From positions 345,906-409,905 of the forward strand of contig CAWEOV010000024.1 of assembly GCA_963810765.1 (NCBI GenBank): a stretch of DNA of 64,000 nucleotides, given 5' to 3'. A program made the translations under genes and the position numbers. Below the pieces are notes generated by a model. The model ran no database searches. It saw only the letters and a program-made list of their open reading frames with translations, and was not told the DNA's origin. Origin of the DNA: an uncultured Verrucomicrobiae bacterium. Lineage in GTDB: Bacteria; Verrucomicrobiota; Verrucomicrobiia; Chthoniobacterales; Terrimicrobiaceae. This document shows, in pieces, positions 1 through 64,000 of this stretch; positions within the stretch are counted from its first letter, which is position 1; each line of letters starts with the position of its first letter.

Positions 1-2
1 TG

Positions 3-260
3 GATTGCCTGGCAAGCCACGGCTTGCTCGACAACTACGAATTCCTCAGGCGCCGCCGCGAGGAATTCGCCAGCGAACCCCTCATTCCGCCGCCACTTCT
101 GACTGGTCACGATCTCATTGCGAAGGGCTGGAAACCTGGGCCACACTTCAAGGCGGTTCTCGACGCTGTGCAGGTTCGCCAGCTCGAAGGCACCTTGCGC
201 ACACGGGAAGAGGCTCTCTCCTGGGTGGCAAAAGAATATCCGAACTCCTCTCCGGCTTAG
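3..260 (+). CDS. C-terminal end of a CCA-adding enzyme / poly(A) polymerase-family tRNA nucleotidyltransferase (5' partial, enters from window edge)
   Basis: Frame is open from position 3 to TAG 258-260. The tail ...PLLTGHDLIAKGWKPGPHFKAVLDAVQVRQLEG.L.TREEAL.WV resembles the C-terminal helical region of bacterial CCA-adding enzymes. Confidence 0.55.
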   Translation, partial: DCLASHGLLDNYEFLRRRREEFASEPLIPPPLLTGHDLIAKGWKPGPHFKAVLDAVQVRQLEGTLRTREEALSWVAKEYPNSSPA

Positions 261-450
261 AGCGAACCCGGCAACAGCGCGCTGGTCTCAGGCGAACACC
301 TGCCCGGTTCGGGACATTCCAGCGATACCCGCCGATGGTGGGCTCGCAGCGAATTCTTCTTTCAACTGGAGAGAGATTCCTGATAAAGGTTTCCCCTTGC
401 AGCGCAGCAAACGCTTGCCTGCTACAATATATTAGTTAGTCTAATAGAAA

Positions 451-1194
451 ATGTCAGCGTCTTCCGCCTCCACTCCCACCTCCCAAGGGCTCGCGAACGC
501 CTCGATCGCCTGGCTGTTTTCTTCGATCGGCAAGAAAACCGTTGTCGCCGTCACTGGCATCGTGCTCGTCCTTTTCGTCATCGGTCATATGCTGGGCAAT
601 CTGACCGTCTTTTTCGGACCCGATGTTATCAACGCGTACGCGATGCATCTCCGCGACCTCGGGCCGCTCCTCTGGCTCATCCGTCTCGCCATGCTGACTG
701 TGGTCGGCGCCCACATCTGGTTCACCATGCTGGTGTGGAAGGAAAATCTTGCTGCTCACCCGCAAAAATATGCGGTCTTTGCGCCCATGAAGACCACGAT
801 CTTTGCGCGTACAATGCGCCTAACCGGCCTAGTCGTCCTTGCTTTTGTTGCCTTTCACCTGGCGCACTTCACCTTGTTCCTTGTCGATTCCGCCTACGCT
901 GGTTTCCACACCGACCTTCATGGGCAGCAAGTGCACGATGTCTATCGGATGGTCATCGTTGGATTTCGAAATCCGTTCGTCAGCCTTTTCTACGTCTTCT
1001 CCCTGGCGTTGGTGGCATTCCACCTCAGCCATGGCATCGGAAGCCTGTTTCAAACCTTGGGAATTACGGACACGAAGCTCCGTCCCATTTATGAGACAGG
1101 CGCGCGAGCATTGGCTTGGGCCCTGTTCGTCGGGTATGTCTCGATTCCCGTGTCGGTGCTTTTCTTCGGTCTTGGAAACGAAATTGTACCATGA
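451..1194 (+). CDS. sdhC: succinate dehydrogenase / fumarate reductase cytochrome b subunit (b558-type, multi-TM)
   Basis: 247-aa polytopic membrane ORF with conserved His in TM helices. It lies directly upstream of sdhA and overlaps its start (ATGA at 1191-1194). Confidence 0.88.
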
Positions 1195-3110
1195 CGCTCG
1201 ACGCCCACATCCCACCAGGTCCGCTTGCAGAAAAATGGACCACATACAAAGATAACGCCAAGCTCATCAACCCCGCGAACAAACGAAAGTTCAAACTCAT
1301 CATCGTCGGAAGCGGACTGGCTGGCGCGTCCGCCGCCGCAACGCTGGGCGAACAGGGCTTCAACATCGAATGCTTTTGCTATCAGGACAGCGCCCGCCGC
1401 GCTCACTCGATCGCCGCTCAGGGCGGAATAAACGCCGCGAAGAACTATCAGAACGACGGCGACAGCGTCTATCGTCTTTTCTACGACACGATCAAGGGCG
1501 GCGATTTTCGCGCTCGCGAAGCGAATGTCTACCGCCTAGCCGAAGTCAGCGCACTGATCATCGACCAATGTGTCGCGCAGGGGGTTCCCTTCGCGCGCGA
1601 ATACGGTGGACTCCTTGCAAACCGCTCCTTTGGCGGCGCGCAGGTGTCGCGAACGTTCTATGCCCGAGGTCAGACCGGCCAGCAGCTTCTCCTCGGCACC
1701 TACCAGGCTATGAGCGCGCAAATTGCCACTGGTCAGGTGAAGATGTTTCCCCGCGCGGAAATGCTCGATCTCGTGGTGGTCGATGGCCACGCAAAGGGCA
1801 TCGTCGTCCGAGACATGGTCACGGGTGAGATTCGCAGCCATGCGGGCGATGCGGTGCTGCTTTGCACGGGAGGATATGGCAACGTTTTCTATCTCTCCAC
1901 GAACGCCAAGGGATGCAACGTCACGGCTACGTACCGCGCCCATAAGCGCGGAGCGCTGTTTGGGAACCCCTGCTACACGCAAATCCATCCCACCTGCATT
2001 CCTGTCAGCGGGGACTATCAATCCAAGCTCACCCTGATGAGCGAATCGCTGCGCAACGACGGGCGCGTTTGGGCGCCGAAGCGTAAGGAGGATTGCGGCA
2101 AAGCTCCGCATGAGATTCCCGAGGAGGCGCGCGACTACTATCTCGAACGCAAATATCCCAGCTACGGGAACCTTGCCCCTCGCGATATCTCATCGCGGAG
2201 CGCAAAGGAAGCGTGTGACGAAGGGCGCGGCGTGGGACCGGGCGGGCTCGGGGTGTATCTCGATTTCGCCGATTCGATAAAGCGCCTCGGCCGGGCCGTC
2301 ATCGAGGAGCGCTACGGCAACCTCTTCGAGATGTATGAGAACATAACGGGAGAGAACGCCTACGAGCGTCCGATGCGCATCTACCCCGCGGTTCATTACA
2401 CGATGGGCGGATTGTGGGTGGACTACAACCTCATGAGCAACGTCCCCGGCCTGCACGTGCTGGGCGAAGCCAATTTCTCCGATCACGGCGCCAACCGCCT
2501 CGGCGCCTCGGCGCTGATGCAGGGACTCGCGGATGGGTACTTTGTCATCCCCTACACCATCGGCAGCTATCTGGCGACTCAGTCCCCCCAGAAGCGTCCC
2601 CAAACAAGCGACCCCGCATTCCAGCAAACGGAAAAGGAAGCGCGCGAGCGCGTGCAGCGTCTTCTCAACATCAAGGGAACCCGCAGTGTGGACAGTTTCC
2701 ATCGCCAGCTCGGCCTGCTGATGTGGGACAAGTGCGGGATGGCTCGCGACAAGGCAGGTCTTGAGGAGGCCATCGCGAGCATCCCCAAGCTGCGCGAGGA
2801 ATTCTGGACCAATGTCAAGGTGCTTGGCGCCGGAGAAAACATCAACCAATCGCTTGAGAAGGCTGGTCGCGTCGCGGATTTTTTCGAATTTGGCGAACTC
2901 ATGTGCCGGGACGCACTGGACCGCAACGAATCGTGCGGCGGCCATTTCCGCACCGAATACCAAACGCCGGATGGGGAAGCATTGCGCGACGACGAAAACT
3001 ACGCCCACGTCTCCGCGTGGAAATACGAAGGCGAAGGCAAGGAGCCGACCCGCATTAAAGAGCCGCTTGTCTATGAGCAGGTGAAACTGGCGACTAGAAG
3101 CTATAAGTGA
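1191..3110 (+). CDS. sdhA: succinate dehydrogenase / fumarate reductase flavoprotein subunit
   Basis: Start chosen at ATG 1191 ([10 protein letters not shown]...), overlapping the sdhC stop. FAD dinucleotide fold [14 protein letters not shown], covalent-FAD His motif [14 protein letters not shown], and full-length family-typical sequence. Confidence 0.95.
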
Positions 3111-3111
3111 G

Positions 3112-3136
3112 TTGATGGTTGAGAGTTGATCGATGT
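3112..3136. repeat. phased heptamer array (GTTGANN)x3 plus a degenerate unit, left flank of the four-helix-bundle insert
   Basis: GTTGATG GTTGAGA GTTGATC GATG, with GTTGA at 3112, 3119 and 3126 (exact 7-nt phasing). It is the reverse complement of the array at 3516-3551. Confidence 0.8.
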
Positions 3137-3151
3137 TCGAAGAGGAAGCTT

Positions 3152-3508
3152 ATGTTTAACTTCGAGAAACTTGAGTCATGGCATCGGGCTATCGATTTTG
3201 CCGGCCTCATTTACTCCTCGACCCGTGATTTTCCGCGCGGCGAGATCTTTGGCCTCACAATGCAGATGCGGAGAGCGGCTGTGTCGGTTTCATCCAATCT
3301 CGCGGAGGGAAGGTCTCGGTCTTCCCGGGCGGATTTCGCCAGATTTACGGAAATCGCCGCTGGTTCGTTGTTCGAAGTCGTGTCACAGAGCTTCATCGCC
3401 AAGCGCCGGGGCTTTCTAACCGAAAGTGATCATCTCAAGACCTACCAGGACGCCGAACGGCTCGGAAGAATGCTAAGCGGCCTTCGAGGCTCCCTGCTTT
3501 CGAAATGA
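3152..3508 (+). CDS. four-helix-bundle protein (23S rRNA intervening-sequence protein / Avd-like family)
   Basis: [76 protein letters not shown] matches the family signature FEKL..W...L...IY..T..FP..E.FGL..Q.RRAA.S...N.AEG. The ORF track starts at 3119; ATG 3152 is preferred. Confidence 0.85.
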
Positions 3509-3515
3509 CGAAGTC

Positions 3516-3551
3516 TATCAACCATCAACTATCAACCATCAACCCTCAATG
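3516..3551. repeat. phased heptamer array (NNTCAAC)x5, right flank of the four-helix-bundle insert
   Basis: TATCAAC CATCAAC TATCAAC CATCAAC CCTCAAT, with TCAAC at 3518, 3525, 3532, 3539 and 3546 (7-nt phasing). The sdhB ATG (3549) lies in the last unit. Confidence 0.8.
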
Positions 3552-4307
3552 AACTTCACTCTAAAGGTCTGGCGTCAAAACAGCCCGCGGGAGAGCGGCC
3601 GCTTCGAAGTCTATCCCGCTCTCGATATTCCCTCGGATGCTTCCTTTCTCGAGATGCTCGACATCGTCAACGAGAGCCTTATTGAGAAAGACGTCGAGCC
3701 CATTACGTTCGACCACGATTGTCGCGAGGGCATCTGTGGCACGTGCAGCCTGACCATCAACGGAGTCCCTCATGGCCCAGGCAGGGGCACCACTTGCCAG
3801 CTTTATATGCGAAACTTTCACGATCGCGACGTCATCACGGTCGAACCATTCCGGGTTGCGCCCTTTCCTGTCATGCGCGACTTGACCGTTGACCGAGGCG
3901 CTTTCGAACGCATCATTCAGGCGGGCGGGTTTATCACTGAACGCTGCGGCTCCGCTCCCGATGCGAACGCCCTCCCGATTCCGAAAACCGTTGCTGATCT
4001 CGCGATGGACGCTGCCGCCTGTATCGGGTGCGGGGCATGCGCAGCCGCATGCCCGAACAGTTCTGCCATGCTCTTCGTCAGCGCCAAAACCGGTCATCTC
4101 GGGCTGCTTCCGCAAGGGAAGGCGGAAAAGAACCGCCGTATCCTCAAGATGGTTCGCATTATGGACAAGGAAGGCTTCGGCAATTGTTCGAACTACTATG
4201 CGTGTGAAGCCGTTTGCCCTGCCGGAATTCCCGCCACTTTCATCGCCCGGTTGAACCGCGAGTATACGGCAGCCTCGGCGAAGGAAGCCATCGGCGCCAC
4301 CTTGTAG
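3549..4307 (+). CDS. sdhB: succinate dehydrogenase / fumarate reductase iron-sulfur subunit
   Basis: 2Fe-2S motif [10 protein letters not shown] and ferredoxin-type clusters [12 protein letters not shown] and CEAVCPAGI; 252 aa. Confidence 0.95.
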
Positions 4308-4362
4308 TGCCCTCGAGATCTGCGATTGCCCCGTTGGGGTAATTGCATTACGTGATGCCCCG

Positions 4363-5409
4363 ATGATCTCGCTCCCTTCGGTCGCGCAGCAGCGGCAGCC
4401 CAATTGCCGCCCGGCGCCTCCCTCGCTGCTAAGTCATTTGCTCACTTTCTTGCAGATCGCGGTTACTGTCGGCCTGCTTTGGTGGCTTTTTCACGACCCT
4501 GAGCGCCGCGCGGTGATGGGAGCCGCGCTCAAGATGGCGGATTGGCGCTGGATCGGGCTCGCCGTGACGGCCGCCGGCGTTTGCGAATTCTTTGGAATCC
4601 TGCGCTGGCAGCTCTTCTTGCGCATGTTGCATATCGAGGTCCCTCTGCCTGAAACATCGCGGCTTTTCTTCATCGGCGCCTTCTTTAATCAGTTCTTGCC
4701 CGGCACCACGGGCGGCGACGTGGTGCGCGTGATCTTCCTCATGCGCGATCACCCGGAAAACAAGGCGGAGGGATTCCTCAGCGTCGCCGTGGACCGCCTG
4801 CTCGCTGTGCTGGTGCTCGTAATCATGGGTCTTCTTTTTGCGTGGACGCGTGATGATTGGTTCGCGCGGAGCTTCGCCGTCGGCAACCTGATGAAATGGT
4901 TTGCGATCACGCTGCTCATCATGGGCGCCGCTCTCGTCGCCTCCTTCGTGCTCACAAGCCGGCATATGGTCACGCTCCTGCCACGAAAATTTCCCCTGCG
5001 GAAGCATATCATCAAGCTTTCGAAGCTTTGGCAGCTTTGCCTTGAAAATCGCCGCGAAGCGCTGCTTGGAGCGATCTACACGGTGCCGATGCTGCTCGCT
5101 TATTTTTCGGCGTTCTGCTTCGCGGCAAAAGCCTTCACCGACAAAGTGACTTTCTGGGACATGACTTCCATCATGCCGCTGGTCACGGCGATCTCCTCGC
5201 TGCCGATCAGCCTCAATGGGATTGGGGTACGTGAAGCGCTCTTCGAGGAATTGCTGGCAGAGTTATGCGGGGTCCCGCGGGGAACCGGGCTCCTGATCTC
5301 GATCACCGGAATGACGGTTTATCTTCTCTGGGGTCTCGTTGGAGGAGTCTTTTATTTGGCGCGCATCACAAGGCACTATCGCGTTTCAAGCGAAAGTGCC
5401 GGGGTATAA
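4363..5409 (+). CDS. flippase-like membrane protein (UPF0104 / lysylphosphatidylglycerol-synthase TM-region family)
   Basis: Polytopic ORF with the family-typical FFNQFLPGTTGGDVVRV motif. The exact start is uncertain. Confidence 0.72.
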   Translation: MISLPSVAQQRQPNCRPAPPSLLSHLLTFLQIAVTVGLLWWLFHDPERRAVMGAALKMADWRWIGLAVTAAGVCEFFGILRWQLFLRMLHIEVPLPETSRLFFIGAFFNQFLPGTTGGDVVRVIFLMRDHPENKAEGFLSVAVDRLLAVLVLVIMGLLFAWTRDDWFARSFAVGNLMKWFAITLLIMGAALVASFVLTSRHMVTLLPRKFPLRKHIIKLSKLWQLCLENRREALLGAIYTVPMLLAYFSAFCFAAKAFTDKVTFWDMTSIMPLVTAISSLPISLNGIGVREALFEELLAELCGVPRGTGLLISITGMTVYLLWGLVGGVFYLARITRHYRVSSESAGV

Positions 5410-7208
5410 ATCGCGGCGGGCTCGACGTTCCACCAGTTCCCCGTCCGCGCTCGCTCTGCGATCGTCGTGAACGTGTAGCGGTCGCTCATGGCACGCACAA
5501 AACGTGGCCGCCCGCGCGGAAATGGGTTTTCCTCGAGCAGCCCCAGCACGGAAGGCGAACCGTCAAGCAGCCGCTCCAGGAAATGGAGGAACCAAGGGTT
5601 CTCGTCGACGCTTCCCAGCGCCGCGAACCACATTTGCCAGTCCAGCCTTGGCATGTAGGGAGCTACCCAACCGGGCACGCGGCGCGGATCCCCCGGCTTG
5701 AAACGAAAAGCGTAAGTCCTCCAGGTCGCCCCATCGTCCGACCCCTGGACGACGATTTCCCTGCGCTCTTTAGTCATCACTGCGAAAAGCCCGTAGCCGT
5801 TGATCGTGCGAAATGGCGCAACCGATTGATAGGCCAGCATCAAAGGGGCCAGAACCGGAATCGGCCGCCGAAACGATGCGGCGAGCGGAATCAAGCTTAG
5901 TGAAAATATGACAACGGCCATGGCAAGGAGGAGCGGATTGGCCACGAAGCGCGTTGCTCCGCCGGGAGGATGAGGGTCTCGAGCCTCCGGCGCCCGTTTG
6001 CTCCAAACCCTGTCATCCAGGGCCAACAGGCACAATGCGAGGGTCAAGAGGTTGAAGAACCCGTAGTTACCGGTCAGCGCGATCAAAAATTGAAGCGCAG
6101 CGATTCCACCTGCCGCGAGGAGTCGGAGACGCCGGGGGCCGAAGAGAAGAAAGGGAAGACAAAGTTCGACAAAGAACATCACGCGCACACTCATCACCTG
6201 CCACCAACCCGGCAACTGCTGGGCGAACCATGCTACCGGTGTTGGCAGCGGTTGCGTGAAGTAATGGTAGTCGAGCGCCGTCCCGTTCATCCACGCAGGG
6301 TCTCCGCTCGAAAGCTTCACAACGCCTGAGGCGAATACCAAACGAAAGAGCAGCCAGATCAGCAAGAACCGCGCGGGACGCGGAGGATTTCCAGCCCTCC
6401 CCAAACGCAAATTCAGTGGAGAAAGAAAGATCCCAAGAAATCCCGCCTCGAGCAGCAAAATATCCCATTGAAACTGGTAAAAGATCTGTCCCGCAACGCA
6501 CAGGGAAAGGTAGTCGGCCCACAAGAAAATGAGGCACGGCAACGGCGCAAAGCCAAGCATCAATATTACCGACGCGGCGATTCCGGCGCCACACCATCCG
6601 TAAAGAGCCGTGTCGCCAGCCCCCATCCAAAATACACTTGGAAATTGCCAATATGCCTCGGCGCCAAGGATCTCTTTCGCCTTGGTGAAGAACGCCCCTG
6701 CGGGAAGAATACCACGTTCCCCGATCAATCCGCCCAGTTGCACCCAATAGGAAGCGAACGCCAGCAAATAGATGAATCCAAGCAAGCGAAGAAAAACTCG
6801 GCCGGAAACCGCAAATGTCGGAGGCAGCACATCGGCTCCCCAAAGCCATCGCGTCAAACGGGAAAAGAGCATTCTATTCCGCGCCACAACGCCGTAGGTT
6901 GCGTCCGCTGCGCGCGCAAACGCAGGAGTGTCTCCGTAGAGCCTTCGAAGAGTTCTTCCACCTGACGACCCCGTGGCAAGGGCGGCGAAGACGGCCGGCG
7001 CTCCCGACAACCGCTCTCCGTCCGCGCCGACCCACTGCACGGCTTCGGCAAATTCCGCCTCCGAAATCCCGGGGAATTTCGGTGCCGCCTCCTGCGAGGT
7101 CACATAGTCCACCTGATCACCCGTGCTCAAGCGCCAGCGCTCAATCCAACGGCTGCAAAACCCGCACTCCCCGTCGTAGATGAGGGTTGGCTTCGCCACA
7201 ACGCTCAA
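5376..7208 (-). CDS. fusion protein: DCC-family thiol-disulfide oxidoreductase (DUF393) N-domain plus lipase-maturation-factor (LMF1)-like polytopic membrane domain
   Basis: The N-terminus LIYDGECGFCSRWIERW carries the DCC C-x-x-C motif. The remaining ~480 aa are a multi-TM region with a C-terminal soluble part typical of lipase maturation factor family proteins. TTG start 7208 lies in a heptamer array, and a GTG at 7199 is an alternative start. Confidence 0.78.
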   Translation of the reverse strand: MSVVAKPTLIYDGECGFCSRWIERWRLSTGDQVDYVTSQEAAPKFPGISEAEFAEAVQWVGADGERLSGAPAVFAALATGSSGGRTLRRLYGDTPAFARAADATYGVVARNRMLFSRLTRWLWGADVLPPTFAVSGRVFLRLLGFIYLLAFASYWVQLGGLIGERGILPAGAFFTKAKEILGAEAYWQFPSVFWMGAGDTALYGWCGAGIAASVILMLGFAPLPCLIFLWADYLSLCVAGQIFYQFQWDILLLEAGFLGIFLSPLNLRLGRAGNPPRPARFLLIWLLFRLVFASGVVKLSSGDPAWMNGTALDYHYFTQPLPTPVAWFAQQLPGWWQVMSVRVMFFVELCLPFLLFGPRRLRLLAAGGIAALQFLIALTGNYGFFNLLTLALCLLALDDRVWSKRAPEARDPHPPGGATRFVANPLLLAMAVVIFSLSLIPLAASFRRPIPVLAPLMLAYQSVAPFRTINGYGLFAVMTKERREIVVQGSDDGATWRTYAFRFKPGDPRRVPGWVAPYMPRLDWQMWFAALGSVDENPWFLHFLERLLDGSPSVLGLLEENPFPRGRPRFVRAMSDRYTFTTIAERARTGNWWNVEPAAIYTPALSLETR

Positions 7209-7340
7209 CGCTCAACATTCAACTCTCAACGTTCAATCAAAAAGCCACGAGCGGCGTTTGAGCGTTGAAAGTTTAACGCTCCACGTCCGGCGAAACTGCC
7301 ACAACTTGAGCGTTGAACGTTGAGCGTTGAACGTTGAAGT
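7199..7340. repeat. inverted phased heptamer arrays: (NNTCAAC)x5 at 7199-7238, (GTTGANN)x3 degenerate at 7256-7276, (GTTGANN)x5 at 7305-7340
   Basis: TCAAC-type units end at 7209, 7216, 7223, 7230 and 7237. GTTGA-type units start at 7305, 7312, 7319, 7326 and 7333. Phasing is an exact 7 nt. This is the same heptamer family as at 3112-3136 and 3516-3551. Confidence 0.8.
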
Positions 7341-8125
7341 TTGCAGCCGTGACCTTACTCGACCGGCTCGAACGCCATCTTTCCCGTTTTGCGATCCCGC
7401 ACTTAATTCGCTACGTAGTCGCGCTGAACGCGCTGGTCTTCATTCTCCTGAGCCTTGATCCGAAATATGTCTCCGCGCTTGTTCTCAGTCGCGAGGCCAT
7501 CCTCCAGGGACAAGTCTGGAGGCTCGTGAGCTGGATCTTCATCCCCGACACCCTCAGTCCGATCTGGGTCATCTTTTACCTTATGGTCGTCTGGTGGACA
7601 GGCGATCTCCTTGAGGCCACCTGGGGCGCCTTCCGCCTCAATGCCTATTATTTCTTGGGAATGTTCTTCTGCATCGCTTCGGCCCTCATTTTTGGGGCCT
7701 CGGGCGGGAACATGTTTCTTAACCTCTCGTTGTTCCTTGCGGTCGCCACCCTTGCGCCGAACCTTGAAATTCTCTTCATGCTCGTTATCCCGCTAAAACT
7801 CAAATGGGTTGCCTTGATCAGCCTCCTTTGGCCTGCATACATCCTGGCCACAGGGTCCCTGCCCGTCAAAATGATCGTCATCATGTGCCTTGGCAACTAC
7901 CTGATTTTCTTCGGACCGTCTTTCTTGAGGCGGTCACGCGAAAAACGTGAAACTCGGCAGCGCCGCGCAAAATTCGAAGCCTCCAAGGACGATTCTCCAA
8001 CTCTCCATCGCTGCGAGGCCTGCGGCATCACCGAAGCCTCGAACCCCCATGTCGATTTCCGCGTGGCCACGGATGGAAAAGAATACTGCACAAAGCATTT
8101 GCCTAACCTGGAGATCAAAAGCTGA
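7334..8125 (+). CDS. hypothetical polytopic membrane protein with C-terminal Cys-rich (zinc-ribbon-like) tail
   Basis: 263-aa ORF with about 6 hydrophobic helices and the tail HRCEACGITE...KEYCTKH. It has a TTG start inside the heptamer array (GTG 7349 is an alternative). No family was recognised. Confidence 0.6.
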   Translation: MKFAAVTLLDRLERHLSRFAIPHLIRYVVALNALVFILLSLDPKYVSALVLSREAILQGQVWRLVSWIFIPDTLSPIWVIFYLMVVWWTGDLLEATWGAFRLNAYYFLGMFFCIASALIFGASGGNMFLNLSLFLAVATLAPNLEILFMLVIPLKLKWVALISLLWPAYILATGSLPVKMIVIMCLGNYLIFFGPSFLRRSREKRETRQRRAKFEASKDDSPTLHRCEACGITEASNPHVDFRVATDGKEYCTKHLPNLEIKS

Positions 8126-8349
8126 CGGCCAGTCTTCCCTCGCGGACATCACGCCTCGAGCAAGCTCAATCCTTGCGACACGAACCCTTCGAAGTCCGTA
8201 GCGTTGTCCGTCAGGAGTTTCGCCTCAGCCTTGATGGCGGCCGCTGCAATGAGGCAATCTGGCAAACCACATCATGCGAGTCCGGGCCATCGCCTCTACA
8301 TTCGACTGGGCACCCCGCTCAAGGCAAGCGGCGCCAGCCCGCGGTCCAA

Positions 8350-8820
8350 TCACTCCACTGGCAACGGCTTGAGATGCTTCCGTGAGATATCTCGAACCTT
8401 GTCCACACGCCTCTTGTATTTCTCGTCGTTACCAAGGAATGCGGTATTCATCCAAGTCTTCACCACCTCAAGGGCGATAGCTGAACCAATGATCTTGCCG
8501 CCGATGCACAGGACGTTTGTGTCCGAGTGCGACCTCGCCAACCCTGCGCAAAACGGGTCCTGACAGACCGCCGCATAGACGCCATAGATTCTGTTCGCGA
8601 TCAGCGCGCTGCCATAGCCCACGCCATCGACGAAGATGCCACGCTCCGCGCGGCCTTCGCCGACCGCCAGCGCCGCCGGGTACACGTGGTCCGACAGGTC
8701 GACCGCGTCCTCGTTGTAGGCGCCGAAATCCTCAATCTCGTGGCCGCGGCCCCTCAAAACCCTCGCGATCTCTTCCTTCAGAGAGAAGCCGGCATGGTCA
8801 CTGGCCATTGCGATCTTCAT
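8350..8820 (-). CDS. rpiB: ribose-5-phosphate isomerase B (RpiB/LacA/LacB family)
   Basis: MKIAMASDHAGFSLKEEI...GIFVDGVGYGSALIANR...HSDTNVLCIGGKIIG is a full-length match to RpiB hallmarks. Confidence 0.9.
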   Translation of the reverse strand: MKIAMASDHAGFSLKEEIARVLRGRGHEIEDFGAYNEDAVDLSDHVYPAALAVGEGRAERGIFVDGVGYGSALIANRIYGVYAAVCQDPFCAGLARSHSDTNVLCIGGKIIGSAIALEVVKTWMNTAFLGNDEKYKRRVDKVRDISRKHLKPLPVE

Positions 8821-9109
8821 ATTCTGCTCCCCTCTGGTGTGCTGCGCGAGCGCACGAAAGCCTCAGGTGCCGTCGGACGGCGGATGCTGCGTGACCGGCG
8901 GTCTTTGAACTCGCGAAAAAGGGAATCGAGCAGATCAAGAGGCGTCATCATGCGAGCTTCTTAATTAATAAGCGTTTTTGCGTCAACTGCAGAGAGGTTA
9001 AGCGAAGCACGCTGGCTTCCGAGAGGCCTTTTGTGTGCGATTAATGACAACGCGTTTATGCCGCGAATTGATTTGATGGCCGGGACATTCGTCCGCGAAT
9101 CTCTCTCGA

Positions 9110-10777
9110 GTGGGACTGGTTGCACTGTTATTTGTTATCGGGATGGGCACCGCCGTGGCAATCGAACCGGCGCGGTTCGCGGCGATGTATGACGACCCTG
9201 CGGTCTTTGAACATGCGCTCGCGAAAGAATCCGTCGCGCCGCCCGCCGGCCATCGCGTAACTGGGATCACCGTTCCGCACCACCTTGTGGCAGCGGACTT
9301 GATCGCCCGCGGCTTTTATGGCGCTTCAGGCAGCAACTACGAGCGGATCATTCTCCTTTCGCCCGACCATTTTAGGCGGTCGCGCCTGCCATTTGCGACG
9401 ACACACGGAACGTTCGAGACTGTCTTCGGTGATGTCGCGTGCGATGAGGTCGCAGTCGATTTGCTTTTGACAGCGTGTCATAAGGCCGAGGAGTCACGTC
9501 TCTTCGCAAAGGAGCACGGAGTGCACGCAGTGCTTCCCTTCGTCGCGAGGTTCTTTCCGAAAGCGAAGATTGTTCCAATCGCTTTGCGTATTGACTCGAA
9601 ACGCGAGGACTGGCTCGCGCTCGTGGACGCACTGACGCCCCTTGTCGATTCGAAGACGCTGATCGTCCAGTCTACCGATTTCTCACATTACCTCGATCAC
9701 GGCAAGGCGCGGCGTTGCGACCAGCAGACGATGAACGCACTTGCGCTTGGCGATCCTGAAGCGGTCACCCGCCTGCGCCAGCCCACTCACCTCGACTCGA
9801 AAGCCGCACAATTTGTCCATATGGCCTTGCAGCGACGTGTTCACAACGCAAGCCCGATCGTGATCGCCAACCGGAACTCCCAAGCTTATACAAGATTTCG
9901 TCTGGAACAAACCACTAGCTACATCATCCAGGTTTATGAGCCAGACGACCCGCCACCAGCGGCTTGGCCGTCCGGGCCGCGGGAATCCGTATGGTTTTTT
10001 GCAGGTGACGCATTTTTCGGCCGGGGTGTAGCTTCACTGCTTGCACAGCCGAGCCGCGCAGAAGCCGTGCGGAAGGAAGTCATGCGCATCACGCAGGAAT
10101 ATCCGCTGGCGGTGAATCTCGAAGGCGTAATCGTCAATTCTGTGCCGGACCCAAATCGCGTGAAGCGCGCGCTCGTCATGGAGAAGGAATTTACCCTTGG
10201 CTGGCTCAGGGCACTGAACGTCAAGCTTGCGGGTGTTGCGAACAACCACTCTCTCGATGGGGGAGAGGCGGGACTCGAACGAACCGTTCGCGCCCTTGCA
10301 TCTGCAGGCATCGCTTCGGTGCGTGATGGAGAGGTAATCGATGCCGGTCCGTTTCGCGCCGTCGCGATGACGGACCTCAGCAACGTTTCAACGCCGCACA
10401 CAGGCCGGATCACGCAGGAGGCTATCGCGCGACTGCCGCAACCGGAAGCGGACGTGAGGCCGTTGTTGGCCCTTGTCCACTGGGGGACTGAATTCCGGCG
10501 CGAGGCGACGCCGAGGCAAATCGAAGTGATGGATTGGCTAACAGATAGCCCCGTGACGGCGATATTCGGCGCTCACCCGCATGTGGATTCAGGCAGGCCC
10601 GAACCGTGGCGCGCCGGCAACGGGCTGGTCTGTCGCTCGCTTGGCAACTTCCTATTTGATCAGATAAACGGCTCCGGGGCACTCGCCGAAGTGAGGTTTT
10701 TCGAAGATAAGACGTTTGCTGTTCGATGGATTCCGGTTAGAAATCTCCTCAAGGCTGCTCCTACAGGTCCTCGATGA
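9110..10777 (+). CDS. fusion protein: Memo/AmmeMemoRadiSam-B-like N-domain plus CapA-family (PGA_cap metallophosphatase-like) C-domain
   Basis: N-half has ITVPHH, EHGVHAVLPF and STDFSHYL (Memo-type motifs). C-half has FAGDAFFGRG, VNLEG, VANNHSLDGGEAGLERT, VHWGTEF and FGAHPH (CapA-type motifs). Confidence 0.72.
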   Translation: MGLVALLFVIGMGTAVAIEPARFAAMYDDPAVFEHALAKESVAPPAGHRVTGITVPHHLVAADLIARGFYGASGSNYERIILLSPDHFRRSRLPFATTHGTFETVFGDVACDEVAVDLLLTACHKAEESRLFAKEHGVHAVLPFVARFFPKAKIVPIALRIDSKREDWLALVDALTPLVDSKTLIVQSTDFSHYLDHGKARRCDQQTMNALALGDPEAVTRLRQPTHLDSKAAQFVHMALQRRVHNASPIVIANRNSQAYTRFRLEQTTSYIIQVYEPDDPPPAAWPSGPRESVWFFAGDAFFGRGVASLLAQPSRAEAVRKEVMRITQEYPLAVNLEGVIVNSVPDPNRVKRALVMEKEFTLGWLRALNVKLAGVANNHSLDGGEAGLERTVRALASAGIASVRDGEVIDAGPFRAVAMTDLSNVSTPHTGRITQEAIARLPQPEADVRPLLALVHWGTEFRREATPRQIEVMDWLTDSPVTAIFGAHPHVDSGRPEPWRAGNGLVCRSLGNFLFDQINGSGALAEVRFFEDKTFAVRWIPVRNLLKAAPTGPR

Positions 10778-12429
10778 CGTAGGCCTCCTTCCACGAAAAC
10801 TTCCCTGGCACGAGAAAGTGCATTCGGCAACGCGTCGAGATGATCTCGCGACGGTCCGCAGTGGTCAGTCGAATTCGAAAGTTCTGGTAGCTTGAGACCT
10901 CGCTTGCGACCTGAAGCGTAAACCGGTCGTTCGCTCCGGGGGCCACTGTCCGCTTATAGGTGAAGGGCACGACATAGTCCTTTCCTTCGGTTCTCAAAAA
11001 AAGATCGTATTTTCCCGATGATGGCCCTCCTCCCGCCCCAAACTCCGGCCAGAACATGCTGAAGCACTTCACAAGGTGAAACTTCACACGCTTCATCTGC
11101 TTCAAACCAAAATAGTCCGTCCACGCGAGTCGGAATTCGCCCGCTACCAGGCCATACGCTGAGAATTGCTCGCCATCCGACACTACCAGGTTTGGTAATT
11201 TTCTCATTTCGCGCTTCGCGCGGAGCGCAACCGATTCTCGTGAGGGATCGTCGTCCTTTAGGCGTTCGATCGCCGCAATGGCGTCCGCGTCAATTCCGAG
11301 CGTTACCATTGCCCGCGCGAGAGAGAAGGTTGCACGCTCTGAGAACGACCCCAGCTTCTCCAGGAATTGGTAGTCCTCAAAGTTCGGTTTGGCATCGCGA
11401 GGGAGGATATTGAAGGCAACCTCGCAGTCATCTACTCGCCCTGAGCCAAAACTCACGATTTCACAGGTCACACCGCCGTGGAAGTAACTTGCATCCGCAA
11501 GTCCCAGAATCGGTTCAAAATCAGGAACGCTTTCCTCGACGACCGCCTCCGCTTGGTGAATCACCAGCTTTTCGCGTCCAGGGTTGAAGATACGGATGTC
11601 GAGAAAAACGGGAAAGACTCCGACATCAAAACTCTTGACCTCGCCCGATTCGGATTCGCCGATGACCGGTCCTCCTTTTGACCATGCAACCCAATAGGGC
11701 CAAGTGGGTTCTATCACGAGGATGTCGTCCATGAAGCGGCCGCCGTAGGTCATGAAAGATTGGTCGCCCGCTCCAATACCTTCGCTTCTGGAAAGGATAT
11801 TCCCATCGAGCGCATAGCGGCGCACATCCACGCCGAGAATCACGTACGGCGCTGCAGGAACAGGAGCGCCGCGGGGATTGGTGTCCTTGCCCGCCTTCCA
11901 GGTCGAGTTATAGCGGCGGCCATCCGGGTAAATCACGAGACCAGGACCGTCTCGCTCATCGGCAACGAAAGCTCCTTCGAAGACGGCCCCATCCGCGGAG
12001 ACATACCTGCCTGGCCCCTGCATGAGATCGTTCTGAAACGAGCCGCTATAGTAATCGCCGCTTGCGTACCAGGTACTCACCCTTCCCTTCCTTCACATTA
12101 TCGTGCCACTGCCCTGAGTATTTCGCCCCGCTGCGGTAGAGCGCAACACCCGCGCCGTGGCGCCGACCCGATTTCATTTCGCCTGAATAGACGACGATCG
12201 ATTCCTTCCGCTTTTGTGTGGGCTTGAACCATTCCAAGACGCCATTGCCCTCGGCTTCGTGACGGGAATTCACTTTGCCGGACCACGAAAAATCCAGTCC
12301 TCTCTCCCTCTCGGAGGCCCAGACGCGAACTTCCTCATCGAATTCAGATGCGGGATGGACCCTCCATTCCGCGCGAATCGACGCAAGTATGACAAAATAA
12401 ACAAGAGGTTGCAGGCGGCTAATTCTCAT
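10761..12429 (-). pseudogene. exported MORN-repeat protein, tandem paralogue 2, interrupted by a +1 frameshift
   Basis: ORFs 12046-12429 and 10761-12080 are collinear with the intact paralogue 12560-14239. The break is at GKGEY|WY.(S/N)GDYY, and alignment to the paralogue shows one extra G at about 12071-12072. Confidence 0.75.
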
Positions 12430-12559
12430 TCGAACGCATCGGTTGATGCTTTGCGAACAACGCTCTGATGATTGAGCGCCAAACGATTTCGATTGCTCCG
12501 GCTAGAGTTAGACTGAGCGAATAGGACGCCATTTCCGAGTATCGACAGCAACCGGATTA

Positions 12560-14239
12560 TTATTCCTCAATGACGTAACCTTCCTTCCACGAAAATTTAC
12601 GTGGCACGAGGAAGTGCATGCGGCATCGCGGCGAGATGATCTCGCGGCCGTCCGTCGTTGTCAACCGGATGCGGAAGCTCTGGTAAGTCGAGACTTCGCT
12701 GGCGAGTTGGAGCGTGAACCGGTCGTTCGCTCCGGAGGCAATGGTTCGCTTGTAGGCGAATGGCACCACGTAGTCCTTGCCTTCGGCTTTAAATAGAACT
12801 TCGTATTTCCCCGATGGCGATCCCTCTGCGGCCAACTCCGCCCAGAACAGGCAGAATTGCTTGTTAAACTGAAACTTCACGCGCTTCGTCTGCTTTGAAC
12901 CTAAATGGTCCGTCCATGCAATTCGGACTTCGCCTGCGACCAGGCCCGCGGCGGAAAATTGGCCGTCGTCCGATTCTACGAACTTTGGTAATTTCTTCAT
13001 CTCGCGGGTCGCGCGCGCAACCGATTCTCGTTTCGCCGCCGCCCGCTTCGCCTCTGCCTCCGCCTCTCGTGAGGGATCGTCGGAGAGATGTTCGATAGCC
13101 GCAATGGCGTCTGCGTCGATTCCGAGCGTTTGCAGCGCCCGCGCGAGCGAGAACGTCGCACGCTCTGAGAACGGTTCCAACTTTTCGATGAAATGATAAT
13201 TCGCAAACTCCGGCTTTGAATCGGGAGGCAGGATATTGAAGGCGATCTCGCAGTCATCCACGCGGCTCGAGCTAAAATTCACGATTTCGCAGGTCACTCC
13301 ACCGGGGTTCGAAGTCGCATCCTGGAGTCGCAGGATCGGTTCAAGGTCAGGAAAACTTTCCTCGACGACTGCTTCCGCTCTGCGAACTACCAGCTTTTCG
13401 CGGCCCGGGTTGAAAACGCGAATGTCGAGAAAGACCGGGAAGACTCCGATATGAAAATCCCGGGAGGCATCGTCTTTAGATACGACCGGCCCTCCCTTTG
13501 ACCATGCGACCCAAAACGGCCAATCCGGTTCGATCACGAAGTCTCCATCCGTCCAGCGGCCGCGGTACGTCAAGTAGTATTCGTCGCCACTTCCTGAGAG
13601 GATCTTCCCATCTAGCGCATAGCGACGCACATCCACGCCAAGCATCACGTACGGCTTTGCAGGAACGGGAGCGCCGGCGGGATTGACATCCTTGCCCGCC
13701 GACCATGTCGACGCGTAGCGGCGGCCGTCCGGGTAAATCGCAACCCCGGGGCCGTCCCGCTCATCGGCCGCGAACGTTCCTTCGAAGACGGTTCCGTCCG
13801 CGGAAACGTATTTGCCGGGTCCATGCATAAGGTCGTTGTGAAACAAACCGGCGTAGTAATCGCCGTTCGAATACCAGTACTCTCCCTTGCCTTCTTTGAC
13901 GTTCTCGCTCCATTGGCCGGAGTATTTCGCCCCGCTGCGTTGAAGCGAAACGCCCGTGCCGTGGCGCCGGCCTGCTTTCACCTCGCCCGTGTAGATGACG
14001 CTCGAGGCCCGCTGATGGTCCTCGGTCTTAAACCATTCCAGAACGCCGTAGCCCTCGGCCTCGTGGCGCACATTCACTTTCCCGGACCACGAAAAATCCA
14101 ATCCCCGTTCCTTGTCGGACGCCCAGACGCGGACCTCCTCCTCGAATTCGGACGCTGGATGCACCTTCCAGTCCGCATGCGCCAGGGTGCAAAAAATCGC
14201 AAACGTTACAGAGTAACAGATAAGGCGGCCGATTTTCAT
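12560..14239 (-). CDS. exported MORN-repeat protein with ~400-aa C-terminal domain of unknown function, tandem paralogue 1
   Basis: Start chosen at ATG 14239 (MKIGRLICYSVTFAIFCTLAHA, signal-peptide-like), which overlaps the stop of the upstream WD40 gene (ATGA 14236-14239). MORN units are YSGQW..N.KEGKGEYWYSNGDYYAG.F.NDLMHGPGKY. Confidence 0.85.
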   Translation of the reverse strand: MKIGRLICYSVTFAIFCTLAHADWKVHPASEFEEEVRVWASDKERGLDFSWSGKVNVRHEAEGYGVLEWFKTEDHQRASSVIYTGEVKAGRRHGTGVSLQRSGAKYSGQWSENVKEGKGEYWYSNGDYYAGLFHNDLMHGPGKYVSADGTVFEGTFAADERDGPGVAIYPDGRRYASTWSAGKDVNPAGAPVPAKPYVMLGVDVRRYALDGKILSGSGDEYYLTYRGRWTDGDFVIEPDWPFWVAWSKGGPVVSKDDASRDFHIGVFPVFLDIRVFNPGREKLVVRRAEAVVEESFPDLEPILRLQDATSNPGGVTCEIVNFSSSRVDDCEIAFNILPPDSKPEFANYHFIEKLEPFSERATFSLARALQTLGIDADAIAAIEHLSDDPSREAEAEAKRAAAKRESVARATREMKKLPKFVESDDGQFSAAGLVAGEVRIAWTDHLGSKQTKRVKFQFNKQFCLFWAELAAEGSPSGKYEVLFKAEGKDYVVPFAYKRTIASGANDRFTLQLASEVSTYQSFRIRLTTTDGREIISPRCRMHFLVPRKFSWKEGYVIEE

Positions 14240-17200
14240 TGAGATCGTTGTACGGGATGGTTGGGGACGGCAAGGCCGATGATCTGGCGAGCACGCGACT
14301 TCCATTTTGTTTCGTCCAGATCGAGGATACGGACCGTTCCGTCCTCCGAAGCGGAGAAGATGCGGCCGCCGTTCCACGCAACGGCGGCGACCGGACCCTG
14401 GTGCAGAGGCACCGCGAGACTAGGAACGAGCCCGTCAGTCTCCCAGATGCGCAGGTAGCCGTCCGAACCGGCAGCGGTGATTTTCGAACCGTCCTCCGAA
14501 TTCGCCAGATCGTCCAGAGAGCCGCCGACCGGCAGCGTGCGCGCGAGCGCCGCGCCGGATCGCACGTCCCACAACCGCACCGTGCCGTCGCGTCCGCAGG
14601 ACCCGAGGATCTTTCCGCCAGGCAGAAACGCGAGGCTCGAAACGCCGTCTCCGTGCCCTTGGCTGGCCTCCCGAGGAATTTTCAAGCCCGGCTCCGCGCC
14701 GCCCGCAACGTTCCAAAGCCAGATCTCGCCGCGCGTCGACCCCGCCGCAAGCGTTGCGCCGTCCGAACTCCATGCCAGCCCGAGCGCGTAATCCGGCATC
14801 CTTCCAATGAGCCGCGGCGACGCATTGCTATCCGGTTCCCAAACCTGCACGGCGCCGGTGTGACTGGATGATGCCAGCTCTTTACCGTCTTGCGACCAGC
14901 GCACGCGCCAGACGGTCTGGTCGTTCGCCGCTCCGGGCTCGCCGGGTTTCACGGATCGAACGGGATCGCGCGCCGCGCGCTGCCAGAGATGAATGTCGCC
15001 AGCCTCGTTACCGGAAGCAACTCTCTCCTGCCCGCGCTGCCACGCTAGGCAGAGAACGCGGCTGCCAGCGTGCCAGATTGTGCTGTTGGTGTTGTTCCCG
15101 GCATCCCAGGTGAAAATGTCGCCATGCTCGGAGCCTGCGGCGATTCGCATTCCATCCTCGGAGACGGTGAGTGAATGCAGCGGCGCGCCTTTATCATACC
15201 TGATCACCGGACCGAATGCCGCTGAGGGCCGCCAGATGCAAACCGTTCCATCGTTGCCGCCTGAAGCGAGGTGGTTACCTTCCGCATTCCACGCGATAGA
15301 CAAGACCGGCCCCTTGTGCGCCAGAGTACTTCAGGCGGCGGCGCCTGCGCGTCCGGTGCACCAGAGATCGCCCAAATCCGAACCGTACCGTCAGCGCAGG
15401 CGGCGGCGAGGCTCTGACCATCCGGACTCCAAGCGAGGTCCTGAACCCCGCCCGGCACGTTTGACAAGTTGAAAGGTGCCGCGCCCCTTTTGAGAATGGT
15501 GATGTTTCCATCTGCGTCGCCCGCTGCCAGCATAGGTTCGCCTTGCTTACTCCATGCCAGGCAGCGAATGTTCGCCTGAGTTGCCTCCCGCAGCGGCTGA
15601 GTTCCTCCAGTGCTAGAAATCGCAAAGACGCTTCCCGCTTCAGTCGCCAATGCCAATGTTCCATCCGACGCAAAAGCCAGTGCCGTCACGCGTTCTCCAG
15701 AGGATACGGCTGGCGCCGTCTTCCCGGGATCATCGGCTGGTCCAATGAAAACCTCAACCTGCCTTGCCGCATCGACAAAAGCGACCCTTTGCCCGTCGGA
15801 GGAGACCGCGGCGAGGCGCATGGGTCTGCCCGTTCCAAGCGACTCAGTCGCGTTCACGCCTTGCCTTAGAGCAATAACCTTCCCGTCTTCGCGCTGCGCT
15901 AGCCAAGTGCCGTCCTGGCGGCGGGCGATGCAAAGGATGGTCGGAGCCTCCTCGCTATCGGGAACAAATGAAGGTCCGGAGGCCTCACGGCTCTTCGCAT
16001 CAAGAAGTCGAACGGAACCTCCCGCCGCGGCCGCCAGGACATCGTCCGGCCCAAATTCCAACTCCTGCACGGCGCCTTCAAATCCGGTAAAGGAGGTTTC
16101 CAGCTGCGGTGGCGCCTTGGCAAGGGCGGAAAGAAACGCAGATCGTGTCGTGAAATCTGGATGGGTCGAGAAAGCCCGTTCGAGCAAGTCCAGCGCAGGG
16201 CGGATTTCGCCCCGAGCGAGGTCAAGCGTGGCTTGGTGGACTTGAAAATAGGCATCGGCTTGCGCTCGGCGTTCTGCCGCGCGCTGGTTGGCCAAGATGG
16301 CGATCACACTGCCGATCACCGCCAGGCCAATCAGGAGCGCCGCAACGGTCCCGGCGATCAAGCGGTTGCGCTTGCGCCGCCGCGCGTCTTCGTTCGCATG
16401 ATGTTTTGAGGCTTGGATGAAGCCTGCGGATTCCGTAGCCAATGTTCGCCCGGTTTGGGAAAGCAGCCAGAGAGCATCATCGAGCGGTTTGCCAGGCTGG
16501 ATGAGATACGCCGGGTTCCGGCCTTCCTTTTCCCAAGTGGCGCAAGCCGCTTCGACACGGGCGCGCTGCTTCAGAAACTCCTGGTTGGTATCGAACCACG
16601 CCATCGCTCTTGGCCAGCGCGTAAGGAGGGCTTCGTGGGCGACCGAGACCGTCCGCCGGCCCGCTGCGTCCGTGTCCGAAACAAGCAGCCGCGCGGAAAG
16701 CATCGCCGAGACCAGCTTTTCCGCTTCAGGCGTCGGCGCGACCTCCTCGGACTGAGCGCGGCGCCGGATCGGGACCGTCGTCTCGCCGCGATCTGTCTTG
16801 AAGTTCACGAGCGCGGAAAGAACCGCGTCGACTGCCTTGTCCATTCCGGCGCCGGCTCCCGCACTCGCTACCGCTTCATCAGCTTTTGCGGCGACCACGC
16901 CCTCGATCCCGCGAAATTCCAGATAATCCTCCCAGCGCAGCATTCCATCGCCGCGAGCCTTCTGGCGTTTGTAGAGTTCTTCGAGCGCGAATTCCAGCAA
17001 CGGAAGAACCTGCGGATCGGCTGAGGCAGCGTCGCGAAGCGCTTCGTCGAGGCCTTGCTTGGTTTCGGGATGAGCATCGAACCTTAGTCCTGCAGCTCGC
17101 GCCGGGCGCCGGATGATCTGGCCGAGTTCAACCGGCGCTGGTGGAGGGAGATGATAGGAGCCCGTGCCCTCGGCGAGAGCTAGAAGTTGAGAGAACTCGG

Positions 17201-18547
17201 CCAGTCGTGGAAAAAAGTCGCTCCGCATCGTGACAATAACCACGACTGGATTGCGCCGGGAAAGCGCGGCGAGCATCTCGAGAAATGCGTCCCGCTTCTC
17301 CGTCGAAACCCCCTCCGTAAACAACTCTTCGAGCTGGTCGATCAGCAGAACGAGGCGAGCGACTGGCGGACGCAAATTTTGCAATCGAAGGCGCAGTGCC
17401 GCCGCGTCTTCGGGCCGGTTCTCTTCTTCGCGCTGTCGAACGAGAGCCTCGATATCCGACCGCTGGCGCGCTTGTTCGCGCTCGGACGCCACTCGCAGAC
17501 CACTTCTGATCTCCTCTGGAATAGCTGTGTAGTTGGCCTCGAGCGAATAGGGCGTGGTTCCGTGGCCGGTTAGCTCCGGCAGGGCGGATTCGGCCAGCAG
17601 CGCTTCGCGAGACCGAGGAGCACGTCACCGCCCGCATCGGAAGGCTTCATTATTGCCCGACGCCAAAGCCCTGCTGCCCTCGATGACTCCCGGCTCGGTA
17701 AGGACGGGAAGAACACCGGCTCGGGCCAGGGAGGATTTCCTGAACCCGAGGCCCCCAGCACCAAGAGAAAACTACGAGGATCGTCCTTGTCAGCCTGCGT
17801 CTTGCGGAGTGCTTCAATGGCAGTGCTGACCGCCCCAGTGCGTCCAAAGAACATCGGCGCGTGTTCGAAATCGAAAGGCTCGAGGCCACGAAATGGAGAA
17901 CCTTTCGTCCATGCGGGCTTCTCGGGCGGCGCAAGTGTTCCAGGCGAGACGGCCATCCGCCTTTCAGCGACCTTCCGTAGCTTGATCTCGAAGAGATCCT
18001 GAAATTCGGCGATGGTGTGATATGCGGTGAACGAACCGACGAACGAGCCGTCCTCACTGTCCTTTGTCCACTGCTCGATGAATCGTTTGAGGGCACGCCA
18101 TTGCGCGATGCGTTCGTCGTGGACCTCAGGCGGTTCCGGCTGAAACGATGGAATCGTCTGGTTGATCCAGACGTGCAGCTCGGGCAATCCGTTGCGCTCC
18201 TTCTGACTCGCGAGAGCATGGGTGATTTCGTATTCGGTGCCGGAATTAGCTGGGGAGCCGTTCGGAAGCCGCTGCGAGCCGCCAAGCCGCGAGCCGAGAC
18301 GCGACCAAAGCAAACAGAGGACGACGTCGAAAGTCGCTGTGTTCGGAATCTGCTCCTGAAACGATTTCGAGAAATCGAATGGCTCGTATTCCCAGAAATA
18401 CGCGTCGAGCACGATGCGACCGCTGAACTCCGCATTCAGCCTGGCGATCGCTTCGCGCGCGACCCGGCGTTCGTGAGCCACGTCTCCGGGACTACTCACA
18501 AAAAGTGATACCCTCGAGACATTCAGACTGTGTTTGTCTTCATCCAT
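14236..18547 (-). pseudogene. DUF4062-like domain - P-loop STAND NTPase - single TM helix - WD40 repeat protein, broken by at least 4 frameshifts
   Basis: Three collinear ORFs (17570-18547, 15204-17492, 14236-15303). N-domain is VSLFVSSPGDV...NSGTEYE. Walker A GASGSG(K) is broken near 17736-17738, with further frame changes near 17668-17680, 17600-17608 and 15318-15328. A TM helix LIAGTVAALLIGLAVIGSVIAIL (~16290-16360) follows RRRKRNR. WD40 blades include GTVRLWD and GTVRIWA. Confidence 0.75.
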
Positions 18548-18692
18548 AGCCAGGAGCCGACTGCCCTATTTCGTGCCTTCTAGCAAAAAAGCCAGGCCTT
18601 CGCCATCAAATCCTCCTCGTCCCCCGTGTCCTCGAATATTTCCAGTCCAATTCCGCCTCAATGGAATCGAACCCCTGATCGTCTTACAGCCG

Positions 18693-20733
18693 CTATTCGT
18701 TTTTACCGCGTGAACTCTGATGCGACGCCTCGATGAGCTTGTAGCGTTCGAGGTCCGCTCGTTTGAGTCCCTCGGGCCGGTAACGATGCACGACTCGATC
18801 GAGCATGACTTCGATCCCCGTGAAATCGCCGACCGGTTCAAAGACGGCGGGGTCTTCCAGGAGCGCAAAGACGCCAGGGAAGTCGATTTTCAAAGCTGTC
18901 GGAAAGCCGTTGTTAACGTAAAGAGGTACCCCTCGCTCGTCGGCTTCCCTCATCAAGGAGGCATATTGTTCAACGTGAGAGCCCGGCGGACTCTCGGATC
19001 GTAGACGTAGGGCGGCTGCGTGGTCGCCGCGGTGATGATTCTTAGATTCTTTGGCGCATTCGGGATCCAGACTTGGGCGTGTCGCGAGGACGGATTCGCG
19101 ATAGCGTTCCGCGCCCCACGTGAGCAAGAAATGCCGGGCGGGATGCGAGAGCACGGCGAAGGCGCAAACCAGCACAAAGGCGAGCAAGGGCCCCGCCCAT
19201 CGCGCGGAAGGAAATCTGCGCAGCGGTGAGAATGCCCAAAATGCCCCGGCCGCAACCATGACCGCCACACCCTGCAGCATGAAGCCGACGTACCATTCCA
19301 TGAGCATCTTGTGTCGAAGCACTGCGTAGCCATAAGTCAGGATTCCCGGGAAGATGAGGACGGCAACGAGCCAGCGTGCTCGGGGTTCGACGATCCACAA
19401 GCGGAAGATTCCCAACGCGAAGAGGCCCACAGCAAGAACAACGGCAATGCGAGAAGGCGACCGGATGCGCGTTCGCATGGGGAAGATATTCCATGTAGGG
19501 CGTGGCCGACAGGCCGCTCCTGGTCCAAAGGCTTCCCGTAAGAAACAGAGAACCGACGTTCTTCAGGAAAAACGCGTGCCCGTCAAAATCGCGCACGCTT
19601 CTCAAATAGCTAAGAAGGCCCGGCACACACGGCAGGAACAACTGCAGGAACACGATCCCTGCGAAGGTCCCTGAAACCAGCCATCGCAGAGTGAGGACGT
19701 TCCGCGCGGACGAGAATCGTTCCTCCGTGAAAAGACTGACCACGATGCAGACGTTCAGGATCAGGACCGTGAATAGGGTCGGCGGCCAGGTGTAGAGAAG
19801 AGCAAAATTCGCCATCGCAAGCGCGATCCACCACCTCCATCGTCCTCTATCCAACGCATAGACGGCCAAAAGGCAGCTGACGGGGATCAACAGTGCTACC
19901 AATGCGTAACCTCGCGCTTCGGTTGTGAATCGCAGGTGCCAAGGGTGAATGGCAATGAGCCAGGCCGCCAGCGCACCCTCCCACGCAAGGCCGAAGCGCG
20001 CAGCCAGTAAAGCGACCACGCCCACGAGGAGGATTCCCGACACGTAACTGGGCAAACGGGCTGCGGCCTCGCTGAGTTGCAGCCCGGTGGGCCGCGCCAT
20101 GGTCCTCCAGGCAGAGTGACTCAATCGCGAAAGGATGCTTTGAAATATGTGATTGGTCGTCCCAGAGTTCCAGAGCGTAACTTTCCACGGCAGTTTCTTA
20201 ACCACGACTGTCCCGTCGTCTTGGACGCGATGTGCTCCAACGCTGCAGCGGCGCACGCAATATTCCTCGTCCTCCCAAAGGCTCTGGCCCAGCCGGGGAA
20301 ATCCCAGGATCGCGCATGCGGCCATTGCTCCGCCAACGCAGAGGAAGAATCCTTTCGGAAGCCTGGGCGAGGATTTTTCAGAAGAGTGCGCCGGCAACGG
20401 CCGCGTCCACCACCCAGTCGTCAGCGCCAGGCAAGCCAGCGGAACGAGATTAATGAGCCCGGCCCACCAGGAATAGACTCGGACAAAGTCCTCCAACTTG
20501 CCAAGCTGCGGATGCTCCCAGGGCTTCGGAGCAAGCAGCAGAGCAATCGCAACGAAGGCCATCAGCGCCAGGAGGATGAGTCGCGTGACCAGCGCAAATC
20601 GACTTCGCTCAGGTTTCGTCTTCACCGCAAGCATTGGGGGCAATACATTCTTCTCTAAATGCTTCGACATGTCAGCGGGGAAAGTACCAACGATGCACTG
20701 AATGAAAAGCGGAACGGCTCGGCGCAATGACAC
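18693..20733 (-). CDS. GT-C-type (GT39/ArnT-like) polytopic membrane glycosyltransferase, probable frameshift near 19479-19482
   Basis: The first-loop motif GFPRLGQSLWEDEEY is typical of GT39/PMT_2 proteins. After ...PYMEYLPH the 563-aa frame turns into Arg/Cys-rich nonsense, while the +1 frame (ORF 18693-19478) continues with TM helices. The junction is at a GGGG run. Confidence 0.55.
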
Positions 20734-20755
20734 TTCCTCTAGGAACCGAACCGGC

Positions 20756-21745
20756 TCACGGGAGCGTCCACGGCTGGAAATAGTCGAGGAGGATCAGCGA
20801 CGATGATTTCGGCGCGCTACGAAACGCGCGGAGAACAGAGGGAAAATCGCTGCCTGCACCGAACCTGAATCCCCGCGAGAGCGGACGAAAAAAATCATCC
20901 TGGTGGCTAGGCAACACGTAGCGCGACCTTAGCCGCTGCAGGGTGAGTGGAAATCGCTTCCGCGCATCGGGAAGTGCAACGCCAAGAATCGCAAGGTCGA
21001 CGGGGCCGATCTTGTTGAAAATTGGGCCGTTCGGCCGGCCCCCCGATTCAATGTAAAGCCGCCGACCGCCCATCTCGATCAAGAAGGCGAGGGGTTCACC
21101 ACACACCCAGTCGCTTACTGAGCGTGGCGGAAGGCGCCGCGGAGGGCCATCAAAAGGTACGCGTCCGAATAGACGATCGTGCTGGACCGCAAGGCTTCGG
21201 ACCGTTGCGCCGCGAAGGCGCACCGTTTCTCCTCCGATGACAGGAATGCACCGGGCTCGATCCATCCCGAAGGACTCGATCAACCGAACGCTGGTCGGCG
21301 AAGCGATCAGTTTAGCGCCGGTGAGAGTCATTACCTCGGCAACGTCAAGCAAATGATCGATGTGACCGTGGGTGACTATGACGGCGTCGATCTGGCGGAC
21401 GGGCAAATATCGCTCGATCAGATCTCGCTTTGGCAAAGCCCGAAGATTGAGGGCGACACGAAGCAAGCTCATGCGTGAAAAGTATGGATCCACAAGGAGC
21501 GTTGCGGTGCGGGATTCCAGCAGGTAGGCGTTAGTCCCAAGATAGGTCACGCGCACACCCTGCTTCGGCAGCCCCGAATGCAGATTTCCATCGGCGACGA
21601 CCAAGTCTTGATAACGTTCCAAACCGGCATGGGCGACGGGAACCAAGAAGATCGAAACAGCCAGTAGCTTTGTCGCGCGCACGAGCGCGCGCGTCAACGC
21701 AGGCGCACCCATCCAGTCACCAAGATTGCCAGCGATTCTGTTCAA
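20756..21745 (-). CDS. MBL-fold metallo-hydrolase (secreted or membrane-anchored)
   Basis: VTHGHIDHLLD metal-binding motif and an N-terminal hydrophobic signal-like segment. Confidence 0.85.
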   Translation of the reverse strand: MNRIAGNLGDWMGAPALTRALVRATKLLAVSIFLVPVAHAGLERYQDLVVADGNLHSGLPKQGVRVTYLGTNAYLLESRTATLLVDPYFSRMSLLRVALNLRALPKRDLIERYLPVRQIDAVIVTHGHIDHLLDVAEVMTLTGAKLIASPTSVRLIESFGMDRARCIPVIGGETVRLRGATVRSLAVQHDRLFGRVPFDGPPRRLPPRSVSDWVCGEPLAFLIEMGGRRLYIESGGRPNGPIFNKIGPVDLAILGVALPDARKRFPLTLQRLRSRYVLPSHQDDFFRPLSRGFRFGAGSDFPSVLRAFRSAPKSSSLILLDYFQPWTLP

Positions 21746-22175
21746 CGGTCGTCAAGATCACCCGATAATCTTACTATCCACGGAGGGAAGTGAAGCAGGT
21801 CCATCCAAACCGGTAAATCGCGGAATCTGGTTGGTATCCGAAACTGGAGGATCCGGGCGCACGTCTGTCGAATATTCGGCGTCTCTCAGCGAAGCGATTT
21901 GCTGTGTTCTGTTAGTAACATCTCCCTGCTTGACGGGTGGCTAAACCGTTCATAACGTCACTCTTGGGTATCGTTCGCACCACAGAGCAAATCCCAAAAG
22001 CCGAATTCGTAACCCCAACCGCGTTTATCACTATGGACAGTGAACTCGATCGAGCCGATACTTCCGCGATCTCAGCCCTGTCAGACAAGATCGTCGCTTA
22101 CAGGCTAAGATCCGATAACAGTCCAAAAGTCGCGTGACGTGCGTGGGTATTTCAGCAGTCGTCTAGCCTGCGAGT

Positions 22176-22904
22176 ATGTGTGGCCGCTATGTACTCGGTA
22201 TTTCGCCGGAGGAACTGGCCGACTTGTCCGTTTTGAATTGTCGGAGAAATCCGGTTGCACGTTATCAGCCCCGGAGTTCAATGTGGCCCCGACGACCTTG
22301 ATCCCCGTAATCTGGAGAGAGGCGAAAGCGGGTCTCGCGAAGCCGTTGAGATGCGATGGGGCCTCATTCCCTCCTCGGCTAAGCCAGGCGAACGCATGCC
22401 GCTCATGATCAACGCCCCGGGCGGAAACGGCCAGCGATATCTACGAGTGGCTTGACCGGCGCGGCATGCGCCAGACGAAGGTCATCACCTGGCCAGCGAT
22501 TTTAAAGGGCAGAAGTCGCAATCGGACTTGGCAGACGATCGCGTGCTATATTGCTCCAAGAGGCCAAGCCGAGCCCAGCAATCTGCGAGCACAGTCTGGG
22601 CGCTCGCCCAAGGACAGTCACCCGAGAATCGCTGAAGCTGTATCAGCACCCAGGCATTGCCGCAACTGGTTAGATCGATCCTGCATAGAACCTGCGACGA
22701 AATCGTAAGTCCTCCTGGCGAGATGCCTCGACCCAATTGCTAGCTCAAGCTGGCTGTCGACAAAGTGGAGAATCCATAGCATGCCATTTGTTCGCCGGCG
22801 TGTCAGCGGACGCGCCTCGCGACAACGTCCGCGCACGTCCGGTGAGCACGCGGGTCAACAACGCGCGCAATGATGATCCCAGCCTGATCGAGCCAATCTA
22901 CTGA
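22176..22904 (+). pseudogene. decayed SOS-response-associated peptidase (SRAP / YedK-like) gene
   Basis: N-terminal hallmark MCGRY at 22176, then FNVAPTTLIPVI, EMRWGLIPS and MINA. The C-terminal hallmark RVNNARNDDPSLIEPIY* ends at 22904. These pieces are spread over three frames with an unrecognisable middle. Confidence 0.6.
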
Positions 22905-23057
22905 CGGAGATGCATAATGCCACGAAGAGATCTTCAGGAAGACCCCTGAGGCGCCGCATTTTCTTCGCTATGTCGAGCTTGCGCTAGCCCAGCCGAACGC
23001 TTTCAAGGAATGGGCTTGTTCTGCACGAAATTGACGGAGCCCCTACAGGATACTTCC

Positions 23058-23844
23058 ATGGAACTGCATATCAATAAAGACACGCAGCTCTGCATGTCGC
23101 TCGCGGCGCGTCCGGGAAATTTTGGAACCCGATTCCATAACTTCTTATACCGCGAACTGGATCTGAACTTCATCTACAAGGCCTTTACCACCCGTGATCT
23201 CGCCGCTGCAATCGGCGGAATCCGCGCGTTGGGAATTCGCGGATGCGCCGTTTCGATGCCATTTAAGGAGGCATGCATCGATTACCTGGACGAATTGGAC
23301 GCCTCCGCAAAGGGCATCATGTCGGTGAACACGATCGTGAACACCGACGGGCTATCTGAAGGCCTATAACACGGACTACACAGCCGTTTCTGCGCTCCTT
23401 GGATCGAGCGGAATCCCATCCAATGTTGACTTCGCGCTGCGGGGCAGCGGCGGCATGGCGAAGGCCGTTGCTTGTGCGCTCAGGGACGCGGGATTTACCA
23501 ATGGTCTGATTGTGGCGAGGAATGAAGCCGCGGGGACCGCGCTGGCCCAGCAATATGGTTTTCAGTGGAAGAAGGAACTTACGAATGAAAGGCCTGGATT
23601 GCTGATCAATGTCACTCCGGTTGGAATGGCCGGTGGCGCTGAGTCGGATCAGCTTGCGTTTTCGGAGGAGTTGGTTCACTCCGCTCAGTTCGTATTTGAT
23701 GTCGTCGCACTTCCCCCGGAAACACCGCTGATTCGACTGGCGACTTCGCTGGGAAAGAAGACCATTACGGGCGCGCAGGTCATCGCGCTTCAAGCTCTCG
23801 AACAGTTTGTACTCTACACCGACGTTCGCCCGGTGCCGAATTGA
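23058..23844 (+). CDS. shikimate/quinate 5-dehydrogenase-family protein, 1-nt frameshift at GGG 23349-23351
   Basis: ORFs 23010-23369 and 23455-23844 join as ...SVNTIVNTDG|YLKAYNTDYTA... (the family NTD motif). A Rossmann part LRGSGGMAKAV follows. Removing one G restores the frame. Confidence 0.75.
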
Positions 23845-23924
23845 TTGAGAAGGCCGCGGCATTTGCGCGTTCGTAACTTCCTTCAATCGCAGCCATCGCC
23901 TCCCCCAAGAAAGCACAGACTCTC

Positions 23925-24948
23925 ATGACGAGCACAGCGCGCAACGGAATCCTGGCAGGCGGGAATTGGATTCTCGATCGCACCAAGATCATCGACGTTT
24001 ATCCGGCGCAGGACGCGCTCGCAAACATCTTCGCCGAGACATCGTGCAACGGCGGCGGGGCCTACAACGTGCTTATTGATCTGGCGCGGCTCCAGGCGCC
24101 TTTCCCGCTGGCCGCGGTCGGGCTCGTTGGCGACGACGCCGCCGGCGAGTACATCCGCAAGGACTGCCAGGCGCATCGCATCGATACCCGGCAATTACAT
24201 ATCTCCAAGGAAGCGCCAACGTCCTACAGCGACATAATGACGGTGAAATCCACCGGACGCCGGACGATATTTCAACAGCGCGGCGCCAACGCGTTTCTCG
24301 ACGCCTCGCACTTTGACTTCGCACAGAGCGACGCGCGCATCTTTCATCTCGGCTATTTGCTGTTGCTCGACCGTCTCGACCGGCCCGATCCGGCGTGCGG
24401 AACTGTGGCGGCGGCCGTGCTTCAGCGCGCGCAGCAAGCCGGCTTCAAGACGAGTGTTGATGTGGTGAGCGAGGATAGCGACCGGTTCGCCGGAATCGTT
24501 CGTCCTGCGCTGAGGTTCTGCGATTACTGTGTCTTGAACGAATTTGAAGCCGGGCGCACGACAGGCATCCAGATCGTCCGCGAGGGAAGAATTGACATCG
24601 GGCGCTGCCCGAAGAGCTGCGCACGAACTGCTCGCCGCCGGTGTGCACGAGTGGGTCGTGATCCATTTTCCTGCAGGCGCGATCGCCGTCGGCTCCGGCG
24701 GCCAGGAACTGGTGCAGGCAAGCATTAACATGCCGCAGGCGCGAATTGCGGGAACGCTTGGCGCCGGAGACGCGTTCGCAGCCGGTGTCCTCCTGGGCCT
24801 GCACGAGGAGGTCCCAATGGACGTCGCCCTCACCTATGGCGTCTGTGCAGCCGCCGCATCGCTCACAGACCCGAACACTTCGGATGGAGTCAAGCCACTG
24901 TCGGAGTGTCTGCGGTTCGCTGAAGAATTCGCTTACCGCACCATCTGA
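23925..24948 (+). CDS. PfkB-family carbohydrate kinase, 1-nt frameshift at GGG 24600-24602
   Basis: N-part GGGAYNVLIDLARL and C-part GTLGAGDAFAAGVLLGL (PfkB signature 2) lie in two frames that overlap over 24544-24728. Confidence 0.8.
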
Positions 24949-24951
24949 AGC

Positions 24952-25986
24952 ATGACCAAATCGCTCGATACCAAAATCGCGGACATCCTTGCCAATCCTT
25001 CGGGAAGCAAAGCTTTCATCATCGCTGACGCGAAGGACGCCGATATGGCATTCGGCGTCACCGCGCCCGGCCCGCGGCGCGCCGCCAAGACGGACGACTA
25101 CGAGAGCGACTGGAAGTCGCTGGAAGACTTTCGCGCGCAGATTCGCGACGTCGTTCGACAGGGAATCGTCGATATCATGCTATTGTCAGCCTCGAACATC
25201 GAGATTCTCGCGATGGAAGAGAGGCTTTTCGAGAACTCTGCGGTCACGCCTGCGGCGCGCGCGAACGATACCTCCGATATCTGGGCCGTGCGCGGCGGCA
25301 AATACCCGCGCGAGGCATCGCGATCGTTTCGCACGGCGACACTCGACCATATCATGTACGGATGCATCGATCCCAAGCCCAACGAGAAAATAGCCGGCGC
25401 CGACTTGGGACTCTATTCCATCACGTTTACCAATAACCTTGACGAGGAACACCACGCGCTGCGCGAGTTCCATGAATTTCGACTCGAGGCGGAGCGAAAG
25501 GGTTTTCGCTATTTCCTCGAAGTGTTCAATCCCAACGTCGAGCCTGGGATTTCTGAAGCGGATATTCCAGCCTTCGTCAATGATCACGTAGTTCGCTCCC
25601 TGGCCGGCGTCACGAAACGCGGCCGGCCCCTTTTCCTTAAGATTGCTTACAATGGTCCGAAAGCGCTCTATGAATTGGCGAGCTACGATCCCCAGTTGAT
25701 CGTCGGCATCCTCGGCGGAAGCGCTGGCACAACGTATGACGCCTTTAAGCTGATCTCTGACGCGCAGAAGTATGGTGCGCGTGTTGCTTTGTTCGGGCGA
25801 AAGATCAATCTCTCCGAGCATCCACTCGCTTTCATCGAAATGCTTCGCCGGATTGTGGATCACCAGATCACAGCCGAAGAAGCCGTAAAGGCATATCACG
25901 ACGCCTTGAGGACACTCGGAATCACACCGCTACGCGAGCTTAATGCCGACATGCAGCTCACGGGAACAATGATGCGCTATCGTTAG
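24952..25986 (+). CDS. TIM-barrel class I aldolase-like protein (function uncertain)
   Basis: 344-aa ORF starting 4 nt after the kinase stop. LKIAYNG...GILGGSAGT...GARVALFGRKIN resembles the Lys strand and the C-terminal GA.G...GRN.. region of DhnA/FbaB/LacD-type aldolases. The assignment is tentative. Confidence 0.6.
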   Translation: MTKSLDTKIADILANPSGSKAFIIADAKDADMAFGVTAPGPRRAAKTDDYESDWKSLEDFRAQIRDVVRQGIVDIMLLSASNIEILAMEERLFENSAVTPAARANDTSDIWAVRGGKYPREASRSFRTATLDHIMYGCIDPKPNEKIAGADLGLYSITFTNNLDEEHHALREFHEFRLEAERKGFRYFLEVFNPNVEPGISEADIPAFVNDHVVRSLAGVTKRGRPLFLKIAYNGPKALYELASYDPQLIVGILGGSAGTTYDAFKLISDAQKYGARVALFGRKINLSEHPLAFIEMLRRIVDHQITAEEAVKAYHDALRTLGITPLRELNADMQLTGTMMRYR

Positions 25987-26039
25987 AGCAGAAATAACCT
26001 CGTGAAAAAAACAAACGAGGCGCTCCAAGTAAATGGTTC

Positions 26040-27758
26040 CTATCGAAACAGGCTATCGAGGCCCATGGCGGTTTTCCGAAGAAACTTGGGCAAGGCCTCT
26101 TGATGGCGAACACGGAACAGAAAATAAATCCAAGAAAGGGCGTTGAGGGTGAAAAGGCGGTCGAGGACGTGCCGGTATCCACGGTGACGCCGAACAAGCA
26201 ATCCGGCTAATAGCCAATTGACGGTGCGGCGGTTGAACCTCGCCGGCTCCAAGTCGAGGCGAATGCGATACCGCTGGCGCGCCGATCGCGGCCAGCGAAC
26301 CTTGTAAGCTTTTTTTGCGGTCTTGATCTCCTCAGCCAGGGCGGGATCAGGCGGGAGAAAATAATGCCGCCGGGCCAGCAAGACGATGGCGAGCGTGTCT
26401 CGCATGAATAACAAATCCTCCTCAGGCAGGCCGATTTGACTGGCAAGCTCGAACAGGCGATCGAAGTGAGTGAAGGCCGCTTCGCCTTCGCGAATGGCCT
26501 GTTCCGGGTCACGGACGAAGTGCGAAAGCACTCTGCGCACGGGCTGATTGATGAAAAGAGAGTCCCAATAGACATGGAGGAGTGGCGGAATGCGCACGCG
26601 GCGGAAGAAGAGCTTTTCGCGGGCGAATTCTTGGACATAAAGCAATTCTCGGATGACAACTTCCGTGAGCCGGAGGAACTCAATTGCGGCGGGTGCTTTG
26701 CCGATTCCAAAGAACGAGGCAACGGCCTGCTCGACGCTGGCGCCCTCCTTGAAAATGCGGAGGGCGGCGGTGGTATTCAGGTCGATCCACACGGCTCCCG
26801 GATCGAGAAACGCAAGCCGGCGGAAAGCGTGCCAGCCTCCGGTCTGGCACCACACAGAGAATCCGATAACGTTGCGAGCACCCGCAAGTTCGCGCTTATA
26901 TTGCTCGCAATCCCAGCCGATGAATGAGGGGTACTCGCCGGCGCCCTCGTATTCGCGGCGCGCTTGCAGCTCGATGATTTTCGGGAGGTCGATGCGGAAG
27001 AAATGGCGATTCAGCGGAAGGTAGCGGAAGAAGTCGCTCTCGCCGTATTTCATCGAAAGAACAAAGAATGGCGACTTTATCTCGCGCAGAGCGCCAGCAA
27101 GACGGCCGCGGTGCCAGATCAGATCACCGATAAGGTAGGCGCCTACAGTCCAGGTGCGAAAGATGAGGCGGCGTTCGCGACACTCGAAAATGGGCAGGAG
27201 GACCCGGAGCATGCGGTTGACTTCGCGCGCCGTGCGCAATACCAGCCGGCTGCGAAGCGGGTCCTTGACGTCCTGTCCATCAGCCTCGCCGATGCGCAGG
27301 ATGATTCCCTCGACCTCGGGAAAGTCGTCAAGACAACCGGCAGCGATTTCGCTAAACCATGCGGCGGCAGCGCTGGCGCGGCTCCGCAGGCGGTCATCCA
27401 CCGCGGCGGAAGTCGACACGAAGTCCGCCGTGAGATAGATGCGCAGGCCGCAAGCGCGGAGCAGCGCAAAGAGCGCGCGAAATTCCTCGCGAAATACGGC
27501 GTTGCGCGTCCGGACTTCGGGCTCAAACCACGAGTGATCAGAAAGATGCGCGACGTCGTCAAGCGATACAGCGTTGTAACCGAGACCGGCGGCCTTGCGG
27601 GCAAAGACATCAAGATCGGCGCGAATCGCGCGCCACTGCGTCCCGCGTTCCGGACCGGACGTGGCGAGATGAGCAAAAGGTATTTTCGACCAGTTGATCC
27701 TCCGCTTATGGTATCCGCGAAAAAACGGGCCGACGGCGTCGATGAGCGCGAGTTCCAT
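26040..27758 (-). CDS. hypothetical protein (possibly a glycoside-hydrolase-like TIM barrel plus helical C-domain)
   Basis: Long 572-aa ORF with protein-like composition. No family was confidently recognised. Confidence 0.7.
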   Translation of the reverse strand: MELALIDAVGPFFRGYHKRRINWSKIPFAHLATSGPERGTQWRAIRADLDVFARKAAGLGYNAVSLDDVAHLSDHSWFEPEVRTRNAVFREEFRALFALLRACGLRIYLTADFVSTSAAVDDRLRSRASAAAAWFSEIAAGCLDDFPEVEGIILRIGEADGQDVKDPLRSRLVLRTAREVNRMLRVLLPIFECRERRLIFRTWTVGAYLIGDLIWHRGRLAGALREIKSPFFVLSMKYGESDFFRYLPLNRHFFRIDLPKIIELQARREYEGAGEYPSFIGWDCEQYKRELAGARNVIGFSVWCQTGGWHAFRRLAFLDPGAVWIDLNTTAALRIFKEGASVEQAVASFFGIGKAPAAIEFLRLTEVVIRELLYVQEFAREKLFFRRVRIPPLLHVYWDSLFINQPVRRVLSHFVRDPEQAIREGEAAFTHFDRLFELASQIGLPEEDLLFMRDTLAIVLLARRHYFLPPDPALAEEIKTAKKAYKVRWPRSARQRYRIRLDLEPARFNRRTVNWLLAGLLVRRHRGYRHVLDRLFTLNALSWIYFLFRVRHQEALPKFLRKTAMGLDSLFR

Positions 27759-27824
27759 AACACTACACCAACGCTACACCAGCGGCCTGAAGCAACGAAG
27801 AACGCGACGCATTGGTCAAGTTAA

Positions 27825-28433
27825 CGTTTATCTGGTCGCGGACTGAAGCCAATAACCGTGACGGTCCCGAAACAATCCAGCCGGACGCCTCGGAAGGCCA
27901 AAAATCACAACCTCTACGTCGTTTCCCTTCTCACGGCGATTTTCCTCCCGATCACTCTGATCACCGGAATCTTTGGAATGAACGTCGGTGGGCTGCCAGG
28001 CGTCGATCAGGATAGCGGTTTCGCGTGGGTTTTCGGCCTTATGATCCAGACTAGAGCAAATCCCGAAATAAATTTCCGAAATGGTGGCAGCGCCGAGGGG
28101 TCTTTGGCAAGGCGTGTCGGCAGGCCAATCCCAAGAAAGGGGTGGGACCCTTTCTTCCCACCAAGGCTTGGCCTGCCGACGCAACGCAGCCAAAGACCCC
28201 TCGCCGCGCCAGCCCTTTCCCAAGCAATTCTTTCAGAAGTGCTTGGGAGGCGGCCCGGGCGCAATGGCCTGTCTGCGGTGTCAGAGTCACAAGGCCAAGG
28301 TCTATGGACGTTGGCCTTTGACTCTTCCTGGCAGACAGGCCATTTCGCCTCGGCCATTTGGAAATTTCTTTCGGGATTTGCTCTAACCGTCGTCACCTCC
28401 CTTGTGCTCCTCCACCGGCGGCGATTTTTCTAG
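27825..28433 (+). pseudogene. 5'-truncated CorA/ZntB-family metal transporter remnant carrying an in-frame MITE insertion
   Basis: NLYVVSLLTAIFLPITLITGIFGMNVGGLPG contains the CorA GMN motif (about 27909-28050). A family-like tail VVTSLVLLHRRRFF* resumes at 28386-28433. The cytoplasmic N-domain (~250 aa) is absent. Confidence 0.6.
28052..28385. mobile_element. 334-bp MITE-like element with ~33-bp terminal inverted repeats flanked by TA
   Basis: Left end is TAGAGCAAATCCCGAAATAAATTTCCGAAATGG (28052-28084). Right end is CCATTTGGAAATTTCTTTCGGGATTTGCTCTA (28354-28385), about 31/33 complementary. Internal long hairpins: GGCAGGCCAA...TTGGCCTGCC and AATGGCCTGTCTGC...GCAGACAGGCCATT. Confidence 0.6.
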
Positions 28434-29192
28434 TGTTCGGTATCCCTTGGTGTTCAACCGTTCCTGAATCTCTTCGCAAAGGGCGCGGTAAGCATGGGCG
28501 ACGGGAAGGGTTGCGGCATACGCAAGGACCGGCATCCGATGCAGTCCCATCTTCTCTATCTCGACCGTGAAGGGTATGACAGTTTTGAGGAACATCGGGT
28601 ACTTTTCCGGCAAATGCGCGATGGTTTCCTGGTGGATGCGATTGACGGTTTGCGCCATCGAAAAGAAAGGGACCAGAATTCCGGACGGCAAATCCATTTC
28701 GACAAAGAACCCGAAGAGTTGCTCGAGAGTGCGTTCCGACAGCGTCGTAGGAATCACCGGCACCAGGATGAGATTGGAGGCGCGAAAGACGTTCTCGGAA
28801 AGCAGCGTAATGTTCGGCGGGCAGTCGAGAATGATGCAGTCGTAGTCCGTGCCAAGCTCATCGAGCAGCCAACGCAGTTGCTTGCGTGACTTCCGCATCC
28901 GGTCGAGAACGAGATCAAAATTCCGATATGCGAGATTGGACGGGAGGATGTCCAGGCCGGGATAATCGGATTCGCGGATGTTCTGCCTCAGTCCGGCGTC
29001 GGTGAGATCATCGAGTTTCGTTTTGAATTTTTCCGCCGGGCTAACGCGGAAGAAGAAAGCGGCGGCTCCCTGCGGGTCGAGATCGACAAGCAGCGTGCGC
29101 TTGCCTGTCTGCTGAAGCGCGTATGCGAGATTCACGGAAAGCGCCGTTTTGCCGACCCCGCCCTTGATGCTATATGAGGAGATAACCCTCAT
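28383..29192 (-). CDS. ParA/MinD-family P-loop ATPase
   Basis: Deviant Walker A SIKGGVGKTALSVNLA and LVDLDPQG. Its ATG shares one nt with the stop of the upstream CHAD gene (TGATG at 29190-29194). Confidence 0.9.
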   Translation of the reverse strand: MRVISSYSIKGGVGKTALSVNLAYALQQTGKRTLLVDLDPQGAAAFFFRVSPAEKFKTKLDDLTDAGLRQNIRESDYPGLDILPSNLAYRNFDLVLDRMRKSRKQLRWLLDELGTDYDCIILDCPPNITLLSENVFRASNLILVPVIPTTLSERTLEQLFGFFVEMDLPSGILVPFFSMAQTVNRIHQETIAHLPEKYPMFLKTVIPFTVEIEKMGLHRMPVLAYAATLPVAHAYRALCEEIQERLNTKGYRTLEKSPPVEEHKGGDDG

Positions 29193-30826
29193 CAGGCGGC
29201 CGTTTTCCCGGTCGAATCTGCAGCCAGGTCCTTGGAATCCACGTAAGTCGCCTTAACCGCTCGAGCGATCTGCGGGGCGCAAAATTCGTCAAGTGTATTG
29301 TGGAAGCGTTCGCGTTCGGCTTGCTGGTCGTGAGCGAGCAGCGCGACAAGTCCGCCGAGCGACAAGGCGAGTTCGTCGTGGTCTCCGGCATCCTTGCGCT
29401 TCAGTTCCCAATAATTTATGAGAGCGCGCTGCTGAACGGAATAGTCGTTGAAAAGCCCGAGACAGTTCTGAAGGCGTCTCAACTGCTTCTCGATGTATTC
29501 CGTCTCGTCGGCGGGCAAAAGCTCACTGAAAAACTCTACCAAGTACCGCAGCTTCTTACATTGGATGCGCACCTGGTGGATCGCCTCGTCCGGCGTATCG
29601 GCGCCCAGCGAGCGCTCGATTTTGATGATTCTCTTATAGCTCTTGTCGATGCGCCTCGCGACCAGCGGGCCAACCGGACTCTGCGACACTTCAGTTTCTG
29701 GAAGGCGCGACGGCCAGGCGAAGAAGCCCTCCGCCGCCTCGATCGCGGCACGGTAAGCGGGCGAGTCGAGGTGCGCGACGACCTTCCTCAACGCGCGGCG
29801 ACGCTCCTTGGCAAAGTCCTGAAACATTTCTTCGAGTGCCGGCCGAAATGCCGCGGGAAGCATCGCGGTATACTCATCTCGAGCGAGAAGGTAGACGTCG
29901 AGGTCGCGCAAGCGATTGGTGACCTCGCAAAACTGCGCGAAGGCTGCCTTTAGCTGTTCGGTTTTTGCCTCGGGGTAAATTCCTTTGATCAGGCTCAGTA
30001 CCGACCGGATCTTGCGAACGCAAATCCGGTAATCGTGCAAAAATTCCGTATCGATGTCGTCGATGATGCCCGCTTCGTTTTCCCGAGCAATTGCGAGCAT
30101 GCTGTGAATAATCCGGCGAGCGGTCTCACGGGCGGACAGATCAGGCGCAAGATCGAACTTAGGCCGCAGCGTATATCGCCGGGGAGCCGTTCCACGCTCG
30201 CGAAGAAGCATGGCAAGAGGACCTTCGCCAATCTCCTTGGCCCCGATCGTTCGCAAAATCTCAGCGGCTTTCGTCGCCTCCGCCTCGTAACCCCGCATTG
30301 GCCGGAAATGACACAGCCGGTAGAAGGGCTCGCGCGATTCGCGGTCCGCGAAAAAATCGGTGAGATCGAAGCGGAATACCGTCTTCTGCGTTTCGTTCAG
30401 CAATTCGATCCCCTGTTCTCGTACTGAGAGTCGCGCGATCCGCGTCAGGCTTCGGATACCAAGCAGCCGCTTCAACTCTCTGCGCAGGCCTCCCTCCGGG
30501 AATTCCCACTCAAATCGTGGAACATGCTTGGCCGCCATTGGCAATACGTGGCGCACATCGCCGATCCAGTCATGATCGCGCTCGCACAGACGCAGCTGCC
30601 CGTTGGATTGGTAAAGGAGCCGGTCTCCGAACCAAACCCCCCATTCGAAAGTGTCGTAAAACGTCGCTTTGGCCAAGGTCGGCTCGCCTAACCGAATCCC
30701 GAACGCCGGCTCCAAAGCGGCGCGAACACCCTCGATTCCCAGTTCCGCCGGGATCTGACAGTTTCTCCGAGTAGCGCGCTCACTTTCCAAGGAAGGTAAT
30801 TTAGGCTCTTCGAAAGAAACTAGCAA
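29192..30826 (-). CDS. CYTH-like plus CHAD domain-containing protein
   Basis: C-half has the conserved His helices of CHAD (EFLHDYRICVRKIRSVLSL; IHQVRIQCKKLRYLVEFF). The N-half ATFYDTFEW...LRL resembles the YFDT...LR core of CYTH-like domains fused to CHAD. Confidence 0.82.
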   Translation of the reverse strand: MLVSFEEPKLPSLESERATRRNCQIPAELGIEGVRAALEPAFGIRLGEPTLAKATFYDTFEWGVWFGDRLLYQSNGQLRLCERDHDWIGDVRHVLPMAAKHVPRFEWEFPEGGLRRELKRLLGIRSLTRIARLSVREQGIELLNETQKTVFRFDLTDFFADRESREPFYRLCHFRPMRGYEAEATKAAEILRTIGAKEIGEGPLAMLLRERGTAPRRYTLRPKFDLAPDLSARETARRIIHSMLAIARENEAGIIDDIDTEFLHDYRICVRKIRSVLSLIKGIYPEAKTEQLKAAFAQFCEVTNRLRDLDVYLLARDEYTAMLPAAFRPALEEMFQDFAKERRRALRKVVAHLDSPAYRAAIEAAEGFFAWPSRLPETEVSQSPVGPLVARRIDKSYKRIIKIERSLGADTPDEAIHQVRIQCKKLRYLVEFFSELLPADETEYIEKQLRRLQNCLGLFNDYSVQQRALINYWELKRKDAGDHDELALSLGGLVALLAHDQQAERERFHNTLDEFCAPQIARAVKATYVDSKDLAADSTGKTAA

Positions 30827-31009
30827 TGTGCGCCTTGCGGGAGTCCGGCTTCGAGCACACTCACCGCATCACGGTTTTTTCTGACTTTCCGCTTTCGGAT
30901 CAGCGGACGTCTGATTTGCGCTCGCTTCCCAGCCTAAAGACCGGCTGCATCGGTAGAAATTTGCCGCATGGAAGAGCGCATGGTATCTTTAAGCAGTCTG
31001 GAGTCGAGT

Positions 31010-32305
31010 ATGAAAGCTATGGTGACATGCCTAGCTTTGTGGTTCACAGCTTTCGCCGCATGTGCTTCTGGGGAGAAAATTTGCTTCATCAAAATCGACG
31101 GGGCGATCGGTCCCGCCGCCGCGAGTTACATTGCGCGGAGCATCGACCAGACACAGTCGACCAACGCCCAGTGCCTGGTCATTCAACTCAACACACCCGG
31201 CGGACTGCTCGATTCGACGCAAGTGATCGTGCAGAACCTCTTGGCCTCGCCGAGCCCGGTCGTCGTCTATGTCGCTCCGACCGGCGCGACCGCGACGAGC
31301 GCGGGCTGTTTCATCACGCTCGCGGCAAGCGTCGCTGCGATGGCGCCGGCGACCACAATTGGTGCCGCGCATCCGGTAATGATCGGCGGGGGCCTCCCGA
31401 GCGGCGGCGACCAGAAGATCGACGACACGATGAAACAAAAGCTCGAAAACTTTTCGATTAGCTACATCGAGGCGATTGCGGCCAAACGCAATCGCAACGT
31501 CGAGTGGGCGAAATCAGCCGTGCGCGAGAGCGCGTCGATTCCGGTGGATAAGGCGCTTGAATTGAGAGTGATTGAAATCGTCGCGAAGGACATGGCGGAT
31601 TTGCAGCGGCAGTTGGACGGTCGCATCGTCGAAGGCAAGGAACTCAAGACTGCTCATGCCGAGGTCGTTGAGGTCGCGATGTCCATGAGTGAGAGAATCT
31701 TTCAAGCACTGTGGCGGCCCGAGGTGATGTTCATCCTCATGCTGATCGCGATCTACGGAATCATCGGCGAATTGAGCACGCCCGGCGCGATTCTGCCCGG
31801 AGTGGTCGGAGTGATTGCGCTGGTGCTTGCACTTTACATGGCGGCGATTCTCCCGATCAATGTGACGGGGCTTATTTTGATCGCGATCGCGTTCGCGCTG
31901 TTTGTTTTCGACGTATTCGCGCCGACCCATGGGGTGTTGACCGCCGGTGGGATCGTCGCGTTTTTGATCGGCTCGCTGATGTTGTTCGACCGCGGCGATC
32001 CGCTCTTTCGTTTGTCGCTCGCTTACATCATTCCAGCAGCGATCCTGACAGCGCTGTTCTTTGCATTTGTGGTGGGCAAAGGACTGCGAGCGCAGCTCCT
32101 GCCGATCAAGGCCGGCAAGGAAACGATGCTCGGCAAAACCGTGGCCGCATTCACGCAGATCGATTCAGCCGGCGGCAAAGTTTTCGTTGAAGGCGAATAC
32201 TGGAACGCAGTGAGCGACACGCCCGTCAAACAGGGCCAACCGGTGGAGATCGCAGCCGTGCTGGGATTGACGCTGAAGGTGAAGCCGAAACCTAAGGAAA
32301 CCTAA
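31010..32305 (+). CDS. NfeD-family membrane-bound ClpP-class serine protease (long NfeD)
   Basis: Start at ATG 31010 (GGAG 6 nt upstream) followed by a signal peptide. ClpP-like N-domain (LNTPGGLL, SAGCFI), central TM helices and a C-terminal OB-like GEYWNAVS segment. Directly upstream of the SPFH gene. Confidence 0.85.
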   Translation: MKAMVTCLALWFTAFAACASGEKICFIKIDGAIGPAAASYIARSIDQTQSTNAQCLVIQLNTPGGLLDSTQVIVQNLLASPSPVVVYVAPTGATATSAGCFITLAASVAAMAPATTIGAAHPVMIGGGLPSGGDQKIDDTMKQKLENFSISYIEAIAAKRNRNVEWAKSAVRESASIPVDKALELRVIEIVAKDMADLQRQLDGRIVEGKELKTAHAEVVEVAMSMSERIFQALWRPEVMFILMLIAIYGIIGELSTPGAILPGVVGVIALVLALYMAAILPINVTGLILIAIAFALFVFDVFAPTHGVLTAGGIVAFLIGSLMLFDRGDPLFRLSLAYIIPAAILTALFFAFVVGKGLRAQLLPIKAGKETMLGKTVAAFTQIDSAGGKVFVEGEYWNAVSDTPVKQGQPVEIAAVLGLTLKVKPKPKET

Positions 32306-32308
32306 CAT

Positions 32309-33079
32309 ATGCAACCATTAGAAGCGCTGGCAAAACTGTTCATGTGGACGGTCCCGATCATCATCCTCGGAGCCATTCTCCTCTCCCAGATGATCCGGAT
32401 TCTCCGCGAGTACGAGCGCGGGGTAATCTTCCGGCTGGGAAAATTGCTGCAAGCGAAAGGCCCCGGATTGATCTTTCTCATTCCCATCGTTGACCGCATC
32501 GTGAAAGTGGACTTGCGCGTGATCACCATCAATGTTCCCCAGCAGGAAATGATGACTCGCGACAACGTACCCGTCACCGTGGACGCTGTGGTCTATTTTC
32601 GCGTGCTTGATCCGGAGGCCGCCATCATCAAGGTGGAGAACTTTCTGAAAGCGACCTCGTTAATTGCTCAAACGACGCTACGCAGCGTCATTGGCCAAGC
32701 CGAATTGGACGAGTTGCTTTCACAACGTGAAAAAATCAATCAACGCCTGCAGGAAATTATTGACCGGCAAACCGAGCCTTGGGGAGTAAAAGTCACGGCC
32801 GTCGAAGTCAAAGACGTGATGCTGCCGGATACCATGAAGCGCGCCATGGCTGGACAAGCTGAAACCGAGCGCGAGCGCCGGGCGAAGATCATAAATGCGG
32901 AGGGCGAGTTCCAGGCCGCAGAAAAGCTGGTGCAGGCGGCGACAATGATTTCCGCGCAGCCGATCGCGCTGCAGCTACGCTATTTGCAGACAATGAAGGA
33001 GATTGCAAGCGAGCATAACACGACGACGTTTTTGCCGATCCCCATGGACCTGTTTGCTCCGTTCATCAAGAAAACGTAG
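32309..33079 (+). CDS. SPFH/band-7 (stomatin-like, slipin) protein
   Basis: [11 protein letters not shown]...PGLIFLIP...[17 protein letters not shown]...[14 protein letters not shown]; classic partner of NfeD. Confidence 0.9.
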
Positions 33080-33275
33080 CCGCATTCCAACAAAGATGAC
33101 CACGACTGCAGCGCGAAGATGCGACTTTCCGTGAGCGGGTTATTACTGGCCACGGCGGTGGTGTCGGTGGCAACTTGATTCAACAGCGTGACTTCGTCAA
33201 CGGCAGCTCTGCTCGCGACGATGATGGCCAGCAGCACTGTGGCTATCGTAGCGATCGTTTGAATTGATCTTACCG

Positions 33276-33494
33276 TCAGACGCTAAGCGCCAAGGCGACA
33301 ATTGGAATTAGAAACAGAAGGCATAGCCTCCTCAATACTGAACGATTAGCTGTTGGGATATGTTCGACAGCGCGGCTGCCCGGTCGTCCCCACTCGAGCC
33401 AGTCGAGACTGAGAATTACGACGAAGCTGGAGGCAGGCAGGGTGAAAATCAGAGGACCTGCCAGTGCTCCAATTTCTTGCTGTTCGTTGTTCAT
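33276..33494 (-). CDS. small hypothetical membrane protein (weak call)
   Basis: About 72-aa ORF immediately downstream of the MFS gene, with two hydrophobic segments. No homology was recognised and no clear ribosome-binding site is present. Confidence 0.3.
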   Translation of the reverse strand: MNNEQQEIGALAGPLIFTLPASSFVVILSLDWLEWGRPGSRAVEHIPTANRSVLRRLCLLFLIPIVALALSV

Positions 33495-33511
33495 AATTTC
33501 GTCCGAATCAA

Positions 33512-34816
33512 TCAAGTTGCGAGCAATTTTCTTATGAGTCCTCGCGGTGTCACCTCTTTCGGTTCGATACGAATTGATAAGACGCTTGAAACCCTCTCTT
33601 CGAGGCTTCCTGCAAAGTTGATCGAAAGCCGACGGGCCAGAAACAGGCTCGAGAGGAATAGAACGGCCGCTGCAAGCAAGGCATAGCTTGTTCCGGCTAT
33701 TGCGCCAGCCGAACCCCAGATGACTCCCCCAAGCGCCATCGCCCCCTGCGAGATCATTATCACTGTGGCGTTCATCCGGCCTCGCGCCCAGCTTGGCATC
33801 GCACGCTGCGCCGCCAGCCAGAGTTCGGAAGCCGACATCGTCCAGCCCACGCCGGCAAGTGCCGCGATAACAAAGAATATTTCGGCCTGGCGAACTAGCG
33901 CCATTGACACGTAAACCAAGACCAGCAGCAAATTCGCCGAGAGAGTGAGGTTATCGGGCGACAAGCGAGCTCTTAGCCAGGGAATGATCAATACCGCTCC
34001 GATAATAGCTCCGGCTCCCATGCTTGTGAACAACAGACCCAAACTAGACGAACTGAGGTGCAACACTTTCAAGCCAACAACCGGCATCAATGCCGGAATC
34101 ACCGAAATGAACAGCGCAAACAGGAAGTTCCGGGCCAACACGACCTGAAATCCGGGTGCGTTACGGGCGTAGCGAACTATTGTCCCGAGAGATTTCAAAA
34201 AACTCTCCGACGGGGGAGTTGCCGGCAGGGTTGGTTGTTTCCATTGCCGAGCTGCCACAAAAACCAAGAGGAAGCAGGCGGCATTTAGAGCAAAGACAAC
34301 ATTTGCTCCGGCGAACAACACCAACAAACCACCCAATATCGGGCCGACAATTCCCGCGATACTAAATTGCAAACTTCCCAGGGTCGCTGCGGAGGGCAAC
34401 TCCTCGTCGGAGACGGCGTGGCGCACGATCGATGTCCAGGCCGGTGCGTTAATAGCAAATCCGACCCCAATCAAGAACACGCAAGCCAAAATGAGGTAAG
34501 GATTGAGAAGATTCATCCAACCAAGCGTCGCCAAAGCGGAGGCTGTTGCGGCCAGGCAAAGATTGATCGTGCAGACCAGCTTCTGACGATCGACCCTATC
34601 GGCGAGGGCGCCTGCGGGCAGTGTGAACAGAAAGAAGGGAAGAGCCGCCACGGTCGACATCAACGACAGTAAAAAGGACGACCCGGTAAAAACGTTCATC
34701 ATCCAGGTCGCCGCGCTCTCGTGAGCGACCATGCAGGTTCCGGAAATCACCGCGGCAACCCAGAGTTTTCTGAATGCCGGGTTTCTCAGTGCCGCCCAAG
34801 TGGAGTTCATTTTCAT
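33512..34816 (-). CDS. MFS transporter
   Basis: 434 aa, about 12 TM helices, N-terminus ALRNPAFRKLWVA..IS, with the loop motif ALADRVDRQK typical of the MFS_3/EntS-like subfamily. Confidence 0.85.
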   Translation of the reverse strand: MKMNSTWAALRNPAFRKLWVAAVISGTCMVAHESAATWMMNVFTGSSFLLSLMSTVAALPFFLFTLPAGALADRVDRQKLVCTINLCLAATASALATLGWMNLLNPYLILACVFLIGVGFAINAPAWTSIVRHAVSDEELPSAATLGSLQFSIAGIVGPILGGLLVLFAGANVVFALNAACFLLVFVAARQWKQPTLPATPPSESFLKSLGTIVRYARNAPGFQVVLARNFLFALFISVIPALMPVVGLKVLHLSSSSLGLLFTSMGAGAIIGAVLIIPWLRARLSPDNLTLSANLLLVLVYVSMALVRQAEIFFVIAALAGVGWTMSASELWLAAQRAMPSWARGRMNATVIMISQGAMALGGVIWGSAGAIAGTSYALLAAAVLFLSSLFLARRLSINFAGSLEERVSSVLSIRIEPKEVTPRGLIRKLLAT

Positions 34817-34925
34817 GGATGAGGGTCTTCATCCTGTTACAAAGGCGGCGGGGTTCCCGAGTTTCAGGAATTCTGTTCCTAAAGATGCCTTCACCCGTTA
34901 TTGTTGACCAAAGACCCAATTCTTC

Positions 34926-35693
34926 GTGAAACGCGACCATGGTCTGCCGGAGAGCGCGGCGAGCTTTCACGCCACACGCTGGACGATCGTCATGAGGGCG
35001 GCGCAAAGTCAGACGCAAGGGGGGGAGTCCGCATTGGCCGAGTTGTGCCGGCTCTATTGGTATCCGCTCTACATTTTCGCTCGGCGCCGGGGGCATACCC
35101 CGGATGACGCCGAGGATTTGACCCAAGGTTTTTTCCTGCACCTGCTGGAAAGCCGGGCGCTTACCGGCGTTGACCGGCTCAAAGGCAAATTTCGGTCTTT
35201 CTTGCTGGCCTCTTTCCAAAACCACCTCTCGGATGCGGTCGACCGTGCACGCAGCCTTAAAAGAGGAGGAGACAAGGAATTTGTACACCTGGATGCAGAA
35301 GAGGCAGAAGAACGCTACCGACTCGAGCCGGTCGAGTCTTTGACAGCAGAAAAGATCTTCGATGCCCGGTGGGCAATGACGGTCCTGGGAGAGGCGCTGA
35401 AGAAGCTCCGCCAAGAGTACGCCATCGCGGGAAAAGCGTCCATATTCGAAGCGCTAAAAGTTTTCCTGGATCCTAATAGCAGCGTCGCCCCACCTTCCTA
35501 CGACGAGGTGGCGAATCGGCTTGAGCTTAGCACCGGCGGGGTCAAGACACTTATCCATCGGTTGCGAAAGCGCTACACCGCCTTGTTGCGGGAGGAGGTG
35601 GGCCGCACGGTGTCAGATCCTGCGGAGATCGACGAGGAGATTCATGCTCTTTGCGACGCCCTGGTTGCATCCGAAGGGCGGTTAGGTCCATGA
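34926..35693 (+). CDS. ECF-type RNA polymerase sigma factor of the Ser/Thr-kinase-associated kind
   Basis: The N-terminus FHATRWTIVMRA, the region-2-like stretch ALAELCRLYWYPLYIFARRRGHTPDDAEDLTQGFF and the region-4 HTH YDEVANRLELSTGGVKTLIHRLRKRY are present. The stop overlaps the kinase start (ATGA 35690-35693). Confidence 0.82.
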   Translation: MKRDHGLPESAASFHATRWTIVMRAAQSQTQGGESALAELCRLYWYPLYIFARRRGHTPDDAEDLTQGFFLHLLESRALTGVDRLKGKFRSFLLASFQNHLSDAVDRARSLKRGGDKEFVHLDAEEAEERYRLEPVESLTAEKIFDARWAMTVLGEALKKLRQEYAIAGKASIFEALKVFLDPNSSVAPPSYDEVANRLELSTGGVKTLIHRLRKRYTALLREEVGRTVSDPAEIDEEIHALCDALVASEGRLGP

Positions 35694-37432
35694 AAACGGA
35701 GGACAGACGCGTCTGCCCGAGTTGCGGTAATGAGTTTTCTGGAGCAGTGGAATTCTGTCCGGTCTGCATGTTGCGCGGAGTTCTGGATGAGGAAACGGAG
35801 TCTTTTTCGGAACAAGGCTTCAGCGAGTCAACGCGCGAGGTGGGAGTGGAAAGGTTTGAGCATTATGAACTCGTCAAGGGCGAAGACGGGAAACCGGTCG
35901 AGTTGGGTCGCGGTGCGATGGGCGTCACTTACAAGGCGTTCGACGTCGATCTGCGATGCCCCGTGACATTAAAAGTCATCAGCGAAAAATATCTCGGAGA
36001 CGAATCGGCGCGGCTTCGTTTTTTGCGTGAAGCGCGCGCAGCGGCGAGCGTCCGCCATCCAAACGTTGCCTCGGTCTTCCACTTGGGCAAGAGCGGCGGG
36101 AACTACTTTTATGCGATGGAGTTTGTGGAGGGGCAAACGCTCGAGAGGCTCATCAGACGCTCCGGCCGGCTTGAGGTAAAGCTGGCGCTGGAAATTGCGA
36201 CGCAGGTCGCCGCCGGTTTGGCTGCCGTGCACAAGCAGAAGCTCGTTCACCGGGACATCAAACCAAGCAACATTATGGTGAGCTTGGATGACGCAGGCGC
36301 TGTGACGGTGAAAATCATCGACCTCGGCCTGGCCAAGGCGGTTAACGAACCAGGCAGCACCCAGACAACGATTTCAATACCCGGAGCCTTTGCAGGGACG
36401 CCAGAGTTTGCCAGTCCCGAACAATTTGTGGGAGCGGATGTGGACATCCGTTCTGATCTGTACTCGCTTGGCGTGACGCTTTGGGAGATGCTGACGGGCC
36501 AGGCGCCATTCCGAGGCTCTCCCACTGAGGCGATGTACCAGCATCAGCGCGTCCCCTTGCCAGTTGAACAACTCAGAGATGTCCCTCAACCGCTCGTCGT
36601 TCTCCTTGAAGTCCTCCTTGAGAAAGACCCGGTGCGACGCTTCCAGAGCCCAGCCGAACTCTTGAAGGTGAAGCCGATGGTAAGGGATGCCATCGAAGCG
36701 GGGAGTCCTCTCATGAAGACGATTCGAGTTTTCGTCTCCTCTACGGGCGATGTCCAAAAGGAGCGGATTCTGGCGGATCGGGTGATCCGCTCGGTTGCTG
36801 CACAATTTAACGTGCCGGTGAGTGCCGCCTTTTCAGGTTTCCAACGCTTGGCAGAAGAAAATGGTGAGTCGAAAACCGAAGCGGAGAATCACGGGACGTT
36901 GGTTCTATGTCCCTATTTTTTGGAGTATCAGAGGTTCCAATCGGGCGCGGGATGCAAGGGACAGATCCAGAACACGGCGGAATTTGATCTGGTGATTTCT
37001 ATCCTTTGGTCCCGCCTCGGTGCGATGCTGGACCCGACCTTGACGATGCCGGATGGAAGCTCACCCGGCTCGGGAACGGAATACGAAGTTGCCTGGGCGC
37101 TGGACCACGCAAGCAAGAATAGAGGCGTTCCGCTGTTGCACGTTTATCGCAACTCTTCGAAGCCGACGCCGCCGTTGGAACCGAAAGAGGAGCGCGAAGT
37201 CTTTGTTCGGCAATGGGACTCGTTGCAGGAGTTCTTTGCGCATTGGGAAAAGGACAGCGAGGGGAACTTCGCCGGGACGTGCAACAACTATCGCGACCTG
37301 CAGGAGTTTGAAGAGCTCTTCCGGGAACATTTCCGTAACTTTTTAGCGGGTCAAGTAGAGCGGGAGACCGGACAGAAAGTCTTGGGCAGGAAAGCGCGCC
37401 GGTGGAAATCCTGTCGGATTATCGCGAATTAG
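35690..37432 (+). CDS. Zn-ribbon - Hanks-type Ser/Thr protein kinase - DUF4062-like domain protein
   Basis: CPSCGN...CPVC; G-loop GRGAMGVTYKA; VTLKVI; catalytic loop HRDIKPSNIMV; DLGLA; SPEQF. From about 36715, IRVFVSSTGDV...GSGTEYE is paralogous to the N-domain of the 14236-18547 gene. Confidence 0.85.
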   Translation: MKTEDRRVCPSCGNEFSGAVEFCPVCMLRGVLDEETESFSEQGFSESTREVGVERFEHYELVKGEDGKPVELGRGAMGVTYKAFDVDLRCPVTLKVISEKYLGDESARLRFLREARAAASVRHPNVASVFHLGKSGGNYFYAMEFVEGQTLERLIRRSGRLEVKLALEIATQVAAGLAAVHKQKLVHRDIKPSNIMVSLDDAGAVTVKIIDLGLAKAVNEPGSTQTTISIPGAFAGTPEFASPEQFVGADVDIRSDLYSLGVTLWEMLTGQAPFRGSPTEAMYQHQRVPLPVEQLRDVPQPLVVLLEVLLEKDPVRRFQSPAELLKVKPMVRDAIEAGSPLMKTIRVFVSSTGDVQKERILADRVIRSVAAQFNVPVSAAFSGFQRLAEENGESKTEAENHGTLVLCPYFLEYQRFQSGAGCKGQIQNTAEFDLVISILWSRLGAMLDPTLTMPDGSSPGSGTEYEVAWALDHASKNRGVPLLHVYRNSSKPTPPLEPKEEREVFVRQWDSLQEFFAHWEKDSEGNFAGTCNNYRDLQEFEELFREHFRNFLAGQVERETGQKVLGRKARRWKSCRIIAN

Positions 37433-40407
37433 GCGAACTGAAAGGTGCGCTTGCCAAGCACGCCGAGGCGGTATTCGGCACGTTGCAACCGCATGAGCAA
37501 AGGGCGTTTCCTTTGGTGATGCGGTATCTGGTTACGTTAAGCCAGGGCGAAGAGGAAGTGCCTAACCGGCGGACGGTGCCTTACCGAGATTTCGTGGCAT
37601 CGGGGAAAAGCGACCATGATCAGAAAATCGGCGCTAAAGGCTTTGTTGATCTATTTGTTGAAAAACGGCTGTTGTTTACAGATACCGATCCGCAGGGTGA
37701 GGTTAACGTGTGCGTTGCGCACGAAGCGCTGCTACGGGAATGGGAACGGGTCAAAGATTGGCTGACCGAGAACCGTGAGTTCCTCCGAATGCGGGACCGC
37801 CTGGATTCCAGCCTGAAGCTCTGGTTGAGCCGCGGAAAGCAGAGGGATGATCTGCTCGGACCGGGACTGCCTCTGGCGGAAGGCGAAAAGCTAGTCCAAG
37901 ACTTTGGGCCATCGCTCAGCCGGGAACAGACTGATTATGTCAACGCGAGCATCACGGAGCGAAAACGGCGCAAACAGGCCCAAGAGCAGATCCGTTACGC
38001 GGTGATGGCCGCGATCAGCGTTCTCGCGATCGTCGCCGGTTTTCAATGGTTCCAGGCTGAGCGCCAGCGTCAGGGCGCGGCCCAAGCGTTTAAATCTGAA
38101 GCACAGGTCACCGCGAAACTGCATGAACAGTTGCGACAGGCGAGCTGGGCAAGCTTCAACCAGGCCGAGCGTCAGTTCCAGCTGGGAGAGTGGCGGGAAG
38201 GCATCGCTCTTCTTGCGCGGGCGATCAAGTTCGACCCGGAAAATCAAATTGCTTCAGAACGATTCTTCCACGAGCTAATCGTTCATCGCGAAAAGGCGCT
38301 GCCACCGTTCATCGCCTCCTTTGAACATCAGGACAGTCTCACTGACGCGGTGTTTAGTCCGGACGGTACTCGGATCCTCACGGCAAGCTGGGACCAAACC
38401 GCCAAGCTCTGGGATGCGGCCTCAGGCAAGCTCGTCGCCTCCTTCGCTCATCAGGGCATCGTCTGGCACGCGGCGTTTAGTTCGGACGGCACTCGAATCC
38501 TTACGGCGAGCGCGGATAAGACCGCCAAGCTCTGGGATGCGGCATCGGGCAAGCTCATAGCTTCCTTTGCTCATCAGGCTATCGTTTACAACGCGGCGTT
38601 TAGTCCGGACGGCACTCGGATCCTCACGGCGAGCGCAGACAAGACCGCCAAACTCTGGGACGCGGCCTCGGGCAGGCTCATCGCCTCCTTCGCCCATGAC
38701 GCCGACGTCAACGACGCGGCGTTTAGTGCAGACGGTGCTCGGATCCTGACGGCAAGCGCGGACCAAACCGCCAAGCTTTGGGATGCGGCCTCAGGCAAGC
38801 TCGTCGCCTCCTTCGCTCATCAGGGTATCGTCTGGCGCGCGGCGTTTAGTCCGGACGGTACTCGGATCCTCACGGCAAGCTGGGACCAAACCGCCAAGCT
38901 CTGGGATGCGGCCTCAGGCAAGCTAATAGCCTCCTTTGCCCATCAGGGTGAGGTCTTCCAAGCGGCGTTTAGTCCCGACGGTGCGCGGATCCTCACGGCG
39001 AGCGCCGACAACACCGCCAAACTCTGGGATGCAGCCTCTGCCAAGCTCATCGCCTCCTTTGCCCATCAGGCTAATGTCTACTACGCGGCGTTTAGTCCGG
39101 ACGGTGCTCGAATCCTGACGGCGAGCGCCGACAAAACCGTCAAGCTCTGGGATGCGGCCTCTGGCGAGCTGATCGCCTCCTTTGACCATCAGGATCTTGT
39201 CTTCCTCGCGGCGTTTAGTCCCGACGGTAGGCGGATCCTGACGGCGAGCGCGGATCAAAGCGCCAAGCTCTGGGATACGCCCTCGGGCAAGCTCGTTGCC
39301 TCTTTTGACCATCAGGATGGTCTCTATTATGCGGCGTTTAGTCCGGACAGTTCTCGGATCTTAACGGCGAGCGCGGACAAGACCGCCAAGCTCTGGGATG
39401 CGGCCTCGGGCGAACTGATCGGCTCTTTTGATCATCAGGACGAAGTCTTCCGAGCGGCGTTTAGTCCGGATGGTGCGTGGATCCTGACGGCGAGCGCGGA
39501 CAAAACCGCCAAGCTCTGGGATGCGGCCTCAGGCAAGCTGATAGCCTCTTTTGACCATCAGGCTAGTGTCTACTACGCGGCGTTTAGTCCGGACGGTGCT
39601 CGGATCCTGACGGCGAGCGCGGACAAGACAGCCAAGCTCTGGGATGCGGCCTCGGGCAAGCTGATAGCCTCTTTTGACCACCAAGATGCTGTCCGATGGG
39701 CGACGTTTAGTCCGGACGGTGCTCGGATCCTGACGGCAAGCTGGGACAACACCGCCAAGCTCTGGGATGCGGCTACTCCGACAGAGATGGCTCGGCAGGT
39801 GAAAGAATCGGGTGGCGCCGCAGGGAGAATAGGCTCCTCCATTTCGATGGCCCGCTCAGCCGCGCTGCAAGTCGAATCGCTCTCCGATATCGCAAGCGGA
39901 CTCCGATTTTCAGATGACGGCGCGCTCGTCGCGGTCAATGAAGAACGCAGATCGAAGCTGACCAAGCAATTAAAGGACTTAGCGCAAGACCTTCAACCCA
40001 ACGCGCGCTTCATACCGTGGTTTTTCAGTACCGGAGGTGAGCAAACGATCTTCCCGGCGAGCGACATCAAAGTTATCGAGTGGGTAGACAACGCCCTTCT
40101 CACGAATCCAACTGTAGCCGAAGAATGGGTGCGGAACGCTTTAATCTTCCTCCCCAATCACCCGTTGCTTCATATCGCGCTGGCGGGGTTTGAAACTGAC
40201 TCCAAGCGCGCTGACTTTCTTCGCTCATTCGGCTTGGTGAGGCTCCCGAAAAACAGCGTTGTCTGCACGCGTGCCAGCGAGATGCTGCTGCCGCAACATC
40301 GTCCCAAACTCGCGCTTGCCGCGGTCGATCAGGCGCTCCTCACCGATCCAACGAACGTATCTGCTCAGCGCCTTCGACTCAAAATCCTCGATGCGGTGAG
40401 CCCATGA
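37402..40407 (+). CDS. helical/winged-helix region - single TM helix - 12-blade WD40 array - C-terminal helical domain protein (STAND C-terminal half without an NTPase)
   Basis: The N-part (LSDYRELGELKGALAKHAEAVF...VAHEALLREWERVKDWL) aligns with the post-NTPase region of the 14236-18547 gene. A TM helix YAVMAAISVLAIVAGFQWF follows RKRRK. The GTG start at 37402 is only the first candidate, and this frame opens at 37339. Confidence 0.78.
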   Translation: MEILSDYRELGELKGALAKHAEAVFGTLQPHEQRAFPLVMRYLVTLSQGEEEVPNRRTVPYRDFVASGKSDHDQKIGAKGFVDLFVEKRLLFTDTDPQGEVNVCVAHEALLREWERVKDWLTENREFLRMRDRLDSSLKLWLSRGKQRDDLLGPGLPLAEGEKLVQDFGPSLSREQTDYVNASITERKRRKQAQEQIRYAVMAAISVLAIVAGFQWFQAERQRQGAAQAFKSEAQVTAKLHEQLRQASWASFNQAERQFQLGEWREGIALLARAIKFDPENQIASERFFHELIVHREKALPPFIASFEHQDSLTDAVFSPDGTRILTASWDQTAKLWDAASGKLVASFAHQGIVWHAAFSSDGTRILTASADKTAKLWDAASGKLIASFAHQAIVYNAAFSPDGTRILTASADKTAKLWDAASGRLIASFAHDADVNDAAFSADGARILTASADQTAKLWDAASGKLVASFAHQGIVWRAAFSPDGTRILTASWDQTAKLWDAASGKLIASFAHQGEVFQAAFSPDGARILTASADNTAKLWDAASAKLIASFAHQANVYYAAFSPDGARILTASADKTVKLWDAASGELIASFDHQDLVFLAAFSPDGRRILTASADQSAKLWDTPSGKLVASFDHQDGLYYAAFSPDSSRILTASADKTAKLWDAASGELIGSFDHQDEVFRAAFSPDGAWILTASADKTAKLWDAASGKLIASFDHQASVYYAAFSPDGARILTASADKTAKLWDAASGKLIASFDHQDAVRWATFSPDGARILTASWDNTAKLWDAATPTEMARQVKESGGAAGRIGSSISMARSAALQVESLSDIASGLRFSDDGALVAVNEERRSKLTKQLKDLAQDLQPNARFIPWFFSTGGEQTIFPASDIKVIEWVDNALLTNPTVAEEWVRNALIFLPNHPLLHIALAGFETDSKRADFLRSFGLVRLPKNSVVCTRASEMLLPQHRPKLALAAVDQALLTDPTNVSAQRLRLKILDAVSP
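38314..39790 (+). repeat. 12 tandem 126-bp (42-codon) near-identical WD40-blade repeats, in frame
   Basis: Unit is ASF[AED]HQxx[VL]xxAAFSPDG.RILTAS[AW]D.TAKLWDAASGKLI. Long nucleotide stretches are shared between units, e.g. ACCGCCAAGCTCTGGGATGCGGCCTC. Confidence 0.92.
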
Positions 40408-40553
40408 TCCGTTCACCGAATCTCTTGTGTTCGGCTTTAATTGCGGGTAGTTTCGACTGAGAGGTGAACCTATTTCAGGGTTCGGGGCTCGTTTGGGCAA
40501 GGAGTAGATTTGCTTTACCTAGGAGGACCGAAAAGAAAGAGGAGGCGTTAGGT

Positions 40554-41120
40554 TTGAAAAGACTCCCACACTTGCTAACTGTGGCTTCCGCGGCAGCGGT
40601 CATTGCCCTCGCTGCGACCAATGCAGTTCGTGCTGCCGACAAGGAAACGTTGGATCCTGCCCCGGATAGCGCAGAAAGGGGGCCGATCCTTCTCGTTCAG
40701 ATCGCCGCTTTCCGGGGAGCGAAAGGCAGTGAGACAGCGAATGTAAACGTAGATAGTAAAGGGGTTATCTTAAATGGGTACGATGCCGTCGCCTTCTTCA
40801 AGCAACGAAAGCCAGTCAAAGGGAATTCCGGAATCGAGAGCACATATCAAGGCGCAACATACTTATTTGCCTCGACAGCGGATAAAGCCGATTTTGACAA
40901 GGATCCCGCAAAGTATGCCCCGCAGTATGGCGGATTTTGTGCCTACGGGGTAGTTAACGGAATACTGAGCAACATCGAAGGTAATCCGGACGCCTTCGCT
41001 GTTTACAAGGGCAAGCTTTATCTCTGCGGGAATCAGGCCGCGTTAAGAGGTTTCAGGAGTAATATCGATAGCAATATCGAAAAGGCAGATACGTATTGGC
41101 GTCAGTTAACTGGGTCTTAG
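40554..41120 (+). CDS. secreted YHS-domain protein
   Basis: TTG 40554 lies 8 nt after GGAGG. Signal peptide LKRLPHLLTVASAAAVIALAATNAVRA. GYDAVAFF...ATYLFAS...YGGFCAYGV...GKLYLC is typical of YHS-domain proteins. Confidence 0.72.
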   Translation: MKRLPHLLTVASAAAVIALAATNAVRAADKETLDPAPDSAERGPILLVQIAAFRGAKGSETANVNVDSKGVILNGYDAVAFFKQRKPVKGNSGIESTYQGATYLFASTADKADFDKDPAKYAPQYGGFCAYGVVNGILSNIEGNPDAFAVYKGKLYLCGNQAALRGFRSNIDSNIEKADTYWRQLTGS

Positions 41121-41133
41121 CCCCAGAGAATCC

Positions 41134-41153
41134 ATGACAACAATTGTTGTCAT
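41134..41153. other. perfect 20-bp palindrome ATGACAACAATTGTTGTCAT (weak terminator or operator)
   Basis: Lies 14 nt after the YHS stop and is followed by TTCT. A related palindrome, TTGTTGCCAATGGGCAACAA, lies at 41194-41213 and shares the CAACAATTG core. Confidence 0.4.
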
Positions 41154-41298
41154 TTCTACTCTGTAAACCGCATGAATAAAGGCTCTGCGGACCTTGTTGC
41201 CAATGGGCAACAATTGCAGTTTGTGCCATTCTTTTGCAGAAAAGTTGTCACACGGACTAATGGCTTGTAGGTCGCCTCAGCAATGGCTGAATGGTAAA

Positions 41299-41478
41299 AT
41301 GAACGCGGAATTATCCACTGCCGTAAAAGCCTTTAGGGAAAATTTGAAACTCATCCATTCTCAACAAGACCCCGTGATGTATAACCTGAACGCCGGGATG
41401 CTTGCTCTTGCCCAAGGAATAGCCAAGCTAGAGACTCGCATCCAACAATTAGAAGCAGCCAATCGTAAACGGCACTAG
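41299..41478 (+). CDS. small hypothetical coiled-coil protein (weak call)
   Basis: 59-aa ORF MNAELSTAVKAFRENLKLIH...LETRIQQLEAANRKRH inside the AT-richer island. No homology was recognised. Confidence 0.3.
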   Translation: MNAELSTAVKAFRENLKLIHSQQDPVMYNLNAGMLALAQGIAKLETRIQQLEAANRKRH

Positions 41479-42280
41479 CTCTTGACAGATTCCCGCGATT
41501 CTGCCCGCGTTCGGCCCGTTGCCGATGTTCTCGGCAATCTGAAACGTTGAGGTGACGCGTCGCCCATTCGCGCTGGTTGGGTATCTCTCCTTGCTTCTTT
41601 GTTTAAATCGCCGATACTCTACCTTGTCCGCTGCCGGTTACGGGGTGGGTCGCAAATCTTTATTCTGGGCTCACGGCCCTAGGTTGCGAATCCACCATGA
41701 ACATTGAAGGACAGACGGGCGCCCTATCGAGCGCCGAAAGAGATCGTGAACCTTGGGAGCCGTGCAGCATGCGGGAGGAAGTCGGTATGACCGTATTTTA
41801 CATCGCAGAGCGGCTTTGTTATCGCGTCGCTTGTCTGCTGAGCGGAAATCGGCACCTTTTGGCGGTCGCCGAGTATTGGCGGGCGAAGAAAGAGCGGTTG
41901 GCACCCGTTCGTCGGGGACTGCGAGAGGAAGGGAGCGGCGCGCTGCTTGCTGTGCAAAAAGCCCGTAGCAACGGTCACGGTGGTACGAAACGTTAGGGCG
42001 CTAGAGACTTCTTTGACAGGCTCCCGCGGTTCTGCGCGCTCGACCCGGTTCGCGCAAATCGGCAGCCCGCCCCCCTAAAGAATCGACCCCCATCGACTAC
42101 GTTTTGAGGGCGGGCTGCCATGCACATTCACGGTTGACTCTACAATAGCGCACGCAGCTTGAAAATCGGGCCACGCCTAAAATTTGTGTAGGACGAAATC
42201 CTACTTTTCGACGTTGACTTCCATCGGGCGTTTCGTCTTCCTTCGCCTCGTCCGCTGCTGAGAACAGCGGGCCACGATTC

Positions 42281-42532
42281 TCATTCGCCAACGCGCAACA
42301 GGTGTTCCCATTGGCGATATTCGCCCTTGAATCCCATGCTCTCGGCAACTCGAAACGTCGAGATGAGGCATCGCTCGATTTGCTTGCCTCCCTTGCCTCC
42401 CCGCTCGCATACGAGCCGGTATTCCCTGCGGGATTGGTAAAGGTGTGCCGCAAATCGGTCTCGTTCACTTGATTCCAGTAGGACCAGCAGCTTCTCGAGC
42501 ATCTGTTGCGTCTCCTTGAGTGCTGTTGTCAT
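42281..42532 (-). CDS. hypothetical protein (island gene; degraded paralogous fragments at about 41445-41640 and about 41724-42060)
   Basis: 83-aa ORF. The tail ERCLISTFRVAESMG has nucleotide-level relatives at about 41530-41560 (RVTSTFQIAENIG). Confidence 0.4.
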   Translation of the reverse strand: MTTALKETQQMLEKLLVLLESSERDRFAAHLYQSRREYRLVCERGGKGGKQIERCLISTFRVAESMGFKGEYRQWEHLLRVGE

Positions 42533-42587
42533 AAATGAGTAGAGAGTTTAGTCGCCCGTGGGCCACTTATTTAAGCCGCACAATCAC

Positions 42588-42788
42588 CTAGCCCTTCGGT
42601 TCCGACTTCTCCCATTTCTCGCAGATGTCCTCGTATATCCTAATCGCGGAGCGAGTGACTATTCGATTTCCGCTTTGTTGTAATTTCGTTAACGGATCGC
42701 CGTCTCCGATGGCCTCGGTGTAGTGCCCGCTAGCGAGTAAGCCTGAGGTAATGATGCAGATGTTAGTGATGTCTTGTTCGTGTGTCAT
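42588..42788 (-). CDS. hypothetical small protein (island gene)
   Basis: 66-aa ORF whose start faces the iteron-like array about 50 bp upstream. No homology was recognised. Confidence 0.4.
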   Translation of the reverse strand: MTHEQDITNICIITSGLLASGHYTEAIGDGDPLTKLQQSGNRIVTRSAIRIYEDICEKWEKSEPKG

Positions 42789-42834
42789 AGGGTTATCGGG
42801 GTAGGGTATTTCAAAAACGGCGGCAGGGGAAGAG

Positions 42835-42970
42835 AACGTCCCCTGTTCGGAGCGTAAACGTTGCGTCCTTTTCTAACGTCCCTTCGCGCCTATCTATATA
42901 TAGGCGCAGGGACGTAGGGACGTAACGCGTTCCTGAGACGTAAAAAGGACGTAAAAGGACATAGGACGTA
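42835..42970. repeat. iteron-like array: 3 x ACGTCC (left), an AT-rich 8-bp-arm palindrome, 6 x GGAC(G/A)TA (right)
   Basis: ACGTCC or GCGTCC at 42836, 42863 and 42876. GCGCCTAT-CTATAT-ATAGGCGC at 42886-42907. GGACGTA-type units at 42910, 42918, 42936 (AGACGTA), 42947, 42957 (GGACATA) and 42964. Confidence 0.65.
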
Positions 42971-43478
42971 AACATGCTCATTTGGTCCAGAATCCGACTG
43001 ACGTTCTGTGAATGAGCTTTGCTTCACGAAGCTTATCGAAGCGCTTTCTCGAGCCTCCCCGCTTGAGTCCTTCGAGTTTTTCTATCCGCTTGTGAATATC
43101 CTCCCACGACAAGCCGCCGTTGTAGTCATGGGATATTGAAGATTTCGTTCGCCAGCTCAGACAGCACGCCCCTTTTTGCTTCGTTACGTTCTTTTGTCTC
43201 AGGGACGCAGGAGACGTGCATTTCGGCTAGCGAATCCCACTTGAAGCGCGGGCCGTCCTGCTTGGAAATGAACGCGTGGCGCGAGCTTGACGTGTAAACT
43301 GTGGTGACCTCGTTGGTGTCTTTTGAAAGCTCGATATTGCTCTCTGTTTTTCGGGCAAGCCGGGAGCCTAAATGACCGCGCGTCTTGCCCCAGAGTCGCC
43401 ATCGGGGTAACAATGTCGCTGCCGCATCTACCGTCGCTCGACTTCTTGCTATGACACGAACCGGCACCACGAATCTCC

Positions 43479-46167
43479 TCAAGCGATCCCGGGAGGCGGG
43501 ACTTGCTCAGTGGGATGGCCTGCAAGGTCTTCGATACAACGGGCGACGAGTGCGGTCCAGCCGGTTTGATGAGAGGCGCCAAGGCCACGTCCGTCGTCGC
43601 CGTGAAAGTATTCGTGAAAGAGGACTAGATCCTTCCAGTGCGGGTCCGCCCCGTGCAACCGGCAGCCTCCGTGGCAGGGCCTCTTTCCTGAAGCATCAGG
43701 AAGGAAGAGTCTGGCCAGACGGCGCGAAAGTTCACGGGCCACTTCAACAAGATTCATGCGGATGCCTGAGCCCGTCGGACACTCGACAGCAAACGTATCG
43801 CCGTAGAAGTGATGGTAGCGTTCAAGCGCTTCGAGCAGCAGGTAATTGATCGGGAACCAGATCGGACCGCGCCAATTGGAGTTCCCGCCGAACATCCAAG
43901 ATGGCGAGTCTCCTGCCGCGTATTCCACGGAGTAAGTCTGCCCGCCAATTTCGACGCTGAACGGGCTCTCTCTGTGGACGGCGGATAGCGAACGGACGCC
44001 ATGTGGGGAGAGAAACTCGGTTTCGTCCAGCACGCGGCGCAACAAACGCTCGAGGCGCTCACGGTTGGGAAGGGCGAGCAATGTGCTCATCTGCTCGTCA
44101 GAGCGCGCGCACCAGGTGATGAGCCGCGCGAGGTCCGGGCGATATTTAAGAAACCACTTCATGCGCTTTCCGAAATCCCTTGAGCTTTTCGACCTGGGAA
44201 TCCTCGAGCACCTCGACCGCGAGCATCGGAATGAGGCCGACCATCGAGCGAGTGCGCAGCACTTCGCGCGACCCGTTCACACGCAAGTGGTCGTAATAAA
44301 AGCCGTCCCTCTCATCCCAGAGACCCGTGCCGTCGAAATGGTTGATCGCATCAGCGATCGAAATGAAGTGCTCGAAAAACTTCGAAGCCATGTCCTCGTA
44401 GGCGGAATTCTCGTGGGAGAGCTCGAGCGCCATGGCCAGCATGGTCAGGCAGTAGAATCCCATCCACGCAGTGCCGTCGGCCTGCTGGAGATAGCCGCCG
44501 GTAGGAAGCGGCTTCGAGCGATCGAAGATGCCGATGTTGTCCAGGCCGAGAAATCCGCCAGAGAACAAATTGTGACCCTCGTGATCCTTGCGATTGACCC
44601 ACCACGTGAAATTGAGCAGCAGTTTTTGAAAAGCGCTCTCAAGAAATTCACGGTCGCGAGACTCGCCCCTGCCGGAAATCTTGTACACGCGCCATACCGC
44701 CCAGGCATGCACGGGCGGATTTACGTCCCCGAACTCCCACTCGTAGGCCGCCAGTTGACCGTTGGGGTGCATATACCATTCGCGCAGGAGGACTGTGAGC
44801 TGCTGTTTGGCGAAATACGGATCAATGCGCGCGTAGGGCACCATGTGAAAAGCGAGGTCCCAGGCTGCGAACCATGGGTATTCCCACTTGTCCGGCATCG
44901 AAAGAACGTCCTTCGCAAAAATGTGGAGCCACTGCGCATTGCGTCCAAATATCCGGCCCTCCGGCGGAGGCATCTCGTAGGGGTCGCCGGTCATCCAGTC
45001 CTCGACGACGAAATGGTAAAATTGCTTCGTCCAAACGAGCCCCGCATAAGCCTGGCGCGCCACGTTTTTCTGTTCCTGCGAAAGCGCCGCAGGGATCTTC
45101 TCCGCATAGAACTCATTCGCCTCGTCGATGCGGAGAGCGAAAATGTCATCAAAGCGCTCGCTATCGAACTGGCCAAACTTCTTCCCCCGGCGTGCAAGTT
45201 CCAGCTTCAGGACGTGTTCCCCGCCTGCCGGAATTTCGAGGCGATACAGGGCGGCCGTCTTGGTTCCATGATTGCGCGGATTGACCGCTCCCGCCTCCCC
45301 TTCGCAGAGCCAGCGATGAAAAGAATCCTTCACATAGGGGGAGTAGTTCGGCACACCGAAGCAAAATTCCTGATTAGTCTCGTTGTCGGTGAAAAGGAGG
45401 GCCGAGGGTTCGGATTCCATCAGCCATTCGTAATCGTCGAGCGTCTCGTGAGAACTCGCCACGCGCCCCGCTCCGGTTTTCCAAAGACGGGGCTTGAGCG
45501 TGCATCCTTCATGTTTGCATCCCCATGACCACGTATTGCGGAACCAAAGCGTTGGCAGGACATCGAGAGGGGCCGCTTTCGGACCGCGGTTCGCGATGGT
45601 GATGCGGATCGCAACGTCTTCGGGATTGTATTTCGCATACTCGACAAACACGTCGAAGTAGCTGTTGTCATCAAAGACGCCCGTCTCCGTGAGCTCGAAC
45701 TCCCTGCGATCTCTTCCACGCCGCGCATTTTCCTCAATCAGCGCGGAGTAGGGAAACGCTGCCTGCGGATACTTGTAGAGACCCTTCGCGTAGGAATGGG
45801 TCGGAGTGCCATCAAGGTAGTAGTAGCATTCTTTGACGTCCTCGCCGTGATTGCCCTCCGGACCAGCCAGCCCATAGAGCCGCTCCTTGATAAGCGGATC
45901 CTTTCGATTCCAGAGTGCAAGCGCGAATGCCAGCCGGCATTGCCTGTCGCACCATCCGAGTAATCCGTCCTCACCCCAGCGATAGGCACGCCTGCGGGCG
46001 AGGTCATGCGGGAAGTAGCGCCAGGCGTCGCCATCGGAAGAGTAATCTTCGCGCACAGTGCCCCACTGCCGCTCCGCAAGATAGGTGCCCCAACGCTTCC
46101 AATTCTTTTCCCGGCCATCCTCCTCAATTAAACGCTGCGCCTCAGCTGAGCTCACACCCACATTCAT
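43479..46167 (-). CDS. GH63-like glucosidase (MGH1 / yeast YMR196W-type), 1-nt frameshift at TTT 44167-44169
   Basis: WGTYLAERQWGTVREDYS...AYRWGEDGLLGWCD...ALWNRKDPLIKERLYGL...GNHGEDVKECYYYLDGTPTHSY is a strong family signature. ORFs 44146-46167 and 43479-44162 join as ...LKGFRK(R)MKWFLKYRPDL. Confidence 0.8.
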
Positions 46168-46304
46168 CGTAGCCCTAACTGAAGCAGATTGTCGGCCATG
46201 TTTCTACCCGCGCGCGAAGAGGAAGCTGATCGAGATCCGTATTTCCTCACGCGAAAGAGACACCGGAGAAAAGAACTTGGAGCGGCGCGGGTGTTGCATC
46301 CGAC

Positions 46305-46333
46305 TGGACAGCATGGACTCGGAGGCGTAAGAT
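46305..46333 (+). promoter_or_regulatory. candidate sigma70-type promoter giving a near-leaderless DJ-1/PfpI mRNA
   Basis: TGGACA (46305-46310), a 17-nt spacer, TAAGAT (46328-46333), then a GTG start at 46341 with no ribosome-binding site at normal spacing. Pattern match only. Confidence 0.3.
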
Positions 46334-46340
46334 AGTTGGC

Positions 46341-46922
46341 GTGAGCGCGAAAAACATTCTGATGATCACCGGCGACTTTGTGGAGGATTCCGAGAACATG
46401 GTACCCTTCCAGGCTCTGCAGATGGTCGGGCACAAAGTCTTGGCAGTTTGCCCTGATAAGCGCGCCGGTGACAAGATCCGGACCGCCATCCACGATTTTG
46501 AGGGCGACCAAACGTACACGGAAAAACCGGGACACAATTTCGCTCTCAATGCCACCTTCGCTGAGGTGAGTCCGGAGAATTTCGATGCGCTCGTTATTCC
46601 CGGGGGACGTGCTCCGGAATACTTGCGTCTGAACGCGGACGTGATCCGTTTCGTTCGCCACTTCGCGGATGCGGGCAAACCGATTGCAGCGATTTGCCAT
46701 GGGTTGCAGATTCTTTCTGCTGCGGGTGCCTTAAAGGGGCGCAAGTGTGCCGCCTACTATGCGTGCGGCCCCGAAGTTACGCTGGCCGGCGCTGAGTTCC
46801 AAAATATTGCAGTCGACGGCGCCTATGTGGATGGAAACCTTGTGACAGCCGCCGCGTGGCCCGCTCATCCCGCCTGGCTCGCCCGCTTTCTCGAGGTGCT
46901 GGGAACCCGAATTTCTCTATAA
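46341..46922 (+). CDS. DJ-1/PfpI-family protein (PfpI-like intracellular protease/glyoxalase class)
   Basis: [15 protein letters not shown] and the nucleophile elbow AAICHG; full-length family match. Confidence 0.9.
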
Positions 46923-46998
46923 CGCGGAACGAGATCCTGGGAGGCGAGATTTCATGCGCAAAGCTGTGCTTAGCGACCGTTTTCAGATAATTTTGATC

Positions 46999-48546
46999 TC
47001 AAGTCTGGCGGGCGGCTACGAGATTGCGGCCGGTCATGTCAGCGGGCTGCTCGAGACCCAACAATGAAAGCAGGGTCGGCGCCACATCGGCGAGGATGCC
47101 GCTCCTGACATCGAAGTTTTTGGCCTGCTCCGCGACGTATAGGACGTGAACAAGGTATGTCGTGTGAGCGGTATTGGGTGATCCGTCGCGGTTGCGCATT
47201 TGCTCGCAATTGCCATGGTCGGCGGTGATGAGAAGATGTCCGCCGAGCGATAGGGTCTTTTCCACGACGGCTTTTACGCACTCATCAATCGTTTCCACGG
47301 CCTTGATACCTGCCTCGACAACTCCGGTGTGTCCGACCATGTCGGGATTTGCAAAATTCAGGATCACGAGATCGTACTTTGGCAGGGCCTCGACCACCTT
47401 TGCCGTCACTTCAGGCGCGCTCATCTCCGGCTTGTAGTCGTAGGTCGGCACGTCTTTGGGCGACGGCACAATGATCCGGTCTTCCCCGGGATACTGCTTT
47501 TCTATTCCGCCGTTGAAGAAGTACGTGACGTGCGGGTATTTTTCCGTCTCCGCGATGCGGAGCTGGGCGCGACCGGCCTTGCTCACGATTTCGCCGAGGA
47601 TATTGGCAAGCGACTGAGGCTCGAAAACCACCGGACAGCCATAGGTCTTGTCGTATTGGGTGAGCGTCACATAGTGCACGGCGGGGAAAACCTCCCGATC
47701 AAATCCGTTGAAATCCTTGTTCAGAAACGCGACGGACAGCTGGCGCGCCCGATCGGCGCGAAAGTTGAACCAAATGACCACGTCGCCGTCGCGCACGCGT
47801 TGCTCGTTTGCATGGGAAAAAATGATCGGCTCCAGAAACTCATCCCCGCGGGGCTCGTGCGTGTAGGCCTCCGCCACGGCTGCGGCCGGGGCGCGGTCGG
47901 ATTGGGCACCGCGTCCGAGGACGATGGCGTCCCAGGCGAGCTTGTTACGGTCCCAGCGTTGGTCGCGGTCCATCGCGTAGTAGCGGCCGACCACCGTCGC
48001 AATGCGCGCACCGGTCCTGCTGGTCTGAGCTGAGACCATCGCAAGGTAATCCGCACAGCCTGTCGGCGAGGTATCGCGGCCATCGGAGATCGCGTGAATC
48101 ATGATATCGTCCACGCCAGCTTCCTTGGCCGCTTTCGTAAGAGCGATGAGGTGGTTCTGGTGGCTATGGACTCCGCCATCAGATAAGAGCCCGAGGAAAT
48201 GCAACCGGTGGCCGCGAGCTTTCGCGAAGGCATCCTGCAAGACCTCGTTCGTCTTTAACTCTCCGTCGGCGATTGCCTTGTTGATGCGTGTGAGGTCCTG
48301 GTAAACGATGCGGCCCGCGCCGAGGTTGAGATGACCAACTTCCGAATTGCCCATCTGGCCGTCGGGCAAACCGACATCCATCCCGCTCGCGCTGAGCGTC
48401 GCCTGCGGATAGGTTGCGTAGAGGTAATCGTGAAACGGAGTCGTGGCAAGCAACGTGGCGTCGCCGTTTTCTTCGGCCTTGTCTCTCCCCCCCGGATTAA
48501 TTCCCCAACCATCGCGAATTATCAAAACAATCGGTTTCTTTGGCAT
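46999..48546 (-). CDS. gpmI: 2,3-bisphosphoglycerate-independent phosphoglycerate mutase
   Basis: VLIIRDGWG, MGNSEVGHLNLGAGR, SDGGVHSH, ADHGN; 515 aa. Confidence 0.95.
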   Translation of the reverse strand: MPKKPIVLIIRDGWGINPGGRDKAEENGDATLLATTPFHDYLYATYPQATLSASGMDVGLPDGQMGNSEVGHLNLGAGRIVYQDLTRINKAIADGELKTNEVLQDAFAKARGHRLHFLGLLSDGGVHSHQNHLIALTKAAKEAGVDDIMIHAISDGRDTSPTGCADYLAMVSAQTSRTGARIATVVGRYYAMDRDQRWDRNKLAWDAIVLGRGAQSDRAPAAAVAEAYTHEPRGDEFLEPIIFSHANEQRVRDGDVVIWFNFRADRARQLSVAFLNKDFNGFDREVFPAVHYVTLTQYDKTYGCPVVFEPQSLANILGEIVSKAGRAQLRIAETEKYPHVTYFFNGGIEKQYPGEDRIIVPSPKDVPTYDYKPEMSAPEVTAKVVEALPKYDLVILNFANPDMVGHTGVVEAGIKAVETIDECVKAVVEKTLSLGGHLLITADHGNCEQMRNRDGSPNTAHTTYLVHVLYVAEQAKNFDVRSGILADVAPTLLSLLGLEQPADMTGRNLVAARQT

Positions 48547-48764
48547 GACTCCACATTCGACTCAATAATCGCGGCAGACACCATAAAAATGAGTCCGAAA
48601 CGGACTTCCTTGCGACCTATCGAGCACCTCAACGTTTCGCTGCAGCAGGATATAGGAGCCGCGGAACCGTAGCCAGCGAGCCAACGGTGGTCAGATTCGG
48701 TTCGCTTTGAGTCTGCTATTGCACCGTCAGACCGATCCAGATCGCCACGATAAACGAGATGTTC

Positions 48765-49118
48765 TCAGGCATGGTGGTGTTGTTCTCTTCCGGGCCCGTA
48801 ATGAAGCACCCTCGCCTTTTCCAGGGTCACCAGTCCGCCATTCATCATTTCGTCGAGTACAGGTAGGAAGCCGTTGATTTTTTCCTCGGTGTCCACGATT
48901 TCCACGACTAGAGGCAAGTCCATGGAGAGCTGTATGATTTTGGCTGTATGGATTCGGCTGCTCGCTCCGTATCCCATTGGTCCACGCAACACGGTGGCTC
49001 CGGCCATTTGCAGTTCGCGAGCCTTTAGCACAATCGCCTCATAAAGGGGTCGGCGGCCGTGCCGGTCGCTTTCGCCAATAAATATTCTCAGCAGTATTGC
49101 GTCTTCGGGCAGTTCCAT
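48765..49118 (-). CDS. DUF190 (PII-like fold) domain protein
   Basis: LLRIFIGESDRHGRRPLYEAIV...AGATVLRGPMGYG...LPLVVEIVD. ATG 49118 lies 5 nt after the chrA stop. Confidence 0.8.
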   Translation of the reverse strand: MELPEDAILLRIFIGESDRHGRRPLYEAIVLKARELQMAGATVLRGPMGYGASSRIHTAKIIQLSMDLPLVVEIVDTEEKINGFLPVLDEMMNGGLVTLEKARVLHYGPGREQHHHA

Positions 49119-49123
49119 AACAA

Positions 49124-50335
49124 CTAGGTCCGCAGGAGAGCCGCTCCGCCAGCCGCGCAGAGCATCACGAGCAACCAAGGCGGCACCCTCCAGAATTGTA
49201 GCGCGCAGAAAGCCGCCAAGGCAAGGATCATAGCCTGAAGGGAATCAATCGCAGCCGTCCAGACCGGATGGTAAAATGCCGCCAGCAAGATTCCGACCAC
49301 TGCGGCATTGGCGCCGCTCAGCGCTGCCTGTGCGGAAGGATTCTGCCGCAGCTGTTGCCAATAGGGCAATGTCCCGAGCACAAGCAGCAGTGACGGTAGA
49401 AGGACAGCCGTGAGGCACCAGAGGCCCGCCGCCCATCCCGGCCCGTCAGGCATGATCACGGCGCCGAGATAGGCGGCAAAAGTAAAAAGCGGCCCCGGGA
49501 GCGCCTGCGCGGCTCCGTATCCTGCGAGGAATTCATCTCTGGTCAGCAGCCCACGGCCTACTGTCGCTGCGTCCAACAAGGGCAAGACGACATGTCCGCC
49601 TCCAAAAACCAGCGCCCCGGAGCGGTAAAAGCTGTTTGCGAGTTCAAGCCATTCGTTTCTTATCGACGCCGCGAGGAGAGGCAATCCCGCAAGCAGGGCG
49701 AAAAAAATACAGACACTCACGATTGCAAATGTTCCTCGGTGGATATGGCGGAGGTTGTTCGAGCCCGGACCGTCGCTCTGGTACGAGCGGCGATGAAAGC
49801 ATAACCAGCCCACGGCCATACCGGTGCCTATCACGACAATCTGCACCCACGCGCTTCGAAAACCGAGAACAATACAGGCCGCGATCAGAGCCATTGTGAC
49901 TCTTGTGCGATCCGGGCATAGCCGCACAGCCATGCTCCAAACCGCCTGCGCGACAACGGCTACGGCGGCGATCTTCAATCCATGCAACCAGGCGGAATCC
50001 GTGCGGATGAGTTTCAAACCATAAGCGCAGGCAATCATGATCAAGGCAGACGGAAGGGTAAAAGCAGCCCAAGCCGCAAACGCGCCCCACAGACCGGCCC
50101 GCATGTACCCGAGCGCGAAGCCGACCTGACTGCTCGCAGGTCCGGGCAAGAACTGGCAGAGCGCTACCAAATCTGCATAGGTGGCATCGGTCACCCATTT
50201 TCGCCGCGCCACACATTCCTCCCGAAAAAATCCGAGGTGTGCGACGGGTCCACCGAACGATGTGAGGCCAAGCTTGAGAAAGACGGTGAATGTTTCCCAG
50301 ATCTTAAGGAGACCGATCCGGTCGCTCATCTTCAA
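49124..50335 (-). CDS. chrA: chromate transporter (CHR family)
   Basis: LGLTSFGGPVAHLGFFREE.V.RRKW....YADLVALCQFLPGPASSQVGF and a duplicated second half GALVFGGGHVVLPLL. Confidence 0.9.
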   Translation of the reverse strand: MKMSDRIGLLKIWETFTVFLKLGLTSFGGPVAHLGFFREECVARRKWVTDATYADLVALCQFLPGPASSQVGFALGYMRAGLWGAFAAWAAFTLPSALIMIACAYGLKLIRTDSAWLHGLKIAAVAVVAQAVWSMAVRLCPDRTRVTMALIAACIVLGFRSAWVQIVVIGTGMAVGWLCFHRRSYQSDGPGSNNLRHIHRGTFAIVSVCIFFALLAGLPLLAASIRNEWLELANSFYRSGALVFGGGHVVLPLLDAATVGRGLLTRDEFLAGYGAAQALPGPLFTFAAYLGAVIMPDGPGWAAGLWCLTAVLLPSLLLVLGTLPYWQQLRQNPSAQAALSGANAAVVGILLAAFYHPVWTAAIDSLQAMILALAAFCALQFWRVPPWLLVMLCAAGGAALLRT

Positions 50336-50537
50336 GAATCAGAACTCGTCCTGGCCGGCTTTTGCTTGGCATGCGGTTGACCTGGCATATAGCGATTGAA
50401 GAGTGACGTGCGGCGGCGATCAAGCACGCCGAATAAATCCTCGCGAGCGCCATGCCAGAAATGTCAAAAATGAAATCAATGAACCAAATCGACCGTTCCG
50501 TCGGGATCAATTGCAGCCAAAGCCTGATGATCCGGCG

Positions 50538-50963
50538 ATGAACTGGTTCTACTGGGCTCTTGGTTCGGCGCTTTTCGCTGCATTGACGGCGATCCTTTCG
50601 AAGGTCGGGGTCGAGGGGGTGGACTCAAATGTCGCCACGGCGTTGCGAACCACCGTCGTCGTCTGTTTCGCCTGGGCGATCGTGATTTTCTCCGGCGTGA
50701 CGGGCAGCGTTTCACTGCTTAATGGACGGTCTGTGTTGTTTCTTGGTCTTTCCGGGCTTGCCACTGGCGCCTCGTGGCTGTGCTATTTTCGCGCTCTCCA
50801 ACTCGGTGATGCCTCGAAGGTCGCTCCCGTTGACAAGTTAAGCGTGGTTCTTGTGCTCCTCTTTGCCGCTTTGTTTCTCGGAGAGAAGATGCACTGGCAG
50901 ACCGTTCTCGGCGCAGCGCTCATTGTCGGGGGCGTAGTGATCCTAAGCCAGCAGGGTCACTGA
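50538..50963 (+). CDS. small EamA/DMT-superfamily transporter (single EamA domain)
   Basis: Start at MNWFYWALGSALFAALTAILSKVG. Four TM helices and the C-terminus GAALIVGGVVIL are typical of EamA repeats. Confidence 0.72.
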   Translation: MNWFYWALGSALFAALTAILSKVGVEGVDSNVATALRTTVVVCFAWAIVIFSGVTGSVSLLNGRSVLFLGLSGLATGASWLCYFRALQLGDASKVAPVDKLSVVLVLLFAALFLGEKMHWQTVLGAALIVGGVVILSQQGH

Positions 50964-51042
50964 CAATCCACCATTTCGGGGCGCTTTATGTACAGCGCGC
51001 CATTGATGTAAGGAATTCCCACGACAAATGAGCAGGCGGAGC

Positions 51043-51786
51043 CTAGGCGACCTTGCGCAGAACGGCCGCGACGTCGAGACCGAGCGAAGCTTTAAATCTC
51101 GGAGACCGGGAGCATGGGGGGCCCGCAACATAATATGTCGTTGCCATTGCACCACGAACATTGATCTCCGTGTAACTGACTGTGCAGGCATCGTCTCGAT
51201 GCATGCACAGCGAGAATGGGCCGGCCTTCGGCGCGTGACTACGATGCAGTTTTCTTAGCAATGGCAGATCAAAGGAGTCACCATGCGTGCGAGCGCATAC
51301 CCGCCGTCTCACTTGATTCGCCTTTCCTTCGTCAAGAGCGGATGAGAACCAGTGGTGACGCTTCCAAGACAAATCAAAGGGTTCCAAATCGCCACAGCCG
51401 GAATGCCATTCGGTAAGCGACCGCTCGGACAAACTGACGACCATTAGTCGGAAGGGATTCATCCGCCTGAGCGGCAATTTTCCCAACTGGGTGCCAGCTG
51501 CTTTGAGGTCGCGCGCCGAGAGAAGCGTGCGAACGACTTCGCCCCGGCTCAGCGGGGTTCCATGCGCACAGTCGGGCTGGGAATACCAGTTAATAAGCGA
51601 GAATGCCATGCCTGCGCTGTTGACTCCTATCCATGTGCCTCCGCTCAATTCGCGCGGATAAAGCATCAACAGTCCATCACGCCCATGCTCTTCCGGCGGA
51701 AGGCCCGATACGCGCGAAAGCCTTTCGTCCCGGTTCATGGCAAGGACGAATCCGTCGTCGCGGGGTAGAAAACTCACGCTGCACAT
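51043..51786 (-). CDS. NRDE-family (TANGO2-like) protein
   Basis: The N-terminus MCSVSF...VLAMNRDE is the family hallmark. Confidence 0.85.
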   Translation of the reverse strand: MCSVSFLPRDDGFVLAMNRDERLSRVSGLPPEEHGRDGLLMLYPRELSGGTWIGVNSAGMAFSLINWYSQPDCAHGTPLSRGEVVRTLLSARDLKAAGTQLGKLPLRRMNPFRLMVVSLSERSLTEWHSGCGDLEPFDLSWKRHHWFSSALDEGKANQVRRRVCARTHGDSFDLPLLRKLHRSHAPKAGPFSLCMHRDDACTVSYTEINVRGAMATTYYVAGPPCSRSPRFKASLGLDVAAVLRKVA

Positions 51787-52718
51787 TGCTCAATCCTCAA
51801 AAGGGTGACCGCATTCCTGAAAGGGGATCTGCACGATGCCCACGCCGCCGGTTCTCGTCGGCAAGGGCGAACACAAGTTCCCATTGCCTGAACAAGATGC
51901 GGTAGGCCTACCCGAACCATAAGCATTCGTAGCCTCGGAGGCCGCTCCGTTCAACTCGAGAATTGCGAATCCTTTCCCCTTCCGAAATTCCTCGATCGAA
52001 CTGAAGCGATCCGGCCCTGTTTTGCGGTGGGAAACGATAGTAGAAGAGCCCGGCCTCGTGCGGACCAGGGATGTATCGCTGGCGATGACGCCGGATCGCG
52101 GTTAACTCGAGTAGTTTGCGCGGCAATGAGAGCCATCGGTTGCGGGTCAAAAATAGCGCGAGTGCGGTTGCCGCCTGCGGTAGCCCGTAAGACGAATTGA
52201 AAACGCTTTCCGCCGCTCCCCCGAACTGACGCAAGATCGAGAAAACCAACCCCACTCGTTGCGCGACCTGACGGCCCTACGGTTGCCTGCGAAGCCCGGA
52301 GTTGATCCCGGCCATCCGGTTAGAAAACCATCATTCGGGGAACGTCTTATCGAAAGCGTTCGGGTTGCTGTCACTAATAGCAACAAGCCCAATAAAGGCC
52401 ACGCAGACGATTATGAGACACAGGATGATAGAGCCAACGATAACTACTGGTTTTTTCATAGTGGGGGAGATTATGGCCTAAAGTCTCACTTGCTGCAAAG
52501 ACTGAGAGAGGCGTTGCTTCGATGTGATCGGTATCTTACTTGACCGGTCCACCCGCGGCCTGAATCGGAATCGCGCTGTTCGCGGAGCGGACCCGCGCTG
52601 CAATCGACGCGATCTGTGCGACCCTTGTCGCAGGGAGAGACGGCCGCGCCCTGTAAACACCATCGCTGGACAGATCCAGAGCCAGGCCGCCGCAGTCACG
52701 GCGCGCAACCATCGCGCG

Positions 52719-54653
52719 TTAACCGTCGACCGCTTGCCGCAAGATTCCCTCGGAAAGAGTTTCGGGCAGGTCAGCGAGCAAATTCGCGGCGAGGCGATAC
52801 CCCGACCCATCGACGTTTAGCGTCACGGATCGCAACCACTCTGCGATGCGCAATCGCGCGGAACGGCAAAAATAATCTGCCAGATCGAGTCCTCTTGACG
52901 CATCAGGATCGGAACGGTCCACCATTGCCTGCGCACGTGACAATGTGGCCGACATTGCGAAAATCTCGGCGCCAATATCCACGAAACGACCAAGCAGGAG
53001 CTGGCGCTTCTCCAACCCCGATCCATTCACGAGCATTTGGTGGAACATTCGCCGGGCCAACCGGCGCGCACATGACTCGCACCAGCGGAGATGCCGCGCC
53101 AGGCGACGGTCGAAGTCTTTCTCGAGCCGCCGTGGAAGAAGCGTTGAGGGATACCACACGCTGTAGAAACGGGCGGCGTGCAGCCCGGCGGCACCCCGCA
53201 CGGAAACGGGCAACCGCCGGTCGAGAATCGGCGCGCTGATTTTCAAATGCGGGTCGAGTGCCTCCCTCGCGATGAACAATCGCATAATTTCGCTTGAACC
53301 CTCGAAAATGGTATTGATGCGGCTATCGCGCACAATGCGTTCCACGGGATCGGGCGACTCACCGCGCTTGCCAAGCGAAGCGGCGGTCTCGTACCCGCGT
53401 CCGCCGCGAATTTGCATTGTGTCATTGGCGATCTTCCAGGCCCACTCGGTCGCCAGCATCTTGCAGATCGCTGATTCGAGCCGGAAATCCGACTTCGCCC
53501 GATCCACCAGCGAGGCCGTAAGCATCGTCATCGACTCCATGGCAAAAGTCGCGGCGGCCATGTCGGCGATCTTGCTCGCAATGGCGGCATGCTCGCCGAT
53601 CGGCCTCCCCCATTGCACGCGCGACTTCGCCCAACGGGTGGTGATCTCCAGGCACCGTTTGGCGAGTCCCACGCAAGCGGCGGGCAAGGTGAGACGCCCC
53701 GTGTTCAACGTGCTCAAAGCCACTCTCAGGCCTTTTCCTTCGGCAAGCAGAACGTTCTCGCGAGGCACACGGACGTCGTGAAAATCGATAACGGCGTTGT
53801 AGAGCGCGCGCAATCCCATGAACCGGCAACGCTGGACGATCTCTATACCCGGCCAGGACGTCTCCACGATGAAGGCCGTAATTTGACTCTTGCTTTGCCC
53901 GCGAATCACCTTTGGCGGAGTCTTCGCCATGACGACAATCACGCCGGCGCGCGTGCCATTCGTGCACCACATCTTGCGGCCGTTCAGAATGAATGCCGAA
54001 CCGTCCGCGGCAGGCTCCGCGCGCGTTTCCATTCGAGCAGGATCGGATCCGGCGCCCGGTTCCGTCAGCGCGAAGGCTGAGATTTCCCCTTTGGCTACTC
54101 GAGGCAGGTATCTTTGCCGCTGTTCCTCGGTGCCGAAGAGCAGAAGCGGTTGCGGCACGCCGATCGATTGATGCGCGCTTAGCAGCGCCGTCATGTTGCC
54201 GCACCAGCTTCCAAGCAGCATCGCGGCGCGGCAATAGTTCGTCTGAGAAAGGCCCAGGCCGCCGTATCTCGTTGGAATTTTGATTCCGAACGCTCCCAAC
54301 TTTGCGAGGCCGGCGATGACCTCATCGGGAATCTCCCCGCTCTCATCGATCTCGTCCGGGTTTGTATTACTCCGGAGAAACTCTTCGAGCCTGCAGAGAA
54401 AAGCGTCCCCCTGATCCCGATCCTCGATTGTTTGCTCGGGGAAGGGCGTGATTTGCGACAGATCGTGACGACCCAGGAACAGCCCGCCTGCGAACGTTCT
54501 TTCCATCGAGGCCGCTTCCCGCGCTGCCTCCGTCACTTCCAACGCCGCGCGCTCGCCTTCCGACATGCGCGACGTGTCGATCACAGATTCGTTATCGTTC
54601 TTTGACACAATGCTCACAGTTTGCCGGACTCGGAAGGACCGAACGGTTGCCAA
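52719..54653 (-). CDS. long acyl-CoA dehydrogenase-family protein
   Basis: LTEPGAGSDPA, RCRFMGLR, IRGGRGYE motifs plus a C-terminal extension. The start may be the internal MSEGERAAL. Confidence 0.88.
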   Translation of the reverse strand: MATVRSFRVRQTVSIVSKNDNESVIDTSRMSEGERAALEVTEAAREAASMERTFAGGLFLGRHDLSQITPFPEQTIEDRDQGDAFLCRLEEFLRSNTNPDEIDESGEIPDEVIAGLAKLGAFGIKIPTRYGGLGLSQTNYCRAAMLLGSWCGNMTALLSAHQSIGVPQPLLLFGTEEQRQRYLPRVAKGEISAFALTEPGAGSDPARMETRAEPAADGSAFILNGRKMWCTNGTRAGVIVVMAKTPPKVIRGQSKSQITAFIVETSWPGIEIVQRCRFMGLRALYNAVIDFHDVRVPRENVLLAEGKGLRVALSTLNTGRLTLPAACVGLAKRCLEITTRWAKSRVQWGRPIGEHAAIASKIADMAAATFAMESMTMLTASLVDRAKSDFRLESAICKMLATEWAWKIANDTMQIRGGRGYETAASLGKRGESPDPVERIVRDSRINTIFEGSSEIMRLFIAREALDPHLKISAPILDRRLPVSVRGAAGLHAARFYSVWYPSTLLPRRLEKDFDRRLARHLRWCESCARRLARRMFHQMLVNGSGLEKRQLLLGRFVDIGAEIFAMSATLSRAQAMVDRSDPDASRGLDLADYFCRSARLRIAEWLRSVTLNVDGSGYRLAANLLADLPETLSEGILRQAVDG

Positions 54654-54697
54654 TTGGAAGTCGCCCGAAAACGCGCACCCGCCGCGCCGATAGGCCG

Positions 54698-56836
54698 CTA
54701 GTCCCCATAGAATGTCCTATTTTGCTTGTTCATTTGGATGAGTCGCTCGCAAGGAGCAAATTGGGGTTCTCCGCCTTCGTTGAGCCGCCGAAGATCCTCA
54801 GTGATTATGCCAATGCCGGCGCCATCAGCGTAGCGCAACGGACCGCCCCGGAATGGGGCAAAACCGGTTCCCATGATCATTGCGAAATCGACATCCCTCG
54901 GATCTTCCACAATGCGCTCCTCAAGGCACATGGCAGCCTCATTGACCATTAAAAGAACCATGCGCTTCCGAAGTTCCTCCCGGGAGGAGCCTGCCTTGTC
55001 CTCCCTCTCCCGAAGTCTCAGAACGACGGGATTGACGCCGGCATGGCGACCTTTTCGATACTCATAGAATCCCTTGCCGCCTTTCCGGCCCTTGAATTCC
55101 GCCTCCGGCAGTTGCGCAAAAATCCCCGGCATCTTCATTCGGTCCGGAAATGCCGCACAAAGTGTCTGCGCGACATCGGACGCGACATCGAGCCCGACTT
55201 CGTCCAGCAGCCGCAACGGACCCATCGGCATGCCAAAGTCGAGCATGCTCTCATCCAGCGCCCTGACTTCTGCGCCCGCTTCAAACAAGCGCACGGCTTC
55301 AAGCAGATACGGTAGCAGAATGCGATTGACCAGAAACCCTGGTCGATCCCTAACGACTACGGGGAGCTTGCCGATCCGCTGCACCAAAGCCACAGCGGTA
55401 TCAACCGCAACGTCCGAAGTCAGATCCGCTCGAACGACCTCGACAAGTTTCATACGGTGCACCGGATTGAAGAAGTGAAGGCCAACGATGCGTTGAGGAT
55501 GCTGCAAGCCGCGGCTGATCTCCGTCACCGAGAGCGCGGAGGTGTTCGTGGCAAGCAGCGTTTCCGGACGCGTCCGCTCTTCGAGGTCGGCGAAGATTTT
55601 CTTTTTCAATTCCATCTTCTCCACTGCAGCCTCAACCACCAGATCGACTGACTTCATTTCCACGGGCACCTCCGCCGGAACGATGCGATCCATCCCGGCC
55701 TGAGCTTCCGCGGCAGAGAGCAACCCTCGACGCCGGGCATCGGAAAAGAGCTTTTCCGAGCGCTGCAAGCCTTGGGCTAGCTGGCCGGCGTCTATATCTC
55801 GAAGCAGAACGTCCATGCCGCGCGAGGCAAGCCACTGGGCAATGCCCGAACCCATAACGCCAGAGCCAACCACCGCAGTCTTCCGCAGCAATTCCGCTTT
55901 GGGTGCCGGCAGGTGCTTCGCGCGATCCTGGAGAAAGAAGATCCGGATGAGGTTTTTGGACACCTCGGTGTCGGCCAGCCGGAGAATCACCTCTTTCTCA
56001 GCCGCAAGTGACTGCGGAATGCTGCGAACAAGGGACTTCGCCGCCACGTCAATTGCGCGGAGCGCAGCGGGGTAATGCCCGCGGGTCTTCTTCAGTACCG
56101 AATTTCTTGCCAGCGCGGAAACTGCCTGCCACGCGGGAATCCAGGCAAGGCGCCGAAGGTCGCGCAGGCGCGGTTTTCCGTTGGTCACGAAGCGTCCGGC
56201 TAATACGAGCAAACGCTCTCGCGGCGCCATGCCATCAATGAGGCCGAGGGCCATCGCCTTCGAAGCCGGCATCAACTCGCCGCGCAGGATCACCTTCAAG
56301 GCGCGCGGCAGGCCCAGCAGCCGGGGCAGGCGCGTCGATCCGCCCCATGCCGGAATGAGGCCAAGATTCACCTCAGGAAGGCCGATCCGCGTGGATCGTT
56401 CCGGGCTCGCAACCCGATAGTCGCAGGCCAGCGCCAACTCGAGCCCTCCGCCCGCGCACGCGCCATGAATCGCGGCGACCGTCACGCTCTTAAGCGAGGC
56501 AATCCTGGCGAAAGTTTGCTGGCCGAGGTCCACCAGTTCTGCCCGGCTTTTCGTGCCGGCCAGTTCCCTTAAATCGGCTCCAGCGATGAAGACGGACGGC
56601 TTCGCGCTCTCGAAGACCACGCCACGGAAGGATTGCCCGTCCAGTTCATCAAGAATCTCCGCAAGCGCGTTAAGGGTCTTGGTATCCAGCACGTTGACCG
56701 AACTTCCAGGCCGGTCGAATCGAACTAGCGCTATTGCGTCTTCACCGGTGTGCAGCTGCACGGATGCCGCGTTGGAAGAAGAATCAGCCTTTTGGCCCGT
56801 ATTGGTCGCTGGGGGTGGATGGATTGCGGCATTCAT
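54698..56836 (-). CDS. bifunctional enoyl-CoA hydratase / 3-hydroxyacyl-CoA dehydrogenase (FadB/FadJ-like)
   Basis: Crotonase part FIAGADL...AAIHGACAGGGLELALACD. NAD fold VVGSGVMGSGIAQ. HFFNPVHRMKLVEV. ATG 56836 overlaps the thiolase stop (ATGA). Confidence 0.9.
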   Translation of the reverse strand: MNAAIHPPPATNTGQKADSSSNAASVQLHTGEDAIALVRFDRPGSSVNVLDTKTLNALAEILDELDGQSFRGVVFESAKPSVFIAGADLRELAGTKSRAELVDLGQQTFARIASLKSVTVAAIHGACAGGGLELALACDYRVASPERSTRIGLPEVNLGLIPAWGGSTRLPRLLGLPRALKVILRGELMPASKAMALGLIDGMAPRERLLVLAGRFVTNGKPRLRDLRRLAWIPAWQAVSALARNSVLKKTRGHYPAALRAIDVAAKSLVRSIPQSLAAEKEVILRLADTEVSKNLIRIFFLQDRAKHLPAPKAELLRKTAVVGSGVMGSGIAQWLASRGMDVLLRDIDAGQLAQGLQRSEKLFSDARRRGLLSAAEAQAGMDRIVPAEVPVEMKSVDLVVEAAVEKMELKKKIFADLEERTRPETLLATNTSALSVTEISRGLQHPQRIVGLHFFNPVHRMKLVEVVRADLTSDVAVDTAVALVQRIGKLPVVVRDRPGFLVNRILLPYLLEAVRLFEAGAEVRALDESMLDFGMPMGPLRLLDEVGLDVASDVAQTLCAAFPDRMKMPGIFAQLPEAEFKGRKGGKGFYEYRKGRHAGVNPVVLRLREREDKAGSSREELRKRMVLLMVNEAAMCLEERIVEDPRDVDFAMIMGTGFAPFRGGPLRYADGAGIGIITEDLRRLNEGGEPQFAPCERLIQMNKQNRTFYGD

Positions 56837-58083
56837 AAGCGTTCGAGCCAAAGCGCGGCCCCCTGCCCTCCTCCCACACATAAACTGACGAGGGCCTGCC
56901 GGCCGTTGCGGCGTTGCAGTTCCTTCAGCGCAGTGAGAACCAGGCGCGCACCGCTAGCCCCCACCGGATGGCCGATCGCTATGGCGCCTCCATTGACGTT
57001 CAGACGCTCGTCCGAAATCTCGCCAATGCCCTCATCCTTCAATTTTCGCAGGACCGCGAGAACTTGCGCCGCAAAAGCTTCGTTGATCTCGACGAGCTCC
57101 GCATCGTCAACGGTTAAATGGAGCCGCTCGAGCAGGCGTGCGATCGCGTAGACCGGACCGAGCCCCATACGGCCAGGATCACAACCCGCGTAAGCGAAGC
57201 CGCGAATGGCGCCCAGCGGCTCGAGGCCAAGGCTGCTCGCGGCGGCCTCTGTTCCGATCAACAACGCTACTGCGCCATCGGTAATCTGCGAAGAATTTCC
57301 CGCTGTGACGGTGCCGGTTTCCTTTTCAAAAACTGGCCGCAGCTTCGCCAAGGCTTCCAGGGTCTGGTGCGGGCGCACGCCGTTGTCGCGCACGACCGCA
57401 ACGCCGCGCGCCGTGTCGTATGCTGGAACGATCTCCTCTGCAAACTTGGCTTCCGCCTCGGCGGCTCGTTGGTGCGACCGCAATGCAAAGGTGTCTTGCG
57501 CCACGCGTCCAATTTCGAATTCCCGCGCCAGGACCTCGGCGGTTTCCCCCATATTCAAGCCGCTCACGGGATCACTCAGTCCGAGCCTTAAAGCTGGGGT
57601 GGGCACAAAATCCCGCGGGCGCAGCGCAGAGACGGCGCGGGCTTTCGACAACAAGCTCTTGCCTGAAGCCAGGGATGCGAACCTCTTTGTTGACTGTTTG
57701 GGAAAGAGCATCGGGGTGCTCGACATGCTCTCAACGCCTCCCACCAAGTAAAGTTCGCCCTCGCCGGATTGAATCCGGAGCCACGCCTGCGTGACCGCTT
57801 CGATTCCCGAAGCGCAATTGCGCTGCACTGTAAGGGCCGGCACGTGCTTCGGAACTCCCGAACGAAGCGCGGCCACACGCGCGAGATTCAGCGCATCAGC
57901 TGGCTGTGCCACGCAACCGAAAATCACTTCCTCGAGCCGAGCGGGATCGAGGGCAGTCCGAACCATGATGCCGACCATGGCGGCGCGCGCCAGATCCGCC
58001 GCTCCCACCCCGGCGAGACTGGTTCCCGCCTTCGTGAAAGGCGTGCGCACTCCGGCGATGACCACTACCGGGCTCGCCTTCAT
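56833..58083 (-). CDS. acetyl-CoA C-acyltransferase (thiolase)
   Basis: Start MKASPVVVIAGVRTPFTKAG at 58083 (ATGA overlap with the upstream gene). Active-site regions VQRNCASG, NEAFAAQVL, NVNGGAIAIGHPVGASG and CVGGGQG. Confidence 0.9.
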   Translation of the reverse strand: MKASPVVVIAGVRTPFTKAGTSLAGVGAADLARAAMVGIMVRTALDPARLEEVIFGCVAQPADALNLARVAALRSGVPKHVPALTVQRNCASGIEAVTQAWLRIQSGEGELYLVGGVESMSSTPMLFPKQSTKRFASLASGKSLLSKARAVSALRPRDFVPTPALRLGLSDPVSGLNMGETAEVLAREFEIGRVAQDTFALRSHQRAAEAEAKFAEEIVPAYDTARGVAVVRDNGVRPHQTLEALAKLRPVFEKETGTVTAGNSSQITDGAVALLIGTEAAASSLGLEPLGAIRGFAYAGCDPGRMGLGPVYAIARLLERLHLTVDDAELVEINEAFAAQVLAVLRKLKDEGIGEISDERLNVNGGAIAIGHPVGASGARLVLTALKELQRRNGRQALVSLCVGGGQGAALWLERL

Positions 58084-59588
58084 TTCTCGGGAGAGCTCGC
58101 CACGCTGGCCGAACGGCTTTCGGTCTTGAATCGCCGATCGACCACCTTTTGCTCCTTGAGCTTTTCCCCCACTCCTTGAAGCCGGCGCATCTCGGAATCC
58201 GTATGAAACATGATGCGATTTGCACGCAGTTCGGCACGCTCGAAGAGGCATCGCACGATCTCCTTCGACGCGGAGCTCTCCTCTCCTCCGTCGCCCAGAG
58301 AGATATGCAGAACGAGTTCATCCACCTCCATGGGATCATCATTAACCTTTCGCAACTCGATTTGCCAGGATCCAACGCTCGGCAGATCGTCAAGGACGTG
58401 CTCGAGCTCATTGAGGTCGACAAGCGTTCCCTTGATCTTGTCGAGCTGCATTTCGCGGACATCCGACCGCCGTGATATCCTCCCGACAAGGCGTGGCATG
58501 ACGCGACCGCAATGCGGACACGGCTCATAGGTCACGCCGCCCTCGACGACGTCGCCCGTCCGATACCGCAGGACGCATGACCCGCGCGCCTCGAGCGAGG
58601 TAAAGACAATCTCGCCCGGTTCGCCGTCACCTTTGAGCGCGCCCGTCTCAGGATCGACGATCTCGACAATCCCTAGATCGGGATAGAGATGGTAGCCGGA
58701 CGGTTCGGCGCCCACTGGAAACAGGCACTCGCACCACGCCATTTTCGCCTCGGTGAAGCCGTAGGTCGAAACGACGGTGACGCTCTTCGAATGAAGACAA
58801 GAGGCGGACTCCTGCAGTTTGCGTCGCAAACCTTGAGGCACCTTTTCTCCACCGAGCACGATTCCGCGCAGATTGTCGCATCGGACACCGTCCAACGCGG
58901 CTTCGCGCAGGACGTGATAGACAAAGGTCGGCATACCGATCAGCACGTCTGGATTTATCTTTCGCAGCATGCGGATGTTGCCGTCTGTCCCCACAGTCTT
59001 TCCTCCCCCTGAGCTAAGGAGGAATACACCGAATTCGGTGCCCGCGTAGTGTGCCTGCCAGAACGCGAGATGAGGGGCAAAGGGGAACATGCTCAACATT
59101 CGATCTCCCAGCCGTGCGCCGGCAAGCTGCATCATACGAAAACCCGCCGCTCTAAGCACGGCCAAATCGTGCGCAGTGTAAACGAACGGCATCGGCTCGG
59201 CTGACCGGCCCGTGGTACTCGTCATCAGGATCGGAAGAAACTCTCTCTCCAGCTCGCGCTTTGCACGGCTCGGCCCGCGGAGAAGTCCGCGTAAAATGGT
59301 AGCGGGACGGCGCGCCAGTTGGTGTGGATCAGGAGTGATGATGAATTCCCTGGTGCGTTCAGATCCCCCCGACAAATCGCTCTTCGACGTGAAGGGGATC
59401 CGCTGAAGATCCTCCAGAGTCTTGATATCCCGCCAATCCAGTCCGTGCTTCGAAAACACTTCCCGATAGCGCGGATGGAAGGGCAGGACCACATCGCGCA
59501 AATAGGCGCGAAGCCGGCTCGCCTGCAGATTGCGAAGAGTTTCTCTAGGCAGCTTGTGCCAGGAAGTTGTGAGGCGGTTGGCGTTCAT
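58080..59588 (-). CDS. PaaK/F390-synthetase-like adenylate-forming CoA ligase
   Basis: The N-terminus L.NLQ..RLR.YL...V.PFHP.YRE.F...G....DI.TLEDL..IPFT.K.DL and the TSGTTG-like LMTSTTGRS match phenylacetate-CoA ligase family proteins. Confidence 0.82.
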   Translation of the reverse strand: MNANRLTTSWHKLPRETLRNLQASRLRAYLRDVVLPFHPRYREVFSKHGLDWRDIKTLEDLQRIPFTSKSDLSGGSERTREFIITPDPHQLARRPATILRGLLRGPSRAKRELEREFLPILMTSTTGRSAEPMPFVYTAHDLAVLRAAGFRMMQLAGARLGDRMLSMFPFAPHLAFWQAHYAGTEFGVFLLSSGGGKTVGTDGNIRMLRKINPDVLIGMPTFVYHVLREAALDGVRCDNLRGIVLGGEKVPQGLRRKLQESASCLHSKSVTVVSTYGFTEAKMAWCECLFPVGAEPSGYHLYPDLGIVEIVDPETGALKGDGEPGEIVFTSLEARGSCVLRYRTGDVVEGGVTYEPCPHCGRVMPRLVGRISRRSDVREMQLDKIKGTLVDLNELEHVLDDLPSVGSWQIELRKVNDDPMEVDELVLHISLGDGGEESSASKEIVRCLFERAELRANRIMFHTDSEMRRLQGVGEKLKEQKVVDRRFKTESRSASVASSPEK

Positions 59589-61536
59589 GGATTGGAGCGT
59601 TGATCAGGTCTTGAATTGCTGAGAGCTGCGACGCGGCCTCCTCGCGGCCGAGCGAAATATAACGGGCGGGAGTGCTGAAATCGTGCCAGCGACCATCGCA
59701 GGAATAAGGCCTAAGCACGATGCTCGCCCGGCGGCACGAGGCTTCCGCCAGACGCGTCTGCGCCGCGTGACTGCTCCGCATCAAGGTGTCGAAGGCATTG
59801 CCCCGGGCAAATGGATTGAACCACGTGTTAAACTTCCGGCTCCAGGTCGCCTCCGACTTTCCGGCTTCTGAGAAATCGCCGCCGCAAGCTCTGATTGTTT
59901 GCGGGGTCGCAATGGTGTTCACCGCAATGATTTTTCGGACACCGATGTCGATCAGCGCGTCGACGGGAAGCGGATCGCAGATCCCTCCGTCAACATAGGG
60001 AATGCCTCCGCGCATCACAGGCACACAAATGCCGGGAATGGCGAGGCTCGCAAGGACGGCGTCCACTACGCTTCCGCCTGAAAAGACGACCCGTTCCAGC
60101 GTGTCCAGCCGGGTCGCCACGATGCGGATCGGTCGCGCCATGTCAGAAAAATGAAGCGCACCGATCGTTTCCTCGAGTCGCTTGCGAACACGATCGGTCA
60201 GCAGGAACCCGCGACGGGGAAAGATTGCGAAATCCATCAGCCTCCAAAGGCCGCGGTAGCCTTCGATCTCCCGCGCGAACTTTTCCATTTCGCGTCCGCT
60301 ATATCCTGCTCCCCAGACCGCCCCGATGTAAGCGCCCATGCTGGAGCCCGCCACGATATCCACCTCGATGCCGTTCTCCTCCAGCACCTGAAGGACTCCG
60401 ATGTGGGAGAGCCCGCGCGCAGCACCCGAGGAGAGGGCAAGCCCAACCTGGCAGCCGCACATTTCGCGCCCCAACCGGCGAAGGTTCGCAGTAAAGCGGA
60501 GACCGTTTCCAGCCTTCCGAAGGTAACTATGAACCGGCCACCTAACCGTTTCCTCAATGTAGCAGCTCAAGCCGTGTGCATTCTCCGGAGGGTCCAGAAA
60601 AACCAGGGGCTTGATGGGAATAGCTTCGCAACCGCGTGCCCGCGCTTCGCGGGCGAGAAGATTAAGCTCGAAAAGGCTCTCCCCGTTCTGCCGAAGAACA
60701 GGATACACGGACCAGCTTCTCCGGATGATCTCTATCAGTGCTTCCACCGTGGTTTGGCGATGCGCCTCGACGATCACATAAGAAAATTGGTCCCTTGCCC
60801 GATCCAGCAGTCTCGATAGATCCTGCAACGTCTGCGGATCGCTTCCGCCATCGGCGTGTTGAATGAAGACATTTTTAAGACCCGCGTAAGGGGACGGACC
60901 GCTAAGTCCGTCAGACGCAGGTGCCAACTTATCGACCCTGATGCAAAGGATATCTTCCGCCGTTTCTTTCGCGATCGTCTCCGCGCAGATCGAGGAAAAC
61001 TCCTCGCACGGAATTCCGTCCGACAATGGCATCAAGCAAAGGATTTTACCGTACCCCTTCTTTTTTGCGAGGGGCCGCGGAGCTTGAAGCGAAGAGGGGG
61101 CGCCCGACCTGAGCATCGCTGGCCACCTTTCGAGAAGCCTGCGGATGTTCTGGCGCGGAAGGCGCAAAATGTCGCTGTCGACGATGGCGCGCATGTTCAA
61201 GCGGGATCCCCTTGCACCGTCGATGGCGTCGCCCGCTCGGAGGGGGGCGGCCTCTCGGGGATGCTCGGATTCACAGCAACCTTGGAGGATAAGGGAAATC
61301 GAATCTTGCGCCATGTCGTCCCGCACCAGGCTTTGCCCAACGCGCAAATGCTCTACGCCGCTGCCGCGCTCATCCTCGCGGGGGAAAGACCCTCCGTCAG
61401 GCGGCGTATGCCGTCGCAACCAATCTCTCATCGGATTTTTCATCTGCGGTTGCGCCCTGAGATACCATGTTCGTTCGCTGGAGAACTCGCCTCCGGCCAA
61501 CAACCATAGCATCCCTGGTCGCCCTCTCTGTTTCAA
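59545..61536 (-). CDS. patatin-like phospholipase with an N-terminal cyclic-nucleotide-binding-like region
   Basis: Oxyanion LALSSGAARG, lipase serine GSSMGA, and Asp motif DGG. The start is uncertain and the 3' end overlaps the next gene by 44 nt. Confidence 0.82.
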   Translation of the reverse strand: MKQRGRPGMLWLLAGGEFSSERTWYLRAQPQMKNPMRDWLRRHTPPDGGSFPREDERGSGVEHLRVGQSLVRDDMAQDSISLILQGCCESEHPREAAPLRAGDAIDGARGSRLNMRAIVDSDILRLPRQNIRRLLERWPAMLRSGAPSSLQAPRPLAKKKGYGKILCLMPLSDGIPCEEFSSICAETIAKETAEDILCIRVDKLAPASDGLSGPSPYAGLKNVFIQHADGGSDPQTLQDLSRLLDRARDQFSYVIVEAHRQTTVEALIEIIRRSWSVYPVLRQNGESLFELNLLAREARARGCEAIPIKPLVFLDPPENAHGLSCYIEETVRWPVHSYLRKAGNGLRFTANLRRLGREMCGCQVGLALSSGAARGLSHIGVLQVLEENGIEVDIVAGSSMGAYIGAVWGAGYSGREMEKFAREIEGYRGLWRLMDFAIFPRRGFLLTDRVRKRLEETIGALHFSDMARPIRIVATRLDTLERVVFSGGSVVDAVLASLAIPGICVPVMRGGIPYVDGGICDPLPVDALIDIGVRKIIAVNTIATPQTIRACGGDFSEAGKSEATWSRKFNTWFNPFARGNAFDTLMRSSHAAQTRLAEASCRRASIVLRPYSCDGRWHDFSTPARYISLGREEAASQLSAIQDLINAPIHERQPPHNFLAQAA

Positions 61537-61632
61537 GCTAGGACGAGAATGCAGCTTGTCAAAGCAGTCCGGCGAGCCGACTCCTGTTCTGTTGCGAAAA
61601 CCCTTTGGCTCTGATTAGTTCGCGTTTCCCGG

Positions 61633-62340
61633 ATGAGAAACCTGCAAGAGGCTTGGCCCGCAATCTGCGATTTTTCCGTCCGGCTCGATCTGCCGCCGAG
61701 CCGGTGGAAATATGCATGGTCCACCCACGAATTTAGCGCGAAACGCCTGTATAATGCCATCCGCTGGCGGCAGCCAAAGATTATCGTCGAGACGGGAACG
61801 TTTGAAGGGCTCGGCACATTCACCATGGCGAAGGCCGCACAGGAGAATGCCAATGAAGCCAAGATATTCACGATCGATTACGACGGCGATCCGGACGTTT
61901 CCATCCCGATGGAGGACTGGCTTCAACTCCGGCGCTTCCGCGACGAAAATCTAGATCTCGCACGCGCCAAGTTCCCTGCCGTGGAGATCCATTTCCTCAA
62001 CGGCGATTCCCGAAGCATGCTGCCCTCCGTGTTCCCGGGCCGGTCCGAGTATTGGGATTTCTTTTTTCAGGATTCGATGCACTTCATGAGCGGAATCCTT
62101 GCCGAATGGGAAATCATGAAGCCCTTCGCCAGGCCAGGCTCGGTGGTGGTCTTCGACGACGTTTGTCTGGATTGGAAGAAAATGCCGAGACACCTCTTTA
62201 AGCAAGACGATTTCTGCGGGCACTTTCTTCTCAAAGAGGCGTGGAAGCGAGGTTGGCTTTTTAAATCGACCGCCGAGGGGCGCGCCCAATTTTGGGCGCA
62301 AAAAAAAGGATGCGAACCATCGAAGATCTCGCCTCGATGA
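61633..62340 (+). CDS. class I SAM-dependent methyltransferase (O-MT / Methyltransf_24-like)
   Basis: IIVETGTFEGLGT (motif I) and VVFDDV. The stop overlaps the next start (ATGA 62337-62340). Confidence 0.78.
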   Translation: MRNLQEAWPAICDFSVRLDLPPSRWKYAWSTHEFSAKRLYNAIRWRQPKIIVETGTFEGLGTFTMAKAAQENANEAKIFTIDYDGDPDVSIPMEDWLQLRRFRDENLDLARAKFPAVEIHFLNGDSRSMLPSVFPGRSEYWDFFFQDSMHFMSGILAEWEIMKPFARPGSVVVFDDVCLDWKKMPRHLFKQDDFCGHFLLKEAWKRGWLFKSTAEGRAQFWAQKKGCEPSKISPR

Positions 62341-63167
62341 ACGCATGGGTTCTGGCCGGTTTTGGGACGAACGTCGCCGTAATCTTAATGGCTCTCGCGT
62401 GGGCGATCGCGCGTCACGTTAAGAACGCCAGCTATCTAGAGGTGGCATGGTCTTACGGATTCGCCGTCGTCGCCTGGATCTACGCGCTTCTTGGGACAGG
62501 CGAGCCGCTCCGGAAGTGGATCGTCGCCGGGATGGTCGCTGTCTGGAGCCTGCGGCTTGGCACGTCGCTTTTCTTTGACGTCATCCGGCATCATCCTGCT
62601 GAGGGACACCGCTACGCCGCGCTGCGCGAGCAGTTCCCTAAACGCCCTTGGCTCATGTTTTTCGGATTTTCTCAATATCAGGCCGCTCTGCTCGGCCTGC
62701 TCTCGGCTCCCTTCGCAATCGCCTGCTCGAATGCGGCTCCGGGAATGAGCGGCTGGGAAGTCGCCGGGCTAATTCTTTGGCTCGCTGCGATCGCAGGAGA
62801 GACCGTGGCGAATTTGCAATTGAGGCGCTTTGGATCCAATCAAGCAAATTCTGGCAAGTTGTGTGACGCGGGGCTCTGGCGTTACTCGCGCCACCCGGAC
62901 TGTTTCTTTGAGTGGCTCATTTGGGTTGCCTACTTTATCTTTGCGATCGGTTCGCCGTGGGGATGGGTCACTGTGTATTGCCCGTTGATTATGCTTTATT
63001 TCCAGACCAAGGTCACCGGCGTTCCTCCAGCCGAAGCGCGGTCCCTAAAATCGCTCGGCGACGAATACCTCGACTACCAGCGCACAACGAGCGCGTTCTT
63101 CCCTGGGCGGCCAAAGCCAGGTCTCCAATCTTCGGAAACCCGTCTCAACGAAGCGGGGGACGCCTGA
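62337..63167 (+). CDS. DUF1295 membrane protein (steroid 5-alpha-reductase / ICMT-like fold)
   Basis: GLWRYSRHPDCFFEWLIWVAYFIF is the family hallmark; about 7 TM helices. Confidence 0.85.
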   Translation: MNAWVLAGFGTNVAVILMALAWAIARHVKNASYLEVAWSYGFAVVAWIYALLGTGEPLRKWIVAGMVAVWSLRLGTSLFFDVIRHHPAEGHRYAALREQFPKRPWLMFFGFSQYQAALLGLLSAPFAIACSNAAPGMSGWEVAGLILWLAAIAGETVANLQLRRFGSNQANSGKLCDAGLWRYSRHPDCFFEWLIWVAYFIFAIGSPWGWVTVYCPLIMLYFQTKVTGVPPAEARSLKSLGDEYLDYQRTTSAFFPGRPKPGLQSSETRLNEAGDA

Positions 63168-63499
63168 ATTTACCTATGCGGCAGAGGGCCAGCTTCACCC
63201 GATATTCCTGCAGGCCGTCGGACTTGAAATCGAATTTACACCCATCATTTGGAACTTGGGCGCGCTTATCTCGCCCTCGGCGAAAAGCAAAGGGCTCGGG
63301 AACAATTCAACAAGGGACTTTCCCTGCCTTCCACCGAGAAGGATGACGAAGATAACAAACAGCGGGTCCGTGCGTCACTCAAACAACTGCAGTGAAAGGT
63401 TTCCTGCACCGGCCCGGCATTTCTTCGAATCGATCGATCCACTTCTAACTCGAAAGTTCCCGCAGGACTTTTCTTACCAAATTCGCCAGACTTAAGGTG

Positions 63500-64000
63500 A
63501 TGCCGCGCATTCTCATTCTTACCGCCAGCATGGGTGAGGGCCACAACACTGCCGCCCGCAACATCCGGGATGCGCTTCTGGCGGAAAGCGGCGGAAAGGC
63601 GGAGGTTCTAGTTGCCGATCCCTATACGCGGACAAACCCGGTCATCAATAAGCTGATGCAGAAAGGCTACGCGACGGCGATCAATCGCTACCCGCGTGCG
63701 TGGAGAGTCGTCTTTGAACTGCTTAGCAAGCGCGGCGTGGTGGAAGGCATGGGGCCAATATTGGCGGAACTGACAGCCGCCGTGAAAGCGCTCATCGACG
63801 AGTTCCATCCCGAAATCATCGCGTCGACCTACCCGGTGTTTTCTTTTATCATGGCAAAGATTCGCAAGAGGGACACGTCGGTCACCGTGCCGTTTTACAC
63901 GGTCATTACAGACTCCACGATGATCAATTCGGCCTGGTACCGTTGCCCCTGCGATGGGTCGATCGTGGCGGATGACCAGACCGCCCGAGTCCTGCTCGAC
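63500..64000 (+). CDS. MGDG-synthase-like (GT28-family) glycosyltransferase, 3' partial (runs off window)
   Basis: MPRILILTASMGEGHNTAARNIRDAL... and ITDSTMINSAWY are typical of monogalactosyldiacylglycerol synthase N-domains. The frame is open to the window end and the ORF is not in the track because it has no stop. Confidence 0.75.
   Translation, partial: MPRILILTASMGEGHNTAARNIRDALLAESGGKAEVLVADPYTRTNPVINKLMQKGYATAINRYPRAWRVVFELLSKRGVVEGMGPILAELTAAVKALIDEFHPEIIASTYPVFSFIMAKIRKRDTSVTVPFYTVITDSTMINSAWYRCPCDGSIVADDQTARVLLD

Follow-up and report, generated by a model that had tools for sequence, protein, structure and literature searches.

A DUF4062-nSTAND1-WD40 gene of Terrimicrobiaceae with a predicted transmembrane helix between switch and sensor

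Three open reading frames on the minus strand of a contig from an uncultured Verrucomicrobiae bacterium of soil (17570-18547, 15204-17492 and 14236-15303) together spell out the parts of an NLR-like protein. They raise the question of whether they make up one gene, what its breaks are, and on which side of the membrane its sensor would be found. All positions refer to the window, which is the whole stretch of 64,000 nucleotides that was analysed. The reading that we hold to be moderately probable from the sequence is that the locus would encode a trans-envelope, NLR-like receptor of Terrimicrobiaceae with a putative NADase head, and that its frame breaks would be assembly errors.

The gene and its predicted cytoplasmic modules

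A preliminary description had taken the three ORFs as one fragmented NLR-like gene, and the features it described were all recovered at their positions. When the frames were repaired on homologues, as that description had proposed, four single-base repairs gave one stop-free ORF of 1,437 amino acids, covering 14236..18547 on the minus strand in four frame pieces. The search for intact orthologues, also proposed there, found the uninterrupted P0091/L087, which is collinear with the repaired protein at 79% identity over 1,329 amino acids, and the joining of the three ORFs is valid because of this match. Cluster mates with Terrimicrobiaceae names are uninterrupted at 1,419-1,458 amino acids, and intact orthologues are found in sister MAGs. 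The module order is a DUF4062-like, TIR-like domain, an nSTAND1 NTPase, an Arg/Lys cluster with one transmembrane (TM) helix, a linker, and about 14 WD40 blades; the HMM E-values show that these features are not due to chance. The gene is under purifying selection, with a dN/dS of 0.134 relative to the intact orthologue and about 0.13 across the domains.

The 325-amino-acid ORF product of the window has no exact match on record. Scans of metagenome contigs using protein patterns, and a Walker A DNA pattern permitting either A3 or A4, gave no orthologue, and the 32 DNA matches were unrelated P-loop genes. A word-indexed homologue search giving only fragments of at most 374 amino acids at first hinted that a split after Walker A was conserved. 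This was rejected, since an exhaustive search and inspection of the loci showed that the short homologues come from the ends of contigs or from long-read contigs with frameshifts.

The N-terminal domain (amino acids 1-216, 17900..18547, minus strand) is assigned as a DUF4062-like (TIR-like, predicted NADase) domain from the Pfam matches of its homologues, near-invariant residues, an AlphaFold2 model and a motif alignment with Eva01. The window's own copy has no Pfam match to PF13271 even at E<=10, and direct Pfam/NCBIfam assignment was empty. Among the homologues, 24 of 63 match PF13271 (DUF4062) at E<=0.01, the best at 7.6e-6. The motifs are LFVSSPGDV (amino acids 15-23), FWEYEP (51-56) and SGTEYE (102-107). 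F16 is found in 60 of 60 sequences, W52 and E53 in 62 of 63 each, and E107, which is the glutamate that had been called invariant in the family, in 61 of 63. Eva01 and KpSwz are reported to share an N-terminal Phe, a Q/W-E motif and a catalytic Glu in a T-E-x-E-Y region, and in the alignment with Eva01 the three positions highlighted for that protein pair up, F11 with F16, W51-E52 with W52-E53, and E87 with E107; hhalign against this single sequence was weak (E 0.15). Together with the model, these matches bear out the DUF4062 likeness first proposed for the domain.

The AlphaFold2 model (pLDDT 85.7) has five parallel strands (11-18, 45-51, 75-80, 123-129 and 172-176) interleaved with five helices in β-α order. 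This is the (β-α)x5 topology reported for the TIR-like domain of KpSwz (10.64898/2026.05.01.722283), and it agrees with the TIR-like fold suggested in the preliminary description. A Foldseek search of the PDB with the model gave nothing beyond generic flavodoxin-like folds and weak matches to TIR-STING, at a TM-score of ~0.33, and when the family profile was run against PDB sequences, only spurious coiled-coil-like matches came up. Glutamate-dependent NADase activity of DUF4062 domains has been demonstrated for KpSwz (E97) and TEP1 in a 2026 preprint (10.64898/2026.05.01.722283), and a second preprint of that year reported defence and NAD+ depletion for Eva01 (10.64898/2026.06.25.731849). The head domain of the window protein is predicted to be an NAD-destroying enzyme. 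An exhaustive search found 2,971 representative proteins carrying the window-type N-domain, and nSTAND1 adjoins it in 96 of the 97 long ones.

The NTPase module (amino acids 217-680, 16509..17899, minus strand) holds three of the four frame breaks. After repair it covers the Pfam nSTAND1 profile (PF20703) end to end (positions 1-378 of 379, E 4e-88, 297 bits at a cut-off of 27.1), so that the STAND NTPase seen in the preliminary description is placed in a family. Before repair the match falls into two pieces: the end of ORF1 aligns with profile positions 1-45 (39 bits), and the start of ORF2 with 90-378 (212 bits). The NACHT (PF05729) score of the repaired protein, 16.3 bits, is below the cut-off of 26.7. 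Walker A, LGASGSG(K)SSLARAG (17715..17758, minus strand), is split at the lysine, the codon of which lacks an A; GASGSGKS is regained when this base is added and is present in all four relatives. Walker B, LVLLIDQLEE (amino acids 399-408, 17325..17354, minus strand), is found within the nSTAND1 match.

Neighbouring genes and the possible role of the protein

Directly downstream lies a gene (12560..14239, minus strand) for a MORN-repeat protein of 559 amino acids (Pfam MORN, E 4e-20) with a signal peptide, its N-terminus being MKIGRLICYSVTFAIFCTLAHA. The ATG of this gene overlaps the stop codon of the STAND gene (ATGA), and the same 4-nt overlap is found in the orthologous loci L086 and L087; as judged from sequence, the two genes are translationally coupled. 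A second, tandem MORN paralogue (10761..12429, minus strand) also has a frame break, at ~12070-12257. In 17 of 29 loci the product of the directly downstream gene has a signal peptide, whereas among control ORFs the figure is 85 of 517 (p = 9e-7). The partners in other clades are a YHS-domain protein and a protein with C-type-lectin-like motifs and no Pfam match. The locus is syntenic among Terrimicrobiaceae and is flanked by housekeeping genes, with no defence-island context around it. Patatin-like genes are found inside the 10-kb flanks of 28 of 79 loci. PADLOC-DB v2 gave no system match, including Avs and bNACHT, the only marginal ones being mad8 (6.8e-4), PDC-S60 (1.3e-3) and mad3 (2.1e-3). 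A promoter and terminator scan of 10400-19000 gave nothing beyond shuffle expectation, and a tRNA scan found none in the window.

This setting bears on what the protein might do. It is conceivable, though rather unlikely, that the protein is not an immune suicide switch but a receptor for signals from the envelope or the environment. In that case the periplasmic WD40 array (with the MORN protein) would sense a cue from nutrients or from the cell surface, and the DUF4062 domain would make a nucleotide-derived signal or act as a scaffold. Such a role would fit a syntenic locus amid housekeeping genes and outside a defence island, purifying and vertical-looking evolution, the absence of PADLOC system matches, and the secreted, binding-type partners of the other clades. 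In sister nSTAND1 architectures the head is of the TIR, caspase, CHAT, trypsin or wHTH type, and the DNA-binding wHTH heads, which precede the same nSTAND1 TM helix, give a layout like that of ToxR-type membrane-bound regulators. The other four types of head are, however, typical of conflict systems, and the patatin-like genes in the flanks also speak against a signalling role. Furthermore, all DUF4062 proteins characterised so far are NAD+ hydrolases, the bacterial ones acting in abortive defence, and the counterpart of their catalytic glutamate is kept.

Origin of the frame breaks

The preliminary description had counted at least four breaks, three of them within 150 bp near Walker A. Alignment to L087 displays exactly four net frame-shifting 1-bp indels, and three of these are found within 135 bp (simulated p = 0.011). 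All are given for the minus strand. The first (~17738, 17736..17738) is a -1 change from GGAAAATCC to GGAAATCC, where A4 is read as A3; at this site all four relatives read GG(A/G)AAATC. The second (~17676, 17674..17678) is a +1 change with an extra base, GAGGG[C]AGC, while the third (~17603, 17602..17604; GCGAA-GCG) and the fourth (~15323, 15321..15328; between WD40 blades) are both -1. None of the four is shared by any relative examined, and the repaired gene has neither an in-frame stop nor a larger out-of-frame indel. Phase variation or programmed frameshifting at the A-run was rejected: the run has only 4 nt, the contexts of the four sites differ, and intact orthologues are read without a break.

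The four breaks are most likely errors of long-read assembly and not features of the living gene. Single-base indels relative to intact orthologues are also found in aroE (two), pfkB, the gene for a 640-amino-acid membrane protein, and the second MORN paralogue, and the out-of-frame segments of aroE and pfkB retain 86-96% identity with intact orthologues. From the local background rate of indels, 3.0 breaks are expected in the STAND gene, where four are observed. Since neighbouring housekeeping genes share such indels, and the rate in the STAND gene is not above background, the fragmentation that was described at first holds for the sequence as read, but probably not for the organism. The source contig spans 0.2-1 Mb, which was counted toward a long-read artefact, and the family's long-read MAG loci from MFD contig_N records (L057, L058 and L075) show the same kind of fragmentation. 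Uniform error does not predict three indels within 135 bp, and this was counted against an artefact.

The indels could also be real, the gene then being a recently inactivated pseudogene of a lineage that is shedding a costly or self-toxic NLR-like gene, with lesions centred on the P-loop. The gathering of three of the four indels at Walker A would fit such decay, as would the independent lesions that close relatives bear in syntenic position. Among the JGI contigs, L081-83 carry two frameshifts along with a deletion of 6.9 kb that is seen in three or more samples; five JGI contigs have an identical 274-amino-acid product, and each of the three loci examined comes from a different sample. The Logan contigs L085 and L086, which come from two different runs, share frameshifts at amino acids ~195 and ~280, one of them 19 nt from the first site of the window, and an identical 260-amino-acid product is found on six Logan contigs, the two loci examined representing two runs. 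The genes beside the STAND locus are called intact in both sets of contigs. P0037 is near-identical to the window over about 60 amino acids (one difference) and divergent beyond. Even so, we consider decay unlikely. The same window has the aroE and pfkB indels with their well-conserved out-of-frame parts, the indel rate of the STAND gene equals the local background, nonsense codons and larger out-of-frame indels are absent, and dN/dS is about 0.13 in every domain. The indels of the window are, moreover, common to no relative, and the sister MAGs have intact orthologues. The window gene is an ordinary member of a large family, and its fragmentation most likely reflects assembly quality.

Predicted membrane topology and a possible mechanism

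The motif RRRKRNR (16362-16382, amino acids 723-729) is followed by the predicted TM helix LIAGTVAALLIGLAVIGSVIAILA (amino acids 730-753), the two together covering 16290..16382 on the minus strand. Both had been noted in the preliminary description. The helix comprises 24 residues, has a Kyte-Doolittle value of 2.8 over 19 residues, and is flanked by seven Lys and Arg residues before and three after. A TM helix is found in 71 of 85 full-length family representatives (~84%) and is absent from the other 14, which keep the same kinds of sensor. In the 71 members Lys and Arg residues average 5.9 before the helix and 3.1 after it, and the N side has the greater number in 64 of them. The family segment has a median of 21 uncharged residues and a constant position ~623 amino acids after a WSRLG motif, and dN/dS is 0.08 over amino acids 701-830 (TM region and linker). 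wHTH-, TIR- and protease-headed nSTAND1 proteins from the cultured bacteria Mesorhizobium, Mycobacterium and Streptomyces have the same TM helix ~425-465 amino acids after Walker A, while an nSTAND1 protein from Nostoc is without it and likewise retains a sensor of these kinds. The modules found after the helix in relatives include PDZ_6, RHS, Sel1 repeats and FGE-sulfatase.

Between the helix and the first blade lies a juxtamembrane linker (amino acids 754-830, 16059..16289, minus strand), probably helical and under purifying selection. It leads into the WD40 array (amino acids ~831-1437, 14239..16058, minus strand), which is predicted to be extracytoplasmic. The Pfam WD40 profile (PF00400) matches ORF3, along its whole length, at E 9e-40 and the C-terminus of ORF2 at 7e-14, and ~14 blade ends were counted, which suffices for two 7-bladed propellers. 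As in the preliminary description, the positive-inside rule, which together with hydrophobicity is the only basis of the topology, would place the effector and the ATPase in the cytoplasm and the WD40 propellers outside the inner membrane. That the segment is non-spanning or a monotopic anchor, with the propellers in the cytoplasm as in Apaf-1 and Avs, would agree with the 14 relatives and the Nostoc protein that lack it, with the topology being a prediction only, and with WD40 domains being known mostly from cytoplasmic proteins, but is very unlikely given the length, hydrophobicity and N-side Arg/Lys cluster of the segment, its conserved position, the enrichment of signal-peptide genes immediately downstream, and the PDZ_6, RHS and Sel1 modules of relatives.

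The nSTAND1 conflict-system NTPases (PF20703) were named by Kaur, Iyer, Burroughs & Aravind (eLife 2021, PMC8195603). The window protein resembles this family in its end-to-end profile match and in having a variable N-terminal head, the NTPase and C-terminal repeats, and it differs in that the head is DUF4062-like. In the available portions of Kaur 2021 (PMC8195603) and Kaur 2020, a TM helix between NTPase and sensor of STAND proteins is not mentioned. The layout had been called unusual in the preliminary description; this stands when it is compared to characterised STAND/NLR proteins but not within nSTAND1, where a TM helix between NTPase and repeats is the rule.

Swarozyc (KpSwz) and Evangelion (Eva01) share with the window protein the (β-α)x5 TIR-like topology and the positions of the F, the W-E and the glutamate of T-E-x-E. 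Each of these, however, is encoded by a single gene and is short, having a small auxiliary domain for sensing but no NTPase, TM helix or repeats, and they sense in the cytoplasm (the phage portal in the case of KpSwz). The window gene, with nSTAND1, a TM helix and WD40 behind its DUF4062-like domain, does not have the Swarozyc/Evangelion layout. The eukaryotic TEP1, NWD1, NWD2 and NPHP3 combine DUF4062 with NACHT and WD40 or TPR, while the window NTPase is an nSTAND1 with NACHT below the cut-off; unlike the window protein they are soluble and without a TM helix. Apaf-1, Avs and bNACHT have the STAND switch, the C-terminal repeat sensor and the N-terminal death or defence effector in common with the window protein, and ligand-induced oligomerisation would be expected also here. 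In those proteins sensor and switch share a compartment and autoinhibition is direct, whereas the two are predicted to be separated by a membrane in the window protein. ToxR, RseA and PknB/PknD are bitopic N-in/C-out proteins that cross the membrane once, between an output domain in the cytoplasm and a C-terminal sensor outside it (a β-propeller in PknD). The analogy is one of topology only, and the output modules are unrelated.

For a trans-envelope receptor of the kind we favour, a periplasmic or envelope ligand would bind the WD40 sensor, possibly presented by, or jointly with, the secreted MORN protein. Ligand-driven clustering would most likely pass the signal on, with the nSTAND1 modules oligomerising at the inner face of the membrane; clustering is proposed because the sensor cannot fold back onto the NTPase through the membrane. 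This would bring the DUF4062 domains together and turn on NAD+ hydrolysis, and the outcome might be abortive defence or an arrest of growth. How sensor and switch would be coupled is a matter of speculation, since the classical autoinhibition of STAND proteins by their sensor is impossible across a membrane.

The DUF4062-nSTAND1-TM-WD40 layout is common in databases and unstudied, and we know of no nSTAND1 member that has been tested experimentally. To our knowledge, the characterised STAND/NLR switches (Apaf-1, plant and animal NLRs, Avs, bNACHT and MalT) all sense their ligand in the compartment of the NTPase, the sensor folding back to keep the NTPase off, and no characterised NLR in any kingdom signals across a membrane. 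If switch and sensor are parted by a conserved TM helix, the coupling mechanism would have to be a different one. As NADase activity of this type of head domain has newly been shown in bacterial defence and in human TEP1, the intact orthologues are directly testable. We suggest, tentatively and with some doubt, that most nSTAND1 proteins, the present one among them, may be widespread, undescribed transmembrane NLR-like receptors with WD40, TPR, FGE, PDZ or RHS sensors outside, often with a co-encoded secreted protein, and NADase, TIR, protease or wHTH heads inside. If this is true, bacteria would use the STAND switch to relay extracytoplasmic danger or contact cues, such as phage adsorption or ejection, predators and neighbouring cells, and an NLR split by a TM helix would let them watch the periplasm or the cell surface.

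One gene in three reading frames

Three minus-strand ORFs (17570-18547, 15204-17492 and 14236-15303) are arranged head to tail. When searched as they stand with Pfam, the first ends in nSTAND1 profile positions 1-45, the second starts with positions 90-378 and ends in WD40 repeats, and the third has WD40 repeats throughout. This division of the domains shows that the ORFs are pieces of a single gene. After one base is added or removed at four places, the three frames yield an uninterrupted protein of 1,437 amino acids, as the preliminary description had proposed when joining them, and its NTPase covers positions 1-378 of the nSTAND1 model (Pfam; 297 bits, E 4e-88), which bears out the suggested STAND NTPase.

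The repair is validated independently by related sequences. P0091, encoded at locus L087 (an NCBI contig from a Terrimicrobiaceae MAG), is an unbroken orthologue with 79% identity, collinear over residues 105-1432, and its cluster mates of 1,419-1,458 amino acids are complete, N-domain included. In a DNA alignment with L087 the net frame-shifting indels are exactly four, each of one base, in agreement with the four or more breaks counted earlier. They are found on the minus strand at about 17738 (-1, an A4 to A3 change in the lysine codon of Walker A), 17676 (+1), 17603 (-1) and 15323 (-1). In an alignment of five sequences, none of the three indels in the Walker A region occurs outside the window.

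The repaired protein begins with a DUF4062-like, TIR-like N-domain (aa 1-216), followed by the nSTAND1 NTPase (aa 217-680) with Walker A GASGSGKS and Walker B LVLLIDQLEE. The membrane segment (aa 723-753) consists of RRRKRNR and then an uncharged 24-residue helix, and a linker (aa 754-830) connects it to a WD40 array (aa ~831-1437) of about 14 blades, sufficient for two propellers. By every testable criterion the product is a member of Pfam nSTAND1.

Origin of the frame breaks

The four indels are quite probably sequence errors. All the lesions are indels of a single base, the STAND gene is free of nonsense codons, and dN/dS against L087 is 0.134 overall (N-domain 0.06, NTPase 0.09, TM helix and linker 0.08, WD40 0.20). 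Intact copies exist in sister genomes, and P0228 (1,455 aa) is one intact orthologue. Whether the indels are errors or real, the gene was still functional until very recently.

Compared with orthologous contigs, other genes nearby in the window also carry 1-bp indels. On the plus strand these are aroE, encoding shikimate dehydrogenase (23058-23870; 23348, +1, and 23832, -1), and the adjacent pfkB-family kinase gene (23880-24945; 24600, +1). The out-of-frame segments of both display 86-96% amino acid identity to intact orthologues on L085, L081 and L082, three related loci, and their indels point to local assembly errors. On the minus strand, the gene of a 640-aa multi-span membrane protein with a weak PMT_2 glycosyltransferase-like match (18699-20683) is split at about 19430 into two overlapping ORFs, whereas L081 and L082 carry the orthologue unbroken, and the second of two MORN paralogues, in the span starting at 10761, has a frame break at about 12070-12257. 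At this local background rate, 5 indels per 7.2 kb, the 4.3-kb STAND gene would be expected to have 3.0, against the 4 observed (P(>=4) = 0.35); at the rate over the whole 14.9 kb of the comparison it would be expected to have 1.45 (P = 0.06). Window genes beyond about 10.7-25 kb appear intact. Long-read MAG loci of the family (L001, L057, L058 and L075) are similarly fragmented. The window's RpiB has an exact match on a contig of 0.2-1 Mb, a size suggestive of a soil MAG assembled from long reads.

Real and very recent indels, marking a gene in decay, are the less probable reading, at perhaps one chance in a handful or slightly better. The clustering speaks for it, as three of the four indels fall inside 135 bp (simulated p = 0.011), and so do relatives that carry lesions of their own at the same syntenic locus, next to genes that are called intact. 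At L081-83 (JGI, Terrimicrobiaceae) a 6.9-kb deletion, corresponding to window 17862 to 10971, has taken out the greater part of the STAND gene and the MORN genes, fusing an N-domain remnant to the tail of a MORN gene; the identical 274-aa product is found on five JGI contigs, the three fetched loci being from three samples. The Logan loci L085 and L086, from two runs, share an identical product that is present on six Logan contigs. They have in common a 1-bp deletion (CCCGAG-CGG; L085:7742-7763, L086:1179-1200) 19 nt downstream of the window's Walker A indel and a second frameshift at aa ~195. This lesion near the P-loop is independent of that in the window and belongs to a sister lineage. 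P0037, a near-identical JGI fragment, breaks off past RLPDG. Against decay stand the indels of the same type in the four neighbouring genes, a count near the local background, the low dN/dS and the similarly broken long-read loci, and sequence error remains the preferred explanation.

A PGA_cap-family ORF (9110-10777, plus strand) encodes 555 aa in the window compared with 187 aa on L081-83. The shorter counterpart matches two stretches of the window gene that are not contiguous, and the L081-83 genes thus seem to carry an internal deletion.

A predicted membrane helix between NTPase and sensor

An exhaustive HMMER search with the N-domain gave 2,971 representative proteins; at E<=1e-10 the number is 1,795. 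An nSTAND1-like NTPase follows right behind the N-domain in 96/97 representatives of at least 1,000 aa. Among the 85 long representatives having the WSRLG motif, 71 contain a strongly hydrophobic segment (median 21 residues) located ~623 residues past the motif. The 15 residues before the segment hold on average 5.9 K+R, against 3.1 after it, with an N-terminal excess in 64/71, which upholds the helix with positive-inside bias described for the window protein. The part behind the helix has a median of 704 residues and differs in composition among relatives: it contains WD40 repeats in 33/97, while others have TPR, FGE-sulfatase, Sel1/ankyrin/RHS repeats, a C-terminal PDZ_6 or nothing recognisable.

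Some RefSeq nSTAND1 proteins that have a different head show the same Arg-rich cluster and helix ~425-465 residues past Walker A; the heads are wHTH (Mesorhizobium WP_244731063.1, L089), TIR (Mycobacterium sp. JS623 WP_015297623.1, L090) and trypsin-like (Streptomyces WP_317928306.1, L092); a Nostoc nSTAND1 protein (L091) is without them. Species-representative genomes with the DUF4062-headed family belong to Verrucomicrobiota, Steroidobacteraceae, Woeseiaceae, Gemmatimonadota, Planctomycetota, Acidobacteriota and others; most of the copies there are uninterrupted ORFs of 1,200-2,000 aa. The membrane-split layout is not peculiar to the window locus. The preliminary description called it unusual, and this does not hold among relatives, but the architecture does stand as an undescribed variant of the NLR theme. 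A TM helix between NTPase and sensor is not given as a family feature in the available portions of two Aravind-group papers (Kaur 2021 PMC8195603; Kaur 2020) or of the DGR paper naming nSTAND1, the latter predicting, in those portions, a periplasmic sensor for one NACHT-type target. A targeted literature search for such a helix in this family found nothing.

Since an ATPase and an NAD+-consuming enzyme are necessarily cytoplasmic and there is a single span, the C-terminal repeats, including the WD40 array, are predicted to lie outside. The charge bias around the helix agrees with this N-in/C-out topology. RHS, Sel1 and PDZ_6 modules are common in exported bacterial proteins, and their presence behind the helix in relatives fits an outside location. 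So does the nature of the downstream genes, defined as same-strand starts -150 to +300 nt from the STAND stop codon (n=29 loci). With a heuristic detector, signal-peptide-like N-termini were called in 17/29 of these, against 85/517 for the remaining ORFs at these loci (odds ratio 7.2, p = 9e-7).

In the window, the STAND stop overlaps the start (ATGA) of an intact, translationally coupled 559-aa MORN-repeat gene whose product has a signal-peptide-like N-terminus, and the second paralogue, likewise for a signal-peptide MORN-repeat protein, follows in tandem (together 10761-14239, minus strand). The 4-nt overlap is also found in the orthologous loci L086 and L087. The downstream genes vary from clade to clade, with MORN-repeat proteins in the window's clade. 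In Steroidobacteraceae/Woeseiaceae the gene behind the TM-STAND gene encodes a secreted protein of ~490 aa that has C-type-lectin-like motifs (WVGG, GEPNN) and matches no Pfam model (L037, L042, L048, L049, L054, L060 and L073). In a Chthoniobacterales subfamily of ~1,690-aa DUF4062-nSTAND1 proteins, mostly without a TM call at the threshold used, the next gene encodes a signal-peptide protein of ~187 aa with a YHS domain (L018, L020, L029, L033, L034, L038, L040, L047, L050, L059 and L075). Lipoproteins of ~1,900-2,000 aa are found downstream in some other loci.

In 28/79 loci the 10-kb flanks around the DUF4062-nSTAND1 gene include a patatin-like phospholipase gene, which in some adjoins the STAND gene, e.g. 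L002 (2328-3515) and L003 (1343-2515); in L002 a tandem pair of STAND-cluster genes follows it, their stop and start codons overlapping. Unrelated to the STAND finding, a 663-aa patatin-domain protein in the window adjoins an apparently intact fatty-acid oxidation cluster (54698-61536, minus strand) encoding a FadB-like 727-aa protein, a thiolase and an AMP-binding enzyme; the match of the AMP-binding ORF is confined to the second half of its Pfam profile.

The N-domain and a possible role

Two 2026 preprints show that DUF4062 is a TIR-like NADase (10.64898/2026.05.01.722283; 10.64898/2026.06.25.731849). NAD+ hydrolysis is Glu-dependent in the defence protein KpSwz (Swarozyc) and in human TEP1, and the KpSwz domain has a parallel sheet of five strands and five helices (10.64898/2026.05.01.722283). 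In Eva01 (Evangelion) from the S. aureus plasmid pMW2, F11 is conserved, W51-E52 belong to a Q/W/E motif and E87 is the putative catalytic residue (10.64898/2026.06.25.731849).

The window's own N-domain gave no match in a Pfam search, while 24/63 of its homologues match DUF4062 (PF13271). Near-invariant in the 63-homologue alignment are F16, S18, S19, D22, E26, R27, W52, E53, D74, W81-S-R, G85 and E107. When the pMW2 protein (WP_000072390.1) was aligned with the family profile, the Eva01 motif residues fell on such positions (F11 on F16, W51-E52 on W52-E53, E87 on E107), though with a weak statistic from a single sequence (E 0.15). In an AlphaFold2 model (pLDDT 85.7, pTM 0.82), five helices alternate with five parallel strands. 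A Foldseek search of the PDB yielded nothing beyond generic flavodoxin-like and weak TIR-STING matches, and a sequence search for a solved structure of any N-domain relative found none. The domain, DUF4062-like as first described, is regarded as a divergent DUF4062-type TIR-like domain, and it is predicted to have NADase activity.

Module order, conservation and gene coupling are observed for the STAND gene. In the mechanism considered most likely, a ligand would bind the WD40 propellers outside, perhaps together with the MORN protein, and clustering would drive nSTAND1 oligomerisation at the cytoplasmic face. Proximity would then activate the DUF4062 NADase, leading to NAD+ depletion and growth arrest. 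The coupling across the membrane is the weakest step, because the usual autoinhibition, with the sensor on the NTPase, is impossible there. A serious rival is a non-immune signalling role: housekeeping genes surround the locus, PADLOC matches are marginal only, and the wHTH-headed nSTAND1 relatives resemble ToxR-type regulators.

The STAND gene is neither a Swarozyc nor an Evangelion system, nor is it an NACHT-type NLR or a catalogued Avs/bNACHT system. TEP1/NWD1 (DUF4062-NACHT-WD40) and Apaf-1 follow a similar logic, but the window protein differs from both by the membrane between switch and sensor. As thousands of homologues are already in databases, the window locus itself is ordinary; its own copy contributes little, and the fragmentation, its most striking feature, is probably technical. 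It is the idea at the level of the family, a membrane between the STAND switch and its sensor, that merits testing.

Follow-up and report, generated by a model that had tools for sequence, protein, structure and literature searches.

An NTPase-less sigma-kinase-WD40 locus of an uncultured Verrucomicrobiae bacterium is probably a deletion derivative of one large kinase/TIR-like/nSTAND1/WD40 gene

STAND proteins of the fungal HET-E/NWD type carry highly similar, hypervariable WD40 repeats. The nSTAND1 conflict systems combine N-terminal effectors (TIR, DRHyd, and S/T/Y kinase) with C-terminal repeat sensors, and ECF sigma genes have been found beside some EACC2-caspase conflict systems (Kaur, Burroughs, Iyer and Aravind, eLife 2021, PMC8195603). 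A role in defence against phages and in human TEP1 has recently been shown for TIR-like NADases of the DUF4062 type (bioRxiv 10.64898/2026.05.01.722283; 10.64898/2026.06.25.731849). ECF sigma factors associated with kinases are represented by EcfP/PknT and EcfK/PknS of ECF43 and by groups ECF59-62, 217, 267, and 283; ECF43, which is defined by the absence of DAED, has the only demonstrated mechanism of ECF phosphorylation (PMC7826278, PMC8999054, PMC13147305).

The locus described here lies in a window of 64,000 nucleotides, the whole stretch of DNA that was analysed, from an uncultured Verrucomicrobiae bacterium. It had been interpreted from the letters alone as a kinase-linked wiring that does without an NTPase, alongside an NTPase-switched wiring of the same parts at 14-18 kb. 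The features, with their positions in the window, are as follows.

14236..18547, minus strand: kinase-less paralog (DUF4062-like domain, nSTAND1, TM helix, WD40) in three ORFs, with at least four frameshifts
34856..34912, plus strand: conserved block 5' of the sigma gene (GAGTTTCA-GGAATTCTGTTCCTAAA-...CACCCGTTATTGT), from an alignment of 27 sigma upstream regions
34926..35693, plus strand: ECF-type sigma factor, 255 aa (TIGR02937 sigma70-ECF)
35690..37432, plus strand: truncated kinase ORF, 580 aa, with Zn ribbon, Hanks Ser/Thr kinase, and DUF4062-like/TIR-like domain
35714-35770, plus strand: Zn ribbon (CxxC...CxxC) of the kinase ORF
about 35900-36646, plus strand: Hanks Ser/Thr kinase domain (Pkinase, E 4.9e-45)
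36713-37396, plus strand: DUF4062-like/TIR-like domain, with the E-Y motif GTEYE at 37073-37087
37402..40407, plus strand: ORF3, 1001 aa, apparent 3' remainder of the ancestral gene by Pfam and homology
37411-37845, plus strand: C-terminal part of nSTAND1 (winged-helix/helical), aa 4-148 of ORF3 (E 6.3e-29)
37415..37416, no strand: deletion junction, the break in blastn alignments with relatives
37990-38052, plus strand: TM helix of ORF3, after RKRRK
38314-39789, plus strand: 12 near-identical 41-aa WD40 repeats of ORF3
39790-40404, plus strand: conserved C-terminal domain of ORF3, without a Pfam match
40464..41120, plus strand: secreted YHS-domain protein, conserved as the 3' neighbour of the module (Pfam YHS, E 6.7e-10)

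The sigma factor scored above the cutoff of TIGR02937 sigma70-ECF (53.3 bits against 42.9), and its matches to Pfam Sigma70_r2, r4_2, and Sigma70_ECF were all below their own cutoffs. As the sequence-only reading had proposed, it is of the kinase-associated kind: it has the sigma2 and sigma4 regions only, its upstream neighbour is a divergent MFS_3 transporter gene and no anti-sigma gene adjoins it, and its stop TGA (35691-35693) overlaps the ATG of the Zn-ribbon Hanks kinase gene (35690-35692) as ATGA at 35690-35693. In these respects it is like the described kinase-associated ECFs. Unlike ECF43, in which DAED is replaced by a phosphorylatable Ser/Thr, it retains the canonical DAED of region 2.2 (aa 61-64, nt 35106-35117, within DDAEDLTQ at aa 60-67) and therefore the ECF43 mechanism is not directly transferable to it. 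The block upstream of the sigma gene, which in other notation reads GGAATTYTGTTCC...CCGYTAT, is kept even beside sigma paralogs of 39-62% identity, and its core, GGAATTCTGTTCCTAAA, occurs only once in the window (34867-34883). From this conservation it may be a candidate promoter or operator; a sigma-70 consensus scan of the block found nothing, and the promoter/terminator consensus scan gave matches at chance level. Among related loci, the YHS-domain gene is found 3' of 13 of 20 copies of the module.

In the kinase ORF of the window all the Hanks motifs are intact (GRGAMG, VTLKV, HRDIKPSN, DLG, and SPE). Its C-terminal 230 or so residues align with the N-terminus of the gene at 17570-18547 on the minus strand (38% identity over 207 aa, E 9e-40), which agrees with the earlier proposal that the kinase ends in the domain that heads the STAND gene at 14-18 kb. 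That this domain belongs to the DUF4062 family holds only transitively and by three motifs. A direct Pfam match was not obtained with either copy, the kinase-linked one being below threshold for PF13271 (E 0.13, 12.9 bits against a cutoff of 24.7) and the one at 14-18 kb giving no match, but 14 of 39 aligned homologues of the domain matched PF13271 at E<=0.01 (best 7.6e-6), and precomputed PF13271 matches exist for two proteins (P0157 and P0170) that are 37-39% identical to the paralog domain. RVFVSS, GTEYE, and RQWDSL correspond to the aromatic, catalytic Glu-Tyr, and Q/W/E motifs, the published residues having been matched by pattern, and F10 and E128 are almost invariant in the alignment (A2). 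Thus, the assignment stands by homology through intermediates and by motifs but not by direct profile match. The DUF4062 domain is mostly at the extreme N-terminus of proteins of 1,000-2,400 aa in 1,786 representative clusters. An AF2 model of the domain (pLDDT 84.6, pTM 0.81) is of the alpha/beta type with five main strands, and Foldseek of this model against the PDB gave generic alpha/beta matches, none below E 1e-3, the best TIR being 4c6t_B (E 0.038). The best PDB-sequence profile match, the WGR domain of PARP3 (E 0.026), was taken as chance. PADLOC returned generic kinase matches only (PD-T4-6 and mad6) and assigned neither a STAND protein nor a defence system.

ORF3 had been described as the post-NTPase half of the STAND gene at 14-18 kb and this is what was found. 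Its first 333 residues align with the post-NTPase part of that paralog (324 aa, 27% identity, E 9e-23), and since the alignment is well clear of the WD40 repeats and takes in the region of the TM helix, the homology between the two loci goes beyond generic WD40 repeats. The nSTAND1 profile has 379 positions, of which aa 4-148 of ORF3 cover only 247-378. ORF3 therefore begins in the middle of a STAND module, and the P-loop core of nSTAND1 with Walker A and Walker B is missing from the kinase-linked locus of the window. The 12 WD40 units of 41 aa have 81% nucleotide matches and vary mainly at positions 7, 8, 10, and 11. Like the repeats of fungal HET-E/NWD proteins they are near-identical with variation focused on a few positions of the unit, whereas the protein is bacterial and its array is probably extracytoplasmic. 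The paralog at 14-18 kb, which had been supposed to be the NTPase-switched version, is itself interrupted at least four times in this assembly: its frame changes at GASGSG|KSS (about 17650), twice at about 17560-17620, and once at about 15300, and one of these frameshifts falls inside Walker A. A MORN-repeat gene at about 12060 is also frame-broken. Intact genes nevertheless make up most of the window, among them those of a 6.9-kb beta-oxidation cluster and ORF3 itself (3 kb).

The relatives of the kinase-linked locus have a different organisation. Homologues of the kinase ORF at 70-94% identity run on into nSTAND1, and all 25 related copies whose sequence reaches far enough downstream to be informative have the NTPase segment with Walker A and Walker B. 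In these copies the nSTAND1 core follows the DUF4062-like domain and precedes the helical region. In seven MAG loci a single ORF runs without a break from the kinase match to its stop codon (2054-2159 aa), and the ORF is continuous across the junction in eight of nine JGI (Illumina-type) contigs, one of which (L090) encodes 2140 aa from stop to stop. Among the best 120 protein matches, 70 extend past the DUF4062-like domain and have Pkinase and nSTAND1, with AAA_16 in nearly all, and Pfam on two intact proteins (L004 and L010) gave Pkinase followed by nSTAND1 profile positions 1-310. Judging from these homologues, the ancestral gene of Chthoniobacterales/Terrimicrobiaceae-like Verrucomicrobiota appears to encode about 2,050-2,180 aa with the predicted order Zn ribbon, Hanks kinase, DUF4062/TIR-like domain, nSTAND1 P-loop NTPase, winged-helix/helical region, one TM helix, 12-16 hypervariable WD40 repeats, and C-terminal domain, and in an orthologous subset it is evidently preceded by a translationally coupled ECF sigma gene. 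In 9 of 22 related copies the kinase gene is directly preceded by a full-length sigma ortholog. The expected pairing of sigma and kinase was thus recovered in a subset of relatives but the NTPase-free kinase-linked form was not. The proposal of two alternative wirings, one switched by an NTPase and one linked to a kinase, is thus not supported, as every kinase-linked relative is one gene that also includes nSTAND1.

The blastn alignment between the window and its relatives breaks at about 37415|37416 in 10 of 10 cases, and the relatives have 981-983 extra nucleotides at this junction with a mode of 982. In the window the junction reads CTGTC|GGATT. Since 982 nt is 327 codons plus one nucleotide and corresponds to aa 569-896 of an intact protein (L006), with Walker A (GASGSGKS) and Walker B (LVIDQLEE) both inside it, its loss removes the NTPase core and breaks the frame. 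The kinase ORF stops 17 nt past the junction and the GTG start of ORF3 is 14 nt 5' of it, so that the two ORFs overlap by 31 nt. The relatives, the nearest of which (L083) is 94% identical, have the same GTG but out of frame, within the codons for RRWKS, and the start of ORF3 therefore appears to be fortuitous. The allele seems to be private: the 22-mer of the deletion junction had no match in JGI metagenomes against nine for the intact junction, the end ...RRWKSCRIIAN was in none of 13 short homologues inspected, the window kinase protein is absent from a gene-position index, and the NTPase-less arrangement was not seen among the best 120 protein matches or the GTDB representatives scanned.

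Because the NTPase is in all relatives and the out-of-frame junction is private to the window, we consider it likely that the window locus is a recent, lineage-specific deletion derivative of one large gene. The deletion is flanked by a short repeat, CCGGTGG...GTC, and slippage between the two copies has probably removed the 982 nt. The kinase/TIR-like part now ends early and the sensor half forms an ORF of its own that starts at a chance GTG, so that sensing would be uncoupled from output. The window copy is probably a young pseudogene, at best a sigma-kinase remnant. In the window lineage the ratio of nonsynonymous to synonymous changes (N:S) is 22:28 just after the deletion against a family baseline of 82:209 (p 0.031, uncorrected), about twice the baseline, whereas the kinase and DUF4062-like segments are at the baseline; for the sigma gene it is 8:21, a value without a baseline figure. 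As a test of relaxed selection the signal is borderline.

Neither of the two ORFs that flank the junction (1.7 and 3.0 kb) contains a stop or a frameshift, and with AGGAAAG, which resembles a Shine-Dalgarno sequence, 8-9 nt 5' of the GTG, both pieces may be expressed. It could therefore be argued that the locus is an evolved NTPase-free wiring of two genes, one for a soluble kinase/DUF4062 protein and one for a separate TM-WD40 sensor, that leads straight to the sigma factor. Both ORFs being intact, the possibility of translational coupling offered by the 31-nt overlap and the GTG with AGGAAAG, and the family-typical N:S of sigma and kinase all speak for it. We regard it as unlikely because this arrangement is in 1 of 26 copies examined and in none of the collections searched, because the GTG was already there, out of frame, in all relatives, and because an out-of-frame break at microhomology is the signature of an accident. 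An artefact of long-read assembly or polishing, in which the genome has the intact gene and either the 982-nt gap or a 1-nt frame offset was introduced, seems to us equally improbable. The nearest relatives do come from long-read-style (large-contig) 'MFD' MAGs and similar ENA metagenome assemblies, one ENA locus (L085) has split housekeeping genes (PTA and citrate synthase), and the 14-18 kb paralog and the MORN-repeat gene are frame-broken, but the indel errors of such assemblies are of 1-2 nt and not 982 nt, the flanks of the junction are alike over only about 9-17 nt, which is too little for a repeat collapse, and the beta-oxidation cluster is among the many window genes that are intact. 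A two-gene or programmed-frameshift organisation natural to the family, raised by two loci called as 896 + 1182 aa (L002) and 929 + 351 aa (L001) with breaks inside nSTAND1, was rejected and is most improbable, for the break points vary by locus and follow 1-nt length differences (982 against 983 nt), and the uninterrupted ORFs of the seven MAG loci and the accurate Illumina-type contigs refute it.

With the window locus taken as a probable deletion derivative, it is the intact family that is to be compared with known systems. Like human TEP1/NWD1/NWD2 and the bacterial TEP1-like, Swarozyc, and Evangelion proteins it has a DUF4062-type N-terminal domain, a P-loop STAND NTPase, and WD40 repeats, and the F, E-Y, and Q/W/E motifs are common to both. 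Unlike them, its NTPase is nSTAND1 and not NACHT, a TM helix lies between NTPase and WD40, a Hanks kinase is fused at the N-terminus, and an ECF sigma gene comes before; the window further differs in that both of its copies are below the Pfam threshold and the kinase-linked one is without the NTPase core. nSTAND1, N-terminal effectors, and C-terminal repeats are shared with the conflict systems of Kaur et al. (PMC8195603), and the kinase of the family differs from those of kinase-associated ECF systems in that it bears a TIR-like domain and an entire STAND receptor where those have a simple sensor. The same genomes also have paralogous kinases of about 1,190 aa with Zn-ribbon STK and NACHT, in some with MalT-like TPR, and a census found a sigma gene 5' of 23 of 67 of them. 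These STK-NACHT-TPR (MalT-like) kinases, which we take to be of the M. tuberculosis PknK type, are without the DUF4062-like domain and TM-WD40 and belong to a different STAND clade. We found no description in the literature of this Verrucomicrobiota family, in which a sigma gene is followed by STK, TIR-like, nSTAND1, TM, and hypervariable WD40 parts, nor of a tandem kinase and DUF4062-like domain on one nSTAND1 protein with TM, WD40, and a coupled sigma factor.

How the intact protein might work can be proposed entirely from its domain content and from the literature on other proteins. Since the TM helix is flanked by a more basic stretch on its N-terminal side than on its C-terminal side, the WD40 array would be outside the cytoplasm where it could bind a ligand. 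Clustering would lead to NTP-dependent oligomerisation of the STAND module, and this would gather the kinase and TIR-like domains, so that the kinase could autophosphorylate and act on sigma and the TIR-like domain may cleave NAD+. We put forward only tentatively, and with more doubt than belief, that the family is a TM NLR-like receptor with a periplasmic WD40 sensor, an nSTAND1 switch, and a TIR-like NADase together with a kinase that phosphorylates the DAED-containing sigma factor. If this is true, NLR, receptor-kinase, and sigma-factor logic would be joined in one bacterial operon, and ECF factors would be regulated by phosphorylation in a second way that differs from that of ECF43.

The result for the window removes an attractive but wrong reading, as the locus is best taken as a deletion allele and not as a natural NTPase-free receptor, and the locus would otherwise be annotated as two genes with no relation to each other. 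The intact relatives, with a compact and apparently undescribed architecture, are the more interesting object. They bring together three themes, namely, ECF sigma/Ser-Thr kinase pairs, DUF4062-type TIR-like NADases, and STAND/NLR proteins with hypervariable WD40 repeats, and they provide an example, open to experiment, of an NLR-like protein whose signals may reach transcription as well as NAD+ metabolism, for which the window allele would be a natural NOD-deletion control.

The sequence-only reading had described an ECF sigma factor gene, a Zn-ribbon Hanks kinase ending in a DUF4062-like domain and an ORF with a helical region, a TM helix and WD40 repeats (ORF3), and all three are present, with the sigma stop overlapping the kinase start as ATGA. 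The features are as follows.

10761-12429 and 12560-14377, minus strand: MORN-repeat proteins, a tandem paralogous pair directly downstream of the paralog
14236-18547, minus strand: kinase-free paralog in the order DUF4062-like, nSTAND1 (a STAND NTPase domain), TM, WD40; split into three ORFs
34856-34912, plus strand: upstream block, GAGTTTCA GGAATTYTGTTCCTAAA ... CACCCGYTATTGT, still present where the neighbouring sigma is a paralog of 39-62% identity
34926-35693, plus strand: ECF sigma gene (NCBIfam ECF superfamily, above cutoff)
35690-37432, plus strand: kinase ORF (Pfam Hanks kinase, E 4.9e-45, with a CxxC...CxxC ribbon ahead of it)
37402-40407, plus strand: ORF3 (12 WD40 repeats, Pfam)
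40464-41120, plus strand: secreted YHS-domain gene, found after the receptor gene in 13/20 module copies

The module and the paralog are homologous at the protein level beyond WD40, as had been claimed: the last ~230 aa of the kinase ORF match the N-terminus of the 17570-18547 (minus strand) gene (38% identity, E 9e-40), and ORF3 aa 1-333 match the post-NTPase region of the paralog outside the WD40 repeats (27% identity over 324 aa, E 9e-23). Of the 379 positions of the nSTAND1 profile, ORF3 aa 4-148 cover just 247-378 (Pfam), and the kinase ORF ends in ...RRWKSCRIIAN exactly where the paralog reads ...PAWTKGSPFRGLEPFDF, the start of nSTAND1. The partial domain and this ending point to an NTPase core that would have been lost and not absent by design.

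The best 120 protein hits (57-94% identity) come from Chthoniobacterales/Terrimicrobiaceae, and the 70 that reach past the DUF4062-like domain carry Pkinase and nSTAND1, plus AAA_16 in nearly every case. The window C-terminus was not found in any of 13 shorter hits inspected; those reaching that point continue into RRWKSCPFRGLNFFD..., and all 13 are cut off by a contig end or a frameshift. In seven MAG loci a single ORF runs unbroken for 2054-2159 aa, measured between the kinase match and its stop codon (2065-2184 codons stop to stop); total ORF length varies among relatives over that amino-acid range. Pfam, run on two of the seven, placed Pkinase first and then nSTAND1 profile positions 1-310. 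Because many relatives are long-read-style assemblies and one of these, L085 (a related ENA assembly), has split housekeeping genes, JGI metagenomes were probed with the intact left junction. In L085 the genes for phosphate acetyltransferase and citrate synthase are split (16710-18860), and therefore ORF fragmentation in those contigs is largely sequencing error. The probe found nine JGI contigs, eight with a continuous ORF across the junction; six of these eight have both HRD and Walker A, and one ORF is 2140 aa stop to stop. No JGI contig matched a deletion-junction probe, and the gene-position index has no entry for the window's kinase protein. In 25/25 copies whose sequence runs far enough downstream, the NTPase segment follows the DUF4062-like domain; the two-ORF state lacking the NTPase is thus confined to the window sequence.

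In DNA alignments with ten related loci the match is always interrupted at window 37415/37413, where each relative has 981-983 extra nt (modal 982); the closest, L083, is 94% identical. The relatives' flanks at the break, ...CGCCGGTGGAAATCCTGTC/CGTTCC... and ...CTCCGGTGGTC/GGATTATCGC..., show that the deletion runs from one copy of a short imperfect repeat to the other, an outcome typical of slippage or illegitimate recombination. A loss of 327 codons and one further nt (982 nt) breaks the frame. Mapped on the intact L006 protein, the loss covers residues 569-896, within which lie Walker A (GASGSGKS) and Walker B (LVIDQLEE). The ORF3 GTG lies 14 nt before the junction and is out of frame in all relatives, so this start is fortuitous. 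That the 982-nt loss is an assembly artefact is quite improbable, because long-read errors do not usually remove this much sequence between microhomologies of 3-9 nt, and the window is mostly clean sequence.

Both pieces are without stops and AGGAAAG sits 8-9 nt ahead of the GTG; both may be expressed. Among window-lineage-specific substitutions, the nonsynonymous:synonymous ratio is at the family baseline in the kinase (10:24) and the DUF4062-like domain (8:13), and that of sigma, taken by itself, is similarly low (8:21). Over the 0.9 kb past the deletion the ratio is roughly double that of the family (22:28 versus 82:209; Fisher p 0.031, uncorrected), a hint, no more, that the sensor half may be drifting. 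With sensor, TM helix and switch cut off from the outputs, the window allele is most likely non-functional.

The paralog has at least four frame changes in the assembly, one inside Walker A (GASGSG/KSS), two more within the next ~100 nt and one at ~15300; three fall within ~200 nt around Walker A. It could be a real pseudogene or a stretch of locally poor consensus. The second MORN-repeat copy consists of 127-aa and 439-aa ORFs with a frameshift near 12060, and at 18693-20733 (minus strand) two overlapping, multi-pass membrane-like ORFs (563 and 261 aa) with no Pfam match may be one frameshifted gene. Since the paralog is frame-broken and the kinase-linked relatives carry the NTPase, the proposed contrast between an NTPase-switched wiring and a kinase-linked, NTPase-free one fails on both sides; homology and domain identity of the two loci hold.

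The DUF4062 assignment holds transitively and by motifs. The Pfam model does not reach either window copy (E 0.13; no hit), but 14/39 aligned homologues match it (best 7.6e-6), and two homologues have precomputed PF13271 hits. RVFVSS, GTEYE and RQWDSL in the window domain correspond by pattern to the motif set described for DUF4062, namely an N-terminal aromatic residue, a catalytic Glu-Tyr and Q/W/E. Recent preprints show DUF4062 acting as a TIR-like NADase in human TEP1 and in two phage-defence proteins, Swarozyc and Evangelion; TEP1, NWD1 and NWD2 have the DUF4062-STAND-WD40 order of the window family (bioRxiv 10.64898/2026.05.01.722283; 10.64898/2026.06.25.731849). The AF2 model is alpha/beta and confident (pLDDT 84.6); with it, Foldseek against PDB returned nothing below E 1e-3, the top TIR match being 4c6t_B (E 0.038). 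The C-terminal half of the domain profile (window 37040-37400, plus strand; kinase ORF aa ~450-570) weakly matched the PARP3 WGR domain (2eoc_A, E 0.026), probably by chance, though both proteins are NAD-related. An exhaustive HMMER search found the domain in 1,786 representative clusters, nearly always at the very beginning of proteins of 1,000-2,400 aa; it lies behind a kinase in few (P0008, P0210, P0071), and the kinase fusion is therefore a derived minority.

A full-length sigma ortholog (54-95% identity) is directly upstream of the kinase in 9/22 DUF4062-positive copies, only a 68-101-aa 3' remnant in 7/22 (L002-L005, L012, L013 and L022, immediately before the kinase start) and none in 6/22. 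The remnants suggest that the module may spread by duplications with a left boundary inside the sigma gene. The YHS gene is co-duplicated with the receptor gene (L001, L002-L007, L013, L014, L083, L084), and its product may be a functional partner or a target. The conserved block precedes the sigma start by ~15-70 nt and contains a palindrome, GGAA-N5-TTCC. Sigma keeps DAED in region 2.2, and therefore the ECF43 mechanism, in which phosphorylation provides the missing negative charge (PMC7826278, PMC8999054, PMC13147305), is not applicable as such. ECF sigma genes adjoining conflict systems have been noted previously (PMC8195603). Paralogous Zn-ribbon kinases of the same genomes (~1,190 aa) combine STK with NACHT, and some also have a MalT-like TPR region; 23/67 have a sigma gene upstream, and the pairing of kinase-STAND fusions with ECF sigmas thus recurs in the clade. 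Loci L023-L082 (e.g. L050 10001-13588, L026, L062, L079) have many Zn-ribbon kinases, fused to NACHT or else to TPR, FlgO or PEGA domains; an ECF sigma gene lies upstream of about a third.

The WD40 array (38309-39773, plus strand) consists of a 123-nt unit repeated 11.9 times (81% nucleotide matches), or 12 units of 41 aa, and the amino acids vary mostly at unit positions 7, 8, 10 and 11, a pattern that would fit a hypervariable sensor. Fungal HET-E/NWD sensors are similar. The single TM helix has its more basic flank on the N-terminal side, which would place the array, probably, outside the cytoplasm. In the intact family, ligand binding by the external array would cluster the receptors, NTP-dependent STAND oligomerisation would follow, and proximity would then activate the kinase, acting on sigma, and also the TIR-like domain.

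The window locus is thus a deletion-damaged member of a receptor gene family, and of lesser weight itself. The intact family, with kinase, DUF4062-like domain, nSTAND1, TM and WD40 in one large gene, is an apparently new combination within known kinds and is worth following.

Follow-up and report, generated by a model that had tools for sequence, protein, structure and literature searches.

The window, by which we mean the whole 64,000-nucleotide stretch of DNA analyzed here, contains an array of twelve tandem WD40 blades, and we consider it reasonably probable that this array is the ligand-sensing propeller of a STAND/kinase signaling protein and that the copy found here has been disabled. 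Pfam matches and full-length homologues place the array in an nSTAND1 STAND multidomain protein, i.e., at the position of an NLR-type sensor, in line with an earlier note on this DNA. The array is of a kind that is already known, the highly repetitive (HR) WD40 sensors found on prokaryotic STAND proteins. The features of the locus are collected in Table 1.

Table 1 Coordinates of the sigma factor gene, the split receptor gene and the parts of the latter within the window.
Feature	Position	Strand	Basis
ECF-type sigma-70 factor gene	34926–35693	+	Pfam Sigma70_r2/r4_2/ECF, NCBIfam TIGR02937
Receptor gene, 5' half: Zn-ribbon, Ser/Thr kinase (aa 84–332), flavodoxin-like domain (~230 aa), first nSTAND1 residues (RRWKS)	35651–37432	+	
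Receptor gene, 3' half: 1001-aa open frame	37402–40407	+	ORF list, Pfam, sequence reading
Junction of the 988-bp deletion	37405–37420, breakpoint within 37411–37414 (not placed more closely because of the shared GTC)	+	blastn against L001 and L002, junction alignment
nSTAND1 C-terminal (winged-helix/helical) part	37411–37845	+	PF20703, aa 4–148 = profile 247–378 of 379, E = 6.3e-29
Predicted single TM helix, YAVMAAISVLAIVAGFQWF	37996–38052	+	Top Kyte-Doolittle window of the protein, 1.84
Helical linker, three helices, up to the first blade	38053–38313	+	AF2, helices at model residues 2–62
WD40 array, 12 tandem blades of 123 bp / 41 aa	38314–39789	+	TRF, register, per-codon diversity, Nei-Gojobori counts, AF2, best solved match 2YMU
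Chimeric blade 8, scar of the four-blade (492-bp) loss	39298–39420	+	blastn offsets, blade lists, nucleotide alignments
C-terminal domain, ~205 aa, mostly helical	39790–40404	+	AF2 helices, pLDDT 60–93

That the array is real is evident from several lines of analysis. TRF reports a single array (38309–39773, period 123, 11.9 copies, 81% matches, score 1676) and no second comparable tandem repeat within the 64-kb window; a register starting at 38314 divides it into exactly 12 units, all within the ORF at 37402–40407 (+), and Pfam WD40 (PF00400) matches 12 stretches of the protein (E = 6.3e-114). The repeating unit, given as 42 aa in the earlier note, is in fact 41 aa, and the description of the units as near-identical is too strong, as their pairwise identity averages 80% at the nucleotide level (range 67–91%) and 76% at the amino acid level. 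The AF2 model shows four strands per unit (pLDDT 90–97), and none of the 12 units departs from H5, T23 (S25), D27, and W33. The residue pairs that flank the conserved V/L read, as listed previously, DS/TD, GI/WH, AI/YN, AD/ND, GI/WR, and GE/FQ in the first six blades and AN/YY, DL/FL, DG/YY, DE/FR, AS/YY, and DA/RW in the last six. The blades of the paralogue at 14.2–16 kb are, as had been said, divergent, being dissimilar in sequence and without a DNA repeat signal.

The array belongs to a family found in soil Verrucomicrobiota (Chthoniobacterales-like MAGs), with several paralogous loci per MAG. Intact relatives are built as a Zn-ribbon plus Ser/Thr kinase, a flavodoxin-like domain, an nSTAND1 P-loop NTPase, a TM helix, a helical linker, 14–16 WD40 blades of 41 aa each, and a helical C-terminal domain, and the full-length proteins P0001, P0105, and P0107 have the tripartite layout of an N-terminal effector/adaptor, a central NTPase, and a C-terminal repeat sensor. 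In P0001 the nSTAND1 match covers profile positions 1–378 (1e-88), and the intact relatives carry the Walker A motif GASGSGKSS. In the window the three STAND parts are collinear, but the central one is deleted. The 5' half, whose true start is likely the ATG at 35693, is collinear with P0105 and P0107 and retains an intact kinase (Pfam Pkinase, 4.9e-45), followed by a domain modeled at low confidence as a flavodoxin-like a/b fold (AF2 and Foldseek, pLDDT 63). The 3' half runs from the C-terminal helical part of nSTAND1 through the TM helix, helical linker, and 12 blades to the C-terminal domain. The TM helix is preceded on its N-terminal side by a K/R-rich flank (ERKRRKQ) and is kept in the family consensus. 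The C-terminal domain has no Pfam match at E ≤ 1 and is kept in Verrucomicrobial relatives, with 65–90% amino acid identity in most related loci and 51% in L036. Upstream, the stop of the ECF sigma factor gene overlaps the kinase ATG by 1 nt, and the two genes therefore probably share one operon; the same sigma–kinase order is repeated at the orthologous locus L002, and the DAED motif of the sigma factor reads as intact.

The earlier note overlooked that the gene is broken: an out-of-frame deletion of 988 bp takes away the whole P-loop core. At a GTC microhomology, "...CGGTGGAAATCCTGTC" now runs into "GGATTATCGC..."; the deletion removes approximately profile positions 1–246 of nSTAND1 including the Walker A sequence, and shifts the frame by 1, so that after RRWKS the 5' half goes out of frame to a stop. 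In six intact homologues the distance from RRW to LRWSDY is 330 aa, and in the window Pfam matches nSTAND1 over positions 247–378 only, with both Walker A and Walker B absent. The array has lost material as well, as it holds 12 blades where L001, a contig of 97–99% identity, holds 16. The blastn offsets between the two differ by 492 (4 × 123), and blade 8 is a chimera whose 5' part corresponds to blade 8 and whose 3' part corresponds to blade 12 of L001, with the crossover in 29 nt that the two blades share without a difference (about 39383–39411). The longer array is taken to be ancestral because 16 blades also make up the arrays of L002 and L021, which serve as outgroups together with L020 (15 blades detected). 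As far as can be judged from the DNA, the window copy is probably a recent pseudogene, and this is the most likely state as the downstream frame remains open over 3 kb; that frame, with a possible SD and GTG at the junction, may yield a protein without the NTPase. The GTG at 37402 is merely the first mechanical start of the 3' frame, with AGGA 10 nt upstream. Annotation should not present the locus as a functional receptor, as its ATPase core and four blades are lost.

Variation among the blades had been described as lying mainly at four residues per unit. Positions 7, 8, 10, and 11 do rank highest in per-codon diversity over the 12 units, but they account for just 35% of the pairwise amino acid differences; secondary variable positions are 4, 19, 26, and 28, and a set of ten (these eight plus 39 and 41) covers 70%. 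Across 36 pooled related arrays, only codons 8, 10, 11, and 26 have pN above framework pS, and entropy over 1673 blades of the family peaks at positions 4, 8, 10, and 11. The hotspot alphabet is restricted, with N and Y making up 59% of residues at position 10 among family blades, which counts against the reading as a sensor. We mapped these positions using the [VLI]-R1-R2-[VLI] rule together with DSSP on the confident AF2 model, in which positions 5–8 form the d-a loop, 9–14 strand a, and 26–28 the b-c turn. The V9-x10-x11-A12 and x26-D27 pattern agrees with the R1-2/R1/D-1 hotspot rule for WD40 proteins of Wu et al. 2012 (PMC3419727), and in the model positions 8, 10, 11, and 26 are the top-face hotspots R1-2, R1, R2, and D-1. 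The variable sites thus fall on the predicted propeller's top face and not in its core.

The variable codons also exceed the synonymous divergence of the framework. Among the window blades, pN at the hypervariable codons is 0.55 (Nei-Gojobori), compared to a framework pS of 0.32–0.35 depending on the codons excluded (dS 0.42–0.47). Between positional orthologues, 16 of 48 hypervariable residues differ, whereas of the other 444 residues 57 do (Fisher p = 8e-4), and pN/pS at the variable codons is about 0.7–0.9. Because this omega stays in that range, positive selection at these codons is unproven, and constraint may simply be relaxed there between orthologues. The variable codons sit where four codons of the fungal HNWD family sit, and diversifying selection may operate in the bacterial array.

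The ongoing concerted evolution proposed earlier finds weak support. Blades resemble those of other arrays and genomes as much as their own neighbors: framework identity between arrays is approximately that within arrays, blades of positional orthologues are closer than array-mates, and no near-identical blades common to paralogues of one genome were found (maximum 0.89 within one MAG). The window blades match those of L001 at 93–100% over all 123 nt in conserved order. Recombination that changes blade number, on the other hand, is borne out by the in-register loss of four blades relative to L001 and the chimeric blade at the junction. New specificities would come from point changes in the hotspot codons as well as from recombination between conserved framework tracts, by which whole blades are gained, lost, or made chimeric. 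A diversity-generating retroelement (DGR) target was considered and rejected, as no reverse-transcriptase domain occurs in the 31 larger ORFs scanned within the window, TRF finds no second tandem array of this unit there, and the variable codons differ at all three positions rather than in the AAY-type manner.

Each blade combines a near-fixed framework (tetrad positions His5/Ser-Thr23/Asp27/Trp33 and strands b, c, and d) with differences at the top-face residues R1-2, R1, and R2 (positions 8, 10, and 11, plus 7 and 4) and D-1 (26), so that the contact residues displayed by the array change from one blade to the next, with Y, W, F, R, H, N, and D prominent among them. In the mechanism that we favor, binding of a ligand on the top face would throw the STAND switch and act on the kinase and probably, through it, on the sigma factor. 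The TM helix would place the propellers outside the cytoplasm; a single hydrophobic segment and the positive-inside rule suggest such a topology, and the location of the helix, after the NTPase and before the array, suggests an extracytoplasmic sensor, unlike a cytosolic NLR. The anatomy of the array, the hotspot mapping, the domain architecture, the two deletions, the distribution of the family, and the presence of several paralogues per MAG are observed; the ligand sensing, topology, sigma factor signaling, and loss of function we infer. Regulation by phosphorylation is known for the class of ECF sigma factors encoded beside Ser/Thr kinases (PMC8999054), and the TM helix and the link of kinase to sigma factor may point to a mode of sensing as yet undescribed among NLR-like proteins. 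A bolder picture, to which we give little credence, is that soil Verrucomicrobia maintain a multi-paralogue repertoire of membrane-spanning STAND receptors, whose hypervariable propellers, in the periplasm or outside, signal inward via the NTPase switch to the fused kinase and ECF sigma factor, with NTPase-dead copies kept as open-frame blade reservoirs or decoys. If true, this would be a surface-exposed, diversifying hybrid of NLR and receptor kinase.

We think it unlikely that the protein is instead a cytosolic NLR-type immune or non-self receptor like fungal HET-E/D, in which the propeller would see phage or allogeneic proteins, the STAND domain would oligomerize, and the N-terminal kinase/TIR-like domain would cause growth arrest or death, the family forming a diversifying immune repertoire. 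The combination of a STAND NTPase, C-terminal repeats, and an effector-like N-terminal module speaks for this, as do the several paralogues per genome, the match of the hypervariable pattern to the four selected codons of HNWD (PMC1805685), and the definition of nSTAND1 in systems predicted to counter invaders (PMC8195603); the window's two nSTAND1 genes have also both been inactivated at the P-loop, as costly immune genes would be. However, a conserved TM helix separates the NTPase from the propellers, the neighbors within the window are chromosomal housekeeping genes with no defense-island genes among them, and PADLOC recognizes just a generic kinase domain and links the locus to no known defense system. 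The N-terminal domain is flavodoxin-like at low confidence, TIR not being established (AF2/Foldseek), and the linkage to an ECF sigma operon favors transcriptional signaling. The variability could also be a neutral by-product of a young amplification from one blade, with the framework held by folding and surface sites drifting without blade-specific recognition. This we judge quite unlikely: the omega between orthologues, which is not above 1, and a median pN(HV)/pS(framework) of 1.05 over the 36 arrays fit it, and repeated amplification of beta-propellers from single blades is known (PMC9218822, PMC5587647), but variation is restricted to experimentally defined interaction hotspots while other exposed loop positions, for example the bottom loops (15–18 and 35–39), are far more conserved. 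Furthermore, pN in the young arrays (window, L001, L006, and L033) is saturated at ~0.55 against a pS of ~0.3–0.4, a ratio of 1.5–1.8, the residues are of the binding-site type, and blade-specific residues such as AIYN, ADND, and ASYY are kept between species.

Two further explanations concern the state of this copy. The split may itself be functional, with two useful products: a soluble protein of kinase plus flavodoxin-like domain and, through a restart at the GTG, a WD40 protein anchored in the membrane, which could serve as a decoy, a co-receptor, or a blade reservoir for recombination with intact paralogues. The openness of the 3-kb frame after the frame shift, the AGGA ahead of a GTG start with a 31-nt overlap up to the upstream stop, and the fungal NWD pseudogenes in which WD arrays remain free of stops next to ruined NACHT domains (PMC1805685) are all in keeping with this, yet we find it improbable, as in intact homologues the stretch with the SD and GTG is plain coding DNA and these signals are perhaps fortuitous, paralogues share no near-identical blades and so give no sign of blade exchange, and, given a relative of 97–99% identity that apparently lacks the deletion, an open frame may just mean that the deletion is recent. 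Highly improbable, in our estimate, is that the twelve blades, NTPase deletion, and frame shift are assembly or polishing artifacts of an intact 16-blade gene. Clear 1-nt indel errors do occur inside the arrays of the long-read assemblies L001 and L002, the four-blade breakpoint lies in an identical tract where collapse is possible, and differences between the window and L001 often repeat at one unit position across blades, as mis-polishing would produce. Against this, the 988-bp deletion has just 3 nt of microhomology at its flanks and is not within the repeats, which makes repeat collapse inapplicable; with blades that differ by ~20% and a longest exact repeat of 81 nt, the array is resolvable by most assemblers, and its twelve blades match those of L001 without a change in order.

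The closest known system is the HR WD40 class, for which eight repeats in a row must share an internal identity of 0.7 or more (Hu et al. 2017, PMC5587647), with Nostoc punctiforme WRAP (2YMU) as its archetype. As in the window, these proteins have many tandem 41-aa blades of high internal identity that make up two or more propellers, a framework that is conserved while the predicted top-face hotspots R1-2, R1, and D-1 vary, and a STAND NTPase (PMC9218822), and 2YMU, the highly repetitive propeller of a Nostoc STAND protein, is the best match to the array in sequence (7e-127) and in fold (6e-39, 43% identity). Internal identity is lower in the window (76% aa, pairwise minimum 0.63–0.68), where any eight contiguous blades include some pairs at 0.68 aa by our own pairwise count, which may differ from the counting rule of Hu et al., and four to six positions vary per blade, compared to one in WRAP. 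The window protein also differs from WRAP in its nSTAND1 clade, the TM helix before and helical C-terminal domain after the array, the N-terminal kinase, and the phylum, Verrucomicrobiota. A well-populated Verrucomicrobial family, which counts thousands of members in metagenomes and has several paralogues in a genome, thereby joins the known HR WD40 sensors.

The comparison with fungal HET-type NLRs made in the earlier note holds as a structural analogy, and the relationship to HET-E/D is one of analogy, not homology, in NTPase or effector. In the HNWD family of Podospora anserina (HET-E, HET-D; PMC1805685), a STAND NTPase is likewise followed by highly similar WD40 repeats with a few hypervariable top-face codons, four in all, set on either side of conserved residues in the d-a loop and the b-c turn; blade number likewise changes by recombination, and this multigene family likewise includes copies with a ruined NTPase and an open WD array. 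The analogy does not extend to the domains: the fungal proteins have HET and NACHT, whereas the window protein has no HET match, its N-terminus being a Ser/Thr kinase and a flavodoxin-like domain, and has nSTAND1, 41-aa units, and a TM helix, with NACHT reaching only E = 0.02, under the cut-off, in the intact P0001. The main variable cluster in the window lies in the d-a loop and strand a (8, 10, and 11), with a weaker b-c pair (26 family-wide, 28 minor), and fungal repeats, which are homogenized both inside one gene and among paralogues, are >80–100% identical in nucleotides, compared to a mean of 80% and a maximum of 91% here, with no exchange between paralogues found. The hotspot codons that vary on the top face are the same in the Verrucomicrobial family and in HET-E/D despite unrelated NTPases and effectors, a clear instance of convergent use of one propeller surface. 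Apaf-1, among the best sequence and fold matches, likewise pairs a STAND NTPase with tandem C-terminal ligand-binding propellers. Its blades, however, are divergent and not hypervariable, and it is cytosolic, with a CARD effector and an NTPase of another clade.

Receptor Ser/Thr kinases of the M. tuberculosis PknD type carry an extracytoplasmic beta-propeller. The window family shares with them the order of kinase, TM helix, and C-terminal propeller, but has WD40 rather than NHL blades and a flavodoxin-like plus STAND module of ~700 aa inserted between kinase and TM helix. As in kinase-linked ECF systems (PMC8999054), the kinase lies just downstream of the ECF sigma gene; the window sigma factor keeps its DAED motif, unlike the ECF43 group, for which phosphorylation dependence is proven (PMC8999054), and may nonetheless depend on phosphorylation.

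The WD40 array of the 1001-aa ORF contains exactly 12 units, all of which lie inside the ORF and read in frame from the first base of the array, giving the residue pairs around the conserved V/L that the earlier note had listed. Tandem Repeats Finder reports it as one strong array with a period of 123, 11.9 copies, 81% matches and a score of 1676, together with a super-period of 369 bp, and Pfam recognizes 12 WD40 stretches (E = 6e-114). The unit is 41 aa long, not 42, and with pairwise identities averaging 80% in DNA (67–91%) and 76% in protein the units are clearly related, but near-identity, as claimed in the earlier note, is overstated; these minor errors aside, the observation of the array was correct. 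The longest shared tract noted is an exact 81-nt repeat between blades 0 and 4, offset by 492 bp, or four units.

Features of the window and of the WD40 unit
Feature	Position	Strand	Remark
Heptamer array	3515-3549		intergenic leader
Heptamer array	7203-7237		intergenic leader
Heptamer array	7306-7340		intergenic leader
MORN-repeat ORF	10761-12080	-	downstream of second nSTAND1-WD40 gene
MORN-repeat ORF	12560-14377	-	downstream of second nSTAND1-WD40 gene
Second nSTAND1-WD40 gene	about 14.2-18.5 kb	-	ORFs 17570-18547, 15204-17492, 14236-15303
Kinase ORF	35651-37432	+	mechanical call, TTG start
Sigma stop/kinase ATG overlap	35691-35695		likely kinase ATG MKTEDRRVCPSCGNEF
1001-aa ORF	37402-40407	+	WD40 array
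Tandem Repeats Finder array	38309-39773
WD40 blades	38314-39789	+	12 units
Exact 81-nt repeat	38352-38432 / 38844-38924		blades 0 and 4
YHS-domain (seleno)protein family gene	40464-41120	+
Strand d	unit 40-41 plus 1-4		AlphaFold2 model
d-a loop	unit 5-8		AlphaFold2 model
Strand a	unit 9-14		AlphaFold2 model
a-b loop	unit 15-19		AlphaFold2 model
Strand b	unit 20-25		AlphaFold2 model
b-c turn	unit 26-28		AlphaFold2 model
Strand c	unit 29-34		AlphaFold2 model
c-d loop	unit 35-39		AlphaFold2 model

Variation is concentrated at a few codons. Diversity counted codon by codon peaks at unit positions 8, 11, 10 and 7, and positions 19, 28, 4, 39, 41 and 26 rank next; the top four account for 35% of pairwise amino acid differences and the top ten for 70%. 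By the Nei-Gojobori method, pN at the four variable codons (7, 8, 10 and 11) among the window blades is 0.55 (dN about 1), which exceeds the synonymous variation of the framework (pS 0.32–0.35 depending on the exclusion set, dS 0.42–0.47; framework pN 0.06–0.09). The array thereby withstands the refutation set out in the earlier note, of variable positions that vary no more than synonymous sites. When 36 related arrays are pooled, only codons 8, 10, 11 and 26 have a pN above framework pS. The ratio of variable-codon pN to framework pS is 1.5–1.8 in young arrays (the window and the related loci L001, L006 and L033) and has a median of 1.05, with both classes saturated in older arrays. Between the window and its positional orthologues in the related loci L002, L020 and L021, pN at the variable codons is 0.17–0.19 and framework pS 0.20–0.25, with an omega of about 0.7–0.9 at the variable codons and a framework pN of 0.04–0.05; residues differ at 16 of 48 variable positions versus 57 of 444 others (p = 8e-4). 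By these comparisons the variable sites outpace the other codons of the blade at least fourfold, and their rate equals or exceeds the neutral one.

Residues 236–1001 were modelled with AlphaFold2 from 37 aligned sequences; each unit has four strands in the model, and pLDDT across the array is 90–97. The strand boundaries put positions 7, 8, 10 and 11 in the d-a loop and where strand a begins, and positions 26 and 28 on either side of the invariant Asp in the b-c turn. A published rule locates hotspots R1-2, R1 and D-1 through the pattern [VLI]-R1-R2-[VLI] and the residue that precedes the tetrad Asp (PMC3419727); in the window blades, position 8 corresponds to R1-2, 10 to R1, 11 to R2 and 26 to D-1. 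All four are thus predicted to lie on the top face and not in the propeller core, with the mapping made from DSSP secondary structure and the sequence rule and not from atomic coordinates. Among solved structures the best match is 2YMU, a highly repetitive propeller from a Nostoc STAND protein, with Apaf-1 propellers next; Foldseek TM-scores of the array are low owing to inter-propeller geometry.

The earlier note also proposed ongoing recombination and concerted evolution. L001, a contig 97–99% identical to the window, has 16 blades, and the window array corresponds to its blades 0–8 and 13–15. Window blade 8 is chimeric: its first ~113 nt match L001 blade 8, its last ~38 nt and the next blade match L001 blade 12/13, and the switch point falls inside a 29-nt tract identical in both donors. 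Since 16 blades are also present in L002 and L021, which are more distant orthologues, and 15 were detected in L020, it is the window array that was shortened, and the alignment indicates that four blades were lost by in-register recombination. Among 120 homologues the commonest blade count is 14, then 15 and 16.

This deletion, with its chimeric blade, is the direct evidence of recombination; the concerted evolution part was overstated. Framework third-position identity is 0.75 within the window array versus 0.71–0.74 to other arrays, other genomes included, the closest relative of each window blade is its positional orthologue and never an array-mate, and no blade pair between paralogues of one MAG exceeds 89% identity. 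Array-specific homogenisation and exchange between paralogues were both sought and neither was convincing; homogenisation is weak. Differences between the window and L001 often recur in several blades at one and the same unit position: A>C at nt 82 (blades 0 and 3), G>A at nt 55 (blades 2 and 4), and G>C at both nt 66 (blades 2 and 5) and nt 78 (blades 5 and 6). Either micro-conversion or errors of long-read polishing could produce this pattern, and 1-nt indels are evident in both L001 and L002. Targeted mutagenesis of the DGR type was also considered and rejected, as the 31 larger ORFs scanned contain no reverse-transcriptase domain, the variable codons are not A-biased, and a search of the window for further tandem copies of the WD40 unit found none.

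Many blade-specific residues are kept in positional orthologues (e.g. AIYN, ADND, ASYY and D[AT]RW), with differences in the central blades. At the end of the array, two or three blades (DEFQ - ASYH/ANYH - DTRW) recur in many paralogues and genomes (arrays L002–L037, e.g. L013, L015, L022 and L030); the terminal blades are therefore under a different constraint, which closure of the propeller or contacts to the C-terminal domain may impose.

The gene that carries the array is broken, a disruption that the earlier note missed. At its N-terminus the 1001-aa ORF aligns to just the final third of the nSTAND1 STAND-NTPase profile (positions 247–378 of 379), and the ORF upstream, in another frame and overlapping it by 31 nt, encodes a Ser/Thr kinase and ~250 unassigned residues. 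Alignment to the orthologous loci L001 and L002 (about 77–86% identical in the latter) reveals that 988 bp are missing between 'RRWKS' and 'SDYRELGEL', with GTC microhomology at the junction. This deletion removed the P-loop core of the NTPase and, not being a multiple of three, left two overlapping frames. With the NTPase core deleted and the frame broken, the locus is most simply read as a recent pseudogene; a fortuitous AGGA-N10-GTG at the junction and a 3-kb downstream frame that is still open leave room for an NTPase-less product. An exact database look-up of the 1001-aa product returned no record, and in JGI metagenomes the deletion junction had 0 matches, as did the intact allele.

The design of the intact receptor can be read from its relatives. 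The homology search returned thousands, many of them 'WD40 repeat proteins' of ~1683 aa from soil Verrucomicrobia MAGs, each Verrucomicrobial MAG holding several paralogues; the non-repeat part matches 19,115 50%-identity clusters at E <= 1e-3 and 80 at E <= 1e-30. The full-length homologues P0105 and P0107 contain, in order, a Zn-ribbon and kinase, a ~230-aa domain starting IRVFVSSxGDV, a complete nSTAND1 (Walker A GASGSGKSS), a hydrophobic helix, a helical linker, 41-aa blades and a C-terminal domain of ~200 aa. The kinase is absent from other family members. The C-terminal domain has no Pfam family, and the domain after the kinase has no Pfam match even at E <= 1; its AF2 model is poor (pLDDT 63), and Foldseek returned only flavodoxin/WrbA-like matches (2e-4 to 1e-2; a TIR domain ranked 46th), pointing at low confidence to a flavodoxin/WrbA-like fold class and nothing finer. 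In L001 (3235–3490) and L002 (3012–3558), 1-nt indels break up the arrays and the NTPase regions, each into more than one called gene, and because related long-read contigs carry such indels, database proteins such as P0085, P0104, P0107 and P0109 finish with an out-of-frame tail, 'RQALGCGLGQA...'.

Ahead of the kinase ORF lies an ECF sigma gene. Its stop codon shares one base with the likely kinase ATG, a start also seen in P0107; the overlap suggests translational coupling, and the called kinase start is probably too early. The YHS-domain gene directly downstream of the receptor is syntenic in L001 and L002. Elsewhere in the window, the blades of the second nSTAND1-WD40 gene are divergent, with no repeat at the DNA level, as the earlier note had described. 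In the roughly 100 codons surrounding its Walker A, this gene carries three or more frame shifts (GASGSG/N..., AAAA -> AAA), and it is either a second decayed STAND gene or a local sequence error. The heptamer arrays, of about five units each (ATCAACC / CTCAACG, and inverted TTGAACG/TTGAGCG), lie directly upstream of starts at 3549 and 7334 and beside a minus-strand gene ending at 7208.

On the top face, the residues specific to each blade are often Y, W, F, R, H, N or D, and would form a composite binding surface on normally paired propellers. In the intact proteins, the propeller sensor probably acts through a STAND switch on the Ser/Thr kinase, whose gene appears translationally coupled to the ECF sigma gene. 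ECF sigma factors encoded beside Ser/Thr kinases are a recognised phosphorylation-controlled class (PMC8999054), but the sigma factor here keeps the DAED motif. Between NTPase and array lies a single hydrophobic helix (KD 1.84), the N-terminal flank of which is rich in K/R; the positive-inside rule would put the propellers outside the cytoplasm, and the protein may then resemble receptor kinases with propeller ectodomains, not cytosolic NLRs. Reading the array as the variable recognition surface of an NLR-like protein is reasonable and has partial support, from the hotspot location and the STAND link, though short of formal positive selection at the variable codons. The only part that is possibly truly new, the membrane-spanning STAND-kinase reading, is unproven.

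PADLOC, run against known defence systems, assigned no system: apart from the generic kinase models PD-T4-6 and mad6, it matched just a stretch of 'HEAT-ARM_XIII' that is WD-like. Highly repetitive prokaryotic WD40 proteins with a conserved framework and diverse hotspot sites have been described (Hu et al. 2017, PMC5587647), such propellers are tied to STAND NTPases in Nostoc WRAP (PMC9218822), and the nSTAND1 name comes from work on predicted conflict systems (PMC8195603). In the fungal HNWD family, four codons are under selection (pairs 7/9 and 25/27), blade number is unstable, and pseudogenes keep intact WD arrays (PMC1805685). While the variable codons of the window array occupy the same structural places as these selected codons, the window receptor has neither HET nor NACHT, and its array shows neither repeats of near-100% identity nor exchange between paralogues, as the fungal genes do. 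What the window array shares with the fungal HNWD proteins is the principle.
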